Source: Mytilus californianus
Lineage: Eukaryota
DNA: 64,000 nt
Direction of reading: 5' to 3'
NCBI RefSeq assembly: GCF_021869535.1
Contig: NW_026262581.1
Coordinates: 47,182,001-47,246,000, forward strand
Shown: piece by piece, positions 1-64,000 of the stretch
How positions within the stretch are numbered: the stretch's first letter is position 1
How the letters are laid out: every line of letters begins with the position of its first letter
Made by a program: the position numbers and the translations under genes
Notes under the pieces: generated by a model
Seen by the model: the letters and a program-made list of their open reading frames with translations, nothing else
Database searches by the model: none
Told to the model about the DNA's origin: nothing

Positions 1-577
1 ATTCTTTTGGAATTTTTGGAATTTTACTAGTTTAAATACCAGGGTTCTTTTCATTTGGTAGGGATATACAAGTACGCATCCACGTCCAACTTTTAACCTT
101 AGCCCAAATTTACTATTATTTGTTCTTTTCATTATAAAACTGCTATTTATTTGGAATGATAAATACGCAGCCTCTGTTTGTCATATTTTACCAGCTTATA
201 TCGATCAGTGCTGTTCTTTTGGGAATGTATTTACACGCAGTTGTTGTAACATCTTAACTGACGTCATTTTGGAATTTTAAAGTTGTGCCAGTTCATATCT
301 ATAATTACTATTTTCATTTTAGGGATGTCTTTGGGTCGTTTTTTGGAAATTTAAAAAATTTATTAGCGTCTCTACATATGATGTTCGGGTGAAACTGTTT
401 CACTTTTTTTATTGTATAGAATTCAAGATTGCTATAGTTTAATAATCAGAATAGATTTATCTGATTCATTTTACATCGTGCTCATATTGATGAAGGATAT
501 CTGTTATCCGAAATATTTATAGTAACATTTGTTCGTTTATTGTCAATTTTTGGTGATGTTGTACCCTTTTAGACTGG

Positions 578-578
<1 letters not shown>

Positions 579-628
<50 letters not shown>
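579..628. repeat. (TA)n microsatellite, about 25 units
   Basis: Uninterrupted TA run read directly. Confidence 0.98.
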
Positions 629-630
<2 letters not shown>

Positions 631-804
631 ACTAGCTTGACCCATACAAACATGTAGCAAATTTATTTCTTCAAGTACAAAAATATATGTATTAGAGTAA
701 ATTTTATTTTAAGTCGATAAATCTATATGTGCTCCTTTCTTAAACATTATTTACATCATAGAATTCATAGTGACATTCACCCTTTAATATTCATACATGA
801 CAAT

Positions 805-935
805 GCAGTAAGGGTTTTGCTCATTGTTGAAGACCGTACGCGGTACCCTATAGTTGTTAACTTCAATGACATATGGTATCAGGCTGGTGGAGAGTTGTCT
901 CATTGGCAATCATACCACATCTTCTTATTATTATA
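805..935 (+). mobile_element. 3'-terminal fragment of Naiad-type repeat family A
   Basis: Ends GGAGAGTTGTCTCATTGGCAATCATACCACATCTTCTTATT, matching the ends of the copies at 5.5-6.1, 36.3-37.0, 42.9-43.6 and 53.4-53.9 kb. Confidence 0.7.
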
Positions 936-1002
936 TATGCTGTAACTCTGGTTCCTTAACTGATTTGGGTCCTTTTCAACATTTGTATTAGCTGTGGAAT
1001 CG

Positions 1003-1149
1003 CAGTGGCGGATCCAGGGGGTGGGTGGAACCCCCCCCCCCCCCCCTTTTTTTTGACGATCAATGCATTTGAATGGGGACATATAGTTGGAACCCCCCTT
1101 TATCCTGGATTGGGAACCCCCCTTTTGAAAATGGCTGGATCCACCCCTG
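1003..1149. mobile_element. Short GC-rich MITE
   Basis: Termini CAGTGGCGGATCCAG ... CTGGATCCACCCCTG are imperfect inverted repeats; flanks AATCG/AATCA resemble a 5-bp TSD. Confidence 0.7.
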
Positions 1150-2371
1150 AATCATGACACATATGATCCTTGTGATTTGATTCGACCCTCAGTTTTAATG
1201 ATATGAACTATTAAATCAACCAACTTGCTAGATGAGCACAGTATTATCAGACTTTAAGGTAAGCCTCTAGAGTAACAGGTGAAAATGAATGTTATGTCAG
1301 ATAAATCCCCCCCTTCCCCCACTAAGAATTTCAAATACTTGTTCCCTTCAGACCCGTGCAATTAAGATGCGAACAACATATTCAACTTTCTGGTAAACTG
1401 GATAGACTTTATCGCTATTTGTCTGTCATTTCTGGACATCACAAAGGTTCCTGTAAAATTTTGACTTCACAATACAAAATGTGTGACGCCACAAAGGAAA
1501 AGTGATTGTTGTATGACGTCAATACTTCAAGTGTAGCAGATTATCAGGTCAAGTGTTCTGATATTCAATTAGCGATATGGTCTATTGTCTCCTGGTACGA
1601 GGAAAATTCTCCCTTACAAACCCGAAAATCAGTAATTCATGGAATTTCTTTTTGGTTTATATGGCTTTTTTTTGTGAGGCATTTTTTTTCAGGGCGAATT
1701 CAGTCTTTGAAAAGCTTCTTGACTTTCTAGACCAAAAATCAATCTTAAATCAAATTTCTTATACTTTACATTGCCTGTATATAAATTGTAACTTGTAAGG
1801 CCTCTTAACAGTGATGAAATTTACTGGTGTAGTTTATATGGCTAGTCGTGAACAAATTAATTTACCAGACAGATTTTTATATTGGCCATGGCAGTAGGGC
1901 TTGTGGTTAATCGTAATTAGAGACATAGTCTTGGTGGGGTGTCATGTGCATCAGATTTTTGTCAAATCTATTTATTTCTCTGCGGAACAGCTTAATCCCG
2001 CATTGCATGATAGGATACATATTTTTAAAATATATGAAAAGGGGAAATGGATGTCCCAGATGCTCACCGCTACTACAAAAGGATCGAAGTGCTATATGCA
2101 CATATCATTGGCCAAATGAACGACATGTCCTAATTAGTGTTTTTAAAACTTCTGAAAAATATTGACGGAAATGAGGAATGAGTAGTGAAAAATAAATGAA
2201 AACGGAACGACTCTGATTCTAATAACGGATGTTAGATATACTGCACATGTATATTTGGGTTAAGATGCATACGATGTTATATTTTTGTCCAGTTTCCCCA
2301 TGTTAAATAATTAAAATGAGAAGGTATTTACCTTACAGCTTCATTTTCCAGCGATGCTCGAATGTATAAAT

Positions 2372-2541
2372 CAGTGGCGGATCTAGAAATTTTCAGAAGT
2401 GGGGGCCCACTGACTGCCTAAGAGGGGGCCCGCTCCAGTCATGCTTCAGTGATTCCCTATATAACCAACCAAACTTTTCCCAAAAAAGGGGGACCCGGGC
2501 CCCCTGCCCCCCCCCCCCCCCCCCACCTTAATACGCCTCTG
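2372..2541. mobile_element. Short GC-rich MITE with the same terminal type as 1003-1149
   Basis: CAGTGGCGGATCTAG ... TAATACGCCTCTG, flanked on both sides by TAAAT (2367-2371 and 2542-2546). Confidence 0.7.
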
Positions 2542-4690
2542 TAAATGATATAAAACAAGGTAAGCGTCTTGGACCTACTTTATCTCTTTATTCGGATACT
2601 TGCGGATATGTTCTCAAAGTTCAACAGGAATATTAGAAAAGAACCCGGATAGAACCAAGAAGTTGGGTTTCTATAACCAAACATCCCGGATGTTGAACCA
2701 GTTACCATGTCCTAATTTGTTGTAGATAAAACTTCTAGAAAAATATAGACGGAAATAAGAAATGAGTGGTAAAAAATAAATGAAACTGTTTATAATTAAT
2801 TAATCTACTAACAGACAATTTCAGAAAGATTTGCTATAAATTATGTCAGTGCCTAAGTACTAACTACTGAGATGATGATATCCTCGGGGACTGATAGTCT
2901 ACAAGCGGCGGTAGCAGCATTCCGAATAATATATAATGAATATTTGTATCAGCCGGTCAAAGACCATTCTTCTAGATAGTTGTTCAAGATGCGTTGTTAA
3001 AGTAATTTCACGGTGAACAAACTAATCGGTCAATCGGAAATAAAACTCAAACAAATCTTTCTGCGAATCATCACACAGAAATGTCTATCATTCTTGCTTT
3101 TACATGTTATAGCAATTAACAATAGTACTTATGTTTTAACTCGGCTTTAATGTCAAACTAAGTTCTATCCTAGATGTCATAGTGGTTGTCGATTGACAAC
3201 AAATCATTGTGATATTTTATGCGTTCCAAATTTTCTTTTATTATGGCCGCTTTGTGTTCCATAAAGGTTTTAGTTAACAGGGATATGTGTACAAGCGTAT
3301 AAAGTACAATGTTCATAGAAAAAGAATAAATGTATTCAGTCAGATGACTTATTTCAATCTAATATGACCGATAGTAATACACTATGATAATCATTGTCAA
3401 TATGAATATATTGATAAAGACAGTATAATGTAAATTAACCCATGCCATAAAATCAAAACAAATCCACTTGAAAAACGAGCCAAATGTAAAGGAACTTTTT
3501 TATTGCTACTCTCTATCCCTAAAAACATTAGTGTCTTCTATACGGACCAAACGTTGACCTCTCACCGGAAGTTAAGGACGGACGTTTCAAATATAGTATA
3601 TCTAACGTTCTAGTAATTTGGATTTTTTAGAATTTTTGTGTGCATTAAAAGTCCATTGAATTGCATTTAATATCGAAAAATCCTTTATGATGAATTTATA
3701 ATTATTAAAAACACTCAAATAAAATAGTGTTGACAAATGGAATGATGTACAGAATGCTTTTAGGAGTATTGTTTATAAATCATTTGAAAACATTTTAATT
3801 GATTGTATCTCTGCTCTGAAAATATAAATTTCCTATATCGATGTCTACAAAATTTCATAAAAATTCGAGAAACAAACCTTTGTCAAGTTCTGAAATACTT
3901 CCTGTTTTCCTTAATTCATCATTGTGATATTGCATATTAAATTAACTATAATTGCACCACTTGACTCCAAACCGAAGTTAAGAGCTATGTTATTTTGATT
4001 GGGCAAAATATACATACCTCTTTATGGACTTCCGCTATTATCATTTGAAAATATTATTTCTTGAAGACAAATAAAAGAAAAATAATTTGCCTGAGATGGT
4101 CAGATATTGTACAAATATACCAAAGGTGCAAACAAAAAATAACACACACAATTGAAATACATAGTCAAAAGGGATACTAATAAGTTGAATAAAGAAACAA
4201 CAGATTACAACATCTTGCACTTTTCACTGAAAAGTGAGCAACACGAACCATACATAAACTCCGGGTAAACTCAGTTGCTTCAGGAGGGAAATCTGTTTCT
4301 AATAAAAGAGTTGAACACTTCGTGAGGCTTATGCCAAAGTAAATTCTGCTAATTAGACGGATTCAGAGACGTAAAAGATATTACAAGAAAATATGTATCT
4401 TAGGGCTGCGTCAGGTTTATGACAAACTAAAGGTAATTATATTAGTGTGAAATGATGTAATGATTTCATGTTATGTCTTTGTTTATTTGATAAAAACATC
4501 TTTTCGACAGTGTAAACACTGAACACGGCTGTCATTCGGTATATCGAGAAAAATACAACCCATACAGACATAATTGGTTAGTGTGGCACTCACAATTTAA
4601 TCATACAAAGACGCCAACAACAAAAAATTTGTAGGAGATAATACAGTCAGTGTAGTAAAGCATAATTACGGAGCCTCTTAAGTATTTTCA

Positions 4691-5095
4691 GCACGACTTT
4701 CAAACTGGTGCGCATGACTTTCAAACTGGTGCGCATGACTTACACACTGGCGCGCAGAAATTTCAAAATGGTATGCACGACTTTCAAACTCGTGCTCATG
4801 ACTTTAAAAAATTGTATGCACGACATTCAAGAACTAGTGCGCAAGTCTTTTTTCAGCGCATGATTTTCAAACTGGCGCGCAGAAATTTTCAAAATTGTAT
4901 GCACGACTTTTAAACTCGTGCTCACGACTTTCGACCTTGTGCGCATGACTTTCAAACTGGTGCGCACGATTTTCAAAATGGTGTGCATGACTTTCAGAAT
5001 GGTGCGCATGACGTTCAAGCACTGGTTCGCACGACTTTTAAACTCGTCCGAGCACTAGTTTGGAATTCGTGCGCACCAGTTTCCAAATGTCATAC
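4691..5095 (+). repeat. 21-bp minisatellite (consensus GCATGACTTTCAAACTGGTGC), about 17 degenerate units
   Basis: Unit read repeatedly; the last unit near 5078-5092 is inverted (GTGCGCACCAGTTT). Explains the 7-aa periodic ORFs 4827..5018 and 4983..5267. Confidence 0.9.
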
Positions 5096-5494
5096 GAGAT
5101 TTAATCTGGTGAGCACTTGTTTGATTAAATCTCCTGCAAACGAAAATATTTCTATTTGCTTGGCACTTAAGGGCTCCTTACATAATGACACATACATTTT
5201 CCCGATAGAATACAAAAAAAAAGGAAAATATAAATACAAGGGCCTACAAAATGAAACAACACTTTAAAACCTCATGTGTCCGAATCGCATATGTGAATTC
5301 ACCTTCATAACGAACGCCAAAAGCAAAAAAACCTGAAAGCTGGATGCACATATACCGAGAGGCATAAGTCTAAATGGGACATAAAAGTACAAAGACAAAT
5401 AAAGATAAAACTGTAAAGTAGATAGAATGCTACACAGAGTCTGCACCTATAATCTATAACTCAAGACCATCCTGTATTATTTAAGGAGACACAT

Positions 5495-6120
5495 TGGATG
5501 TTGGATGTATACTGATTTATACTTTAGTCTTAGATACATGATTTGTTCTATTAGGTGTTATTGGCTTTGAAGTAACTGTCAGTATCTGCGGGTACTCCCA
5601 GATCTGTACTTAGTGTCTTTTTTTGTTGTTAATAATGAGGAAAGGATATATATACCCTGCAACGTCCTGTCTGTTTGTTTGATGTTTTTCTTTGTATCGA
5701 TCTGATAAGTTAAGCCTTTTTCAACTGATTTTTATAGTTTTTTATTATGTTGTGCTGTTACACCACTGTCCCAGGCTAGATGGAGGAGGGGGGTGAGTGC
5801 TCACAAACATGTTTAACCCCGCCACATTCTTTATGTACCTTTCCAAAGTCAGAAGCCTGTAGTTCAGCGGTTGTCGTTGGTTGACGGCTGTCATATTTGT
5901 TTTTCGTAAATTGTTTTGTTATTTAAATTAGACGGTTAGTTTTCTCAATTGAATTGTTTCATATTTTTATGTCGGGGCCTTTTATAGCCGACTATACGGT
6001 ATGACTTTTTCTCATTGTTGAAGGCCGTACAGTTGCCTATAATTGCTTACATCCACTTTATTTGAACTTTGGTGGATAGTGGTCTCTTTGGAAATCATAC
6101 CACACCTGCTTATTTTTATA
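5495..6120 (+). mobile_element. 5'-truncated Naiad family A 3' region (SINE-like dispersed repeat)
   Basis: Collinear with 36435-37030 (+), 42905-43530 (-) and 53383-53870 (-). At 42.9-44.0 kb the same sequence directly follows an RT C-terminus. Confidence 0.8.
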
Positions 6121-7045
6121 CTGAATATTATTTTATTATGTCTTGGTACTTTCTAATGAACTTTTTGAGAAAAAATGCGAGATGTTCTTACACAAAACCC
6201 TAGCTCATTAATTTTTTCCTAAGGCACTCATAACGTTTTACAAACTCTGTGTAGCAGCACCAAGCTCCTGAAAATCGTATGAGTTGAGATATGTATACTC
6301 CATACGCGGATAAAGTTGTTATATCGCTGCTAAGGTGAGGAAAATTCATAATTTCAAAATAGAAATCATCAAGTTTGTCATAGACTCTGTTATTGAGATG
6401 ACAGCTGTAGTCAAATTCAGGGTATATGTCTAAAAATGAGGCCGATGAAGCTGTATATGTGGTGTCTTTAATGTCTAATTCATGACTTTTAATAGGACCT
6501 AATCAGAAAACTATGTATTGTAAATTTTACCTGTATGTAAAATTTAAATGATAAAGCTTATTTGATCAAACCCTTCCGAAAACAAAAACCTACGCATTAA
6601 CATATTTCCAGGAGAAGACCACCAGACCCTCTATCGATTCAATCATTTGTGGGTGCATTACGCATTTTATATACATGTACAAAGATATTTACTTTTCGAC
6701 AATTTACGCTCCTGGAGGTCCTATTATCTTGGATGCCTAGTTACATGTAATATTGCATCTTTGATGAAAACAGGTCTAAGTGTGGGTTAATATATTATAT
6801 CACAAAAAAAGAAAAAAGTTCTGTTTATATGTATGTGTCTATATTTTCATATTTCATTTTTATGATAGTTCTAACTTCCTTGAGGCAAAAGTCATACATC
6901 TTTCACTTAATACTGTGCTATTATCATCAATATGAAGTTAAACAGGAAACGTTTGAATTTTGATAGTGTGTATATTGAATCATCATGCAATAAAAAATTT
7001 AAAACAGTGCTGTATTTAACTTGTCTACCATAAAGTAGACATTTT

Positions 7046-9527
7046 ATGGAGAATGTGTTTGCTTTTGCTTTTTTTATAACAGCATTTGTATTTGCATATG
7101 TTTCTTGTCATACATGCTTGATTCAAGGCAACAGAGGAGATTGTTCTTCACGAGGGCTTAAAACTGTTTCACAGGATTTACCTCGGAATCTTACGTGACT
7201 GGACTTAAAACGAAGTTTATAAAGTACAATATCACATGACGATTTCCAATTTGATGGAAGATTGATAATACAAATTTTAGACAAGAACAAGATTTCCGTA
7301 TTGCAATCAAATGCTTTTAGAGGACTTAAAAATTTGAAGTGTCAACGGCTGATAATATGTTTGATCTGAATACATCAAATGACTCTGAAATAATCGGACC
7401 TCTGAAATCTCTAGATAGGCTTTACCTTTCATGAAATGTGCAAGTATGAACAGATTTCCCAGTTTATTATCCGTTTTTTTTTCGGATTATATTTTCGTTA
7501 TTTTCTAGAAATGGATCTTGCTCGAAAGCCTGTGTAGAATAAATGTGGATTGTAAAAACAGAAACAGTTACGAACTTTACGAAAATGACAAATAGAACCT
7601 TAGCTGTCATGCCACCATCAGTAGAAAATGTCTACTTCGCTGGCTGTAAGGTTCGTCAGTTGTCTGAACTAAATTTTCGTAAACCTTTTCATTCCTTGAA
7701 GATTCTTCGCTTATTCCAAGTTTGCATGGACATTGCGTCAGCACTTAAGATTAAATATCCTTTTCAAAAAATGCAAGAGTTAAACTTTACAGAAGTTAAT
7801 CCTGGTTACTGTGATGGACTAATTAGGGCTCCATATGCAGTAAATATAACTAGTAATGTGACAAAATACTTGCGAAATATATGTCTAAGAAAATTAATTT
7901 TGATAAGAAATGGTATTGTTGATTTCAAGCCAAATTCTTTACTTTCTTACATATATCCTGAATATTTTGTTACAATCATTTTTTCTGGACACCGATTTTC
8001 AATAACAAATGGATTTAAAACAGTTGAACTAAAACATTTATACTGCAGTTGTCAAATCGTGTAACTTTCAAATATTTTGGGATTCTCAGTATTTCAACTG
8101 ACGAAATGATTTCAGGTTAAACGGCCAATACAGAATATGCAGAAAATCCGGATCATTTGATTACAAATAATTGGAAATCGAATGTTCAGATAACGTTCCC
8201 GTTCCCTCGATCACTAAAAATACTTGTTTTGTCGAAATTTGCTGGAGTTCAAGAGACTACTACTCCACACACCATATACTTTTCGAATATTAACTATTTT
8301 GCGTGTTTTCGATAATCCTATTTCAAGATGATGTATTTTGCAAATATTGTGTTCAATGGTACAAACTTATTGGAATATGTTGACCTTTCAGTAGTTGACT
8401 CAACTCTATTCATGAATGAAGAATATTCCATTGTTAAAAGAATCTAAAACTTTGATATCAAAACATGCAAGGCTTGATTTGACACTTAGTAAAGGTAGAA
8501 AAATATTTAATCTTGTGCCAACAGTAAAAAGATTGGATATATCATATAACCACTTATTGTTTCTTCCAAATGAGGCATTCAACTCAAAAATAACCTTAAG
8601 ACATCTTGATATGGGAGTCAACTTATTTTCGGAAGTACCAATACCGATGCACAATTAACAAACCTGGAAATTCTAAATTTAAAACATAATAATCTCAAAA
8701 CGATCAATGAGACGTTCACCACTTGTTCGATTGGAGAAATGAGCAAATTCAGGCTTCTTTTCAACTGACACTTTCTGCAAATGTTTTTAGATGTAATTGT
8801 GAGAATTCTAATTTTGTGTTATGGATTTCCAAAACAAGGATAAAACTTGATAAACTTAAGAGAAATTACACGTGCCAGTTGGAAAACGGAATGTATACTA
8901 ATACACAGAAAGCGGCAGAAAATTTCGATGAATTTTATGGTAATTGTGAAAATGAAATGTGGCTCCGAGTTGGTATATGTCTACTCGTGGTATTCATAAC
9001 ATTTACTACTATTGCAGTTATAATTAATTTCAGGTGGCGAATAACATATTAAGTATATCGGGTTTTAAAAGAGTTGATAAAAATGATTTAAGGTCAAAAT
9101 TCAAATACGGTATTTACTTATCATACTCAGATGATTGCTTCAATTTGCTTAAAGACGTGTTAAAACCGAAAATTGAGAACACGCTGAAAATGACAATGTG
9201 TATAGAAGGTCGGGATATTCTAGCTGGAATTATCCGATCTAATTCTATTTCCCAGTCTTTTCATGAAAGTAAAAATATATTATCTATCATTTCTAAATCA
9301 TTCAGCGAAAAAACATGGGGAAAGTTCGAGATTGAAATAGCAGAGTTTGAAAAGTTCACTGGGCATCTGTAGCGTAGAATTGTCATTACCAGCACGTCCA
9401 AGTAGAGAACTTCCCAATGGAACTCGATTGTATTCTTGATGATGTCTTTCTCGTGGACTGGTCCAACCAGGAAATTGAAAATGGATGGAACAAATTGAGA
9501 ATGGCGTTATTTTCAGACTACAGTTAA
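7046..9527 (+). pseudogene. Toll-like receptor pseudogene (LRR-TM-TIR), paralog of 24915-27419
   Basis: Aligns end to end with the 24.9-27.4 kb TLR. Lesions include TCA>TGA at 7196, further stops and several frameshifts (ORF pieces 7543-8064, 8416-8658, 8723-9052, 9034-9372). LRR-CT motif NVFRCNCENS, TM segment and TIR motif KYGIYLSYS are visible. Confidence 0.95.
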
Positions 9528-9984
9528 ATTCAACAGTATTACTGAAGATTCTGGGATTGCAAGTAATACATATAACTGGTTTATCGTTCGTTAGTTCTAT
9601 TAGACTGATACCTTGCAGATTCAACTGGGTTTTTTAATGGGTCTACAAAAGGAATTTAACTTAATTTTGGGATCTGAAAATATTGCAACCAACAAATTAG
9701 GTTATTCACTAAAGCATATATAGGTGTTGCGAAACTGTCGTGTTAGAGTCTTAAGTTATTATAACCTATTCGTTTTCCCTTTTTTAATAAATCAATTAAT
9801 TGCATCTTCTCGTTAAAAATAAATATATAGAAGCAATCGTAAAACCAACGATATCGAGTTCGCTGATATCAATTGAGACAATAAGCTGATGTAGAAACTA
9901 GAATGATCACGAATCTAAATAGTATACATGAATATATAAAAGTATAAACATTCCAAAATTATGCTAGAATTGCCTTTCTTTACA

Positions 9985-11070
9985 TTACAGAAAATATACA
10001 AGCAAACTCTTAAAAGGATTAGATACAACATTGTACAAATTAGCTACACTATCATTTAATTTCACAATCAGATATCTTGATAATGTTCTTTCCATTAACA
10101 ATCCAAACTGTTCTGATTCGGTTCCATTAATATATCCTCCAGAACTAGAAATTAAAGAAACAACAGACATGGCTTCCTCTGCCTCATTTGTAGACGTATT
10201 CCTCGAAGTTCACATAAGAGGTCATTATAGTACCAGAATCTTTGACAAACGAGACGATTTTAATTTTGAAATTATAAATTTCTCCACCTTAGCAGCAATA
10301 TACCAACTTCACCTGCATATGGGATATACGTTTCCCAACTCATTCGGTATTCAAGAGCTTGCAGCTCCTACTCAGACTTTATAAAACGTCACCAGTGTCT
10401 GAGCAGAAAGTTGATGAACCAGGGTTATGACAAGGAACGTCTCGTCATTTTTCTAAAAAAATTCATTGGAAGATACCAAGACCTTGTTGATAAATATTCC
10501 GTATCAACTTAACAAATAATATATAATGGTTTTGAAGTATAGGTTCTAGGTACTGACGTTGTTTCTCCTCTTTATTACGTGTAATAGTGTTCTTTTTATT
10601 TGTCCTTGTACATCTGTTACCTTTACTGTTTAGTCCATTTATTTTGGTTATATACTTAAGCTTTTAGCGAGGCTCAGTGTTTATGCAATTCGCCATTGGT
10701 TTATTGTACTATGGTCAATTTTGTATTCTTAACTTTCATTTTTGCATCTATTTTGCATTTTTGTCTATAGAATGTCTATATGCCATTTTGTATTTTATTT
10801 TATAGTGATTAAGATTATACACAATGTTGACTGCTGAACTCCAATTTTAGCTATTTTAATTTTTCTGTTTGTTTTGCTCACACATTGTTGTCAATATATT
10901 GGAATTCTATGCAACTGTCATATAAGTGAGAGGTTTCGCTATAAAACCAGGTTTTATCCACTATTTTCTACATAAGAAAATGCCTGTACCAAGTCAGGAA
11001 TATGACAGTTGTTGTCCAATCGTTTGATGTGTTTGAGCTTTTGATTTTGCCACTTTCTGTTTTGAATTTC
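9985..11070 (+). mobile_element. 5'-truncated Penelope-like (Naiad-type) retroelement: RT C-terminus plus 3' region (family C)
   Basis: ORF 10031-10384 has RYLDNVLSINN and IFDKRDDFNFEIINF; a shifted frame continues into a YGIYVSQLIRYSRAC-like motif. The tail at 10800-11070 matches 41265-41610. Confidence 0.85.
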
Positions 11071-11099
11071 CCAATACCATGTAGTACATCTACTGACGA

Positions 11100-11370
11100 A
11101 ATGTGAAAGAATCAAAACGAGGAAACCGACGGCCTTCTATGCAAACACAATTTATGAAAAAAATACAGCATACAGCAACAAAAGACAACCACTTATGTTC
11201 ATGTGCCTGACTATGAAAGGTACATAAAGAATATGGCGGGGTTTAATATTTTTGCAAGCGCCCGACCCTCCAACTACCTTGGTCAGGAGTGACAGCACAA
11301 CATATAAACAAACTGTAAACATCAGTTGAGAGGGATTTCCTCATCATGTTGGTACGAAGCACAAAATATA
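11100..11370 (-). mobile_element. Degenerate Naiad family A 3' fragment
   Basis: Reverse-complement similarity to 5700-6000 (ACATAAAGAATATGGCGGGGTTTAA, CAGCACAACATA motifs). Confidence 0.6.
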
Positions 11371-11988
11371 AAACCAACAGAAAGGCTATATATATTTGTT
11401 TTTCATTTATTGTTTTAGCAGGCTGTCAGTTTTATTTCTTTCAAATTTATCTTTTGGGAGCTTTTAAAAGGATCATTGGTTGAAAGGTTCGAAGTCACAA
11501 AATCACTTTTGGTTCGAGACACTATTACTTTAATTAGTTGTTAATTTTGCTTGTTATTGTTTTTATGATATGTGTGTTATTATACCGTTAAATTCTAGCT
11601 AGGTGTTTTACCTTTACTTATATTGATTGTATGCCCTTTTGTGTTCCTCTGATTTGAAATGTAAAGGGGGTGAAATATTTAACTAGTGTAACTCAACCAC
11701 ATTTTTGTGTGACTGTAGTAAATCAGAAACCTCGAAAATGGTTTCCTTTTGTTACATACTAAACAGAATAATTTAAACAATTGAAACTGATTAAAAATTT
11801 TTGATATCGTCTTTCAAAATTATTCATTTCTTTTCTGGATTCGGGCTATTTATATCTCAACATATTGTATAGTCATATATCTTTCGTGCAAGACGGTGTT
11901 GAAATTCATACATCTTGTGTTGGTTTTTTGTTGTAGTGCATATTTGCTATCTCATTGACGTATATATATTTTATGAATATATATCTTT

Positions 11989-12362
11989 GAAATCCGGATA
12001 TGGTGTACAAAAACCTTTGCACCTTTTGTTTGAGGTATACCATCTTTTCCGCAAGTTTATTGTTTTTCTGTTTAGTATTAAATTTATAATTAAGACCCAT
12101 TTATTACATCGGTGATCCGTTTATTTGGCAATCGCCAATGGCAGTCAGCAGGGTTTAAGAACATTTGTTGTTCGACCTGTTAGTCAAATGCGATTTGTTA
12201 AAATATACTTTTTCACTTTTTTGATCTTTTGGAAAATGCTGTTTGTGCTGTATTTAGACCCATCTAACAAGAAATTTGTTTTGCATGCACACGTATAAAA
12301 ATTACGGGTTTTATCCAGCGCAATCATAGGTTTGAACGTTGTTTTCAATTTATACTTGTTTA
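11989..12362 (+). mobile_element. Partial copy of the 540-bp hammerhead (retrozyme-like) unit
   Basis: Starts at GAAATCCGGATATGGTGT (3' half of the ribozyme only) and is collinear with 52446-52820. Confidence 0.85.
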
Positions 12363-12480
12363 TCTTTGAAATTTGATGCAGTTAAAATACATTCAAGAAA
12401 TTTACCTCAATCAGAGACATTCGACTAGAACCAAAAGTCCTTTTTAGACTCTCGAATCTTTCAACTAATGCTTCTTATAA

Positions 12481-12809
12481 AGCTAGAGGTATAGGGGGAG
12501 GGTTGAGATCTCATAAACATGTTTAACCCCGCCGCATTTTTGCGCCTGTCCCAAGTCAGGAGCCTATAGCCTTTGTTAGTCTTGTATTATTTTTAATTTT
12601 AGTTTCTTGTGTACAATTTGGAGTTTAGTATGGCGTTCATTATCACTGAACTAGTATATATATTTGTTTAGGGGCCAGCTGAAGGACGCCTCCGGTTGCG
12701 GGAATTTCTCGCTGCATTGAAGACCTGTTGGTGACCTTCTGCTGTTGTCTGTTCTATGGTCGTGTTGTTGTCTCTTTGACACATTCCCCATTTCCATTCT
12801 CAATTTTAT
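12481..12809 (+). mobile_element. 3' terminus of the Naiad at 19956-22064 (family B), truncated downstream of the SECIS
   Basis: Near-identical to 21737-22064 (GCTAGAGGTATAGGGGGAGGGTTGAGATCTC ... CCCCATTTCCATTCTCAATTTTAT). Confidence 0.9.
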
Positions 12810-13189
12810 TCTTATAAAGACTTCCAAATATTTTGGTTATAAAACATTTAACTCATTCGACTTAACTTTTGACTTCATAGGCGTACGCATCATTAAAATG
12901 TTGACAAATGAGCCTTTAAAGTGCGGGGTAGTATTTGAAATAGTACTTTTATTCAGTATTAAAAGAAATCGTTGTTTTTAATCGGGTTCGGAAGATATTC
13001 AGATACCAGTATTTCCATTAAATTATTATTGAATAACAGAGAACTTATGTTCATCAAAATAGTATTAATGCGTCTGTAAAAACGGAGGATGATGCTTTAT
13101 GAATAGTAATTAAACTGATCGTATCCTAAGATATTCATTTTTCTTATATTCTTTAACATACTTCCTGACTGCATACATGAAATTCTTTG

Positions 13190-14010
13190 GAAGAAGAGAA
13201 AGAAGTTAGCAATATCTTTTAATTTCACTTTCCGCTATATAGATGATGTTCTCTCACTAAATAATTCAAAATTTAGTGAGTGGCTATGTTGAACGCATCT
13301 ATCCCTTCGAACTTGAGATAAGGATACAACATATATAGTTAAGTCCGACACCTATCTTGACTTAATCTAGAAATTGACAATAAGGGTCGGTTGAAAACAA
13401 AACTGAATGACAAAGGAGATGATTTCAGCTTCCCAATTGTGAACTTTCCATTTCGATGTAGCAACATTCCAGCAGTGCATACGGAGTATATATATATACC
13501 AGTTGATACGATATTCCAGGGTTTGTATTTCCTATCATGATTTTCTTGATAGATAGTTGATGCTCACAAAGAAGCTATTAAAGCAAGAGTTCGAAGTGGT
13601 GAAATCATCCCTTTGTAAATTTTACGGACGCCATCACCAGTTGGTTGACAGTTATGGAATATCTCTTTCACAGATGACGACAGTTATGTTCTAAACGCAA
13701 CTATCCCGTCCCTCTTCTCTTCGAATGTGACCTACCGATTTAGACTTATTACCTGGTTAGTATTTACATGAGCAATACGACTGGTGACACATGTAGAGCA
13801 GCATCTGTTTACCCTTCTTGAGCAACTGAGATCACATCAGCATTTGAAGGGTTCGTTTTCCTCAGTCTATAGTTTTTTTATGTTATGTTATGTTATGTTT
13901 TGTATACTGGTTTTTGTCTGTTGGTCTTTTTCGTTTTAGCCACGAGGTTGTAAGTTTATTTTTTGACCTATGATTTGGAATGTCTCTTTGGTATCTTTCG
14001 CCTTTTTCTT
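13190..14010 (+). mobile_element. Frameshifted Naiad-type RT C-terminal fragment plus 3' tail (family D), not in the ORF track
   Basis: Reading across frameshifts gives KLAISFNFTFRYIDDVLSLNNSKF, IYPFELEI, DDFSFPIVNFPF, AYGVYI and FYGRHHQLVDSYGIS. Its tail occurs inverted at 18015-18175 and 19235-19395. Confidence 0.85.
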
Positions 14011-14139
14011 GAAATTTTTGAAACATAAAAAAAATATATATATATAATTTTCACCGAAAGAATACGGATTGCATGTGTTAACAATTCCAAACCACACATT
14101 AAACATTATCACTTGGAAACTATGTAAAAAGGCGAACAA

Positions 14140-14237
14140 ACTTCACATTTCCATTTCATGTCTTGTCCTTTGCAGAAATAGCATGAAACTGGAACTTGTG
14201 CGTTTCTAATACTTATGGATTTCATTTCTTTTGCCAT
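14140..14237 (-). pseudogene. 5' fragment of the B-box + NHL-like gene (copy 1)
   Basis: MAKEMKSISIRNAQVPVSCYFCKGQDMKWKCEVC matches the N-termini of the other three copies; homology stops inside the B-box, next to the retroelement tail. Confidence 0.85.
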
Positions 14238-15077
14238 TTTTTCTGTTAACAAAACAACAACACAGCAAAGCGTCATGTGTATTACTTCTGTGCTTTTGTT
14301 AGTAAGTAAACAGTGACAAGGTTTAACACTTAAAACTAACATGTACTGGTATACAATATAAAGTTCTATCTTTCAATGTCCTAAATATAAAGAATGACTC
14401 TTTTGTTCATTTAAACCTATTTTATTTGCTATAATATATAACAAAAAGGATCAACCACTAGATATCACAACTTAAATAGTCTTGTCCTAAATATATGAGT
14501 TATAATCTATGAATATAAAACTAAATTCATCATTTCTATGTTTATCCAAGTCTAAAGAGTAGTGCAAGAAAATGAGAAAAGACATAAATGAATAAGTTGT
14601 TATGATCAAAACGTTGACCAGAAAGACAAATATTTTACAAAACAAATGATCTTCGTGAACGTTGATAAATTTTCAAAATAAAAATGTACAGTCTGAGAAT
14701 AAGATTTTGATATTTTTTTCCTGACTGTGTAGCATCGTCAATGTTTTCAATTTAGCCTTAAAATGCAAAGTAAGAATACAAACTTTTATTAGTCCCTCAA
14801 CAGGATTAGAACACAAACTTTTGTGAAATTATCGACAACGAGGCCTTGTACTGTATCCAATACCAAAGCACATTCGGTTATATTGCGTGTACATGTATAA
14901 CCATTTATCTTTTATAAAACTGGACACGGAATAGGACTTTATTTTTGGGGGATGTAACTTATCTGTTTGATTTTAAATTAGTTACACCACATTTCAAAAC
15001 GGCATTAAAAATCCATTATATGTTTATAAAATCTAAAAAAAAAAAAAATTTGTAAGTTTGTTTGCGTATTCTCAATG

Positions 15078-15271
15078 GAAGATTCTATTGTCTTCAGATG
15101 ATTCACTACCATGTCATACCGTGAAAGATTCCATTGTCTTCAGATAATGCACTACCAAGTCATACCGTGAAAGATTCTATTGTTAGAGATGATGCACTAC
15201 CAAGTCATACCTAAACGAGCTATGTAATTCAGATGATGCACAACCAAGGTATACCTAAACGAGCTATGTAA
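15078..15271 (+). repeat. Tandem repeat of a 46-bp unit (3 copies plus about 2 variant units)
   Basis: AAGATT starts at 15079, 15125 and 15171; GATGCACTACCAAGTCATACC core recurs. Confidence 0.85.
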
Positions 15272-17253
15272 TTAATTCCCCCTTTTCAATGGAATAAGCG
15301 GTGCAAATTACTATATGCCAGATTTTTGTCATGTTAGAATTTTTGTTGGAGTTTTTCTGCATTTTCAAAAAGGTCGTCTGGATTTCATGGTGCTGAATTC
15401 AGCCTGACAATGTTTGTGTTGTAGATATAACTGTTAATTCCCTCTTTAACTGGGACTTAAACCTGCGAGTTTTTATGATAGAACTACCTTGTTTTGAGAG
15501 GGCCAACTAAGTCTGTAATCCTACAATACCTATTATAATTTTTGTTTTATTGTAGAAATTGCTACCTTTTTGTGGTAACTACGACTATTAACTAACAAAT
15601 CATAACATACAGTGTGTACTAAATGTCTTTTAAGGATAGAACCATCTCTGATGATCAAAGGAGACTTATCAGATCAAAAAGCCACTAGTCTGCCATAAAT
15701 TGACACGAAGAAGTCGCCATATGGCTTGTAACGGATTAAGACATTTCTATCCTTGTACTGATTCTGATAGTTCTACCCTGATTCTGACAATTCCACCCTT
15801 GAATTGATTCTGGCAGTTCTGCCCTTTAAAAAAAAAGAAAATACCAATAGTAGGATATAAATATAAACGTGTATCATACAAAACCCGTTTTTGATAGAGT
15901 TATGGTAGAGGTTCCATCCCGAGTAAAAACATAATCAAGAGCAGATGAAAGCTACCTTCAACTTTATCTAGATTTGACATATCTAATCAAAAAGATTTTG
16001 AAGAATTTTTGAATAACTTCTTTTTTGGACATTGGTGATGTAGAGATTTACATATTGAGGGCAATAACCTTTGTGTAAAATAAATACTAAATTGCATTAC
16101 AATAATTTAATATTTTGTATATCATTTAAAGTTTGAATATCGAATGCAATACAGAAATACGTGTTCATTTTTACTTTTTCTACTACTTAATACATACATG
16201 TACATGATCCGAGCGCTTATCATGCATCCATTATAACATTACCCGTCAGTATTTTTTCAAGGCCAAAACCTAATACAACCGTAAAGAGATAATTAAACCA
16301 AAATGAACCAAAAGTAAAACCCAACCCGGACAAGGATTCAAAATTTATGCATGAGGGAGATATTGCTTTTTTTTGTCGACATTTCATAATATATACGGAA
16401 CACTTGACATATCATCGGTGTTTTGTTTCGGTTCATGTGAGTCATGCTGTAGCTTCTGTTTAGTGTTCAGTTAACGTCATTGTCTATTTGCCTTCTTTCA
16501 CCATGTCGTTTACTGTGTTCCTTTTATTACTGTTTTCTTCTTTCCCTTTACACCCTTTTATATACATATCATAACTTCTAACATGATTACATGAAAGCGT
16601 CATACGACCAAGACTTACTATAATACTATAATAAGATTGTCACTGTTATGAAAATAAGCTCAATCCCTCAAATGTTATAATCTTTTGATTTGTCATATTC
16701 TTCATTTCCTACACATCATTATCTTTAAGTTCAATGTATGTGTCAAATATGAATTAAACAACAAAGCCTCAAATTTTGTTGACATGGAGTCAACCAGAAA
16801 ATCTTGCTACAGCATTTTTGGAAATATCATAGATTTATAAAACAATTAATTGTCCTTGTCATAATAACGCAAGGGTCTGAAACCATTTTTTTTTAAATTC
16901 CCATTTTACAAACAAAATCTACAATAAATACTTAAAATTAAAACTCTTTAAAGGACGAGGTTATCGTTATCGAGCATGAAATGGAATTCTCCCCAACCAT
17001 TTTATAGCATAGCATTGAACAACTTGAAACCTTGTATGTGTAAAAATTGTTTGCAGACTTTCTGATTTGCTTCTAGATTGATATAAAACTATCTTATGTT
17101 ATTCCGTAATTGATAAAAAAAAAAAACATATTAAAACTCTAAACTAGATATGGACAATGCTCCCTTTTCTGTTCTGCCATATGCATGAGTATAGTTCCAC
17201 ATATTTTAGATTTGACAAACAATAATGTTAGCATACAACTTGAATTTGTTACA

Positions 17254-17628
17254 CTGTCTGTAAGACACAAATGATGCCCCCGCCTGACCAAAAAATTACT
17301 AATTTCAACTACCTGTCATTTTCAGAATATTTGAAAAAAAATTCTGTGGCCATGCACACCTCCATTATGTGTATGAACATCCTACACAATATTAAAGCTG
17401 TACCTCTAAAACTATAGAAGGAGATAGCTAGACAAACCCTGTTCTCTTTATGCAGCTAGTACCCAAAAAATTATTAAGTCCAACTACCTGTCATTTTCAG
17501 AATATTTGAAAAAAATCAAAATCCTGTAGGAGAAGATAGCCGGACAAACACTGTATCCTAATCCGGACTGACGGACGGAAAGGAGAAAATTAATATGCCC
17601 CTCGATATTTTGTCACTGGGGCATAAAA
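17254..17628 (+). mobile_element. Pearl/HINE-like non-autonomous element (Helentron-associated type)
   Basis: Internal 175-bp direct repeat (17306, 17481), GACGGACGGA microsatellite seed, and 3' palindrome ATGCCCC...GGGGCAT. Confidence 0.6.
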
Positions 17629-17666
17629 ATAACTTTTTTTATTTCTTAAATACATGAATAAATTCA

Positions 17667-19955
17667 TGCAGATTATGAAAATGAACACTACAAAAAAAGA
17701 CAATTTCAAGTAGTTTACGTATTTGAAATACTTTTGGTACTAATTACGATTGTAGTAAAAGATGGTATGGTCCGTCTCATTCTTTGTATTGCTTTTTTGT
17801 TGGAGAAAACTTTGAGATTTTCATAAAGTAAAACAATGGACTTTGCAAAATCTTAATGTGGTATTTCATAACAGTAGATTGAGACATTGCATCGCGTGCC
17901 GCAAACACCTACTACACCTATTTGATTAAATGCTCATTAATTATTAGTCTAAACGTGTTTAAATATCCATAAATGTATTTTGAATAATCAGGGTATAGGT
18001 TAATAAAGGAGAAGGACGAAAGATACCAGAGGGACAGTCAAACATATAGATCAAAAACAAATTGACAACGCCATGACCAAAAATAAAAAGACAAACAGAC
18101 AAATAATAATACAGATGACACAACATAGAAAACTAAAGACTAAGCAACACGAACCCCACCAAAAACTGGGGGTTATTAAATTTAATTTGGTTTATAAAGT
18201 TCTGGTGTTTAAAAACCCGTAAATTTAAATTTAATTTCTGAAGAAAAAATACCTGCCTGAATAGTGTTTCTGGAGTTTTTGTTAAATTAACAATGTTTGA
18301 TTTGCATTTAAAATCCCTTTTTTCATTTAGAATCGAGTGTGATTTACGGTATAGATACCTAAAGTCACATGTTGGTGGCTTTGTATCAGGGATTATAAAA
18401 GCTTACATGCACTTTGTTCAAGTTGTCATACTCTGTCATGAATATATGCTCTTAAAGATAGTACGTATACTATTTTTTTCTTTGTGGGCTGTACTTTATG
18501 GTTAATACAAATTAAACTGGATTAATTAACTCTGACACTTATCTGTATTTTTAGGGTAAAAATTGAAGTGGTCAATAAAATCGTGTTTTTAATAACAAAA
18601 TAAGACATTGAAAGATTTCTGCTTGTTTAAGCATTTGTGTTTCGGGATAAGTTGACTATGAAACACAATTTTGATCAGACGATGCAGTACTATGATTTCT
18701 TGTGTCAAGATATTTGGGGTAACTTATATGATATGTATATAAAGTCGCAAACATAAGCTAAGGTCACTCCAGTCTTCTTTTGTCAAGTAATGTCTCTTCG
18801 GTGATGTTTCGATCCCTAACATCACTGAAGAGACATTAATTGTCGAAATCTGAATATGGTGTACAAATAATTGCACCTTTTGTTTGCAGATTATGAAAAT
18901 AAACACTACAAAAATAAGACAATTTCAAGTAGTTTACGTATTTGAAATACTTTTGGTACTAAATACGATTGTAGTAGAAGATGGTATGGTCCGTCTCATT
19001 CTTTGTATTGCTTTTTTGTTGGAGAAAACTTTGAGATTTTCATACAGTAAAACAATGGACGTTGTCAAATCTTAATGTGGTATTTCATAACAGTAGATTG
19101 AGACATTGCATCGCGTGCCGCAAACACCTACTACGCCTATTTGATTAAGTGCTCATTAATTATAAGTCTAAACGTGTTCAAATATCCATATATGTATTTT
19201 GAATAATCAAGGTAAAGGTTAATAAAGAAGAAGGACGAAAGATACCAGAGGGACAGTCAAACTCATAGATCGAAAACAAACTGACAACGCCATGGCCAAA
19301 AATAAAAAGACAAACAGTCAAATAATAATACAGATGACACAACATAGAAAACTAAAGACTAAGCAACACGAACCCCACCAAAAACTGGGGGTTATTAAAT
19401 TTCATTTGGTTTATAAAGTTCTGGAGTTTAAAAACCCGTAAATTTAAATTTAATTTCTGAAGAAAAAATACCTGCCTGAATAGTGTTTCTGGAGTTTTTG
19501 ATAAAGTAACAATGTTTGATTTGCATTTAAAATCCCTTTTTTTATTTAGAATCGAGTGTGATTTACGGTATAGATACCTAAAATAACATGTTGATGGCTT
19601 TGTTTCAGGGATTATAAAAGCTTACATGCACTTTGTTCAAGTTGTCATACTCTGTCATGAATATATGCTCTTAAGGATAGTACGTATAATATTTTTTTCT
19701 TTGTGGGCTGTACTTTATGTTTAAAACAAATTAAACTTGATTAATTAACTCTGACACTTGTCTGTATTTTTTAGGGTATAAATTGACCTGGGTCAAATAA
19801 AATCGTGTTTTTAATAACAATATAAGACATTGAAAGTTTTCTGCTTGTTTAAGCATTTGTGTTTCGGGATAAGTTGACTATGAAACACAATTTTAATCAA
19901 ATGATGCAGTACTATGATTTCTTGTGTCAAGATATTTGGGGAAACTTATATGATA
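17667..19955 (+). repeat. Tandem duplication, period about 1.22 kb (17667-18733 and 18885-19955)
   Basis: Both copies begin TGCAGATTATGAAAAT and end GATATTTGGGG(T/A)AACTTATATGATAT; high identity by eye; separated by a 150-bp spacer. Confidence 0.95.
18819..18862 (+). ncRNA. Minimal type-I hammerhead ribozyme motif
   Basis: ACATCA-CTGAAGA-GACA(TTAAT)TGTC-GAAA-T(CTGA)A-TA-TGGTGT: full catalytic core with stems I and II paired. Confidence 0.7.
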
Positions 19956-22064
19956 TAATAATATTATTATTGTTTGACGTAAATTTTACATTGAGGTTCT
20001 GAAAAAAAGAAATCACCAATTCACCAACATTCCAAATGACTCCATTTTCAGAAAACGACATCTGTAACAAACATAAACTTTTAGCTACCGCTTTACAAGC
20101 AGAACCAAATACAATGAAAGTCCCAACAATGTATTGGCTTTCAAAGCTACACAAAACACCTTACAAATATAGATTTATTTCGTCTTCAAGCCATTGTTCC
20201 ACTACTAAATTGTCTATTCTTCGTACCAGTACACTTGGTACAATCAAAAACCTGATAATAAATTGTTCAAATAAGGCCTTCGAAAATAGTGGAATTAATT
20301 ACTTTTGGAGTGTCAAGAACTCGTTGGAAGTACTTGATAAATTACATGCATATATTGGTGATTTTGAATCTGTTCAAAGTTTTGATTTTTCTACCCTATA
20401 TACCACATTGCCTCACATTCTCATTAAGAAAAAATTCACACACCTAATTAAATGGGCATTTAAAAAGTCAGAATGTGAATATATATGTTCAAACTCTTTT
20501 AGGTCATTTTTAAGTATCAATAAACAAAAAAACTATGTCAATTGGACATGCTTTGATACTATATATGCCCTTGAATTTTTACTAGATAACATTTTTGTTC
20601 GTTGGAGATTCCGTATATCGTTAGGTTATCGGAATTCCAATGGGGACTAACTGTGCACCACTTATTGCGGACCTTTTTTTTTGTATTGCTATGAGTTACA
20701 ATTTATGACAAAAATCAGCAAAGACCCATCGAAACAACATCTGATACACAAATTTAATAATACTTTTAGATATTTGGATGATATTTTGGCTCTCAATAAT
20801 GACGACTTCAGTATGTATACTAAAGAAATTTATCCTGTTGAACTTACTTTAAATAAAGCTAATACTAACAATGACCACTGCCCTTTCCTCGATCTTGATA
20901 TCTATATCATTAATGGAAAGCTTAATACTAAAATATATGATAAAAGAGATGATTTTTATTATTTCCTATCGTTAATTATCCATTTTTAGATGGTGACGTT
21001 CCCTTGTCACCATCTTTCGGTGTTTATATATCTCAACTTGTACGATTTGCTCGTGTTTGTAACAATGTTTTCGATTTTAGCGAGAGAAATTTATGTATTA
21101 CTGAAAAATTATTACACCAGGGTTTTCGATATCACAAACTAGTCAAAACATTTACTAAATGTTATCATCGGTATAAGGACATCATTCGTAAATATAGCTC
21201 AACATGCAGACTTCTTATACGTTCAGGTATTTCACAACCAATTTTTTATGGAAATATTCTTTTTAAAGCTCAAAAATGTCAGTATTCACCTCTGAAGCTA
21301 ACAAAACCTTTAAATAGACTTATTAAGAAGGGATATAGTTACGATACTGTTGTCAAGTCATTAAAGATTGCATATTTTGGCGTTAATATTGATTCACTTA
21401 TAGGGTCTTTGCATCGGCACTAAACACATTTATTTAAAAACCAGTTGTTGGCATGACACGGGTTATGTTCTTCTCATATATGTTATGATGGTATGATACT
21501 AAACCCCTAATGGGAAGGATTGTGCCTGATATTCATATTATGAAGACATAATCTTTCAATCAGTTTAATTGAAGTCTGGAGCTGGCATGTCAGTTAACTG
21601 CTAGTAGTCTGTTGTTATTTATGTATTATTGTCATTTTGTTTATTTTCTTTGGTTACATCTTCTGACATCAGACTCGGACTTCTCTTGAACTGAATTTTA
21701 ATGTGCGTATTGTTATGCGTTTACTTTTTCACATTGGCTAGATGTATAGGGGGAGGGTTGAGATCTCATAAACATGTTTAACCTCGCCGCATTTTTGCGC
21801 CTGTCCCAAGTCAGGAGCCTCTAGCCTTTGTTAGTCTTGTATTATTTTTAATTTTAGTTTCTTGTGTACAATTTGGAGTTTACTATGGCGTTCATTATCA
21901 CTGAACTAGTATATATATTTGTTTAGGGGCCAGATGAAGGACGCCTCCGGGTGCGGGAATTTCTCGCTGCATTGAAGACCTGTTGGTGACCTTCTACTGT
22001 TGTCTGTTCTATGGTTGGGTTGTTGTCTCTTTGACACATTCCCCATTTCCATTCTCAATTTTAT
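19956..22064 (+). mobile_element. 5'-truncated Naiad-type Penelope-like retroelement (family B): frameshifted RT plus 3' UTR
   Basis: ORF pieces 20036-20650, 20681-20989 and 21004-21423 give MYWLSKLHKTPYKYRFI, SFDFSTLYTTLPH, GIPMGTNCAPLIADLF, FRYLDDI, KIYDKRDDF and GVYISQLVRFARVC. No C-terminal GIY-YIG follows the RT, consistent with the N-terminal-endonuclease Naiad clade. Confidence 0.9.
21464..21550 (+). promoter_or_regulatory. Type-2 SECIS element in the retroelement 3' UTR
   Basis: A-TGAT (21485-89), 11-nt arm GGTATGATACT, AAA (21501-03), mini-stem CCC-TAAT-GGG, arm AGGATTGTGCC (10 of 11 pairs including G-U), TGAT (21527-30). Helix I pairs ATATG/CATAT, TCTT/AAGA and TATG/CATA. Confidence 0.8.
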
Positions 22065-22752
22065 TAGCTACGAGATATAGAAAAAATATAATATATGATT
22101 TTTTTTTCTTCAATGATTAATGAAAGGGAAATAGTGAAATAATATATCGTTTTTAACGGCCATTTTGGTTCAATTTTGTCAAAATAAGCAAAGAAACATC
22201 GATGATGAATTGTTCACTTGCAAGTGAATAATTCGAACTCATTGAATCCATATTCATGTGACCTTCACTTTAACCCCTTAGCTGAGCTGGATAACGCATG
22301 AATTAGGCGTGTTCAGTTATTAAAAGGAAACAAATTTCAACATTAAAAGTGAAACAAGGGTAAACCATTTGATTGACTGATTCGATGCACTAAAATCTCA
22401 CTCTTATACAGGTAAAAACGATGATTGATATATATTCTCACCTATGATATGAAACAAACAGACTTAGAAATTCAATCGCAAGAGTTCGCTATATATATTC
22501 ATATCTATATTTATGTTTATATCGGATTATATGACCGTTGGCAGTCTTTGGAGGTCACCGCGATAGTTAATTAGAAGGCGACTACAATAAAATACACATG
22601 AAATGCCGATGCATATTATCGAGCCAATGCATTGTAAATTGTTTATTTTAGACTTTTTAGAATTTGGATATACGTTTTAGTATGTTACAAAATCAAATAT
22701 GAGAATTTGAGTCAAATCGGTGATCATGAATATGACAGATTATGTCCCTTTA
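22065..22752. mobile_element. Probable Kolobok-like MITE, one end clipped by the Naiad
   Basis: Right end GTCCCTTTAA resembles a TTAA-flanked AGG..CCT terminus; the left end abuts the Naiad 3' end. Class is inferred. Confidence 0.4.
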
Positions 22753-24914
22753 ATGAAAAACTAAGTTCTACTTTAGATGGCATATTGGTTGTCGATTGAC
22801 AACGGCCGATCATTGTGATTTTGTATGCGTTCCAAATTTTCTTCTTTTATGACCGCTTTTTGTTCCATAAAGGTTTTAGTTAACAGGGATATGTTTAAAT
22901 GCGTATACAGGTTGCATTTCTGTAAATATAGAGAATGCAATTTCCCAACTGAACATCCCTTTACGGCTAAACTGTGCCACTTTTACTATGAAGTTTCGTG
23001 AAAAATTATATTCTAGAATGTAAAGTTGACATGCACCACTATTTTATTCAAAGGTCAAAACATAGGGCTGTGTGGCATATATTCAACATTTATATGCTCT
23101 GAACTTCTATGAGTTTAAACTTATACATAAATTCTGTACTACCCCTTACTTCACTGTAGGTCTTCCTCAGAATTCAAAATTCGCCGCAACCATGTGTATA
23201 TATACTAGTAACAATCCCAAGTTATATCTCTATGAGATGAAACATATAGATTATACCTTGGAACCAGTACGTAAACGAAACAAAATATCTATGAATATCA
23301 TATAAAAAGAGACGTGGTTTGTGAAACAGATGTATTTACAAAGTGCAACCTACAGTACATGCGCATTGTAAAAGAACAAATGTATTCAGTTAATCTAATA
23401 TGATCGATAGTCATAAACACTGATAATCATTGGCCATATATAAAGAAAATAACAGTATAATGTAATGTAATTCATGATATAACATCCAAAAACAACCACT
23501 CGACAAAAACAAATGCAAAGGGAAAACGTATAGCCAAAAATACTGAACTTCAAGGCAAATTTAAAAAGGGGAAGTCCATAAAAACTGGCCAAATCAAACC
23601 CTATCAACAGAACAAGTGATAAACAAATTGAACTGCTTTTTTATTGCTATTATTCATCTCCAAAACACATGGAGGTCTTATACATGGAACAAAAGGTGAC
23701 ATCTCACCGCAAGTTAAAGGCGGTCCACATCACCATTACAAGCCTTTATATCTATTTTATCTTATTTTGTAGTATTTCGGATTTTTATGAAATTTTGTAT
23801 GCATTAAAAATCTATTGAATTGCATCTGAATATCGAAAAATCCTACATGATGAAATATAATCATTAGATACAATCAAATAAAACATTGTTAATAAATGAT
23901 ATGATGTAAATTTAAAGTATTTTCAAAGATATTTTGTACACGTATTAATTGATTTTATCACTCGAAATGTATCAATGTCTCAAATAGTTGATGTATTTCT
24001 CATGTTTCTAAGACTTTCTATATATCTTAAAGTTAACAAAACTTCATAAAATTTAAAATATGATCCCCCTTTTTTCTGTTCTTAAATACTTCCTGTTTTC
24101 CTTAATTCACTAGTGTGACATTGTATATCAAATCAAATCTAATTGCACCTCTTGACTCCAAACGGATGATAAGAGCTATGTTATTTTGATTCGGCAAAAG
24201 GTCAACACATCTTAAGTATTTCCGCATTTATCATTTGAAAAAAATATTTCTCAAACATAAATAAAAGAATATTAATTTGCTGATGGGTTGGTAAAATAAG
24301 GTGCAAATTAAAAAAATATCATTGAAAAAAACATAGTTAAAAGGAAGAGGTTGAATACAAACAACATTTTATAAGCAAAACTTTTACTTTTCAATAGAGA
24401 TTGAACAACACGAACCCTACTTTAACTCCGGGTAAACTTTGTCGAACCAGAAGCGCACCCTTCATGGGGCTTATGACATGGGAAACCGGATTCGATGAGT
24501 TCATATATAAAGCAAGAAAATATGTATCTAAGGGCTGCGTCAAGTTTAGATAAGGTTTTTATATTGGTACAAATGTATATATTCATTTATTTGATAAAGA
24601 TGTATTTTTCGACAAAACTATTTGTAAACACTGAAAGTCTTCACATATGTTTCAATGATACAATTGATCTTTTTTTTTGAATTAAGTTGTATGAATAAGT
24701 ATGTCTGTATATTGCCATATTTCATTTTATGATAGTTCTAACTTCCTTGAGATAACAACTATAACATTTTCCCTAAATACTGTGTTATTTTCATCATTAT
24801 TAAGTTAAACAGGAAACTTTTGATAGTTTATATATTGTATCATCATGCAATTAAATATCTAATTCTGTGCTGGTTTAACCTGTGTACCGTGAAGAAAAAC
24901 TTTTTTTAGAGAAC

Positions 24915-27419
24915 ATGTTTGCTTTTGCTTATTTTATAACAATATACTTATTTGCATTTGTTTCTTGTCATACATGTTTGATTCAAGACAACAGAGGAGA
25001 TTGTTCCTCACGAGGGATATACACTGTTCCACAGGATTTACCTCGGAATCTTACGTCACTGGACTTAAAACGAAATTTAATAGGTACAATATCACATGGC
25101 GATTTCCAATTTTATGGAAAATTGATAATATTAATTTTAGACAAAAACAAGATTTCCGTACTGCAATCAAATGCTTTTAGAGGACTTAAACATTTAAAGC
25201 ATCTGTCAATGGCTGAAAACAGGCTTGATCTTAATACATCATATGTCTCGGAAATATTTGGACCTCTGAAATCTCTAGATAGGCTGTACATTTCAAGAAA
25301 TATGCAAGTAGGAACAGATTTGCCAGTTTATTATCCGTTTTTCGGATATTGCCGTAAACTTACAATTCTGGAAATGGATCTTGCTCGAAAGCCAGTGTGG
25401 AATAACTGTGGATTGTCAAAACTGAAACAGTTACGAACTTTATCTTTCAACTTCTGCTTTTTAGATAGAATGACCAATGGAACCTTCGCTGGTATGCCAC
25501 CATCAATAGAAAATGTGCACTTCGCTGGCTGTAAGGTTCGTGAGTTGGCTGAACTAAACTTTCTTAAACCTTTTCATTCGTTGAAGATTCTTCGCTTATT
25601 CCAAGTTTGCATGGACATTGAGTCAGCACTGAAGATAGTATATCCTTTTTAAAAAATGCAAGAGTTAAACATTACAGAAGTTAATCCTGGCTATTGTGAT
25701 GGACTTATTAGAGCTCCTTATGCAGTTATAATAAATGCTGATATGACAAAATACTTGCGAAAAGTATGTTTAAGAAAATTAATTTTGATAAGAAATGGTA
25801 TTGTGGATTTCAAGCCAAATTCTTTACTTTCTTACAATCATCCTGAATGTTTTATTACAATAATTTTTTCTGGAGACCGATTTTCAATGACAAATGGATT
25901 TAAAACAGTTGAACTGTCAAAGTTCATACTGCAGTTATCAAATCTTGTAACTTTCAACTATTCCGGGATTCTCAGTATTTCAACTGACGAAATTAATTCA
26001 GGTTTAACGGCCGATACAGAATATGCAGAAAATCTGGATCATTTGATTGCAAATAATAGGAAATCGGATGTTCAAATAACGTTCCCGTTCCCCCAATCAC
26101 TGCAAATACTTGTTTTGTCGAAATTTGCTGGAGTTCAAGGAACTACTCCACATACAATATACTTATCGAATATAAACTATTTGCGTGTTCTCGATTTATC
26201 CTATTTCAAGATGAAGTATTTTCCAAATATTGTGTTCAATGGAACGAACTTTTTGGAATATGTTGACCTTTCCGGTATTGACTCAACTCTGTACTCAGGA
26301 AGGAAGAATATTCCTTTGTTTAAAGAATCCAAAACTTTGATATTAAAACATGCAAGGGTTGATTTGACACTTCGCAGAAGTAAGCAAATATTTAGTCTTG
26401 TGCCAACAGTAAAAAGATTGGATATATCATATAACCACTTATGGTTCCTGCCAATTGACGCATTCAACTCAAACAAACACTTACGACATCTTGATATGGG
26501 ATTCAACTTATTTTCGGAAGTACCAATAGCGTTGCACACATTAACAAATCTTGAAATTCTAAATTTAGAACATAATAATCTCCAAACGATCAATAAGACG
26601 TTTCAGCAGTTGTTCGATTGGAGAAATGAGCGAATTCAGGCTTCGTTTCAATTAAAACTTTCAGGAAATGTTTTTAGATGCAATTGTGAGAATTCTGACT
26701 TTGTGTTATGGATTTCCAAAACAAGGATAAAACTTGATAAACCTGCGAGAAACTATACGTGCCAGTTGGAAAACGGAACATATACTAATACACAGAAAGC
26801 AGCAGAAAATTTCCATGAATTTTATGGTAATTGTGAAAATGAAATGTGGCTCCGAGTTGGTATATGTTTACTCGTGATATTCATAACATTTACTACTCCT
26901 ATTGCAGTCATAGTTAATTTCAGGTGGCGAATAGCATATTGGGTATATCGGGTTTTTAAAAGAGTTGTTGAAAATGATTTAAAATTAAAATTCAAATACG
27001 ATATTTACTTATCATATTCAGATGATTGCTTCGATTGGGTCAAAGACATGTTAATACCGAAAATTGAGATCACATGGAAAATGAAAGTGTGTATAGAGGA
27101 TCGGGATATTTTGGCTGGAATTATCCGATCTGATGCTATTTCCCAGTCTATTCATGAAAGTAAAAACATAGTATTTGTCATTTCTGAATCATTCACCGAA
27201 AAAACATGGGGAAAGTTCGAGATTCAAAGAGCAAAGTATGAAAAGTACACTGGACATCTGCAGCGTATTATTGTCATTACCAAAAACGTCCAAGTAGAGA
27301 ACTTCCCAATCGAACTCGATTGTATTCTCGATGATGTTTTTCTTGTGACTTGGTCAGATCAGGAAATTGAAAATGGATGGGACAAGTTGAGAATGGCGTT
27401 GTTTTCAGACTATAGTTAA
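24915..27419 (+). pseudogene. Single-cysteine-cluster Toll-like receptor, intronless, with one in-frame premature TAA (25650-25652)
   Basis: ATG at 24915, signal peptide MFAFAYFITIYLFAFVSC, LRR-NT (CHTC...DCSSRG), LRRs, LRR-CT NVFRCNCENSDFVLWI...YTC, TM WLRVGICLLVIFITFTTPIAVIV, TIR (KYDIYLSYS, RDILAG, WDKLRMAL). ORFs 24882-25652 and 25656-27419 share a frame; the paralog has CAA at the stop position. Confidence 0.95.
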
Positions 27420-30225
27420 CTTCAACAGTATTGTTGAAAATGTTTAACAGGTTAATCTTGCTGCCTTGCAGAACAGCTGCATTTTTTAATAGGACTGCAA
27501 AAGGAATTGTAATTGCATTTTGGGATATAAGATTACAAAGAACTAATTGGGCTGTTTAATAAAGCATAGAATAGACAATACTTTCGAGTTAGATTCGTAT
27601 GTTATTATTACTGGTTATTTTCCACTTTTGAAATTATCGTGCAATTTCAACTTCCCGTTGAAATAAATATCAATTCAATTGTCGTTTTGCTGATATCAGT
27701 TGTATAGAAATACAGAATGATCAGGAATCTAAATATAATACAAGATTAATATTTATATATAAACATTCCAAAAAGGTATTCGAATTTCATTTTTTACATA
27801 GAATATACAATCAAGCTATTTATCTTACCAATTCAACACTTCAATAAGGTCTGTGGATATTGCTTTTATTTTTTTTTATTAATGTTGCTTTTTTTTCAGT
27901 TCAATAAAACCATATTATATTTTATTTCTAAACACAAACATGTATGCACATTCACGGTACTATAACATCACCATTCCATATTAGGGGAGGGGTTGACGCC
28001 ATCGAACATGTTTCACTACGCTCAAATTTTTATATGCCTGTCCCAAGACAGGAAACTGCAGTTTGAAGATTGTCATTTGTTCATGATTTTCATTTTTTGT
28101 TTGTTTTTGTAAATTGTTTTGTAATGAATTAGCTTGCCTTTTCGAACTTATAGGAGAGTTCCAGGAAAGTTGTTGTTTTCAATGTGTAATTTTAAAAAAA
28201 TCGTATCAAGCGACAGTTTTCTATGCACATGGCTAGATAGTTACACAGGCAAATTAAGCAAAATTTATGACAAAAGTCTAGTTTACCTTTTTTCCAGTGA
28301 TGAAAATATATTGTATGGTGATATCGTCCAAATGGTGATGTTTTCATGTAGATGATGTTGTACTGATCCCAACACTATATCACGTGATATTTCTGTGTCA
28401 AATAAAATTGGAGTAAGTTGATTATTGAGTTTACAGAATATTTCCATTTAGTACACATAAAAGAAGTCTCTTCAAATTTTTTATTTGATATAGTATCGTC
28501 TTTCAAAAATATGAAAAGTTTATTGAATATGTCGAATTTTAATTAGGTATTCAACGTTTAGAATTGTAAACACAAGGAAACATTATCTGGTATTTGAACA
28601 TTGATTATTTCCGTGAAATTTTGTAGACAGTGCAAAAATTCATATTGTGATTTTGAAATGATTTACGTTAAAGGACTTTGATTTGTAATCGAAATGTTCT
28701 TGCAGTCAACATCTAAATACTTGCAATTAAATGAAACCATATTTTTAAAGCTGATCTTTTCGAGTGTATTTCACGCACAAAACTTGCTTGTTTTCTAGAT
28801 GAACCATGCATTCTTCTTAAGCTATAGAAAATAAAGTACAACAAACTGGTAACGCAGTTTGTCATTTATCCTTTTGTTAACTTAAGAAGAATTTTATTTG
28901 AGAATTGTTACGATTGTTATTTTTTTCGGTAGGTAGTTAATAAAGGTACTACTGTTGTACAACAATGTAAGCATGGTTGTTTTTGAACACACTCAAATAT
29001 AGATGCTGTATATGAGATCGTGCAGTTTCTATGTTTGCCAGTTCAAAGGCGGTGATAGAATCGCTTAACACATTTTCAATTAATTAAACACAATTGCCTT
29101 CAAGTCGATTATTTGGAAACATTAAATAGGAGTTTTAAGTTATTGCGTCGTTGGGTTGCTGTTTCATTGACGTAAGCTTCTCTTTTATTCATGCTATATT
29201 TAAGATATTAAAGATACATGGTTGTGAAGGATCAAAGGACACAAAACAAATGAGCATAATATTTGAAAATTCCAACCGACAACTTTGAATGATTTGAGGC
29301 GATTTCGAGCTTGACATATTTTCTTGTAACGATAACCAGTTTTCTAAAATGGTAGGTGGAACCTAAAACTCAAAATATTTTAAACGATATATCTTAAATA
29401 TTGCTAATACATTTCCCTAATAATTCTAAAAAATTCGCTATATTTTTCCTTATTTTGTCTTTTGTTTGAGACTATATATTGACCTCTAGATGTCTTTCAA
29501 TTACATCCAGGTTGGCCTGGGTTGATGTCTGATTGCTGTACATGTAATATATCGACGGGGGATTTGTTTATATAAATAACAACTATTCCCTAAAATTCAA
29601 ATAAAATGGATGTAAGAAATTATAGGCAACCCTTCAATAAACAGCTGCGCCATAAGCGCATGATACTCTCAGTCACATTTACAAAGAATAAAGTTCAATT
29701 ACTTCTCAATGCCATATTAGAAATTTATGAAAATCAAAAAGGGAGCTTACATCAATATATACATATGTATAAATAATTCACCAAGGTTTTACATATAAAC
29801 CAGAGGCGGGACCTGGGAGGACCTTACCCCCCCCCCCCCCCCCCTTTAGAAATTTCTGGTTCTCCAATGTATACTGTCGTTCATATTTAGGTAATTTAGA
29901 CACACGAAAGTGTAAAGCACTTTTAAAAGAGGGATCTACTTATTTTTAATTAATAATAATGATTGAAGCCCATCTGGCCATCTGAAGATTTTATATCTGT
30001 ATCATGTATACCTTGACCTATAATGGTTTACTTTTATAAATTGTAACTTGGATTGAGAGTTGTCTCATTGGCACTCATACCACATCTTCCTATATCTATA
30101 TAGTTGTATATTCCAAATTCTGCCCTATTTTGCTTTAAATCCAGTCTTAACAAAAATACCCCTCTAAAGAGGAAAGATTATTCCTCTATACAGGTATAAA
30201 CACTATACACTGATACAGAGGGTTT

Positions 30226-30270
30226 GTTCCCAAACTGATGAAGGTAATTCCAGAAAAGCGCTTCGGATGC
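30226..30270 (+). ncRNA. Degenerate hammerhead ribozyme motif of a second family
   Basis: CTGATGA-AGG(TAATT)CCA-GAAA-AGCGCT-TC-GGATGC: core and palindromic stem III present, but stem I is interrupted by extra bases. Confidence 0.45.
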
Positions 30271-33200
30271 ATGAAATTATTAAAAGTGTTGTTTTTCAAT
30301 TTTTTTAAGGTCTTTTAGACACACCAAAGTGTAAAGCACATGTCAACTATATATATTGTTTTTTTTATAATAAAGTACATCATGAAATTGAGGAGGATTC
30401 GTGGAAAGAAACACTATATTTGTATGATAATATCATGTATATTTCAAATTGTTAGCAAATTCGACATGGCAGTATTTCAGGAATTCCCGCGTAAATGCCA
30501 TGTCTAAATCGGGATATACCATTTTCAGGGCTGTAATGTCGTTCATATTTACAAAATGTAGGGAATTTAGGCCGAGTTCACTTGAAACTCTAGAATCGAC
30601 TTCAGAGTTTCAAGAGTATCACGTGAACGCACTAGAGTTGCTATAGGAACAACTCTAAGTAACTCTAGGTTAAGGCCCTGACCAAGCATGAAAATATGAA
30701 ATAATTTAATTGGTTTGACGTCATTCAAGGGTTTCTCGAGTTTAACCCTGGCTCGGGGAGGGTTGGAACCAGGGTACGAGGGGTTAACTCGAGTGGTTCA
30801 AGTAAACTCGGATTGTTGAAACCCGAGTTAGTAAAGTTAACTCGAGAGGTTCAAATGAACTCGGCCGTAGACAAACCAAAGTGTAAAAAATATGTCAACT
30901 ATGTGTCATGTTTCTGTATAATAAGTGTATCATGAAATTGAGCTGTTTTCGTGAAGAAACACATACAAACATACGTTTATCATAATAACGTCTCAAAATG
31001 TAAACAACCCATAAAATACAATGGTATATGGAATCGTCCATAGGCATAGCTGGTGAAAAACATAGAATCCGCGAATACACTGTTTCAGTTGATTTTGTCA
31101 GTTGGTATCCATGACTGAAATGAGATGAAATAAATATAGATATGTACATTAACAGCTGATAAAGGTCTATTCAGTAGTTGAAATTAGTTGTTTGTTGGTT
31201 GAAAATGAAATGTGATGGGATATGCAGTATCCTACATGTACATCTACTTCAGTTTGATTATTTTATAGAATAGGGACTAAATGTGTACAAACCTGACGTC
31301 AAATTATGTTGAAGAAAATAGCATCACATACAATCCTATCAATTCATTAAAAATATTACACAAAGAACAATATATTTCACATTACATATGCATTAATCCA
31401 AATTTATGACCTCTATGGAAGATTTCCCGCGAAAATGTCATGTGTTAAACGGGATAGACCAAAAAGAATTTTAGGTGTATATTGTCATTAACATCCTGAT
31501 TAATGTACACAGTTAGATAAAATATATATGTTAACTATATTTATATTGGTTTTTAGAATAGTGACTTTATCAGAAAAACACATATTTATTTGTCGCAAAC
31601 AACGGTAAATAGTATACATTATCTTGACATAACATATGAACCCCTTAAGCATAATGGTGTATGGAATCGTCAACGGAATTGTCCAAACAGATACAAGTGA
31701 AATACGTACAATCATTAGTTGTGGACACAGAAAAAAGATCAGAGATAAGACCCTTATAACCCCGTGTAAAGGTAAAACAAAGTATAAAATCATTGTTTAA
31801 TAAATTTGCTTGATTAACCTTGAAGTTAAGACTAATAACGATTACGTGTATCGAGAGAACCCCCTAAATAAAATAATACCATGTTCTTGACGACTTCCGC
31901 GCGCGATAATCGATAGAAATAATATTTTATGATAGTGTATGTTAATTATATGTTAGATACTTGTTTGTATCTCTTCAGATTAAGAACTTTGAGACTGTTG
32001 TCAGCTATCTTCATTGTTAGTTTAAGTAAAAATAATTATTTAAGTAAAATAATGCTCCAAAATTATCTACAGATTGATATTTAAAATTAATTCATTGATT
32101 CTATAAGAGAAATTGTAAATTTTGACATTATTCAAGGAGAATTCTAGAAAGTGCTAAAACAAGAGCCCACCAATCGTAAATGTTAAAATGCGTTATTAAC
32201 TCTGTCACTTAAAATAAACAAATAAAGATATGCATTTTTACTGGATAATCTTCCTTTGTACCATATAAATTTAATATGTATGGCATCATAAATTGTAATT
32301 GACTTATGGTCATTGTTACTTTGACTTATTTTGTATTATAGTGCTTTTGAAAAAGAAACACTTACATTTCCAAATTTATCTACAGAATAATATTTTAAAT
32401 TCATTGATTAATTGAGAGAAAATGTAAATTTAGGCACTTTTCGAGTAGAACTCTAGAATGTACTACATTGAGACCCCAGCAAGTGTATTAGCTAAAAATA
32501 TAGAATTGAGTTTTCCAATTAATAAAACATAGGGAGTTATCTTAATATTTTTAATGGACCAAAGCTGGATAGTTTAAAAAACATGTACTTTTTATGATTT
32601 TCTGAAAATACGTTTTACTGGATTATCTCCCTTGGAATAATTCACAAACTGTTTCTTGTAAATTTAAGTTCTGATGAGTTATTAAAGCTTCAAGACTTGA
32701 TTATTCAATAAATCATCATTTTTCAATTCGTTGTTTTCTGCATTTATAAGTTTCAGGGTGATGGAATTTGTAATTTTCCTAGAAAAATACTGCCTCCAAA
32801 ATGGGAAAACTGGTTCCCGGTACATTATAGCATTCCTAACTGAAAGGCATGGGAACCAGATGAAATATTTCTTTTATGGACTTCTTCCATAATGTTGTTT
32901 AAGTACACAAAGTTTCAATTAAATCTGATGGTTCAAGTGAGTCTATACCTATTTCTCATACAAAACTTGGATTCAACTTTTTTTTTTAAATTAGAATCAG
33001 ATCAAAAAAAATTTAAATTATATTATATGAAACTTGAAAAATTTACAAAATTAATACAATAAAACACCTAATACTTACTAGTGTCATTTGATCAATCCTG
33101 ACACCCCTAGGTGTACCATAAAATATGCATAATATAACATATACATCTATTAAAAATAAAATATACTTCTAAAACATAACAATGAATAAATCATTGAAAC

Positions 33201-36200
33201 AAAGAAAATAAACTATTAGGTGCAATTATAACCTAAAAATAATCAATGTTAAAAAACTTATTTCCGCAACTTTGGATTTTTTTTTTTAAATGTATGTTGC
33301 AAATTTTTTTTTTTTTCCTTTTAGCACAATAACCATAACAAAAACATGCATGCATGTATAGTTAGAATGTTATAACCTTTGAAGAACATGTTACTTTACA
33401 TTAAATCAAATTTCTAGTTGTAGACCCTTTTAATGCAAAATTACCTTATTTTTCTATGTTGTTGGCAAAGAAATAAGAAGTTAAAATTTCTACAATATAT
33501 ATATATACTAGAAACACCAAAACCTATACATAGTCCAAAGTGGTATTAAATAAAAAAATATTTATACAATTATTAGTTTGTTTTCATTTGATTACATTTC
33601 AAATGACCAAAACTAAATTATTTGTTTATTTGTTTAGGCTCTTGTTTTTCGTTTTTTTCTGTGAGTCTACAGTTATTATATTCAATCTATTCAAGTAGAA
33701 ACTACAGTCCATTTCAATCAATTTATCAAACTCTATGTCTGAAACTTTAATCTTAACTTCTGTATAAATAGATTGTGTCAGTTTATGGTGAGCTTGTTGA
33801 TTTGAACTTGTGCATTAGGTGTAACGTAATTCCTTAATTTTGATTTTTCTCTTAATTCCAATATTATTTGATTTATTTATAATTATGATGATTTATTTTT
33901 TTTTGTTTTATTTATTAATTTTATTTTTATCTATTTTGTTTTTGCAGTTCATTTTTTAAGTTACTGATAGTTCACGTTTTTAATTATATGATTTATAGCA
34001 GGTAAGAACAGAACCTGCACAAACCAACAAGATTTTTTGAGATCTTTTATTTTATTGAAAAATCAAATAAACTTGCTGACTCATTGTTTGTTCCTTGACT
34101 CAAATTTCAGGACCAATCAAAAAGGCATAAATGTAGAAATGTGAGTGTGAATAGATAAATGTTATGCTCCTAAACCATCAAATTTGTCAATATTGAGTGC
34201 CAGTTATTTTCAATAATAGTTTAAATGATAGATAATCCAAATTCTATATTTCACTTTTTATATAAAAGGGAAATAGTTGATATAAAACATATTTCAAATT
34301 AAAATAAAAATAAGATGTTGTGTGATTGCCAGTGAGACAACTATCCGCCGTAAACCAAATGACGTAGCTGTAAGAAAGTGCATATTGTTAATATGTTGTT
34401 TAGCTTGGACGGAGCATTTTATTTTTTAAGGGGGTATTATAATTTCATAAAGTTGATTGATTTTTGTTTGAATTACGTCCAGTGGCAAATATTTCATGCA
34501 TGTTCATGACGAGAACACCTAATTTCAAATACAATAGGTAGGTCTTTCAATAGGAGGCTGACTGTGAGATTGGAAGGGAAACTTTGAATACCACTGAAAA
34601 ATGAGAGTATATATTTGAAAAGGACAGACAGTTGGCCACATACGGGACCCCTCAAAGAATTGGTGCAAGAGTTTTTAATGTGCAGGGAGCGTTGATGCAT
34701 GAAATATACTCTGAAGTCGGCTATCGATATTTAAGTGTAGTTTCCAATGATATAGTTTAAGAGTCCTCAAAGTGTCAGATCCATGGTGTACGGGAAGCAA
34801 CTTTTGATATTTATTTCAAAAAAAGCTGTCGCACGAGAACGCTCAAAATGATTTTTTTTTTAGAAAATTCCCATGTTTTCACAACATTTTCCTTAAACTT
34901 TTAAGCTATATATGAGCAAGTTACCGTGTGAGTAAAAATGCCACAACATTTTTAATGTCCCTTGTAAATGAATGCTAACTTCAAAGATGAATGTTATAGG
35001 CCAAGCTCATTAATAACTCAATGATTTGTATTAATACCTTTTCCATTTTATAATAAGTCATTGTCACAATTGTATTTGTTTTCTGTTTCACTCCCCTTCC
35101 CCTTGTTTGGCCAGAAGGATACAATGTAACCCCTGATGCGGACTGTGGCTGTGGACTGTGATGTGACTATTTGATATATAAAAAATATGGAAAGCCACAA
35201 AGGAGGAAAGAAATGCTAAAATTAACTTTTATTAATTGCAGACCTTCTTGCTATTGGTGAACAAATCTAAAATAAAATCATAAAAATCATAAAACATCCA
35301 AAGTCCATACACGATTTAAACATGATTCAATTCTTGGTCATCAAATACCATATTATAAATCAATCCCATTGCTTGTCGCCCTTTACACTTCGACATTTTA
35401 AATTAAGGCATTGTTGCAATTGAAAATCCGAAACGAATTTACCGTTTTATTGAATTGTATAAAATATTTAGCTGAATGTAAATTATCATACTAAACCTTT
35501 TATTGCAGATAAAACCGAATCGATCGTTTTGATTATAATTTACCAAAAAATAGCATCGTATTTTTTAAATGTAGAATCTCCTATTTTAGACTTTGAACCT
35601 TTCCGTGTAAATGTATCTACTGTAACCCTTGCTTAAAAAATCAAATATTTAAAAATTTGATATATGTTTGAGACAATTATCCACTGAAGACTAATGATTA
35701 TACATCAATAAATGAATCTGATTAATTTAATCACCCTTCATGTCCAGTGGCAAGTATGTCATGCATATTCGTGACGAGATGTAAAGTGGGTCGGCCTGAA
35801 ACAGATATTAACAATTTTAGAGTCACTCTTTTATAAGATATAAGTGAAACGTATGCCTTACTAGAAAAAAGCTGAACCAAGATGAAAATCGAAAGTTAAG
35901 CAATTACCTTCATCCCCCTTTTTCTCCACGGTAGACGAATGCCAAAACAAAACGAAATGGACACACAGGCAATAATGGGCACTATTAGTAAATGAGGTAG
36001 GCACTTATTTTGAAGAAAAATTTCTTTAGCTGCCAAAATTTGGATTTCCACTCATATACCGTCTGATTATTAACTGTAGACAATCAACCAAAGGCGCTTA
36101 TATTCTTTGAAATTGTAAATTATGGTATGTCGCTGGCCATTTTTTCCTGATCATATTCTGATTCTAAGGGGGCGTGTCGAATTATACTTTCTCGATTAAC

Positions 36201-36299
36201 TTTAAGTAAATAGAACCTCAACTTAAAGGCCTACACCGAGTTTATAAGTTCGAGGTACAATAAGTAAACAAACATAGATTCTTTGTGAAATGAGATCAT

Positions 36300-37030
36300 C
36301 CCAGGTATCTTAGATATTTATTTTGCATTGCATAATAATGAAAAATGCACGACAATCTGTCGATACCTGTAGTTTTGCATTGCACAAGATCATGTTTTTG
36401 CCTGATTGTTACTGACGTAATAAAACTAAATCAATTGGATGTTGGATGTATACTGATTGATATTTTGGTCTTGGATACATGATTTTTTTATCAGTTGTTA
36501 TAGGCTTTGAACTAGCTGTCAGTAACTGCGAATACTCTCATATCTGTGTCTTTTTTGTTGTGGGGATGTATAAATACCCTGCCATGTCTAGTGTGTGTTT
36601 GTGTTACTTGTTTTTTTCTGCTTTGTATCGGTCTGATGAGTTCAGCCCTTTTCAACTGATTTTCATAGTTTGTTCATTTGTTGTGCTATCACGCCACTGT
36701 CCATGGTTAGGGGAGGGTTGGGCGTCCGCAAACATGTTTTACCCCGCCACATTCTGTATGTGCCTGTCCTTAGTCAAAAGACTGTTATTCAGTGGTTGTC
36801 GATTGTTGCTTTGTATCTTTTTTTATCCCTGATTTTGTACATATATCAAACCGTTAGTTTTTCCGTTTGAATTGTTTTACATTTGTCATTTCGGGGTCTG
36901 ACTACATGTTTGCGGTATGGGTTTTGCTCATTGTTGAAAGCCATAAAAAGACCTATAGTTGTTAACTTCTATGTAATATGGTCTTTAGTAGAGAGTTGTC
37001 TCATTGGCAACTATACCATATCTTCTTATT
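36300..37030 (+). mobile_element. Naiad family A 3' region
   Basis: Collinear with 5495-6120 and with the reverse complement of 42905-43620. Confidence 0.8.
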
Positions 37031-38421
37031 TTTAGCTCACCTGGCCCGGAGGGCCAGGTGAGCTTTTCTCATCACTTGGCGTCCGTCGTCCGTCGTCGTC
37101 GTTAACTTTTTACATTTTGAACTTCTTCTAAAGAACCACTGAATGGAATGAAACCAAACATGGCATGAATTTCCTTATGAGATGCTGACCAAGTTTTGTT
37201 ACTTTGTAGTCGATCCATCATCCAAGATGGCCGCCAGCGGGGGACTTAGTTTAACATAGGACCCTATGGGAAATGCATACAAATGACTCTTTTAGAGAAC
37301 CACTGAATGGAATGTAACAAAACATAGCATGAATGTTCCTTACAAGGTGTTGACCAAGTGTTGTTACTTTGTAGCCGTTCTATCATCCAAAATGACTGCC
37401 AGTGAGGGACTTAGTTTAACATAGGACCCTATGGGAAATGCATACAAATGACTTCTTTTAGAGAACCACAGTATGGAATCAAACCAAATATGGCATGAAT
37501 GTTCTTTATGAGGTGCTGACCAAGTGTTGTTACTTTGTAGCCGATCCATCATCCAAGATGGCCGCCAGCAGGGGACTTAGTTTAACATAGGACCCTATGA
37601 GAAATACATACAAATGTCTTCTTTTAGAGAACCACTGAATGGAATGACACTAAATATGGCATGATCTCTTCCAAAAATCTTCTCTGAAACTACTGAGACA
37701 AATTAAACCATTCTTGACCACAGTCATTAGGGTATCAAGTTTAAAAAATGAGTGATGGCTGACATGGCTAAGAATAGAACATTGGGACGAAATGCAGTTT
37801 TTTGCTTAGATCTATGAAACTAAAGACAGGTTAAAATCTAACTGCCCTGAAATTTCCAGACAAATCGGACAACCTGTTGTTAGGTAATTGTAAGACCATT
37901 TTGCAGCTTTTAATTATAATAAATAAAAATAAACTGTAAGGTGCAATAATTTCCAGCAAAGTAAGATCTACAAATATGTCAACATGGCCAAACTGGTCAA
38001 TTGACCCCTTTAAGGCCATTATATGCAACTTTTTTACAAAATTCTCTACTTGATCTACTGGGCCGAATAGAAATAAACTTGGCCACAATTTTCAGTAGGT
38101 TATCATGACTTGTTTGAAAAAATGTATCAGATGACCCTGCCATCAAACCGCCTTTGCTAAAATAGAACATAGAAGTTTAGAAGTCTATGAGAAAATTGTA
38201 AAAAAAATTCTGAATGGTCACAACTTGATCACTTATTCAAGTAATAATGATAAGATGTCTTCAGTAGCTATTGTAAGACTACACTAAGATGACCTGCTTT
38301 TAATTTTAAATACTGTGCCAAATTAAACCAACCTTGGTCTCAATCGTTATATAATTTTACATGATTTCAAAAACCACATTAGATACAGGTGAGCGACACA
38401 GGCTCTTGAGAGCCTCTAGTT
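37031..38421 (+). mobile_element. HINE (Helentron-associated non-autonomous element) with internal 166-bp tandem array
   Basis: 5' AGCTCACCTGGCCC..GGGCCAGGTGAGCT hairpin, (GTC/GTCC)n seed, units starting at 37132, 37296, 37462 and 37628, 3' CAGGTGAGCG sub-terminal repeat and AGGCTCTTGAGAGCCT hairpin; inserted in the T-tail of the preceding repeat. Confidence 0.8.
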
Positions 38422-38541
38422 ATATATGCGAACAGGTTAATAACTCTGAAAACTGTGATATTGTCATCAATATGTTGTATTAAATTTTGTCCTTTTCAAA
38501 ATTACAATTCACTACCCAACACACTGTTGACGCACAATATA

Positions 38542-39645
38542 CTACATAAGCCTATTGTTCATTTTTACGACATGAATTCTTCCGTTTGCTTCATTTTCGC
38601 CTTTACCTCATCAAATTAATAAATATTCTTCAGTGTCAAAGCATACGCTATATGGATAGGTAATGCCCAAGTCTTTGAAAATGAACTGAAGTCCAAGTAA
38701 ATCTCCTTATGAATTTATAACATGTAGTACATCGTTATCGTGATCTGCACTTACAATGGTATCACTTGGCGTTATAGTAATCCCATGTGGTTCTAATGTT
38801 TCTTAATCCTTTTGCCTGTCGTAGGTAAACTTCAAGTGGCCATTTCTATCTACAGCTACTATTCTACCGTGGTGGTCACTGTCAAATTTGTCAATTACAT
38901 ATACAACTTTTCTAGAATCAGTGCGAATTCTTCCTGCATAACTGAACAATGTATTCCCTTTTTTATAAAATTCTAATGTTACTTTCCATTGATTATCATT
39001 TCGAAAAATTGTAACTTGTCTGACCGAAAAATCCTGGGCTGGATGCGGCGGTCCTTGTTCTCTTAATCCAACTATTACTTCATTATCTTTGTTTACATGT
39101 ATGCCCAAAGGTCGGACTTGAGAAATATCTAACACAGACTTGACTTCACCCGTAGGTGATAAAATTTGTACTCTGTTGGTATCATATTCAATAAAAAGTA
39201 TTTCGCCGTCTTTATTTATTGCAAAGTCAAATATACTTATTTTTAACTTCTGCAATGTCTTTATTGAAGATTTCAAAAGTTTACCTTTCACATATGAATC
39301 TCCCTCAGATGATACACAGCAATTGGTTAAGTAAACTAAATCGTCGTCCGAGCAGAGTAAAGTATAAACCGATGGTAGAGTAGTATTGTATGATTTGAAA
39401 ACTGATGAAATCACTGCAGAGGTTACCTCCTGGAAACCTGGTGATAACATGCTGATATCCTAAATAGAAATAACGTCATGATCTTGTGTGGACGGAAGTC
39501 CTTGATGGACGGTAACTTTACAGGAGTTACACATGCGAACATTGCAATCGTCACATTTCCATTTAATATCTTGTTCTTTGCAAAAATAGCATGAAACTGA
39601 CACTTATGCTTTTCTTATACTTAAGGATTTTATTAATACTGCCAT
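38542..39645 (-). pseudogene. B-box + NHL-like beta-propeller gene (TRIM-like), copy 2
   Basis: ATG at 39645; B-box SCYFCKEQDIKWKCDDCNVRMCNSCKVTVH...H; in-frame stops at 39604-06, 39460-62 and 38803-05, plus more near the 3' end; propeller ORF 38803-39450. Confidence 0.93.
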
Positions 39646-40559
39646 TACTACAAGTGAAAAAACAAAATGGTCACGTGTTTTACTTCCTTGTACATTGTAA
39701 CTCGGTAAACAGTGTCAAAGATAAGAACTTGAATACCTACTTTTCACGGCGTAACGATATATTTATCGATATACACAAGTTTAAAGATTTGTACAAAGCT
39801 ACTTATAAGAATATATACGGTAACAGTATCATTTGTATATTGGACATATTGATGTCACATTATATCTGAAATGATTAAAGGTGATATACCAACAAACGTG
39901 ACTGGCTTTATTATTTATAGAAGTTTCATAAATTTTGATCACACGATGGATTGGCCGGTGTCTCATCATACATGTCGTATAATTTTGACGGCAGGCAAAA
40001 ACTCTCCCCCTTTTCATATATTGATTTCTGCCAAAATCACTACCAATATATATTATGGGTCTGCATTGGGTTTACAGAATAGAGAATAATGGGCAAAATA
40101 AAGTCCCCAAAAATAAGGAATAGAGAAATATCGGCCGAAAAAAAATAGAGAATAGTCGGGCGCTAAATTATGAAGAATAGAGTAAAATGGGCCGAAAAAT
40201 AGTCTGAAAAAATAAAGAATAAATGAACACCCATCCCCAAACCCCCCACCCCCCGTCCTACACCCTATCCAGACCCTCATATATATTTCATAGTAAATTC
40301 ATAACCCTTTTCCCATATATATATTTCCAGCTATCAGACATCCAATCTGTGACATTTTATCTGCATTTGTACAGTAAATGTTAACCATATAGAATCATTC
40401 ATATGATTAGATAAAAAGATCAGTACACAGTTTTTACAGACATCTTAACAGAAGATGAACAAGTATGACCCATTTACATATACATGTCTACCTATTGTTG
40501 TATTACTTCCGTGAAATATCACCCTATTGAAAATTTTGTTTTCCAAAAAAATTACCAAT

Positions 40560-41200
40560 GCCAGCCGGGCACGTCTGTGTATACCGGACCCCCCGTGACT
40601 CTAAGCTATCAAACTTAAAAGCAACCTCAGAATTTGAAAATGTAAAAAGTGCCGAGGAAAATTTTTAAAGATCATTTTTTTGAAATTGTAAACAAACATA
40701 TTCCCATATTCCAATGAAAAGGGAAACCACCACAACCTCCACCCCTTTCAAGAATAAAGCCTTACGTAAAGAAATCTTCAAGAAGAGAAAGTTGCATGAT
40801 GTGTTTTTTTTATAAAAGAATAGATCAAAAACAATCTGGGACAAATACAGAAACTAAGTGAAAAAAAAAATTTTAAAAAGTATAGGAGGACCAAAATCAG
40901 GTGATTTTTGACAACTATAAAACCATTTTTGTCGAATAAAGGTGTCAACACTATAACACTTATAACATAACACATTGTGAAGATGGACACATATGTAATG
41001 TTCCATCCGTGTTTAGACTCACGCGGATACTGTCTTGAATCTATCGACGTTTGTCTAAATCTCATTTTATTCATATCACGGTCATACTTTGAACGAAAAA
41101 TATATTTTATGTCTACCTGTGCGAATTTCAAACGCGCGATTTTAAGCCAGTGCTTAAAACCTTCCATCCTTTATGGGTTAATTTTACATAGATAAATATA
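40560..41200 (+). mobile_element. Highly decayed LINE ORF2 relic, related to 60780-61640
   Basis: 40780-41010 aligns with 60990-61280 (CCATTTTTGTCGAATAAA and GTGAAGATGGA...GTAA(A)TGTTCCATCC shared); the partner region carries RT motifs. Confidence 0.45.
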
Positions 41201-41264
41201 ATCGTATAATAATAAAGCAAAATGAGGATGTTAAATTTGATCTATGCATTTTTGTGATTCTTCG

Positions 41265-41610
41265 TTACATTTGTTTGTTTTTATAGTGATTAAGATGATA
41301 ACACAATGTTGACTGCTGTATCCCTATTTTTGACATTTTTACCTATTGTGTCTGTTTGCTTTGTTCACGCATCGTTGTCAATATAATGGAATTTGATGCG
41401 ACTGTTATACAAGAGAGAGGTTAAGCTAGCTATACAACCAGGTTCAATCCACCATTTTTCTACATAAGAAAATGCTTGTACCAAGTCAGGAATATGATAG
41501 TCGTTATCCATTCGTTAAATATGTTTGAGCTTTTGATTTTGCCATTTGATTAGGGACTTTCCTTTTTGAATTTTCCTCGGAGTTCGGTATTTTTGTGATT
41601 TTACTTTATA
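41265..41610 (+). mobile_element. Naiad family C 3' region
   Basis: Matches 10800-11070, the tail of the RT fragment at 10 kb. Confidence 0.8.
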
Positions 41611-42904
41611 CTCATACATGTAATACTATGGTTTTATGCCTTCCGCTAAACAAGAAGAAGTAAATTTATATTCGAGTTTTAATGCCAACAAAAAGTGACA
41701 TCTTTAAATCAATGAGCCTCGAAGAGACTTTTAGAAATATTAATAGGCAATTAAATTTTTCCTTCAATCGACCTTCGAATTTATGAACCTTAGCACCAGT
41801 TTATAGATGAACATTTTAACGCGAGTTATGGAACTTTGAATATTTATTGGAACATTTTAAAAATGACACATTGTGAATGCTACCTCTCTGAGATAGTTTA
41901 CAGAAGGGTCTTTTACTTAGTAGGACTGTTTGTCATAGTATGTAGTTTTGTATATTATACCGTCATTTTGACTAAACTATCTTTACGGGAGTTCTATGGC
42001 TTTAACGATTTTAGGAATATTGGTATTCCTTGTGAACTCCTCTGAGACCATTTGACAGAAAACTCTCATATTTGGTAGGATTGGTTGCCATCATGTGTAG
42101 TTGAACATATGATACCTTAGTTTTGTAAAGTTCTGTGACTTTTGACTATTTGTTAGATTATTAAAAAAACAACACCTTTGAACCAAACTCTTCTGAGACC
42201 GTTTTACAGACGGCTCTCATACTTGGTAGTATTGTTTGTCATCATGTGACACGGGAGTTATGGGGTTTTGACTATATTTTAGGTATTGTTAAAGTGTCAC
42301 ATTGTGGATGCTACTCTTCTGATACCATTTGATACAGAGAAAGCTCTCATACATGATAGGATTGTTTGACATCAAGTGTTAGTTGACCAAATTATACCAT
42401 AAGTTTGATTTGACCATTTTTAAGAATTATTATGGTATTGAAAAACAGAATGATTTCGCCCGGTAATTAAAATCAATTTGCCTATACAGGTAGACAAGAC
42501 TGTCTGGTACATTATGTACATTATATAGAATCCACAATGACTCCGATTGTTTTGATCGAAAACAAACATTTTGTTACCCGGGCCATTTATAGCTTACTTC
42601 ACAGAATAGGTTTTGATAATTGATGAAGGCCGCACGGTGATGTTGTTGTTTACATCCTTGTCCTTTGGTCATTTGGTTGAAACATGCAGTTGCCGCGGTG
42701 TCAATCACACCACATATTTCTCATTTCTATATAAGATATCCGTATACCGTATAGAATATAGCAAGATGAGAAAAAATCTAAATAATACCAAACGGCACCC
42801 CAAACTGTACGGATGGAACATTATTCTTGTGAACAAACATGCTTTACGAAGAATGTAATTCACAAAAGAATATTTGCACAAAATTGCGAAACACATTTCC
42901 ATTT

Positions 42905-43985
42905 ATATAAAAATAAGGAGATGTGGTATGATTGCCGATGAGACAACTATCCACCAAAGTTCAAATGAAGTGGATGTAAGCAATTATATGTAAGCGTACG
43001 ACATTAAACAATGAGAAAAACCCATACCGTATAGTGGGCTTTAAAATGCCCCGACATGAAAAATATGAAACAATTCAATTGAGAAAACTAACGGCCTAAT
43101 TTAAAACAAAATAATTTACGAAAAACAAATATGACGGGCATGAACAAACGACAATCACTGAACTACAGGTTCCTGACTTGGGACAGGTACATAAAGAATG
43201 TGGCGGGTTTTATCGTGTTTGTGAGCGCTCAACCCTTCCCCCAACCTGGGACAGTGGTGTAACAGCACAACATAAGAACAAACTATAAAAAGCAGTTGAA
43301 AAAGGCTTAACATATCAGCTCGGTACAAAGAAAAACATCAAACAAAAACACAGACAGGACGTGGTAGGGTTTATATCCACTCTCATCCCTAACAATAACG
43401 AAAAAACACTAAGTACAGATCTGAGAGTTCTCGCAGTTACTGACAGCTAGTTCAAAGCCAATAATAACTAATAAAACATCATGTACCTAAGACTAAAATA
43501 TCAATCAGTACACATCTAACATCTAATAAATTTAGTGTAAAAACGTAATTAATAGTCAGAGAAAAACATGAACTTGTGCAAAGCAAAAAAATAGGTATCG
43601 ACGGATTGTAGTACCGTGCAAATACATATGTGTAATATTTAGTATATTTCTAATTTACTAATAACAAAATTAGTATTTATACCAATAAAAACCAATATTC
43701 AAAGATTTAGTTACAGTATTAAATAGGGAAACTTTTAGAATAAGTTTATTTAAAGGATTGACAAGTTTACCCGAATCGTATTTAAATTTCCAGGCTCGCT
43801 TATCAACATCACCGTACAATTTAGGATGTGCTATTCCGTTTGCAATAAGTTTTCTACAGGTACAGCCAAACTTGCGGACCCAATCTTTGTATCTATTGAA
43901 GAATTTAATAAAGGTTTTAAGTAATTTATGATAACGAAATCCCTGACTTAATAATTTACTAGTTTTTATTAGTAAATTATTAATT
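42905..43985 (-). mobile_element. 5'-truncated Naiad (family A): RT C-terminus 43639-43985 plus 3' region, not in the ORF track
   Basis: Minus strand reads KLLSQGFRYHKLLKTFIKFFNRYKDWVRKFGCTCRKLIANGIAHPKLYG, homologous to KLLHQGFRYHKLVKTFTKCYHRYKD of the 21004-21423 ORF. Confidence 0.85.
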
Positions 43986-44781
43986 CATAATTTATAAGTT
44001 AAGTACAATAATTTGCACACACATCAAAGATGAAGGTTCCAAACATCCGTAGTCAGCGGAATATTTTTAACGCAATGAGTGAGGGCGTTCAAATCAGCCT
44101 TCCATATAATGCATAGAAAGCTGTAATAATATAATAAGTATAATTGAACCATTCATGACACGAAATCATTACGCCCGTATGAAAAAGCAAAAGCAAAGAA
44201 TAGTGCTTGTTTTCTTGTTTTTTTTCTCAAATTCACAGTCAGGCCATCAATATGGAGCAAAAACTCTCTCAACACAGTGTATGTTAAAGACGGCGTCTAG
44301 CCTTTTGGCAGAATTCTTTGCTAAATGTTAATCCTGGTACATCACACAGCTGAACGGTAATGTCAACAAATTATATATTATGGCTAGCAAAGACATCCAA
44401 TCAATGATGTCATAAATAGCAAGATAAAGGCAGTAACTGTATAGCTCAGAAATAAAACAAACATCAAGATAACGATAGGGACCATCAAGATATATTTTCA
44501 AATCAGATATTTGGTGGGGAATTGCATATGAATGCAAACAATTCTTGTGGACTGCAAAACAATTTCAATAAATCAATCAAGCGATCAAATGATGAAGCAC
44601 ATAAAACAAAACTCATCTCAAAAATTAAAACACCGTTAATTTTCTTAATTTCAAAGTCAGTGAGGCCTCCATCGTGAAGTAGAAACTCTTAACGCGCTCT
44701 CGACGGTCCCTATATGTTTTAAATAATTCTTTTTTTTTTTTTTTGACAACATTTACAACAAAAGTTTTAATGCATAGCATA

Positions 44782-45873
44782 TTACATAAGCTTGTCTGTC
44801 ATTTTCACAACATGGATTTTACCATAGTTCTCATTTTTGCCATAAGCGCTTCCGATTAATAAATATCCTTCACTGTCTATGCATAAACTGCGTGGGGATT
44901 CTAGACCAAGATCGTTGTAAATTAACTGCAGACCAAGTAACTCGCCTTTCGAATTAAGAACATGTAGTGAATCATGACTAATGTCTGCAACTACAATGGT
45001 ATCACTAGGCGATATAGTAATTCCTTGTGGGTTGAATGTTCATGAATTCTTATGTCCGTTGTAGGTAAACTTCAAACGGCCATTTCTATCTACAGCTAAT
45101 ACTTTCTCATTGTTCTCGGTCAAACAATCAAGAACATAGATAATATTTCTAGAATCAGTACGAATACGTAATGTATAACTGAACAATTTATTCCCTTTTT
45201 TGTCAAATTCTAATGTAACTTTCCGTTGATAATCACTATCGAAAATTATCACTTGTTTGACAGAAAAATCCTGGGCCGGAAACGGTGGTCCTTGTTCTCG
45301 TATTCCAACTATTACCTCGTTGTCTTTGTTTACATGTATGGTCAAAGGTTTCATTGGAGTTGTATCTAACATAGCCTTGACTTCATCAGTATGTGATAAA
45401 ATTTGAATTTTGTTGGTGCCATATTCTATAAAAAGCATTTCGCCGTCTTTATTATTGCAAAGTCAGATATACTTCTCTTTAACATCTGCAATATCTTAAT
45501 TGATGATTTCAAAAGTTTTCCTTTCACAAACTGATGATCGTCACATTTGTTACTGCACCAATTATAGTAAAGTAAATCGTCATTTGAGCAAAGTAAAGTA
45601 TGAACAGAAGGCAAGGTAGATGTGTATGAATTGAAAACTGATGAAATAACTACAGACGTTACCTCCTGATGATGACTTGCTGATACCCTGAATAGAAACA
45701 ACGTCATGATCTTGTGCAGACTGAAGTCCTTGATGAACAGTAAATTTACATGAGTTACACATGCGAACATTGCAATCGTCACATTTCCATTTAATCTCTT
45801 GTCCTTTGCAGAAATAGCACGAAACTGGCACTTGCGCTTTTCTAATACTTGATGATTTCAATGATTTCGCAAT
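44782..45873 (-). pseudogene. B-box + NHL-like beta-propeller gene, copy 3
   Basis: Start codon position reads ATT; 8-nt deletion in the linker near 45670; second frameshift near 45440; stop at 45040-42. ORF pieces 45580-45861, 45426-45782 and 45040-45438 tile the paralog. Confidence 0.93.
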
Positions 45874-46899
45874 TTCTACAGTAAAAATACAACATTACGT
45901 GACGTGTATTTCTCTATTATTTGTTACTAGATATACAGTGTCAAAGATTAATACTTGACTTTTTTTATATGTAATACTATTTAAAGTGTTGCCTTCCCAT
46001 GGCCTATAGATAAAAAAAGTTATCATCAATATATAGTCTAAAGATTAGTTCAACGATACTGATGAAAGATAAATACGACACTTTCAATCTATCCTACAGT
46101 TTATTAAGGATGTACGCTACTCTGTTTCAAAATAAAAAAAAACATACATTCAACATTGGCACCTTTATACCTTCCAAAAACTATGAAAAAATAACATAGA
46201 TTTAGTTGAATTATGGCTTTTTAAACTATATGTAATAAAATTATGAAAAGAAAATGAAGGGTAAGCGGGCAATATTTTTAATGGCACTACACTGATAAAG
46301 CCAGATGAAACGAAATATCTGACAAAATTTCAAAAATAAGAGGAGCAAACATCCTTCAAAATAAAGAGGCAATATATCAAAAAAATTGTTCATAGTCAAA
46401 ATTAAATTTCAATCAAGAAGTTGATAACCGAAGGAGTTATACCTCATTTAAGTTCATCATTGGAAGCCCATTATGCGTGTAAAAACTTACAAAATTGTTT
46501 TACTTACATTGGTGTTCTATCTAGCCTCTTCAAATAGATACATTTTTTTAATGCAGTGTATATCTTTCTTTCAAAAGGCGTCCTTGTTCATTTCGATTAC
46601 TTACTCTATCTACAAATTAGACTGAAACGTTTTGTACCAATCAATAGAATAGAGCAAAAGTTTAACGTTTCCCTTTTATTTAAAAAAAATAATAAACCAA
46701 AATTAAATGAAAATTTAAAGGCCGATTTCCCTCTTGGGTGTTTTGTCAGAATGTATGGAGCGCTGTGTTTATAAACATGTTTACAATCACTTAAAAAGTT
46801 ATAAGTTTCTTAGCAATTATCACTAAGGGGACTCAACAGTAAATCAAATGTAAAATATTTTAGATGGGTTCTGTAATACTATGAACGGTACCAATTTTA

Positions 46900-48230
46900 C
46901 TGGTAAAGTTCTCGATAGTGGTAAAAAAATAAGGGTTGTTTTCTGTGATATACATATGCGCAAAGCCTTCGATAAAGGTTGATATAAAGGGTTTTTTTCA
47001 AATTACATCAAGCTGGAATATCTGGTAATTTATTGAAATAGTTTGAAAATTATCTATCAGAAGGAACCAAAGTGTGGCAATAAATGGGCCAAGTCTCGAA
47101 TGGCTACTGCTTCAATCAAGGATACCCTAAGGATCTATCATAGGCCTCTACTGTTTTATGTATAAATGGCATTGTCGAGGTAGTCATGCAGAAATAAGAC
47201 TATTGTTAATGATACTTCATTGTACTTAGAAGTACCCGATTGAAGCTGCTACAACACTAAACAATGACTTATATAGAATAAAAATACAGTTAATCAACGA
47301 AATGGCTTGCTAATTTTAATGTTAAACCATGAATATTTCTTAGACAAAACTAAATTGTAGCACCTTCTTTTAAACCTAAATAACAAAGAACTCAAACTAG
47401 TTGACAATCACAAACATATTTGTGTTTGATTTTCTAATAATTAATTTCCGCAAAACCGTATCGAATACATAATGAAAAATCTTATTTACGGGTCAATATT
47501 TTAAGGACACTGGAAACGTACTTGAACGGTTCACTCTGAAAAATTTTATATATGTCGTTTATAAGGCCAATATTAGAATTTTGTATCGGACAGACATTTA
47601 ACAAACATAATACAAAGACTTCAAAATATTCAGCTTGATACCGCACGCATAGTTTAATACAGGTCGGACAAAACTCATAAATATTGGTACATTTGTAAAT
47701 TATATGCTTAGTGGGAAAAGTTTTCAGAAAGATTGGAAAATCATAGATCATTAATGCTCTTGTCACAAAATTTAGTACGTAAACACCTAGCTGTCTTCGT
47801 GAACAAATACCACGTTAAGTAGGAAGTAGATATACCATTATACAAGGCAAAGTCACAATGTCTTAGAAATCACTACACGAATTCGCTTTTATTTTGAACA
47901 CTTCTTCCCTGCAACAGTAAAATTATGGAATAAGATATCTTTTAATATAGACAATGTGACTCTATCTTTTAATAAAGAAAACATAAAGTTATGTGTAAAC
48001 AAAATAAAAAAAGTTCCAACATATTATTATGTTGGAAACCGCATTGGACAAACTCTTTTTGTACGCTTGCGAATAAACTCCCATCTATTTTTACGTAATT
48101 AAGTGGATTTTAGCCAAAATTGTCGTTGTGGTGTCATAGAAACACGCTCTCATTTTTTGTTAACGTGTCCTCTAACTATTAGAACATACTCCAAGTGCTA
48201 ATGAATTCTCATGAATGATTTTGTGCAGTA
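46900..48230 (+). mobile_element. Decayed CR1-type LINE (RT and C-terminal region), not in the ORF track
   Basis: LDSGKKIRVVFCDI..KAFDK at 46911-46976, a PxGSIIGxLLF-like stretch near 47130, and CRCGVIETRSHFLLTCPL at 48121-48174. Confidence 0.8.
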
Positions 48231-49199
48231 TATTGGTGTTAACATTTTGCTTTTTTGGGTCAGATTAATTTAGTTAAATGACGAAGGAAACAGTACTTTT
48301 TTTGTTTTGGTACAACAATATATATTGATAAGTAAAAGGTTCACACCTTAATATAAAAGTTTCTTTAATATGTTTCATTCTATTTAATTTATTTCATTCA
48401 CTTGTTGTTTTTTTTTTCTCTCCCTTTTTTCTCACACTACAATACAATCAATCCTATTTTGTATGTACTATTTTTACTATTTTCCAATTGACAGAGCATG
48501 ATCCAAGTATTCATTACATCATATGTAATCATTTTTTGAGAGACAGATTGAAATAGGCAGTGTTGCTTGCTTCTGGATCCTGTTTATAATGAATTATATA
48601 GCATGATTTGACTTATTGAATATTGTTTAAGGGATAAACATACGACTTGGTTAAAATGTCTTTTACTGTTATATATCTTATTCGACCAGAATATTTTTTT
48701 ATTTCAGTGGTAAAGTAAATAGTTGTAGATAGTTGTTCATTTACAATCATACCACGACTCATATTTTAATGTAAGAACTTTTAAGTGTTATTCCTTTTCG
48801 ATAACTGAAATTGAGTTGTCAACCGTAAGGGGATCCAAAAATGTTTTTTAAGCTATTTGGACATTTTTATGATCTCATTTTCAATAAAAAAAAAATCTAC
48901 ACCAACTTCTGTAAGACAATTCAGGACAGACATCAAAACTCGGGATAAGAGATTTTGGCCTTAAGTGTAAAACTTTTGTCCGGAAACGATTTCTTTTTTA
49001 AAACAAACTGTTAATACAGAAATAGCATGGCTCGCCTATATGCATTTTTGATAGTAATATAAAATACAAATGTTAAAATTAAAATGACATGACTTCAATA
49101 TGTAAAGTTTTGAAATCTTTCAAATTCAATGCACCACCACTGTTAACTGACCTTTTCAAATTGTAAACTATGCAAAAGCTTCATAGTAAAAAACAATGA

Positions 49200-49520
49200 C
49201 TAAAGAGGCGGGTGTCTGTCATATTTGTTATTCGTTTTTCATGCCCAAAGTCTGAGCCCGTACTCGATGGCCAGTAGTTGTCGTTGTTGCTGTCTTTAAT
49301 ATTTGTTTTCGTTTATTGTTTTAGCATACATCCTCTGATTTTGGGTTTTTTTATTTAATCGTTTAACATCTTGTCATAGTGATGCCTCTAAGAGATTGCT
49401 ATACGGTTTGGGTTTTGCCCATTTTGAAAGCCCTGCGATGACCTATAGTTATTTACATCCTCGTTCGTTGGTCTCTGGTCGTTTGTTGTCTCGATGGCTA
49501 TCATGCCTCATCTCCTTATG
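49200..49520 (+). mobile_element. Old Naiad family A-like 3' fragment
   Basis: Degenerate match ending GTTGTCTCGATGGCTATCATGCCTCATCTCCTTA. Confidence 0.55.
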
Positions 49521-52419
49521 TTAATACACATGAATAGGGCATGTATCCCCTCTTTCTCACACATTCTTTGAATGACATTTCTCTATTATTTAAGCTTAAT
49601 TTCCTTTTTCCAATGTGTTTTTTCTATCACTTACATAATCTTATATTGGGAGAATTTAACATGTACATGTACTCTTTATCTAGACTGGTGTACAACACGT
49701 GTACAGAACAAAAGATTACAGGGAAGACAAACACGTGCTGCTCCCAATGTTATATTGTTTGAGAAATAACAGGAACACATTGAATAAAATAGAATAAGCT
49801 GAAAATCTATGGAAAATATCTGTATCATAAAAAAAGAGATCCGTGAAAAGGTTCGGAAAATCTGCAATTCTAACTTATTTAGCTCGATAACCATCTAGAG
49901 AAAATTTCGATATTTTTCCTTGTTTCCATATTTTACTAAAAAATGAACTTAGTTCATTTTCTGCATCATCATTTAGGAACAGTCTGATTGAGGTAAAACA
50001 AAATATTTCGCTATGACATTTTTCAAGAGAAATTTAATATTTTTACACGGTAAAAACTAAAAACTATTACATAATTATATTTTGCAGTACTTCTATATTA
50101 TGTCTGCAAGGTCCAAATTGCACTTCCAAATAGCAAACAAAAACAGAATTTTCATTGAAAAAAGGAGATACTTTATACAGCCGGATTAAGCTGATTAAAA
50201 ACATGGCCAAATTAATCATATAAGCTATTCTTGTGGATTTGCCGAATCTGATAACAAAAGGTTCAATATTATGAATAGGCAAATTTCGTTGTATGGAATC
50301 AACTACTACTCCGATTGTTTTGATCTATGATAAAAAATATACGCATCTTGCGTATATTTTTAGGAACAATCATTTAACTTCAAGGAGGGGAAGAGGTCAA
50401 CAGATGACCACATGTTTATATTTTTTTCAACTACAATAAAATCAAGTTATTTTTTATTACCGAGTCAGATTTTAAATTTCAATGCTAAGAAAGTAAAAGG
50501 TGTGTGTATTCCTATGAAATCACACGCAGTAAATAAAGCTTGTATATACTGTAAATTTGTTTAATAAAACATGTGCAGGGGCGGATCCAGGGTCCGAGAA
50601 AAGGAGGCGTAATAGTGCATAATGGTAAACAAAAGTCGTCGAAATGTCTTTTTTACGATTTTATGCCAAAATATTATATTTTTTTCGATCAAAGGGTGGC
50701 GGACTCACTTTACCCCATCCTCTTTCCACCACCACCCCCATTAAACCTGCCACTAATTTGCATACACTTTTCCTGTTTTAAATATATCTCACTTATCTTT
50801 TGTATTTTTTTTTATTATACATGTAGAGGACATAGCGCAATGTTGAATGAAGATGCAAATTTATTACTAAAACGGCTGAGACTGGAGTTAAAGGTGGGAG
50901 TAATGACAGCGTAGTAATAAAAAAGACACCAACTATCTTATTATTAGCAAACAGTTTTGATTTGCGAGTCGTAATTCCATCGTTTAAAATAAAGTATCGT
51001 ATTCACTACAATTCAGCAACAATATCCCCCAAAAAAGTACACATAGGATTCTATTTGAATTATCTATAATCAAAACTTTATTTTCGACGGCATTTTCGGG
51101 CAGAATTTCTGTCACATACAGTATCAAGCGGGTAAAAAACGATCACTATCCATTTCGTGCCATTCCTCTTCTGTTCATCTACTTAATATTAACTGTGCTA
51201 TTAAACTAAGTTGAATCATTTTGTAATATTGAACACATTAACATAATTCAATAATGAAAGTTAGAGAAAACACATACCTCTCTTTAAAATGTTTTTCAAT
51301 TCAACTGTTTAGTATAATTATTTTTCTTCTTCTTTGAATTTAAAATGCTGTATTTTGATTACGTACGGCAAAGATTTTTTTGCATTTTAATACATTAAAA
51401 AAAAGAAGATATAGTCGGTGGATGTACATGATACAACACTGTTGTTAATACTTATAGCGTTATTTGCTTGGTTCTACAATAGTATTGTGTTTAGAACAAA
51501 AACTTCAAGAAATTGAAATGGTCGAAATGGCAAAATCGGTCTAGTCTGAATGTTCCGATTGTTAAAATTTTAATACACTACTAATTATAAGGGATACCTT
51601 TAGGGGTGTGGATAAAATTAAAACTTAAATATTGGGCACGATTTATGTTCAATTTTCAACGGAAACGTGTGACATCATCGATTACAGTGACTGTTTGTGT
51701 TATATACCCGGTGGCGAATATTACAGTATATCGGCAATGTACAATATAATAAGATCAATAAAAAGGGCATACAATTATACCAATTATCAGCAAAAATTCG
51801 TTAATGATCCTCGAAATTTATCAAAAAGATACACAAAAGGATTTTGGAAGAACAAAGTTAATAGAAACAAAGCTACAGGGGCCTGTTAATCGAAGCGCTC
51901 TTATGACTAGGACATGTCCTGAGACCATCTTAGGGCATGTCATTGTCCAAAGTGGGTTAATCAAACGTGTCGTAACTTACGAAAAGTCACAGGAATTGTC
52001 CTAATTTATGACACCTATTTAGTTGTCTTACGATGGTCTTAGGATGATCATAACTTTAGAATGTATACTATGATATTATTTTTATTTATTTTTTTGTAAT
52101 GTGATATACTATGATCATGGTTAATTTGTAATTGTTTAAACAAATACGACCGCCCTCTATATATATATATTTAGACCCCTCTAACAAGAAATTTGTTTTG
52201 CATGCACACGTATAAAAATTGCGGTTTTTATCCAACGCAATCATAGGTTTCAACGTTTTTTTCAATTTAGACTTGTTTATATTTTTTCGTTTGGGCTTGT
52301 ATTATATTTGCCTTCGGGTTTATATGATCCGTTCATCCTATTTTGACTCCTCAAAATTCTAGAGTCTATCCCAAATTGAGGTAAATTATGTGGCCTTCCA
52401 ATAACCGTTTTGATTCCTA

Positions 52420-52463
52420 ACATCACTGAAGAGACATTAATTGTCGAAATCCGGATATGGTGT
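52420..52463 (+). ncRNA. Minimal type-I hammerhead ribozyme, predicted cleavage after A52457
   Basis: Stem I ACATCA/TGGTGT, core CTGAAGA, stem II GACA-TTAAT-TGTC, GAAA, palindromic stem III TCCGGA, AUA cleavage triplet. Confidence 0.85.
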
Positions 52464-52959
52464 ACCAAAAATATTTGCACCTTTGTTTGCGGTATACCAT
52501 CTTCGCCGCAAGTTTATTGTTTTCTGTTTGGTATTAAATTTAAAGTTAAGATCCATTTATTACACCTTGTGATCCGTTTATTTGGCAATCGCCAATGGCA
52601 GTCAGCAGGATATAAGAACATTTGTTGTTCGACCTGTTAGTCAAATGCGTTTTGTTAAAATATACTTTTTCACATTTTTGATCTTTTGGAAAATGTTGTT
52701 TGTGCTGTATTTAGACCCCTCTAACAAGAAATTTGTTTTGCATGCACACGTATAAAAATTGCGGTTTTTATCCAACGCAATCATAGGTTTGAACGTTGTT
52801 TTCAATTTAGACTTGTTTATATTTTTTCGTTTGGGCTTGTATTATATTTGCCTTCGGGTTTATATGATCCGTTCATCCTATTTTGACTCCTCAAAATTCA
52901 AGAGTCTATCCCAAATTGAGGTAAGTTATGTGGCCTTCCAAAAACCGTTTTGATTCCTA

Positions 52960-53003
52960 ACATCACTGAAGAGACATTAATTGTCGAAATCCGTATATGG
53001 TGT
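52960..53003 (+). ncRNA. Minimal type-I hammerhead ribozyme, second unit
   Basis: Identical to 52420-52463 except stem III reads TCCGTA. Confidence 0.8.
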
Positions 53004-53382
53004 ACAAAAAATATTTGCACCTTTGTTTGCGGTATACCATCTTCGCCGCAAGTTCATTGTTTTCTGTTTGGTATTAAATTTAAAGTTAAGATCCATTTAT
53101 TACACCTTGTGATCCGTTTATTTGGCAATCGCCAATGGCAGTCAGCAGGATTTAAGAACATTTGTCGTTCGACCTGTTAGTCAAATGCGTTTTGTTAAAA
53201 TATACTTTTTCACTTTTTTGATCTTTTGGAAAATGTTGTTTGTGCTGCATTTAGACCCCTCTAACAAGAAATTTGTTTTGCATGCACACGTATAAAAATT
53301 GCGGTTTTTATCCAACGCAATCATAGGTTTGAACGTTGTTTTCAATTTAGACTTGTATATAGATATATATATATATATATAT

Positions 53383-53870
53383 GAATAAGGAGATTTGGTA
53401 TGATTGCCAATGAGACAAATATCCACCAGAGTTCAAATGAAGTATAAGTGTAAGCAATTATAGGCAACCGTACTGCCTTCAATAATGAGAAAAACCCATA
53501 CCGGATAGTCAGCTATAAAAGGTCCCGACATGAAAAATGTGAAACCAACGGCCTACTTTAAAACAAAACAAGTTTACGAAAAACAAATATGACAGACATG
53601 AGCCATATACAACCACTGAACTACAGGCTCCTGATAGGTACATAAAGATTGTGGAGGAGTTAAATATGTTTGTGAGCGCTTAACCCCCTAACCTTGGACA
53701 GTAGTGTAACAGCACAACATAAGAACAAACTGTAAAAATCAGTTGCAATAGGCTTAACTCAAGCCATCAATACGAGGAACAAAAACAACTGACATAAAAA
53801 GAATAGCAACAAAGCACCGAAATTAGAGTACTGATTCGGCGATTTTAAAGTTAAAGGCCAATCATGTTTT
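53383..53870 (-). mobile_element. Naiad family A 3' region
   Basis: Collinear with 42905-43460. Confidence 0.8.
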
Positions 53871-55709
53871 GTAGCTTTATACGTTTACATGATTCATGTA
53901 TATATTATAACTGGTTTAACTAGGACGTCTGGTTCATGAAAAATAAGGTAAATGTTGGTACAGAGATAAGCACAGTTGGTTCCCATAGGAATGTCAACTG
54001 TCTGTTGAAAACCACGTCTATCAAACGTTAACAAATATGAAGCATTATGTCCATTTTACATACCTATTGTTTGAATCATAATTTTCTTAGTAATAAATTG
54101 TTCGTGACTACCACAAGAAATGTGTATCTACCTTGGTAATGTTATGACACAAAGATGGCCTTATTAGTTTTTAAGTCAAATGTTAAGAGCCATGGTTCAC
54201 TCTATACTCTTTACTGGGGAATACACGTTTTTTTAATTTATTCTCTCTTTATAAGTTTTCGACTTATGAGTTTGGATGTTCCTTTGGTATCTTTCGCCTT
54301 TCTTTTATCTTCTTTATTTTTTATTGGTAAACAATATCGTTGTTTCTAACAATGAAAAAACATCAAAACAATGTCTATATGCTAACCAATTTTTCTATCC
54401 CGTAACTTTGTCATATCAGAGGTGGAATGCAGAAGAATTTGTCAGTCTAGAATATGCCAATGTTTTTTACTTGTTTGTTTTGAAAATTTGTCTTCTTGGC
54501 ATTTAAGCCCAAATTTTTCTATACATGTAGTAATGTTATAACTTTTTTATGAAGACAGAATTAAAGGCTAAATTTTAATTGTTTTAATGAATGCCCCACT
54601 TCCATGAGATGCAAAATCTGCTGGCTCAAATGACACATTACATTTTGATGAAAGATTGAATTTAAAACAAAGATATAATGACTGGAGGCAAGCAAGCGAG
54701 TCTGATTTTATGATATGAATTCATTTCTATATAAAAAGTACAGAAATAGGTCGCCGAAAAGTAGTTTTTATCCAGAAATTTGCATTCGAAGTCTCAAAAT
54801 CAGCGACACGGAAAAGTGAGAGGACGGGTATTTGAGAAAACAGAGCAATGTGGACGTCTGCTTCTGCTTGCTGGCAATATATCATGGGTCGATACCATCC
54901 GTGTAATACATCATTTGGTGCTAACAGTTCTGAAACAAGGAAAATTTGATTCTTTTACATACCTTGATCGTTTTCCTTAGCTTCGTAACCGCCACTCTGC
55001 GTCAAACATAGCCAACATCTCACATGTGGCGTTCTATACGGTGCATGTCCTCTTTTCATGATTAATACGTACAACTCTTTATCACAAGCTAGTACATGCA
55101 AGTTACATAACATTTGAATCATGGAAGACATGTATGCATAACACGAGAATTCCATGGGAATACATTTAACGGACAATGTGTATTTCATAAATTGCCGTTG
55201 GCAGTTTTGAAATTATAATTTTCAATACAATGTACAGTCAAATAACACCTTTAAAAGTCTAAAAGAATAACAAAATTAATGTGTTATCGATACAATTTTA
55301 AAGGAAAAATATTACTGACCAACCTGATACCATCTTAAGATATGTATGTTGATGTCCTAACTTTACGACTAATTTTAGGATTTATCTTTACTTCGGACAA
55401 TCGATGCAATTTGGGGAAACTTTAAACTGTTTTCCGATGATTTTTTTATGTAAATTAGACATAAAAAAGTTTTTCCCTACATTGCATCGATTGTTAGTTG
55501 GACTTTACTTCTTTTAGTTGCTGTTACTTGACCGAGTACCAAAACATCATTTCACAGATATAATCTGGAGTCAGAAGTTGGCAATATAAAAATAGTCTGT
55601 TGGTAGAGTAGTTTCAACGCAATGAGTGAGGAAATTTAATGAAAAAAACAAAAGGCTACTTTGAATATATTTATTAAATTTTGTCTTTTACAACATTTGC
55701 AACCGAGCT

Positions 55710-56808
55710 TTACTTTAAACTGTCTGCAATTTTAACGACATGGATTTTACCGTAGTCCCCATTTTTGCCTCTACTACATCCAATTAATAAATATCCTTGA
55801 GCGTCAAAGCATAAACTACATGGACCAGTCATGCCCAAGTCTTTGGAAATGAACTGCAATCCAAGTAAATCTCCTTTCGAATTCATAACATGTAGTATAG
55901 CGTTAACTGGATCTGCAACTACAATGTTATCACTTGGCGTAATAGTAATTCCCTTTGGTTTAAATGTTCCTAAATTCTTTTGTCCGTCGTATGTAAACTT
56001 CAAACGGCCATTTCTATCAACAGCTACTATTCTACCGCTGTGGTCACTGTCAAATTGATCAACAACATACAGAATATTTCTAGAATCAGTACGAATTCTA
56101 GATACATAACTGAACAGTTTATTCCCCTTTTTGTCAAATTCTAATGTAACTTTCGGTTGATAATCACTACCGAGAATTATAACTTGTCTGATTGAAAAAT
56201 CCTGGACTGGAAAAGGTGGTCCTTGTTCTCGTAATCCAAATAATACTTCGTTGTCTTTGTCTACATGTATGGCCAAAGGTCGCATTGGAGAAATGTCTAA
56301 CACAGTCTTGATTTCACCCGTAGGGGGTAAAAGTTGAATCTTGTTGACATCATGTTCATAGAAAAGAATTTCGCCATCTTTTTTTATTGCAATGTCAAAT
56401 ATTTTTCTTTTATACGTCTGCAATATCTTTATTGATGATTGTAAAAGTTTCCCTTTCACGAATCTATCCTTCGATGATAAAACAAAATAGATAAAGTAAA
56501 GTAAATCGTCATCCGAGCAAAGTAAAGTATGAACAGCTGGCAGAGTAGTTGTTTATGAATTGAAAACTGATGAAATAACTGCTGACGTTACCTCGTTGGA
56601 ACCTCGTGATGACTTGCTGTTTCGGAATAGAAACAACTTCATGATCTTGTGCAGATGTAAGTCCTTGGTGAACAGTAACTTTACAGGTGTTACACATGCG
56701 AATATTACAATCTCCACATTTCCATTTAATTGCTTTTCCCTTGCAGAAAAAGCATGAAACTGGCACTTGTGCTTTTCTAATGCTTGAGGATTTCATCGAT
56801 TTCGCCAT
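55710..56808 (-). pseudogene. B-box + NHL-like beta-propeller gene, copy 4 (least damaged)
   Basis: ATG at 56808 (MAKSMKSSSIRKAQVPVSCFFCKGKAIKWKCGDCNIRMCNTCKVTVH). A 2-nt deletion near 56620 and an in-frame TAA at 56553-55; the propeller frame is then open to the natural stop at 55710. Confidence 0.93.
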
Positions 56809-57372
56809 TACTACAAGTGAAAAAACAAAGTGGTCACGTGGTTCACCTTTTGTACGTTGGTTCTCGATAAATTGTGTCAAATGTTAGTACTTGAGTAACT
56901 TGTAATAGAATTTCCTTTCACGGCGTAAAGATATATTTATAGATATACACAAGTGTGGACACAGATTTGTGTTGTCTGATGGGCGAATTTTGATAATGAC
57001 TTGCGCATAGCTGGATTCTGGTGGAACCAGCAGGCACTTTTACCACTGCAAATTCTAAAACTCTGTAGTGTTGTCTGGTGGGCGAATGTGAACACTGTTT
57101 TACGTAAAGGATATAAGCCGATAACAGTCCTTTCTGTAAAATATTGGAGAGGTCTGATGCAGCAGACCGAAGACCTGTTCAATATTTTATAGAAGGAACT
57201 GTTAGAGGCTTATATCTTACTTAAAACATTGTTTAACCACTCAAAGAACGTGAAAAAGCAAACAAACACAAACTTTTGTTAATATTTATTTCCATCAAGT
57301 GTGTAAATTGTTTTGGATTAACTTTATTAATTTATCTAAAATGTTTGCCCCTTTAAGCAGTAGCAATTAAAC

Positions 57373-58053
57373 AGTCAGGGGTATTTCATAAAAAGGTAAC
57401 TTTTAAAATTACCTATACAAGCTATGTTTAAAACGAGGCTTTTTTTAATATAACTTTTATAAGAAACTTTTGTAAATATTATTTTTATAGGTTTCCATTC
57501 ATACAGATTTTACTAGCTTTAACAAATTTTCACAGACACCGGTTATTTTCCCCATGAAATACAAAAACTAATCCTCCTGAAACACTAATTGCCTTTCTGG
57601 CGCAATTAACTTTCATATCGACGCTTCTTGGTCAAATATTGGTCTCTTGGGACTATTAAAATATCATTTTCCTTCAAAATCTTGAGGTAGACAGATATAA
57701 ATAGATAGAAACTTGTGATTTAAGTAAGACTTGAAGTAACTTATAATTTGTAACCCAAAACAAAAACAGATGTTGCTTAAATAATTATAATTACCAATTC
57801 TTTCAAAGATGTATTAATTACTTAAACAAGTAATATTTTTGTCATTATTTTTAAAGTAACCTTGTATCTCTAACTCCTTTCAAATTTAATAAATTCTTAA
57901 TTTTATGCGATGAAATGATTTAAAATTACATTTAGTCAATGCTTCTTTTGAAATTCAAAATAACTCTTTTGAGTAATTTAATCATTTTTTAAAAACAAAA
58001 ATTACCCATATAAGTAACTAAAAAAATAACTTGTATAAATAACGCCCCTGACT
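57373..58053. mobile_element. MITE with terminal inverted repeats
   Basis: AGTCAGGGGTATTT ... AAATAACGCCCCTGACT, flanked by TAAAC on both sides. Confidence 0.65.
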
Positions 58054-58219
58054 TAAACATGTTAAACAATAGAAAAAAATAAAGAACGGATGAAGGTAAA
58101 ATACATGTAAAGCTACATGTAAATGAAGACACAGTGCATCTGTATCATGCTTTTTGTTTCCGCTAGGACTATATTATATATATTCCGTGCATACCTTTAC
58201 ATGCATTTGGTTTCTCAAA

Positions 58220-58397
58220 ATGGATAAAGACGATGAAAGTAAATTCTTAATGCAAAATTCTTTCCGACAAGAAGATAGCGATGTCGAATATAGTTATTGT
58301 GTTAATTCAAACTTTGGATTAAAATCAAATCTGTGTTCAGATATATTCGATTTCAGTAGGGACAACGAGGAGAATTTAGTTATATCAGCTAATAATG
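58220..58397 (+). CDS. Possible first coding exon of an unidentified gene
   Basis: MDKDDESKFLMQNSFRQEDSDVEYSYC...: acidic, protein-like composition, ending at a possible GC donor (G|GCAAGT). No homology recognised. Confidence 0.25.
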
Positions 58398-59410
58398 GCA
58401 AGTTTCATATATAATATTTTAGAATGTAGTCATCTCCTTTTATTTCCTTATTCCGTCTTGGGTTTATTTTCTTTTTAAGCGAATGAGAAAAAAAGTCCCT
58501 CGATTTCCCTTTGCAAATTATAATGCTTTTTTTTTCTCTTTCAAAACGAAGCATTGTTAGTGTACATATCATTGTCTCTGTGCTTAATGTATAATTATTG
58601 TATTCAATCAATTTTACTTTTGAGATCTTAACTAAAGTGAAGTGTTTGAAGCTGTTCATAAATACATTGGAAAGAAACAAATTTAGTTCGTATTTTAACG
58701 TTATATATAGGAAAAATACCGTTATTAAAAACTCATGAAAACTATAAAAAACTGTTGTGGCCCAAAATTCATGAAGCAATTTATCGATTTGCACTTTGTA
58801 CACAGGGTGAGGTTTTTAGGTTGTTAATCAAATTAATTGTCCAAGGAGTGTCCAACCAATCAATGGCTTGCACATAAACACTTAGTAAAACATCTGCTTC
58901 TGTACTTCAGATGAACAAATTTCTCTTAATTTTGATAATAAAATCATTTTACTTGTTGTCCTCTTATTGCGGCATGATCTATTAAGCGGTAGAAGCATTA
59001 TTTGTTTTTTTCATTTTCATTGAAGCTTAAATGATAATAGGAAGAATGAGAGCTACATAGAAGACGATTGTTATATCCAAAGACGAACAAGGATACCAAA
59101 AATCATGTCAAAAAAGACATACCCAAAAGGACCAAAAACAAAACTTACAACGAACATTGTCAACCAAATTGGTGTTAAAGGAGACAACCCAAAACATGAG
59201 AAAATTGGTTGTGAAATAAGCATTGACGCTGGCAGTGTTAAATTCGATTTGAAAGTTTTTCCAAGAAACCGTCTTGATGAGTGACGAAATTATTGTATTG
59301 GAAGTTAACTCAATAAAATTTGTTTTTGTGTAATTATCATTTGTTCTTTCGTTGTAAATAGCTTTGAAAATGAAGAAACAAATTGTGTGAATTAATAGAT
59401 TTTTCTTTCC

Positions 59411-59550
59411 TTGGACTAACATTTACTTGTAAGAATCAATTATGCTACCTTCAGCTGTCCAATATTTTTAAGAAAAAGGAGGGTTATTCTTTTAAATATT
59501 GGACAGTTAAAGGTAACATAATGGTTTCTTACAGGTAAATGATAGTCCAA
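59411..59550. repeat. 140-bp fold-back (arms about 64 bp), MITE-like
   Basis: TTGGACTAACATTTACTTGTAAGAA...CTGTCCAATATTT pairs with AAATATTGGACAG...TTCTTACAGGTAAATGATAGTCCAA. Confidence 0.85.
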
Positions 59551-60779
59551 TCACTAAAATAAAGAACGGGTACAACAACAGAATGACGTCACAACAATTT
59601 TTAACTTGGAAAAGTAATAGATACTTCAGGAACTCATAAAACATTATCAATGAAGGACAACTCTCCCGTGAACCACTTGAATATTACCATGACTGACGTG
59701 GTTCTGCAAGTGTGTTGCATATTTGATATTTTCATTCCTAGACTCCCAAGACCAAACTGTACTGGGCGGACCAGCGAGTTTAACCAAGATGACTGGGTTT
59801 ATGTAAAGATAAAACAATCAGGAGCTGACTTTTATTTCACTACCAATCCAAATGGTGAAAAACTGAAAATACAAATATAAATACAATTTTACAATGTGTT
59901 CAATGATAATTAAAGTCCATTAAAAATACGGATAAACAGTTCATAGATTTATAAAGCTGTTAATGTTCTTTATAATAATAAATAGATGAATATTCTTGCA
60001 CACGTCGGGTTCTGTCTGAATTAAATTGTGTAATCGCAGATACGAACAGTTTGAACGGTTAAATGTTCATAGTTCCTTTATAACATAGGAAAATATATTA
60101 AAACAGTTCATCGCTGATGTAAAGACATAATTTGTAATGTTTTAAAGGTAACTCACGCTGTGGTTAGCCACGAATTGTTCCTTTGGACAACGTGCCCGTT
60201 GAATGTTCCCTGCAGTTGTGCACACGACCTGCTGAGCAGTTTTCGTCACTCAGAAGAAAGGGGAACGTAACACGGGTTCCTACACTGTCCTGTATAAAAC
60301 TCCTAAAACTGGAGCACATAATGTGATGTAAGCAATGAAACATAAACAATATAAAATGATGATCACATGAAGAACAAATGATGAATGAGTTCCAGAACAC
60401 AAACTGAAATTTAACGGATTGAAATAAAAAAAAAAGATCGATAATTGAAAATATGAATTTAATGCAAGAGTGTCAATACTTCAGATTATCATAGAAATTT
60501 TTTAATAATGATACTGAAAATGCAAAGAATAACTTTAACGTATCTTTGGCCTTGTGAGTTTCACTCAATATACACTGTTTAAAATGCCATCATTCGCAAT
60601 GGACCTCAATTGAAAGCTTTGTATTTGGTATTTGATTTCATCATGTCTGGACTCCTAAGGTTAAGCGTTAATTTTAGATATACACATGTCTAACGATACT
60701 GATAAAAGATTTACGAAAAATATGAAATTTTACTATTTGTAGTTCGTATATTCACAATATAATATCTGTACAGATTAAA

Positions 60780-61640
60780 GGTAATATAGTTTAAATCAAT
60801 ACTGGTTTTATAACTTATAGAAGTTTCAAAATATCTAAACATGAAACTAGCAATTTTAGAGCCTCATAGAATGAAAATGTAGAACTAATGCACATGTTGA
60901 AACATAATTTTTGATTATTATAAACTAACATATTCCTTTGAAAAAAAGAAACCAGTACCATTCTTCACCCCTATTATGAACAAAACCTGACGTAAAGAAA
61001 TCTACAAGAACAGTATGTTACATATTTTTTTTCTAAAAATAATAGACCAAAAACAAACTCGGACAATACTGGATTAAAAGAAACTATGTCACAAAAATGA
61101 ATTTAAAATATTTTCAAAATTATTTTTCTGAAAGATGTATTGAAAGACCAAACATTTTGATTTTTTGCCAACTATCAATCCATTTTTGTCGAATAAAAGT
61201 GGGAAATCTAACTATATGATAATTATTATTTTATAACACTGTGTGAAGATGGATAGATAGTAAATGTTCCATCCAAGGTATGATATTTATTAACACATAT
61301 AGCCAAAAAGATTGGCAGTGATGCAGTTGTAGTGAATGAACAATATCCAAGTATATGTATGATAAATAAAAAGAAGTTATAAACGGAAGATCTCATTTTC
61401 AAACATGCCAGTGAAGAATTTGTTGTCACCATTTAGAGCTGGTTTTGGATGTCAAACTGGATAACTGAAAATAATAGTGAAGACTGGAAAAAGAAATTGG
61501 ATGAAAATAAATGTGTAGTTTTAATTTTATAATTTACTTTTATCGAAAGTATAAACTTATGGTCTGTCACAACAATGTATTTCTTCATTAACAAAATCCT
61601 TATCATGCAGAAAACAGTGTGTCAAAGTTGTATATTTGAA
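60780..61640 (+). mobile_element. Decayed LINE ORF2/RT relic
   Basis: FRAGFGCQT at about 61432-61467 followed by EDWKKKLDENKCV, the RT motifs that precede DLSKAFD in CR1/jockey-group LINEs. Confidence 0.6.
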
Positions 61641-61654
61641 GTTATGTATAAAGC

Positions 61655-61985
61655 AGTGCAACAATGATCAATATTAGGCCGTGTACTTTAACCAAAGAGC
61701 AGAAAACAGCCCAAGGCCACCAATGGGTCTTCAACAAAGCGAGAAAATCCCACATCCGGAAGCAAGCTTTAGATGACACCTAAACAAAAATGTGTACTAG
61801 TTCAGTGAAAATGGACGTCATACTAAACTCCGAAACATATAACTGAACTAAAATTAAAAAAACATACAAGACTAACAAATGCCAGATTCTCCTGACTTGG
61901 ATGGGACAGGCGCAAAAATGCGGCAGGGTTAAACATCTTTTGTGAGATCTCAACCGCTCCCCCCCACCATACCTCTAGCCAATGT
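61655..61985 (-). mobile_element. Naiad family B 3' terminus
   Basis: Reverse complement of 12481-12800 and 21737-22050, more diverged. Confidence 0.85.
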
Positions 61986-62134
61986 CCTTTTTCATGACCT
62001 CCAGGAAATTTGGTAACAAACAGTGTTTAAGAATTCAGGGCATGGCCAGTTTTACAAAGTACATCAAAAGTGTCGACCTGTTAAATCCAGATTGAGCAAA
62101 ATTTTAAATTTCTATTTAGTTCAGTAGTTATCAT

Positions 62135-62522
62135 TTTAAAACAATTTAAGCATAATAATCTCCAAACAATCCGAGAGACCTTTAAGCAATTGTTCGACCT
62201 AATTTTTGTTCAAATCATCATGAGTAAATGAAGGGTTTTTAATGACCTAAAACTTTCTGAAAAATGTTTTTTGATGTAATTTTGAGAATTTGTACGTTGT
62301 TTTATGGCTTTCCAAAACAAAGATAAAGCGCGATAAGACTACAAAGTTTACATGGAAGTAGGAAAACGGAACATTTACTAATACAAATAACGCGGCAGAA
62401 ATTTCTAGGAAGTCTATGGTTATTGTGCAAATGAAATTTGGCTCCGAGTTGGTTAATGTTTGCCCGTAATCTACATATCTAAATTCTCATATTGCTGTTA
62501 TAGTTATTGTCAGGTAGCGAAT
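62135..62522 (+). pseudogene. Third TLR copy: eroded remnant of last LRR, LRR-CT and TM, not in the ORF track
   Basis: CATAATAATCTCCAAAC, TTCCAAAACAAAGATAAA, GGAAAACGGAACATTTACTAATAC and GCAAATGAAATTTGGCTCCGAGTTGGT align in order with 26511-26930. Confidence 0.85.
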
Positions 62523-62839
62523 TAGTCCAGCCAATCTTCGCAGAAAAAATTTAAACATCAATAAAAAAAATTGCAACAGAAACTAATTGAGTGTTATTGT
62601 GACCAGGATGTCGTCATATTTTATAAACTTAAAGATTGAATAGGTGGAAATTGACGATTTTGATTTAAAATTAAAGATTTTTAATTTTAAAAAAATCAAT
62701 GAAAACGTAAATTTCAATATTTCAGTCATTAATGGAGAACATCTTTAATTACAATTTAACTCTTTCTGAAACAGCAAAAACATATTTGGTGTAAGGAATA
62801 AAGCAAATTTTAAATTTCATGACCAGTTATTCGTATTTT

Positions 62840-63357
62840 GAGGGGAAACTAAGATTTGTATCATCAAATCTCCGAAAACAGTGAACTGGAACATTTGTCA
62901 AATGTAACTTGACTTGAAACATGACTGTATAAGGAAGTTGATAAATTTTGATGACAAGAAACAAGTAAAATTTGACAAACACTGAGTCTTTTATCATCAG
63001 ATCTCAGGGAACAAGAAACCGGGAATTTTGTCAAATGTAACTCTATTTAAACATCACAAATATAAAAATGTGATTGTATAAGGAAATTGACAAAATCTCG
63101 TAACTAGGAATAAGTATTTTAGGAAAAAACAAGAAGATTTTTATCACAAATCGCCGAAAAGAGGAAACCGGAAACTTTGTTATATGTGATTTGAATTAAC
63201 TTTGGTTTTTTGTTTAATATTAATCAAAATATGTACTGAATAAGGAGATTTTTATCACAAATCGCCGAAAAGAGGAAACCGGAAACTTTGTTAAATGTGA
63301 TTCGAATTAACTTTGATTTTTTGTTTAATATTAATCAAAATATGTACTGAATAAGTT
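62840..63357 (+). repeat. Degenerate tandem array (110-150 bp units), last two units near-identical
   Basis: 63136-63244 is repeated at 63246-63355; older units lie near 62850 and 62990. Confidence 0.8.
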
Positions 63358-64000
63358 GATATATTGAAAATCTCTCATGACAAATATATTTATGATACTC
63401 CGTCCAAAACCTCCAATCCTAAAATAAAACACCTAAAACTAAATTGTATCTATATAAATAAAAAGTAGTACTACAGATAGGTATGATTAAGTCCTTTTTA
63501 ATTTATATATCATTTAAAATTAATTAAAAATTAATTAAACATGGCCATAAATAGCTGGTATTTATACATTTAATTATTTAAAATTACTAGTTTTTATGTA
63601 AAATTTATAATCTGTTCTTCAGTTGACTATGAAACACGAGCTTTTTCAGAAGTCGTGAATACTACCGATGTCCATACTCAAGCAACATTGATTTTTATTA
63701 AATTTCATTTGTTTCTTTAGACGTCGGTACAGAACATAATTCTCCTCCAACTTGAGATCATGCTTTCGAAATATCAATTTAAAGATGATATCTTGGCCAT
63801 ATTATAACAGGATACATTAACACCCTTTTATACTTTTTCTGGAAGAAAGGATCAAGATATCGGCCACCATTGATAATAAAGTGAAATATACATGTTTTTT
63901 ATCCAAGTGCAACACATGGTACAATTGGAGAAATCCGATATAAAATCGATTGTTTTTAAATAATAAACGTATGAATATTGCAGATATTCGCAAATGACAT

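What the first reader, a model, noticed from the sequence alone, without database searches (positions are those of the whole stretch)
52171..53356. 540-bp tandem units each holding a minimal type-I hammerhead ribozyme (retrozyme-like circular RNA source)
Seen: an exact 540-bp period with one intact hammerhead core per unit (52420-63 and 52960-53003), a palindromic stem III (TCCGGA), no credible ORF, and (TA)n runs at both ends. Established: minimal type-I hammerheads with palindromic stem III cleave as dimers, and non-LTR retrozymes in metazoans, including mussel, yield monomeric and circular RNAs and are thought to be mobilised by PLE RTs. Inference: read-through transcription here would release a 540-nt monomer, and neighbouring Naiad or other PLE RTs are candidate helpers. 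Whether this size class is already catalogued cannot be determined here.
Basis: partly seen in the sequence, partly recalled or inferred. Interest (0 to 1): 0.7.

Follow-up and report, generated by a model that had tools for sequence, protein, structure and literature searches.

The report
Mussel-type retrozyme with Neptune-like ends
This is one of several thousand scattered insertions of a non-coding 540-base repeat carrying a hammerhead (self-cutting RNA) motif; it belongs to a known class (animal retrozymes), and its ends suggest that it is likely pasted into TA microsatellites by a Neptune-type Penelope retrotransposon enzyme, likely copying round an RNA circle.

Summary
The 540-bp period, two type I hammerheads, lack of ORF and TA flanks are real. 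Two corrections: copy 2 has lost the palindrome, and the helices are canonical, not minimal. The unit is a genome-wide family (12,717 exact ribozyme-motif matches, 3,834 exact TA-tailed ends). Copies have one fixed 3' end, 359 nt past the cut site, random 5' ends and TA flanks, the footprint of target-primed reverse transcription. Of 148 copies picked by their 3' end, 87 run through the cut site, 64 exceed one unit, none is joined to an ORF, and 5' ends do not pile up at the cut (3 seen, 2.5 expected). The template was therefore a circle or an uncut multimer. Intact Neptune-like Penelope elements here end in the same AG(A/G)C motif before TA; the Naiad does not. Cleavage and circles are unshown, and RNA reads look like read-through. 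Verdict: new member of a known class, with a concrete helper candidate. The scan noted similar TA-inserting retrozymes on other DNA.

The parts
52158..52170 (.). (TA)6 plus T, left remnant of the target microsatellite; the last TAT also matches the unit (microhomology at the 5' junction)
   Evidence: sequence
52171..53356 (+). 5'-truncated head-to-tail array, 2.2 units of 540 bp, non-coding; young subfamily (98-99% to its best genomic relatives)
52420..52463 (+). Type I hammerhead 1: helix I ACATCA/TGGTGT, CTGAAGA 52426-32, helix II GACA/TGTC, GAAA, palindrome ATCCGGAT; predicted cut after A52457
   Evidence: family conservation
52960..53003 (+). Type I hammerhead 2: core intact, palindrome broken by G>T at 52994; predicted cut after A52997
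52458..52997 (+). Predicted cut-to-cut 540-nt monomer (inferred circle)
   Evidence: inference from the two cut sites; fold no better than shuffles
53346..53356 (+). Fixed 3' end of the family (TTTAGACTTGT, unit position 106), carrying the AG(A/G)C motif shared with Neptune-like PLE ends; internal copies at 52266-52276 and 52806-52816 are followed by TTATAT, the likely priming match to the TA target
53357..53382 (.). Right TA run (one G interruption)
11989..12367 (+). Older, 5'-truncated copy of the same family (93%), ending at the same 3' point
18806..18887 (+). Ribozyme-containing fragment of the family between 1072-bp direct repeats

Best explanation
The array is one insertion of a high-copy, non-coding, hammerhead-bearing repeat with a fixed 3' end, random 5' ends and TA flanks, likely a non-autonomous retrozyme that is likely copied by a Neptune-type Penelope-like RT/endonuclease from a predicted 540-nt RNA circle. 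Inferred steps: a multimeric transcript is cut at the hammerheads (helped by dimer pairing of the palindrome); a host ligase closes the monomer; the helper nicks (TA)n and primes on the UAUAU just past the AGAC motif, 359 nt downstream of the ligation point; it copies round the circle and stops at random (about 0.15 per 100 nt); the cDNA end joins through TA microhomology. Shown here: copy anatomy, copy numbers, read-through of the cut site, ribozyme conservation, the shared terminal motif. Not shown: cleavage, circle, helper identity.
For: Fixed 3' end: 71 of 86 observed 3' ends at unit 102-119, 63 of those 71 next to TA; 5' ends uniform round the unit (KS p=0.37, n=86). In a ribozyme-anchored sample 12 of 21 distinct arrays end there (counted by eye). 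Exact counts: 3,834 TA-tailed ends, 7,807 internal junctions, 12,717 ribozyme motifs, controls 0. Of 148 3'-anchored copies, 87 cross the cut site, 64 exceed one unit, 29 cross two cuts; 3 end at a cut against 2.5 expected. Units are closer within arrays (0.86%) than between (1.58%); 9 of 22 young arrays carry a private variant in all units, against at most 2 in 500 label shuffles. Array length does not track age (rho -0.005, n=30). The ribozyme is conserved: 1.7% vs 6.9% mismatch in 19 older units, core intact in 103 of 107 units, kept in a 573-bp relative at 82% identity (L176). A 349-bp sister family has the same core with a different perfect palindrome (ATGCGCAT). Neptune-like helper: intact 911-aa RT plus C-terminal GIY-YIG ORF in 3169-bp tandems; 9 of 10 Neptune-like clusters with their own TA end show AG(A/G)C there and the tenth in 1 of 3 printed ends (by eye), against 10 of 148 other TA flanks.
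Against: No sign of cleavage or circles in RNA: 1,429 of 10.3 million and 1,667 of 12.6 million reads (about 0.013%, against my rough genomic share of 0.4%), both orientations, loose ends running into TA tails, no pile-up at the cut. A 6-of-28 pile at 52456 in run X21 was 2 nt off the cut and absent. These are cDNA/oligo-dT libraries of other individuals or species, with no DNA control laid. Folding does not favour the active ribozyme (helix I probability at most 0.13) and the monomer folds no better than shuffles (z -0.7 linear, -0.6 circular). An uncut linear multimer gives the same length curve. Shared private variants also arise by local duplication: L033 and L050 show periodic patterns, and 2 of 39 arrays (L052, L061) join old 5' units to young 3' units; 13 of 22 arrays, the window's included, have no private fixed variant. 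An excess of 5' ends just after one full turn did not replicate (6 vs 5.5 expected). No Neptune with extended homology to the unit was found; the shared motif is only 4-5 nt. Naiads also target TA.
Confidence: 0.62

Rival explanations
1. Same non-autonomous PLE passenger, but the template is an uncut (or rarely cut) linear read-through multimer from long source arrays; the ribozyme only trims transcripts or is nearly silent.
For: No cut-site signal in RNA; poor predicted folding; arrays of about 25 units exist as possible donors (C1:4.54 Mb); 8 of 9 Xenopus retrozyme dimers did not cleave in vitro (bioRxiv 10.64898/2026.07.22.740005).
Against: The ribozyme is among the most conserved 2% of 44-nt windows (units are related, so not independent) and the palindrome covaries with the sister family. 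Partial cleavage of linear templates should pile 5' ends at the cut, and does not. Only 16 of 184 unit-specific variants recur in a second array, 6 at the same index.
Confidence: 0.22
2. Copies insert as short pieces and arrays then grow locally by unequal crossover or by repeated insertion into their own TA tail (the satellite model of Li et al. 2026).
For: Periodic unit patterns in L033, L050 and L066; old/young chimaeras L052 and L061; copies nest in each other's TA tails.
Against: The length curve is smooth through 359 and 540 nt; long arrays are no older than short ones. A single cut monomer can give at most 359 nt, yet 87 of 148 copies are longer. This process likely adds to some long arrays but does not explain the bulk.
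Confidence: 0.08
3. The unit is the orphan pseudo-LTR of an autonomous PLE that I did not find, or it is moved by the abundant Naiad.
For: Li et al. report retrozyme-pLTR homology for 24 of 57 Xenopus families. The Naiad is very abundant (24,292 candidates), has intact tandems and targets TA (PMC8557442). My PLE survey was partial (150 scored GIY-YIG hits, 30 fetched).
Against: 0 of 148 copies are joined to an ORF; the 3 with a Neptune ORF upstream are separated from it by that element's own end. The units are pure head-to-tail repeats. The Naiad end lacks the motif.
Confidence: 0.08

Closest known systems
Animal non-LTR retrozymes, including the 350-390 nt Mytilus galloprovincialis families (Cervera and de la Pena 2020, PMC7229834; parts 1-4 of 6 read, supplement unreadable)
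   Same: Head-to-tail non-coding repeats, one type I hammerhead per unit, low GC, thousands of copies; PLE helper and circle-templated cDNA were proposed there. A 349-bp family in this genome shares the ribozyme core and fits that size class (identity to the published family not checked).
   Different: 540 bp and more copies. No similarity to the 349-bp unit outside about 64 nt round the ribozyme, and a different fixed end (349-bp family: 33 nt past the cut, mostly without a TA run; 28 of 30). Cleavage and circles are unshown here.
Non-LTR retrozymes as non-autonomous PLE derivatives (Li, Clavereau, Pollet 2026, bioRxiv 10.64898/2026.07.22.740005; parts 1-3 of 5 read)
   Same: Meets their working definition (two consecutive units with a complete hammerhead); size inside their 51-972 bp range.
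   Different: No mollusc is among the taxa they list; they favour local tandem amplification and did not analyse insertion ends in the parts I read. No homologous pLTR was found here.
Neptune/Nematis-type EN+ Penelope-like elements (Craig et al. 2021, PMC8557442; passages)
   Same: Fixed 3' end, 5' truncation, tandem and inverted insertions, microsatellite targets; in this genome the same AG(A/G)C-before-TA end.
   Different: The unit has no ORF and a canonical-type ribozyme, whereas the autonomous elements here carry minimal-type motifs in their 3' UTR. Neptune versus Nematis was not separated by a tree.

Membership tests
Animal non-LTR retrozyme | Tandem units, each with a complete type I hammerhead core | tested here: met
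   2 of 2 units in the window; 103 of 107 units in 39 arrays; ribozyme region MFE -9.1 kcal/mol
Animal non-LTR retrozyme | No protein coding, low GC | tested here: met
   longest frame 86 aa stop-to-stop, 48 aa from ATG; GC 33.9%
Animal non-LTR retrozyme | Dispersed multicopy family independent of an ORF | tested here: met
   3,834 exact tailed ends; 0 of 148 joined to an ORF
Animal non-LTR retrozyme | Monomer size in the reported range | tested here: met
   540 bp is inside 51-972 bp but above the 170-400 nt of the 2020 paper
Animal non-LTR retrozyme | Self-cleavage of the transcript | not testable with these tools
   only indirect: conservation, palindrome covariation; folding unfavourable
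Animal non-LTR retrozyme | Accumulation of linear and circular monomer RNA | tested here: inconclusive
   low, read-through-like signal in cDNA/oligo-dT runs, which select against circles
Animal non-LTR retrozyme | Highly self-paired monomer | tested here: inconclusive
   MFE -105 kcal/mol as a circle but z -0.6; 3 of 131 consensus pairs with a two-sided change in 18 units
Minimal hammerhead of PLEs (PMC4209133) | Long helix II (7-8 bp), short helix I, extra base before helix II, no helix III | tested here: not met
   helix I 6 bp, helix II 4 bp, no extra base, helix III 2 bp plus tetraloop
Canonical type I hammerhead | Helices of 6, 4 and 1-2 bp with a palindromic loop 3 | tested here: met
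   palindrome in 102 of 107 units, broken in window copy 2
Canonical type I hammerhead | Loop 1-loop 2 tertiary contact | not tested
   not modelled; PMC7229834 says the mussel ribozymes mostly lack the conserved contact bases
Pseudo-LTR of an autonomous PLE | Unit continuous with an RT-EN ORF | tested here: not met
   0 of 148 sampled copies; sample, not whole genome
Naiad-dependent element | 3' end shared with the Naiad | tested here: not met
   Naiad ends CTCAATTTT with no AG(A/G)C and no hammerhead; no significant blastn match to the unit

The most novel reading that the evidence does not exclude
A short 3' signal, AG(A/G)C a few bases before UAUA, is the address that Neptune-type RT-endonucleases use to pick their RNA, and this retrozyme has adopted it. 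The enzyme primes inside a covalently closed 540-nt circle and rolls round it, so the genome itself records circle-templated target-primed reverse transcription. Ribozyme and helper signal are separate modules: the 349-bp sister shares the ribozyme but has a different end.
Probability: 0.4. Interest if true: 0.7.

Novelty: new member of a known kind. Interest (0 to 1): 0.5.

Why it matters
The class is known, but which enzyme moves animal retrozymes, and whether a circle is the template, are open. PMC7761336 states that metazoan retrozymes show no conserved motif pointing to their helper. This family offers one: a fixed priming site with a motif shared with intact Neptune-like elements in the same genome, and a length curve that ignores the ribozyme cut site. 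That gives a ready pair (911-aa helper, 540-nt passenger) for a mobilisation assay. Several thousand insertions also make it a sizeable part of this genome's repeats. My six literature searches that ran listed no paper on this family or this motif; Repbase/Dfam and two supplements could not be checked.

Tried and rejected
Rfam scan: no match. Excess of 5' ends just after one full turn (21 vs 8.9 in the first 98 copies, post hoc): did not replicate in 50 new copies (6 vs 5.5, p=0.49); rejected. A second fixed 3' end, a lead from the scan's earlier notes: 9 matches at unit 524 against 3,834, and both arms of the clean inverted pairs L298 and L315 end at the same point; rejected for this family. 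A hairpin that would block the ribozyme in the circle (52458-52499, p about 1 in the window copy): lost in L176 and absent from the consensus fold; not supported. A conserved global fold: little covariation. Homology of the unit to Neptune or Naiad UTRs: best E 0.18. In-vivo cut site from read starts: not seen. Naiad as helper: ranked below Neptune. The supplement of PMC7229834 could not be read, so the 349-bp family could not be matched to the published mussel sequences, and a 540-bp entry there or in the preprint's tables cannot be excluded. PMC5785218 was not held. Rows dropped: one copy in each 3'-anchored sample had no alignable upstream hit (L258, L349+). Both samples come from contig C1 only and need an exact terminal motif, which favours less decayed copies.

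Full report
Observation. The window holds 2.2 head-to-tail copies of a 540-bp unit at 52171-53356, with 12 mismatches over 646 bp, between TA runs. Each full unit has a type I hammerhead core, with predicted cuts after A52457 and A52997. Copy 2 has TCCGTA, so only copy 1 has the palindrome. By the definitions in PMC4209133 (passages) the helices (6, 4, 2 bp plus palindromic tetraloop) are canonical, not minimal. There is no ORF of note and GC is 33.9%. Rfam gives no hit. Two more pieces of the family lie in the window, at 11989-12367 and 18806-18887. The host is probably a mussel-like bivalve; this is inference from the 1.65-Gb genome, a mollusc-labelled run that holds the unit and the sister family below.

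A genome-wide family. A DNA search gave 2,751 candidates, of which 37 were scored. Exact patterns give 12,717 ribozyme motifs, 7,807 internal junctions and 3,834 TA-tailed ends, with 0 for reversed controls. In the fetched loci, 71 of 86 observed 3' ends fall at unit 102-119, 63 of these 71 next to TA, while 86 5' ends are uniform round the unit (KS p=0.37; this set is biased to long arrays). In a ribozyme-anchored sample, 12 of 21 distinct arrays end at that point (by eye). Head-to-head inverted joints occur (9 listed). A fixed 3' end, random 5' truncation, inversions and microsatellite targets are the insertion pattern described for Penelope-like elements (PMC8557442, passages).

The fixed end is not the cut site. 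It lies 359 nt downstream of it, so a cut linear monomer could yield at most 359 nt. I measured 148 copies chosen only by their 3' end on contig C1 (98, 50; one unalignable copy dropped from each set). Of these, 87 cross the cut, 64 exceed one unit and 29 cross two cuts. Only 3 stop within 6 nt of a cut, against 2.5 expected. The template was therefore a ligated circle or an uncut multimer. A bump of stops just after one turn, seen in the first set, failed in the second (6 vs 5.5).

Circle or multimer. For a circle: units are closer within arrays (0.86%) than between (1.58%); 9 of 22 young arrays have a private variant in every unit (at most 2 in 500 shuffles); only 16 of 184 unit-specific variants recur in another array; length does not track age. 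The ribozyme is under constraint: 1.7% vs 6.9% mismatch in 19 older, related units, retention in a 573-bp relative at 82% identity (L176), and a 349-bp sister family (663 exact matches) with the same core but the palindrome ATGCGCAT (16 of 30 sampled). That double change keeps an 8-nt palindrome, as dimer pairing would need. Against: local duplication also homogenises arrays, periodic patterns and two old/young chimaeras are present, and 13 of 22 arrays, including the window's, have no private fixed variant. Folding does not favour the active ribozyme, and the monomer is no more structured than shuffles.

RNA. Reads exist but are few: 1,429 of 10.3 million and 1,667 of 12.6 million, well under my rough 0.4% genomic share. 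They map in both orientations, are richest at the 3' end, run into TA tails, and show no start or end at the cut. This fits read-through of embedded copies. The libraries are cDNA or oligo-dT, from other individuals or species, and no DNA control was laid, so circles are neither shown nor excluded.

Helper. None of the 148 copies is joined to an ORF; three have a Neptune-like ORF upstream that ends at its own terminus first. Following the neighbours in the TA tails led to an intact 911-aa RT with a cysteine linker and C-terminal GIY-YIG in 3169-bp tandems, and to other such families. Of 16 C-terminal clusters, 10 had their own TA-abutting end; 9 show AG(A/G)C just before it and the tenth in 1 of 3 printed ends (by eye). 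The background is 10 of 148 other TA flanks. The unit ends TTTAGACTTGT. As in the Neptune-like tandem, the next unit continues with TATAT, a likely priming match to the nicked target. The window's Naiad family (19960-22065; 24,292 candidates) ends CTCAATTTT and has no hammerhead. The motif is short and no extended homology was found, so the helper is inferred. Neptune versus Nematis was not resolved.

What is known. Animal non-LTR retrozymes of 170-400 nt, including mussel families of 350-390 nt with shown cleavage and circles, are in PMC7229834 (parts 1-4 of 6; supplement unreadable). Circle-templated, more-than-unit cDNA was proposed there and in PMC4209133. A 2026 preprint gives 51-972 bp and PLE origin, and favours local amplification (parts 1-3 of 5). 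PMC7761336 says no conserved motif points to the helper (passages). PMC6765202 was seen as passages only. The scan's own notes report similar TA-inserting retrozymes in other genomes; their two-end pattern is absent here. RtcB-type ligation is taken from PMC7229834, not tested.

Verdict. A real, new, abundant member of a known class. Non-autonomous PLE passenger: about 0.9. Neptune-like rather than Naiad helper: about 0.75. Circle as template: about 0.65. The value lies in the testable helper-and-signal pair and in the read-through statistic, not in the size. Interest 0.5.

Noticed in passing
window 19960-22065; L098:5415-8423: Very abundant Naiad in 4020-bp tandems whose 1002-codon frame has four in-frame TGA (codons 55, 86, 97, 522), the last eight residues after DKA as in the selenoprotein Naiads that PMC8557442 reports for two clams and two spiders. 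SECIS not tested.
   Followed up: partly
L177-L206: 349-bp sister retrozyme with the same hammerhead core, palindrome ATGCGCAT, and a fixed 3' end 33 nt past the cut, mostly without a TA run (28 of 30); likely another helper and possibly the published mussel ~350-nt family.
   Followed up: partly
L057:3640-4290, also L032, L058, L062, L132: Third hammerhead family with a 438-bp period, a B-box-like motif and a TTAGACGAGTTGT-TA end; ARAGORN finds no tRNA.
   Followed up: partly
L258 about 1440-1519; L349: The last ~25 nt of the unit repeated three times before the TA tail in L258, with a similar short doubling in L349, as if the RT re-primed repeatedly.
   Followed up: no
L144, L140, L056: Neptune-like elements use two alternative 3' ends about 85-90 nt apart, both with the AG(A/G)C motif. 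The 540-bp unit has a second TTAGAC about 96 nt upstream of its end but was rarely seen to end there.
   Followed up: partly
window 17667-19956: 1072-bp direct repeats (95%) with a 150-bp spacer that holds a ribozyme fragment of the family.
   Followed up: no
window 24879-27419 and 6816-10011: Toll-like receptor gene (LRR plus TIR) split by one stop, with an 83% identical degraded paralogue.
   Followed up: no
window 38539-39792, 44779-45958, 55721-56970: Three ~80% identical paralogous segments, one with a B-box zinc finger.
   Followed up: no
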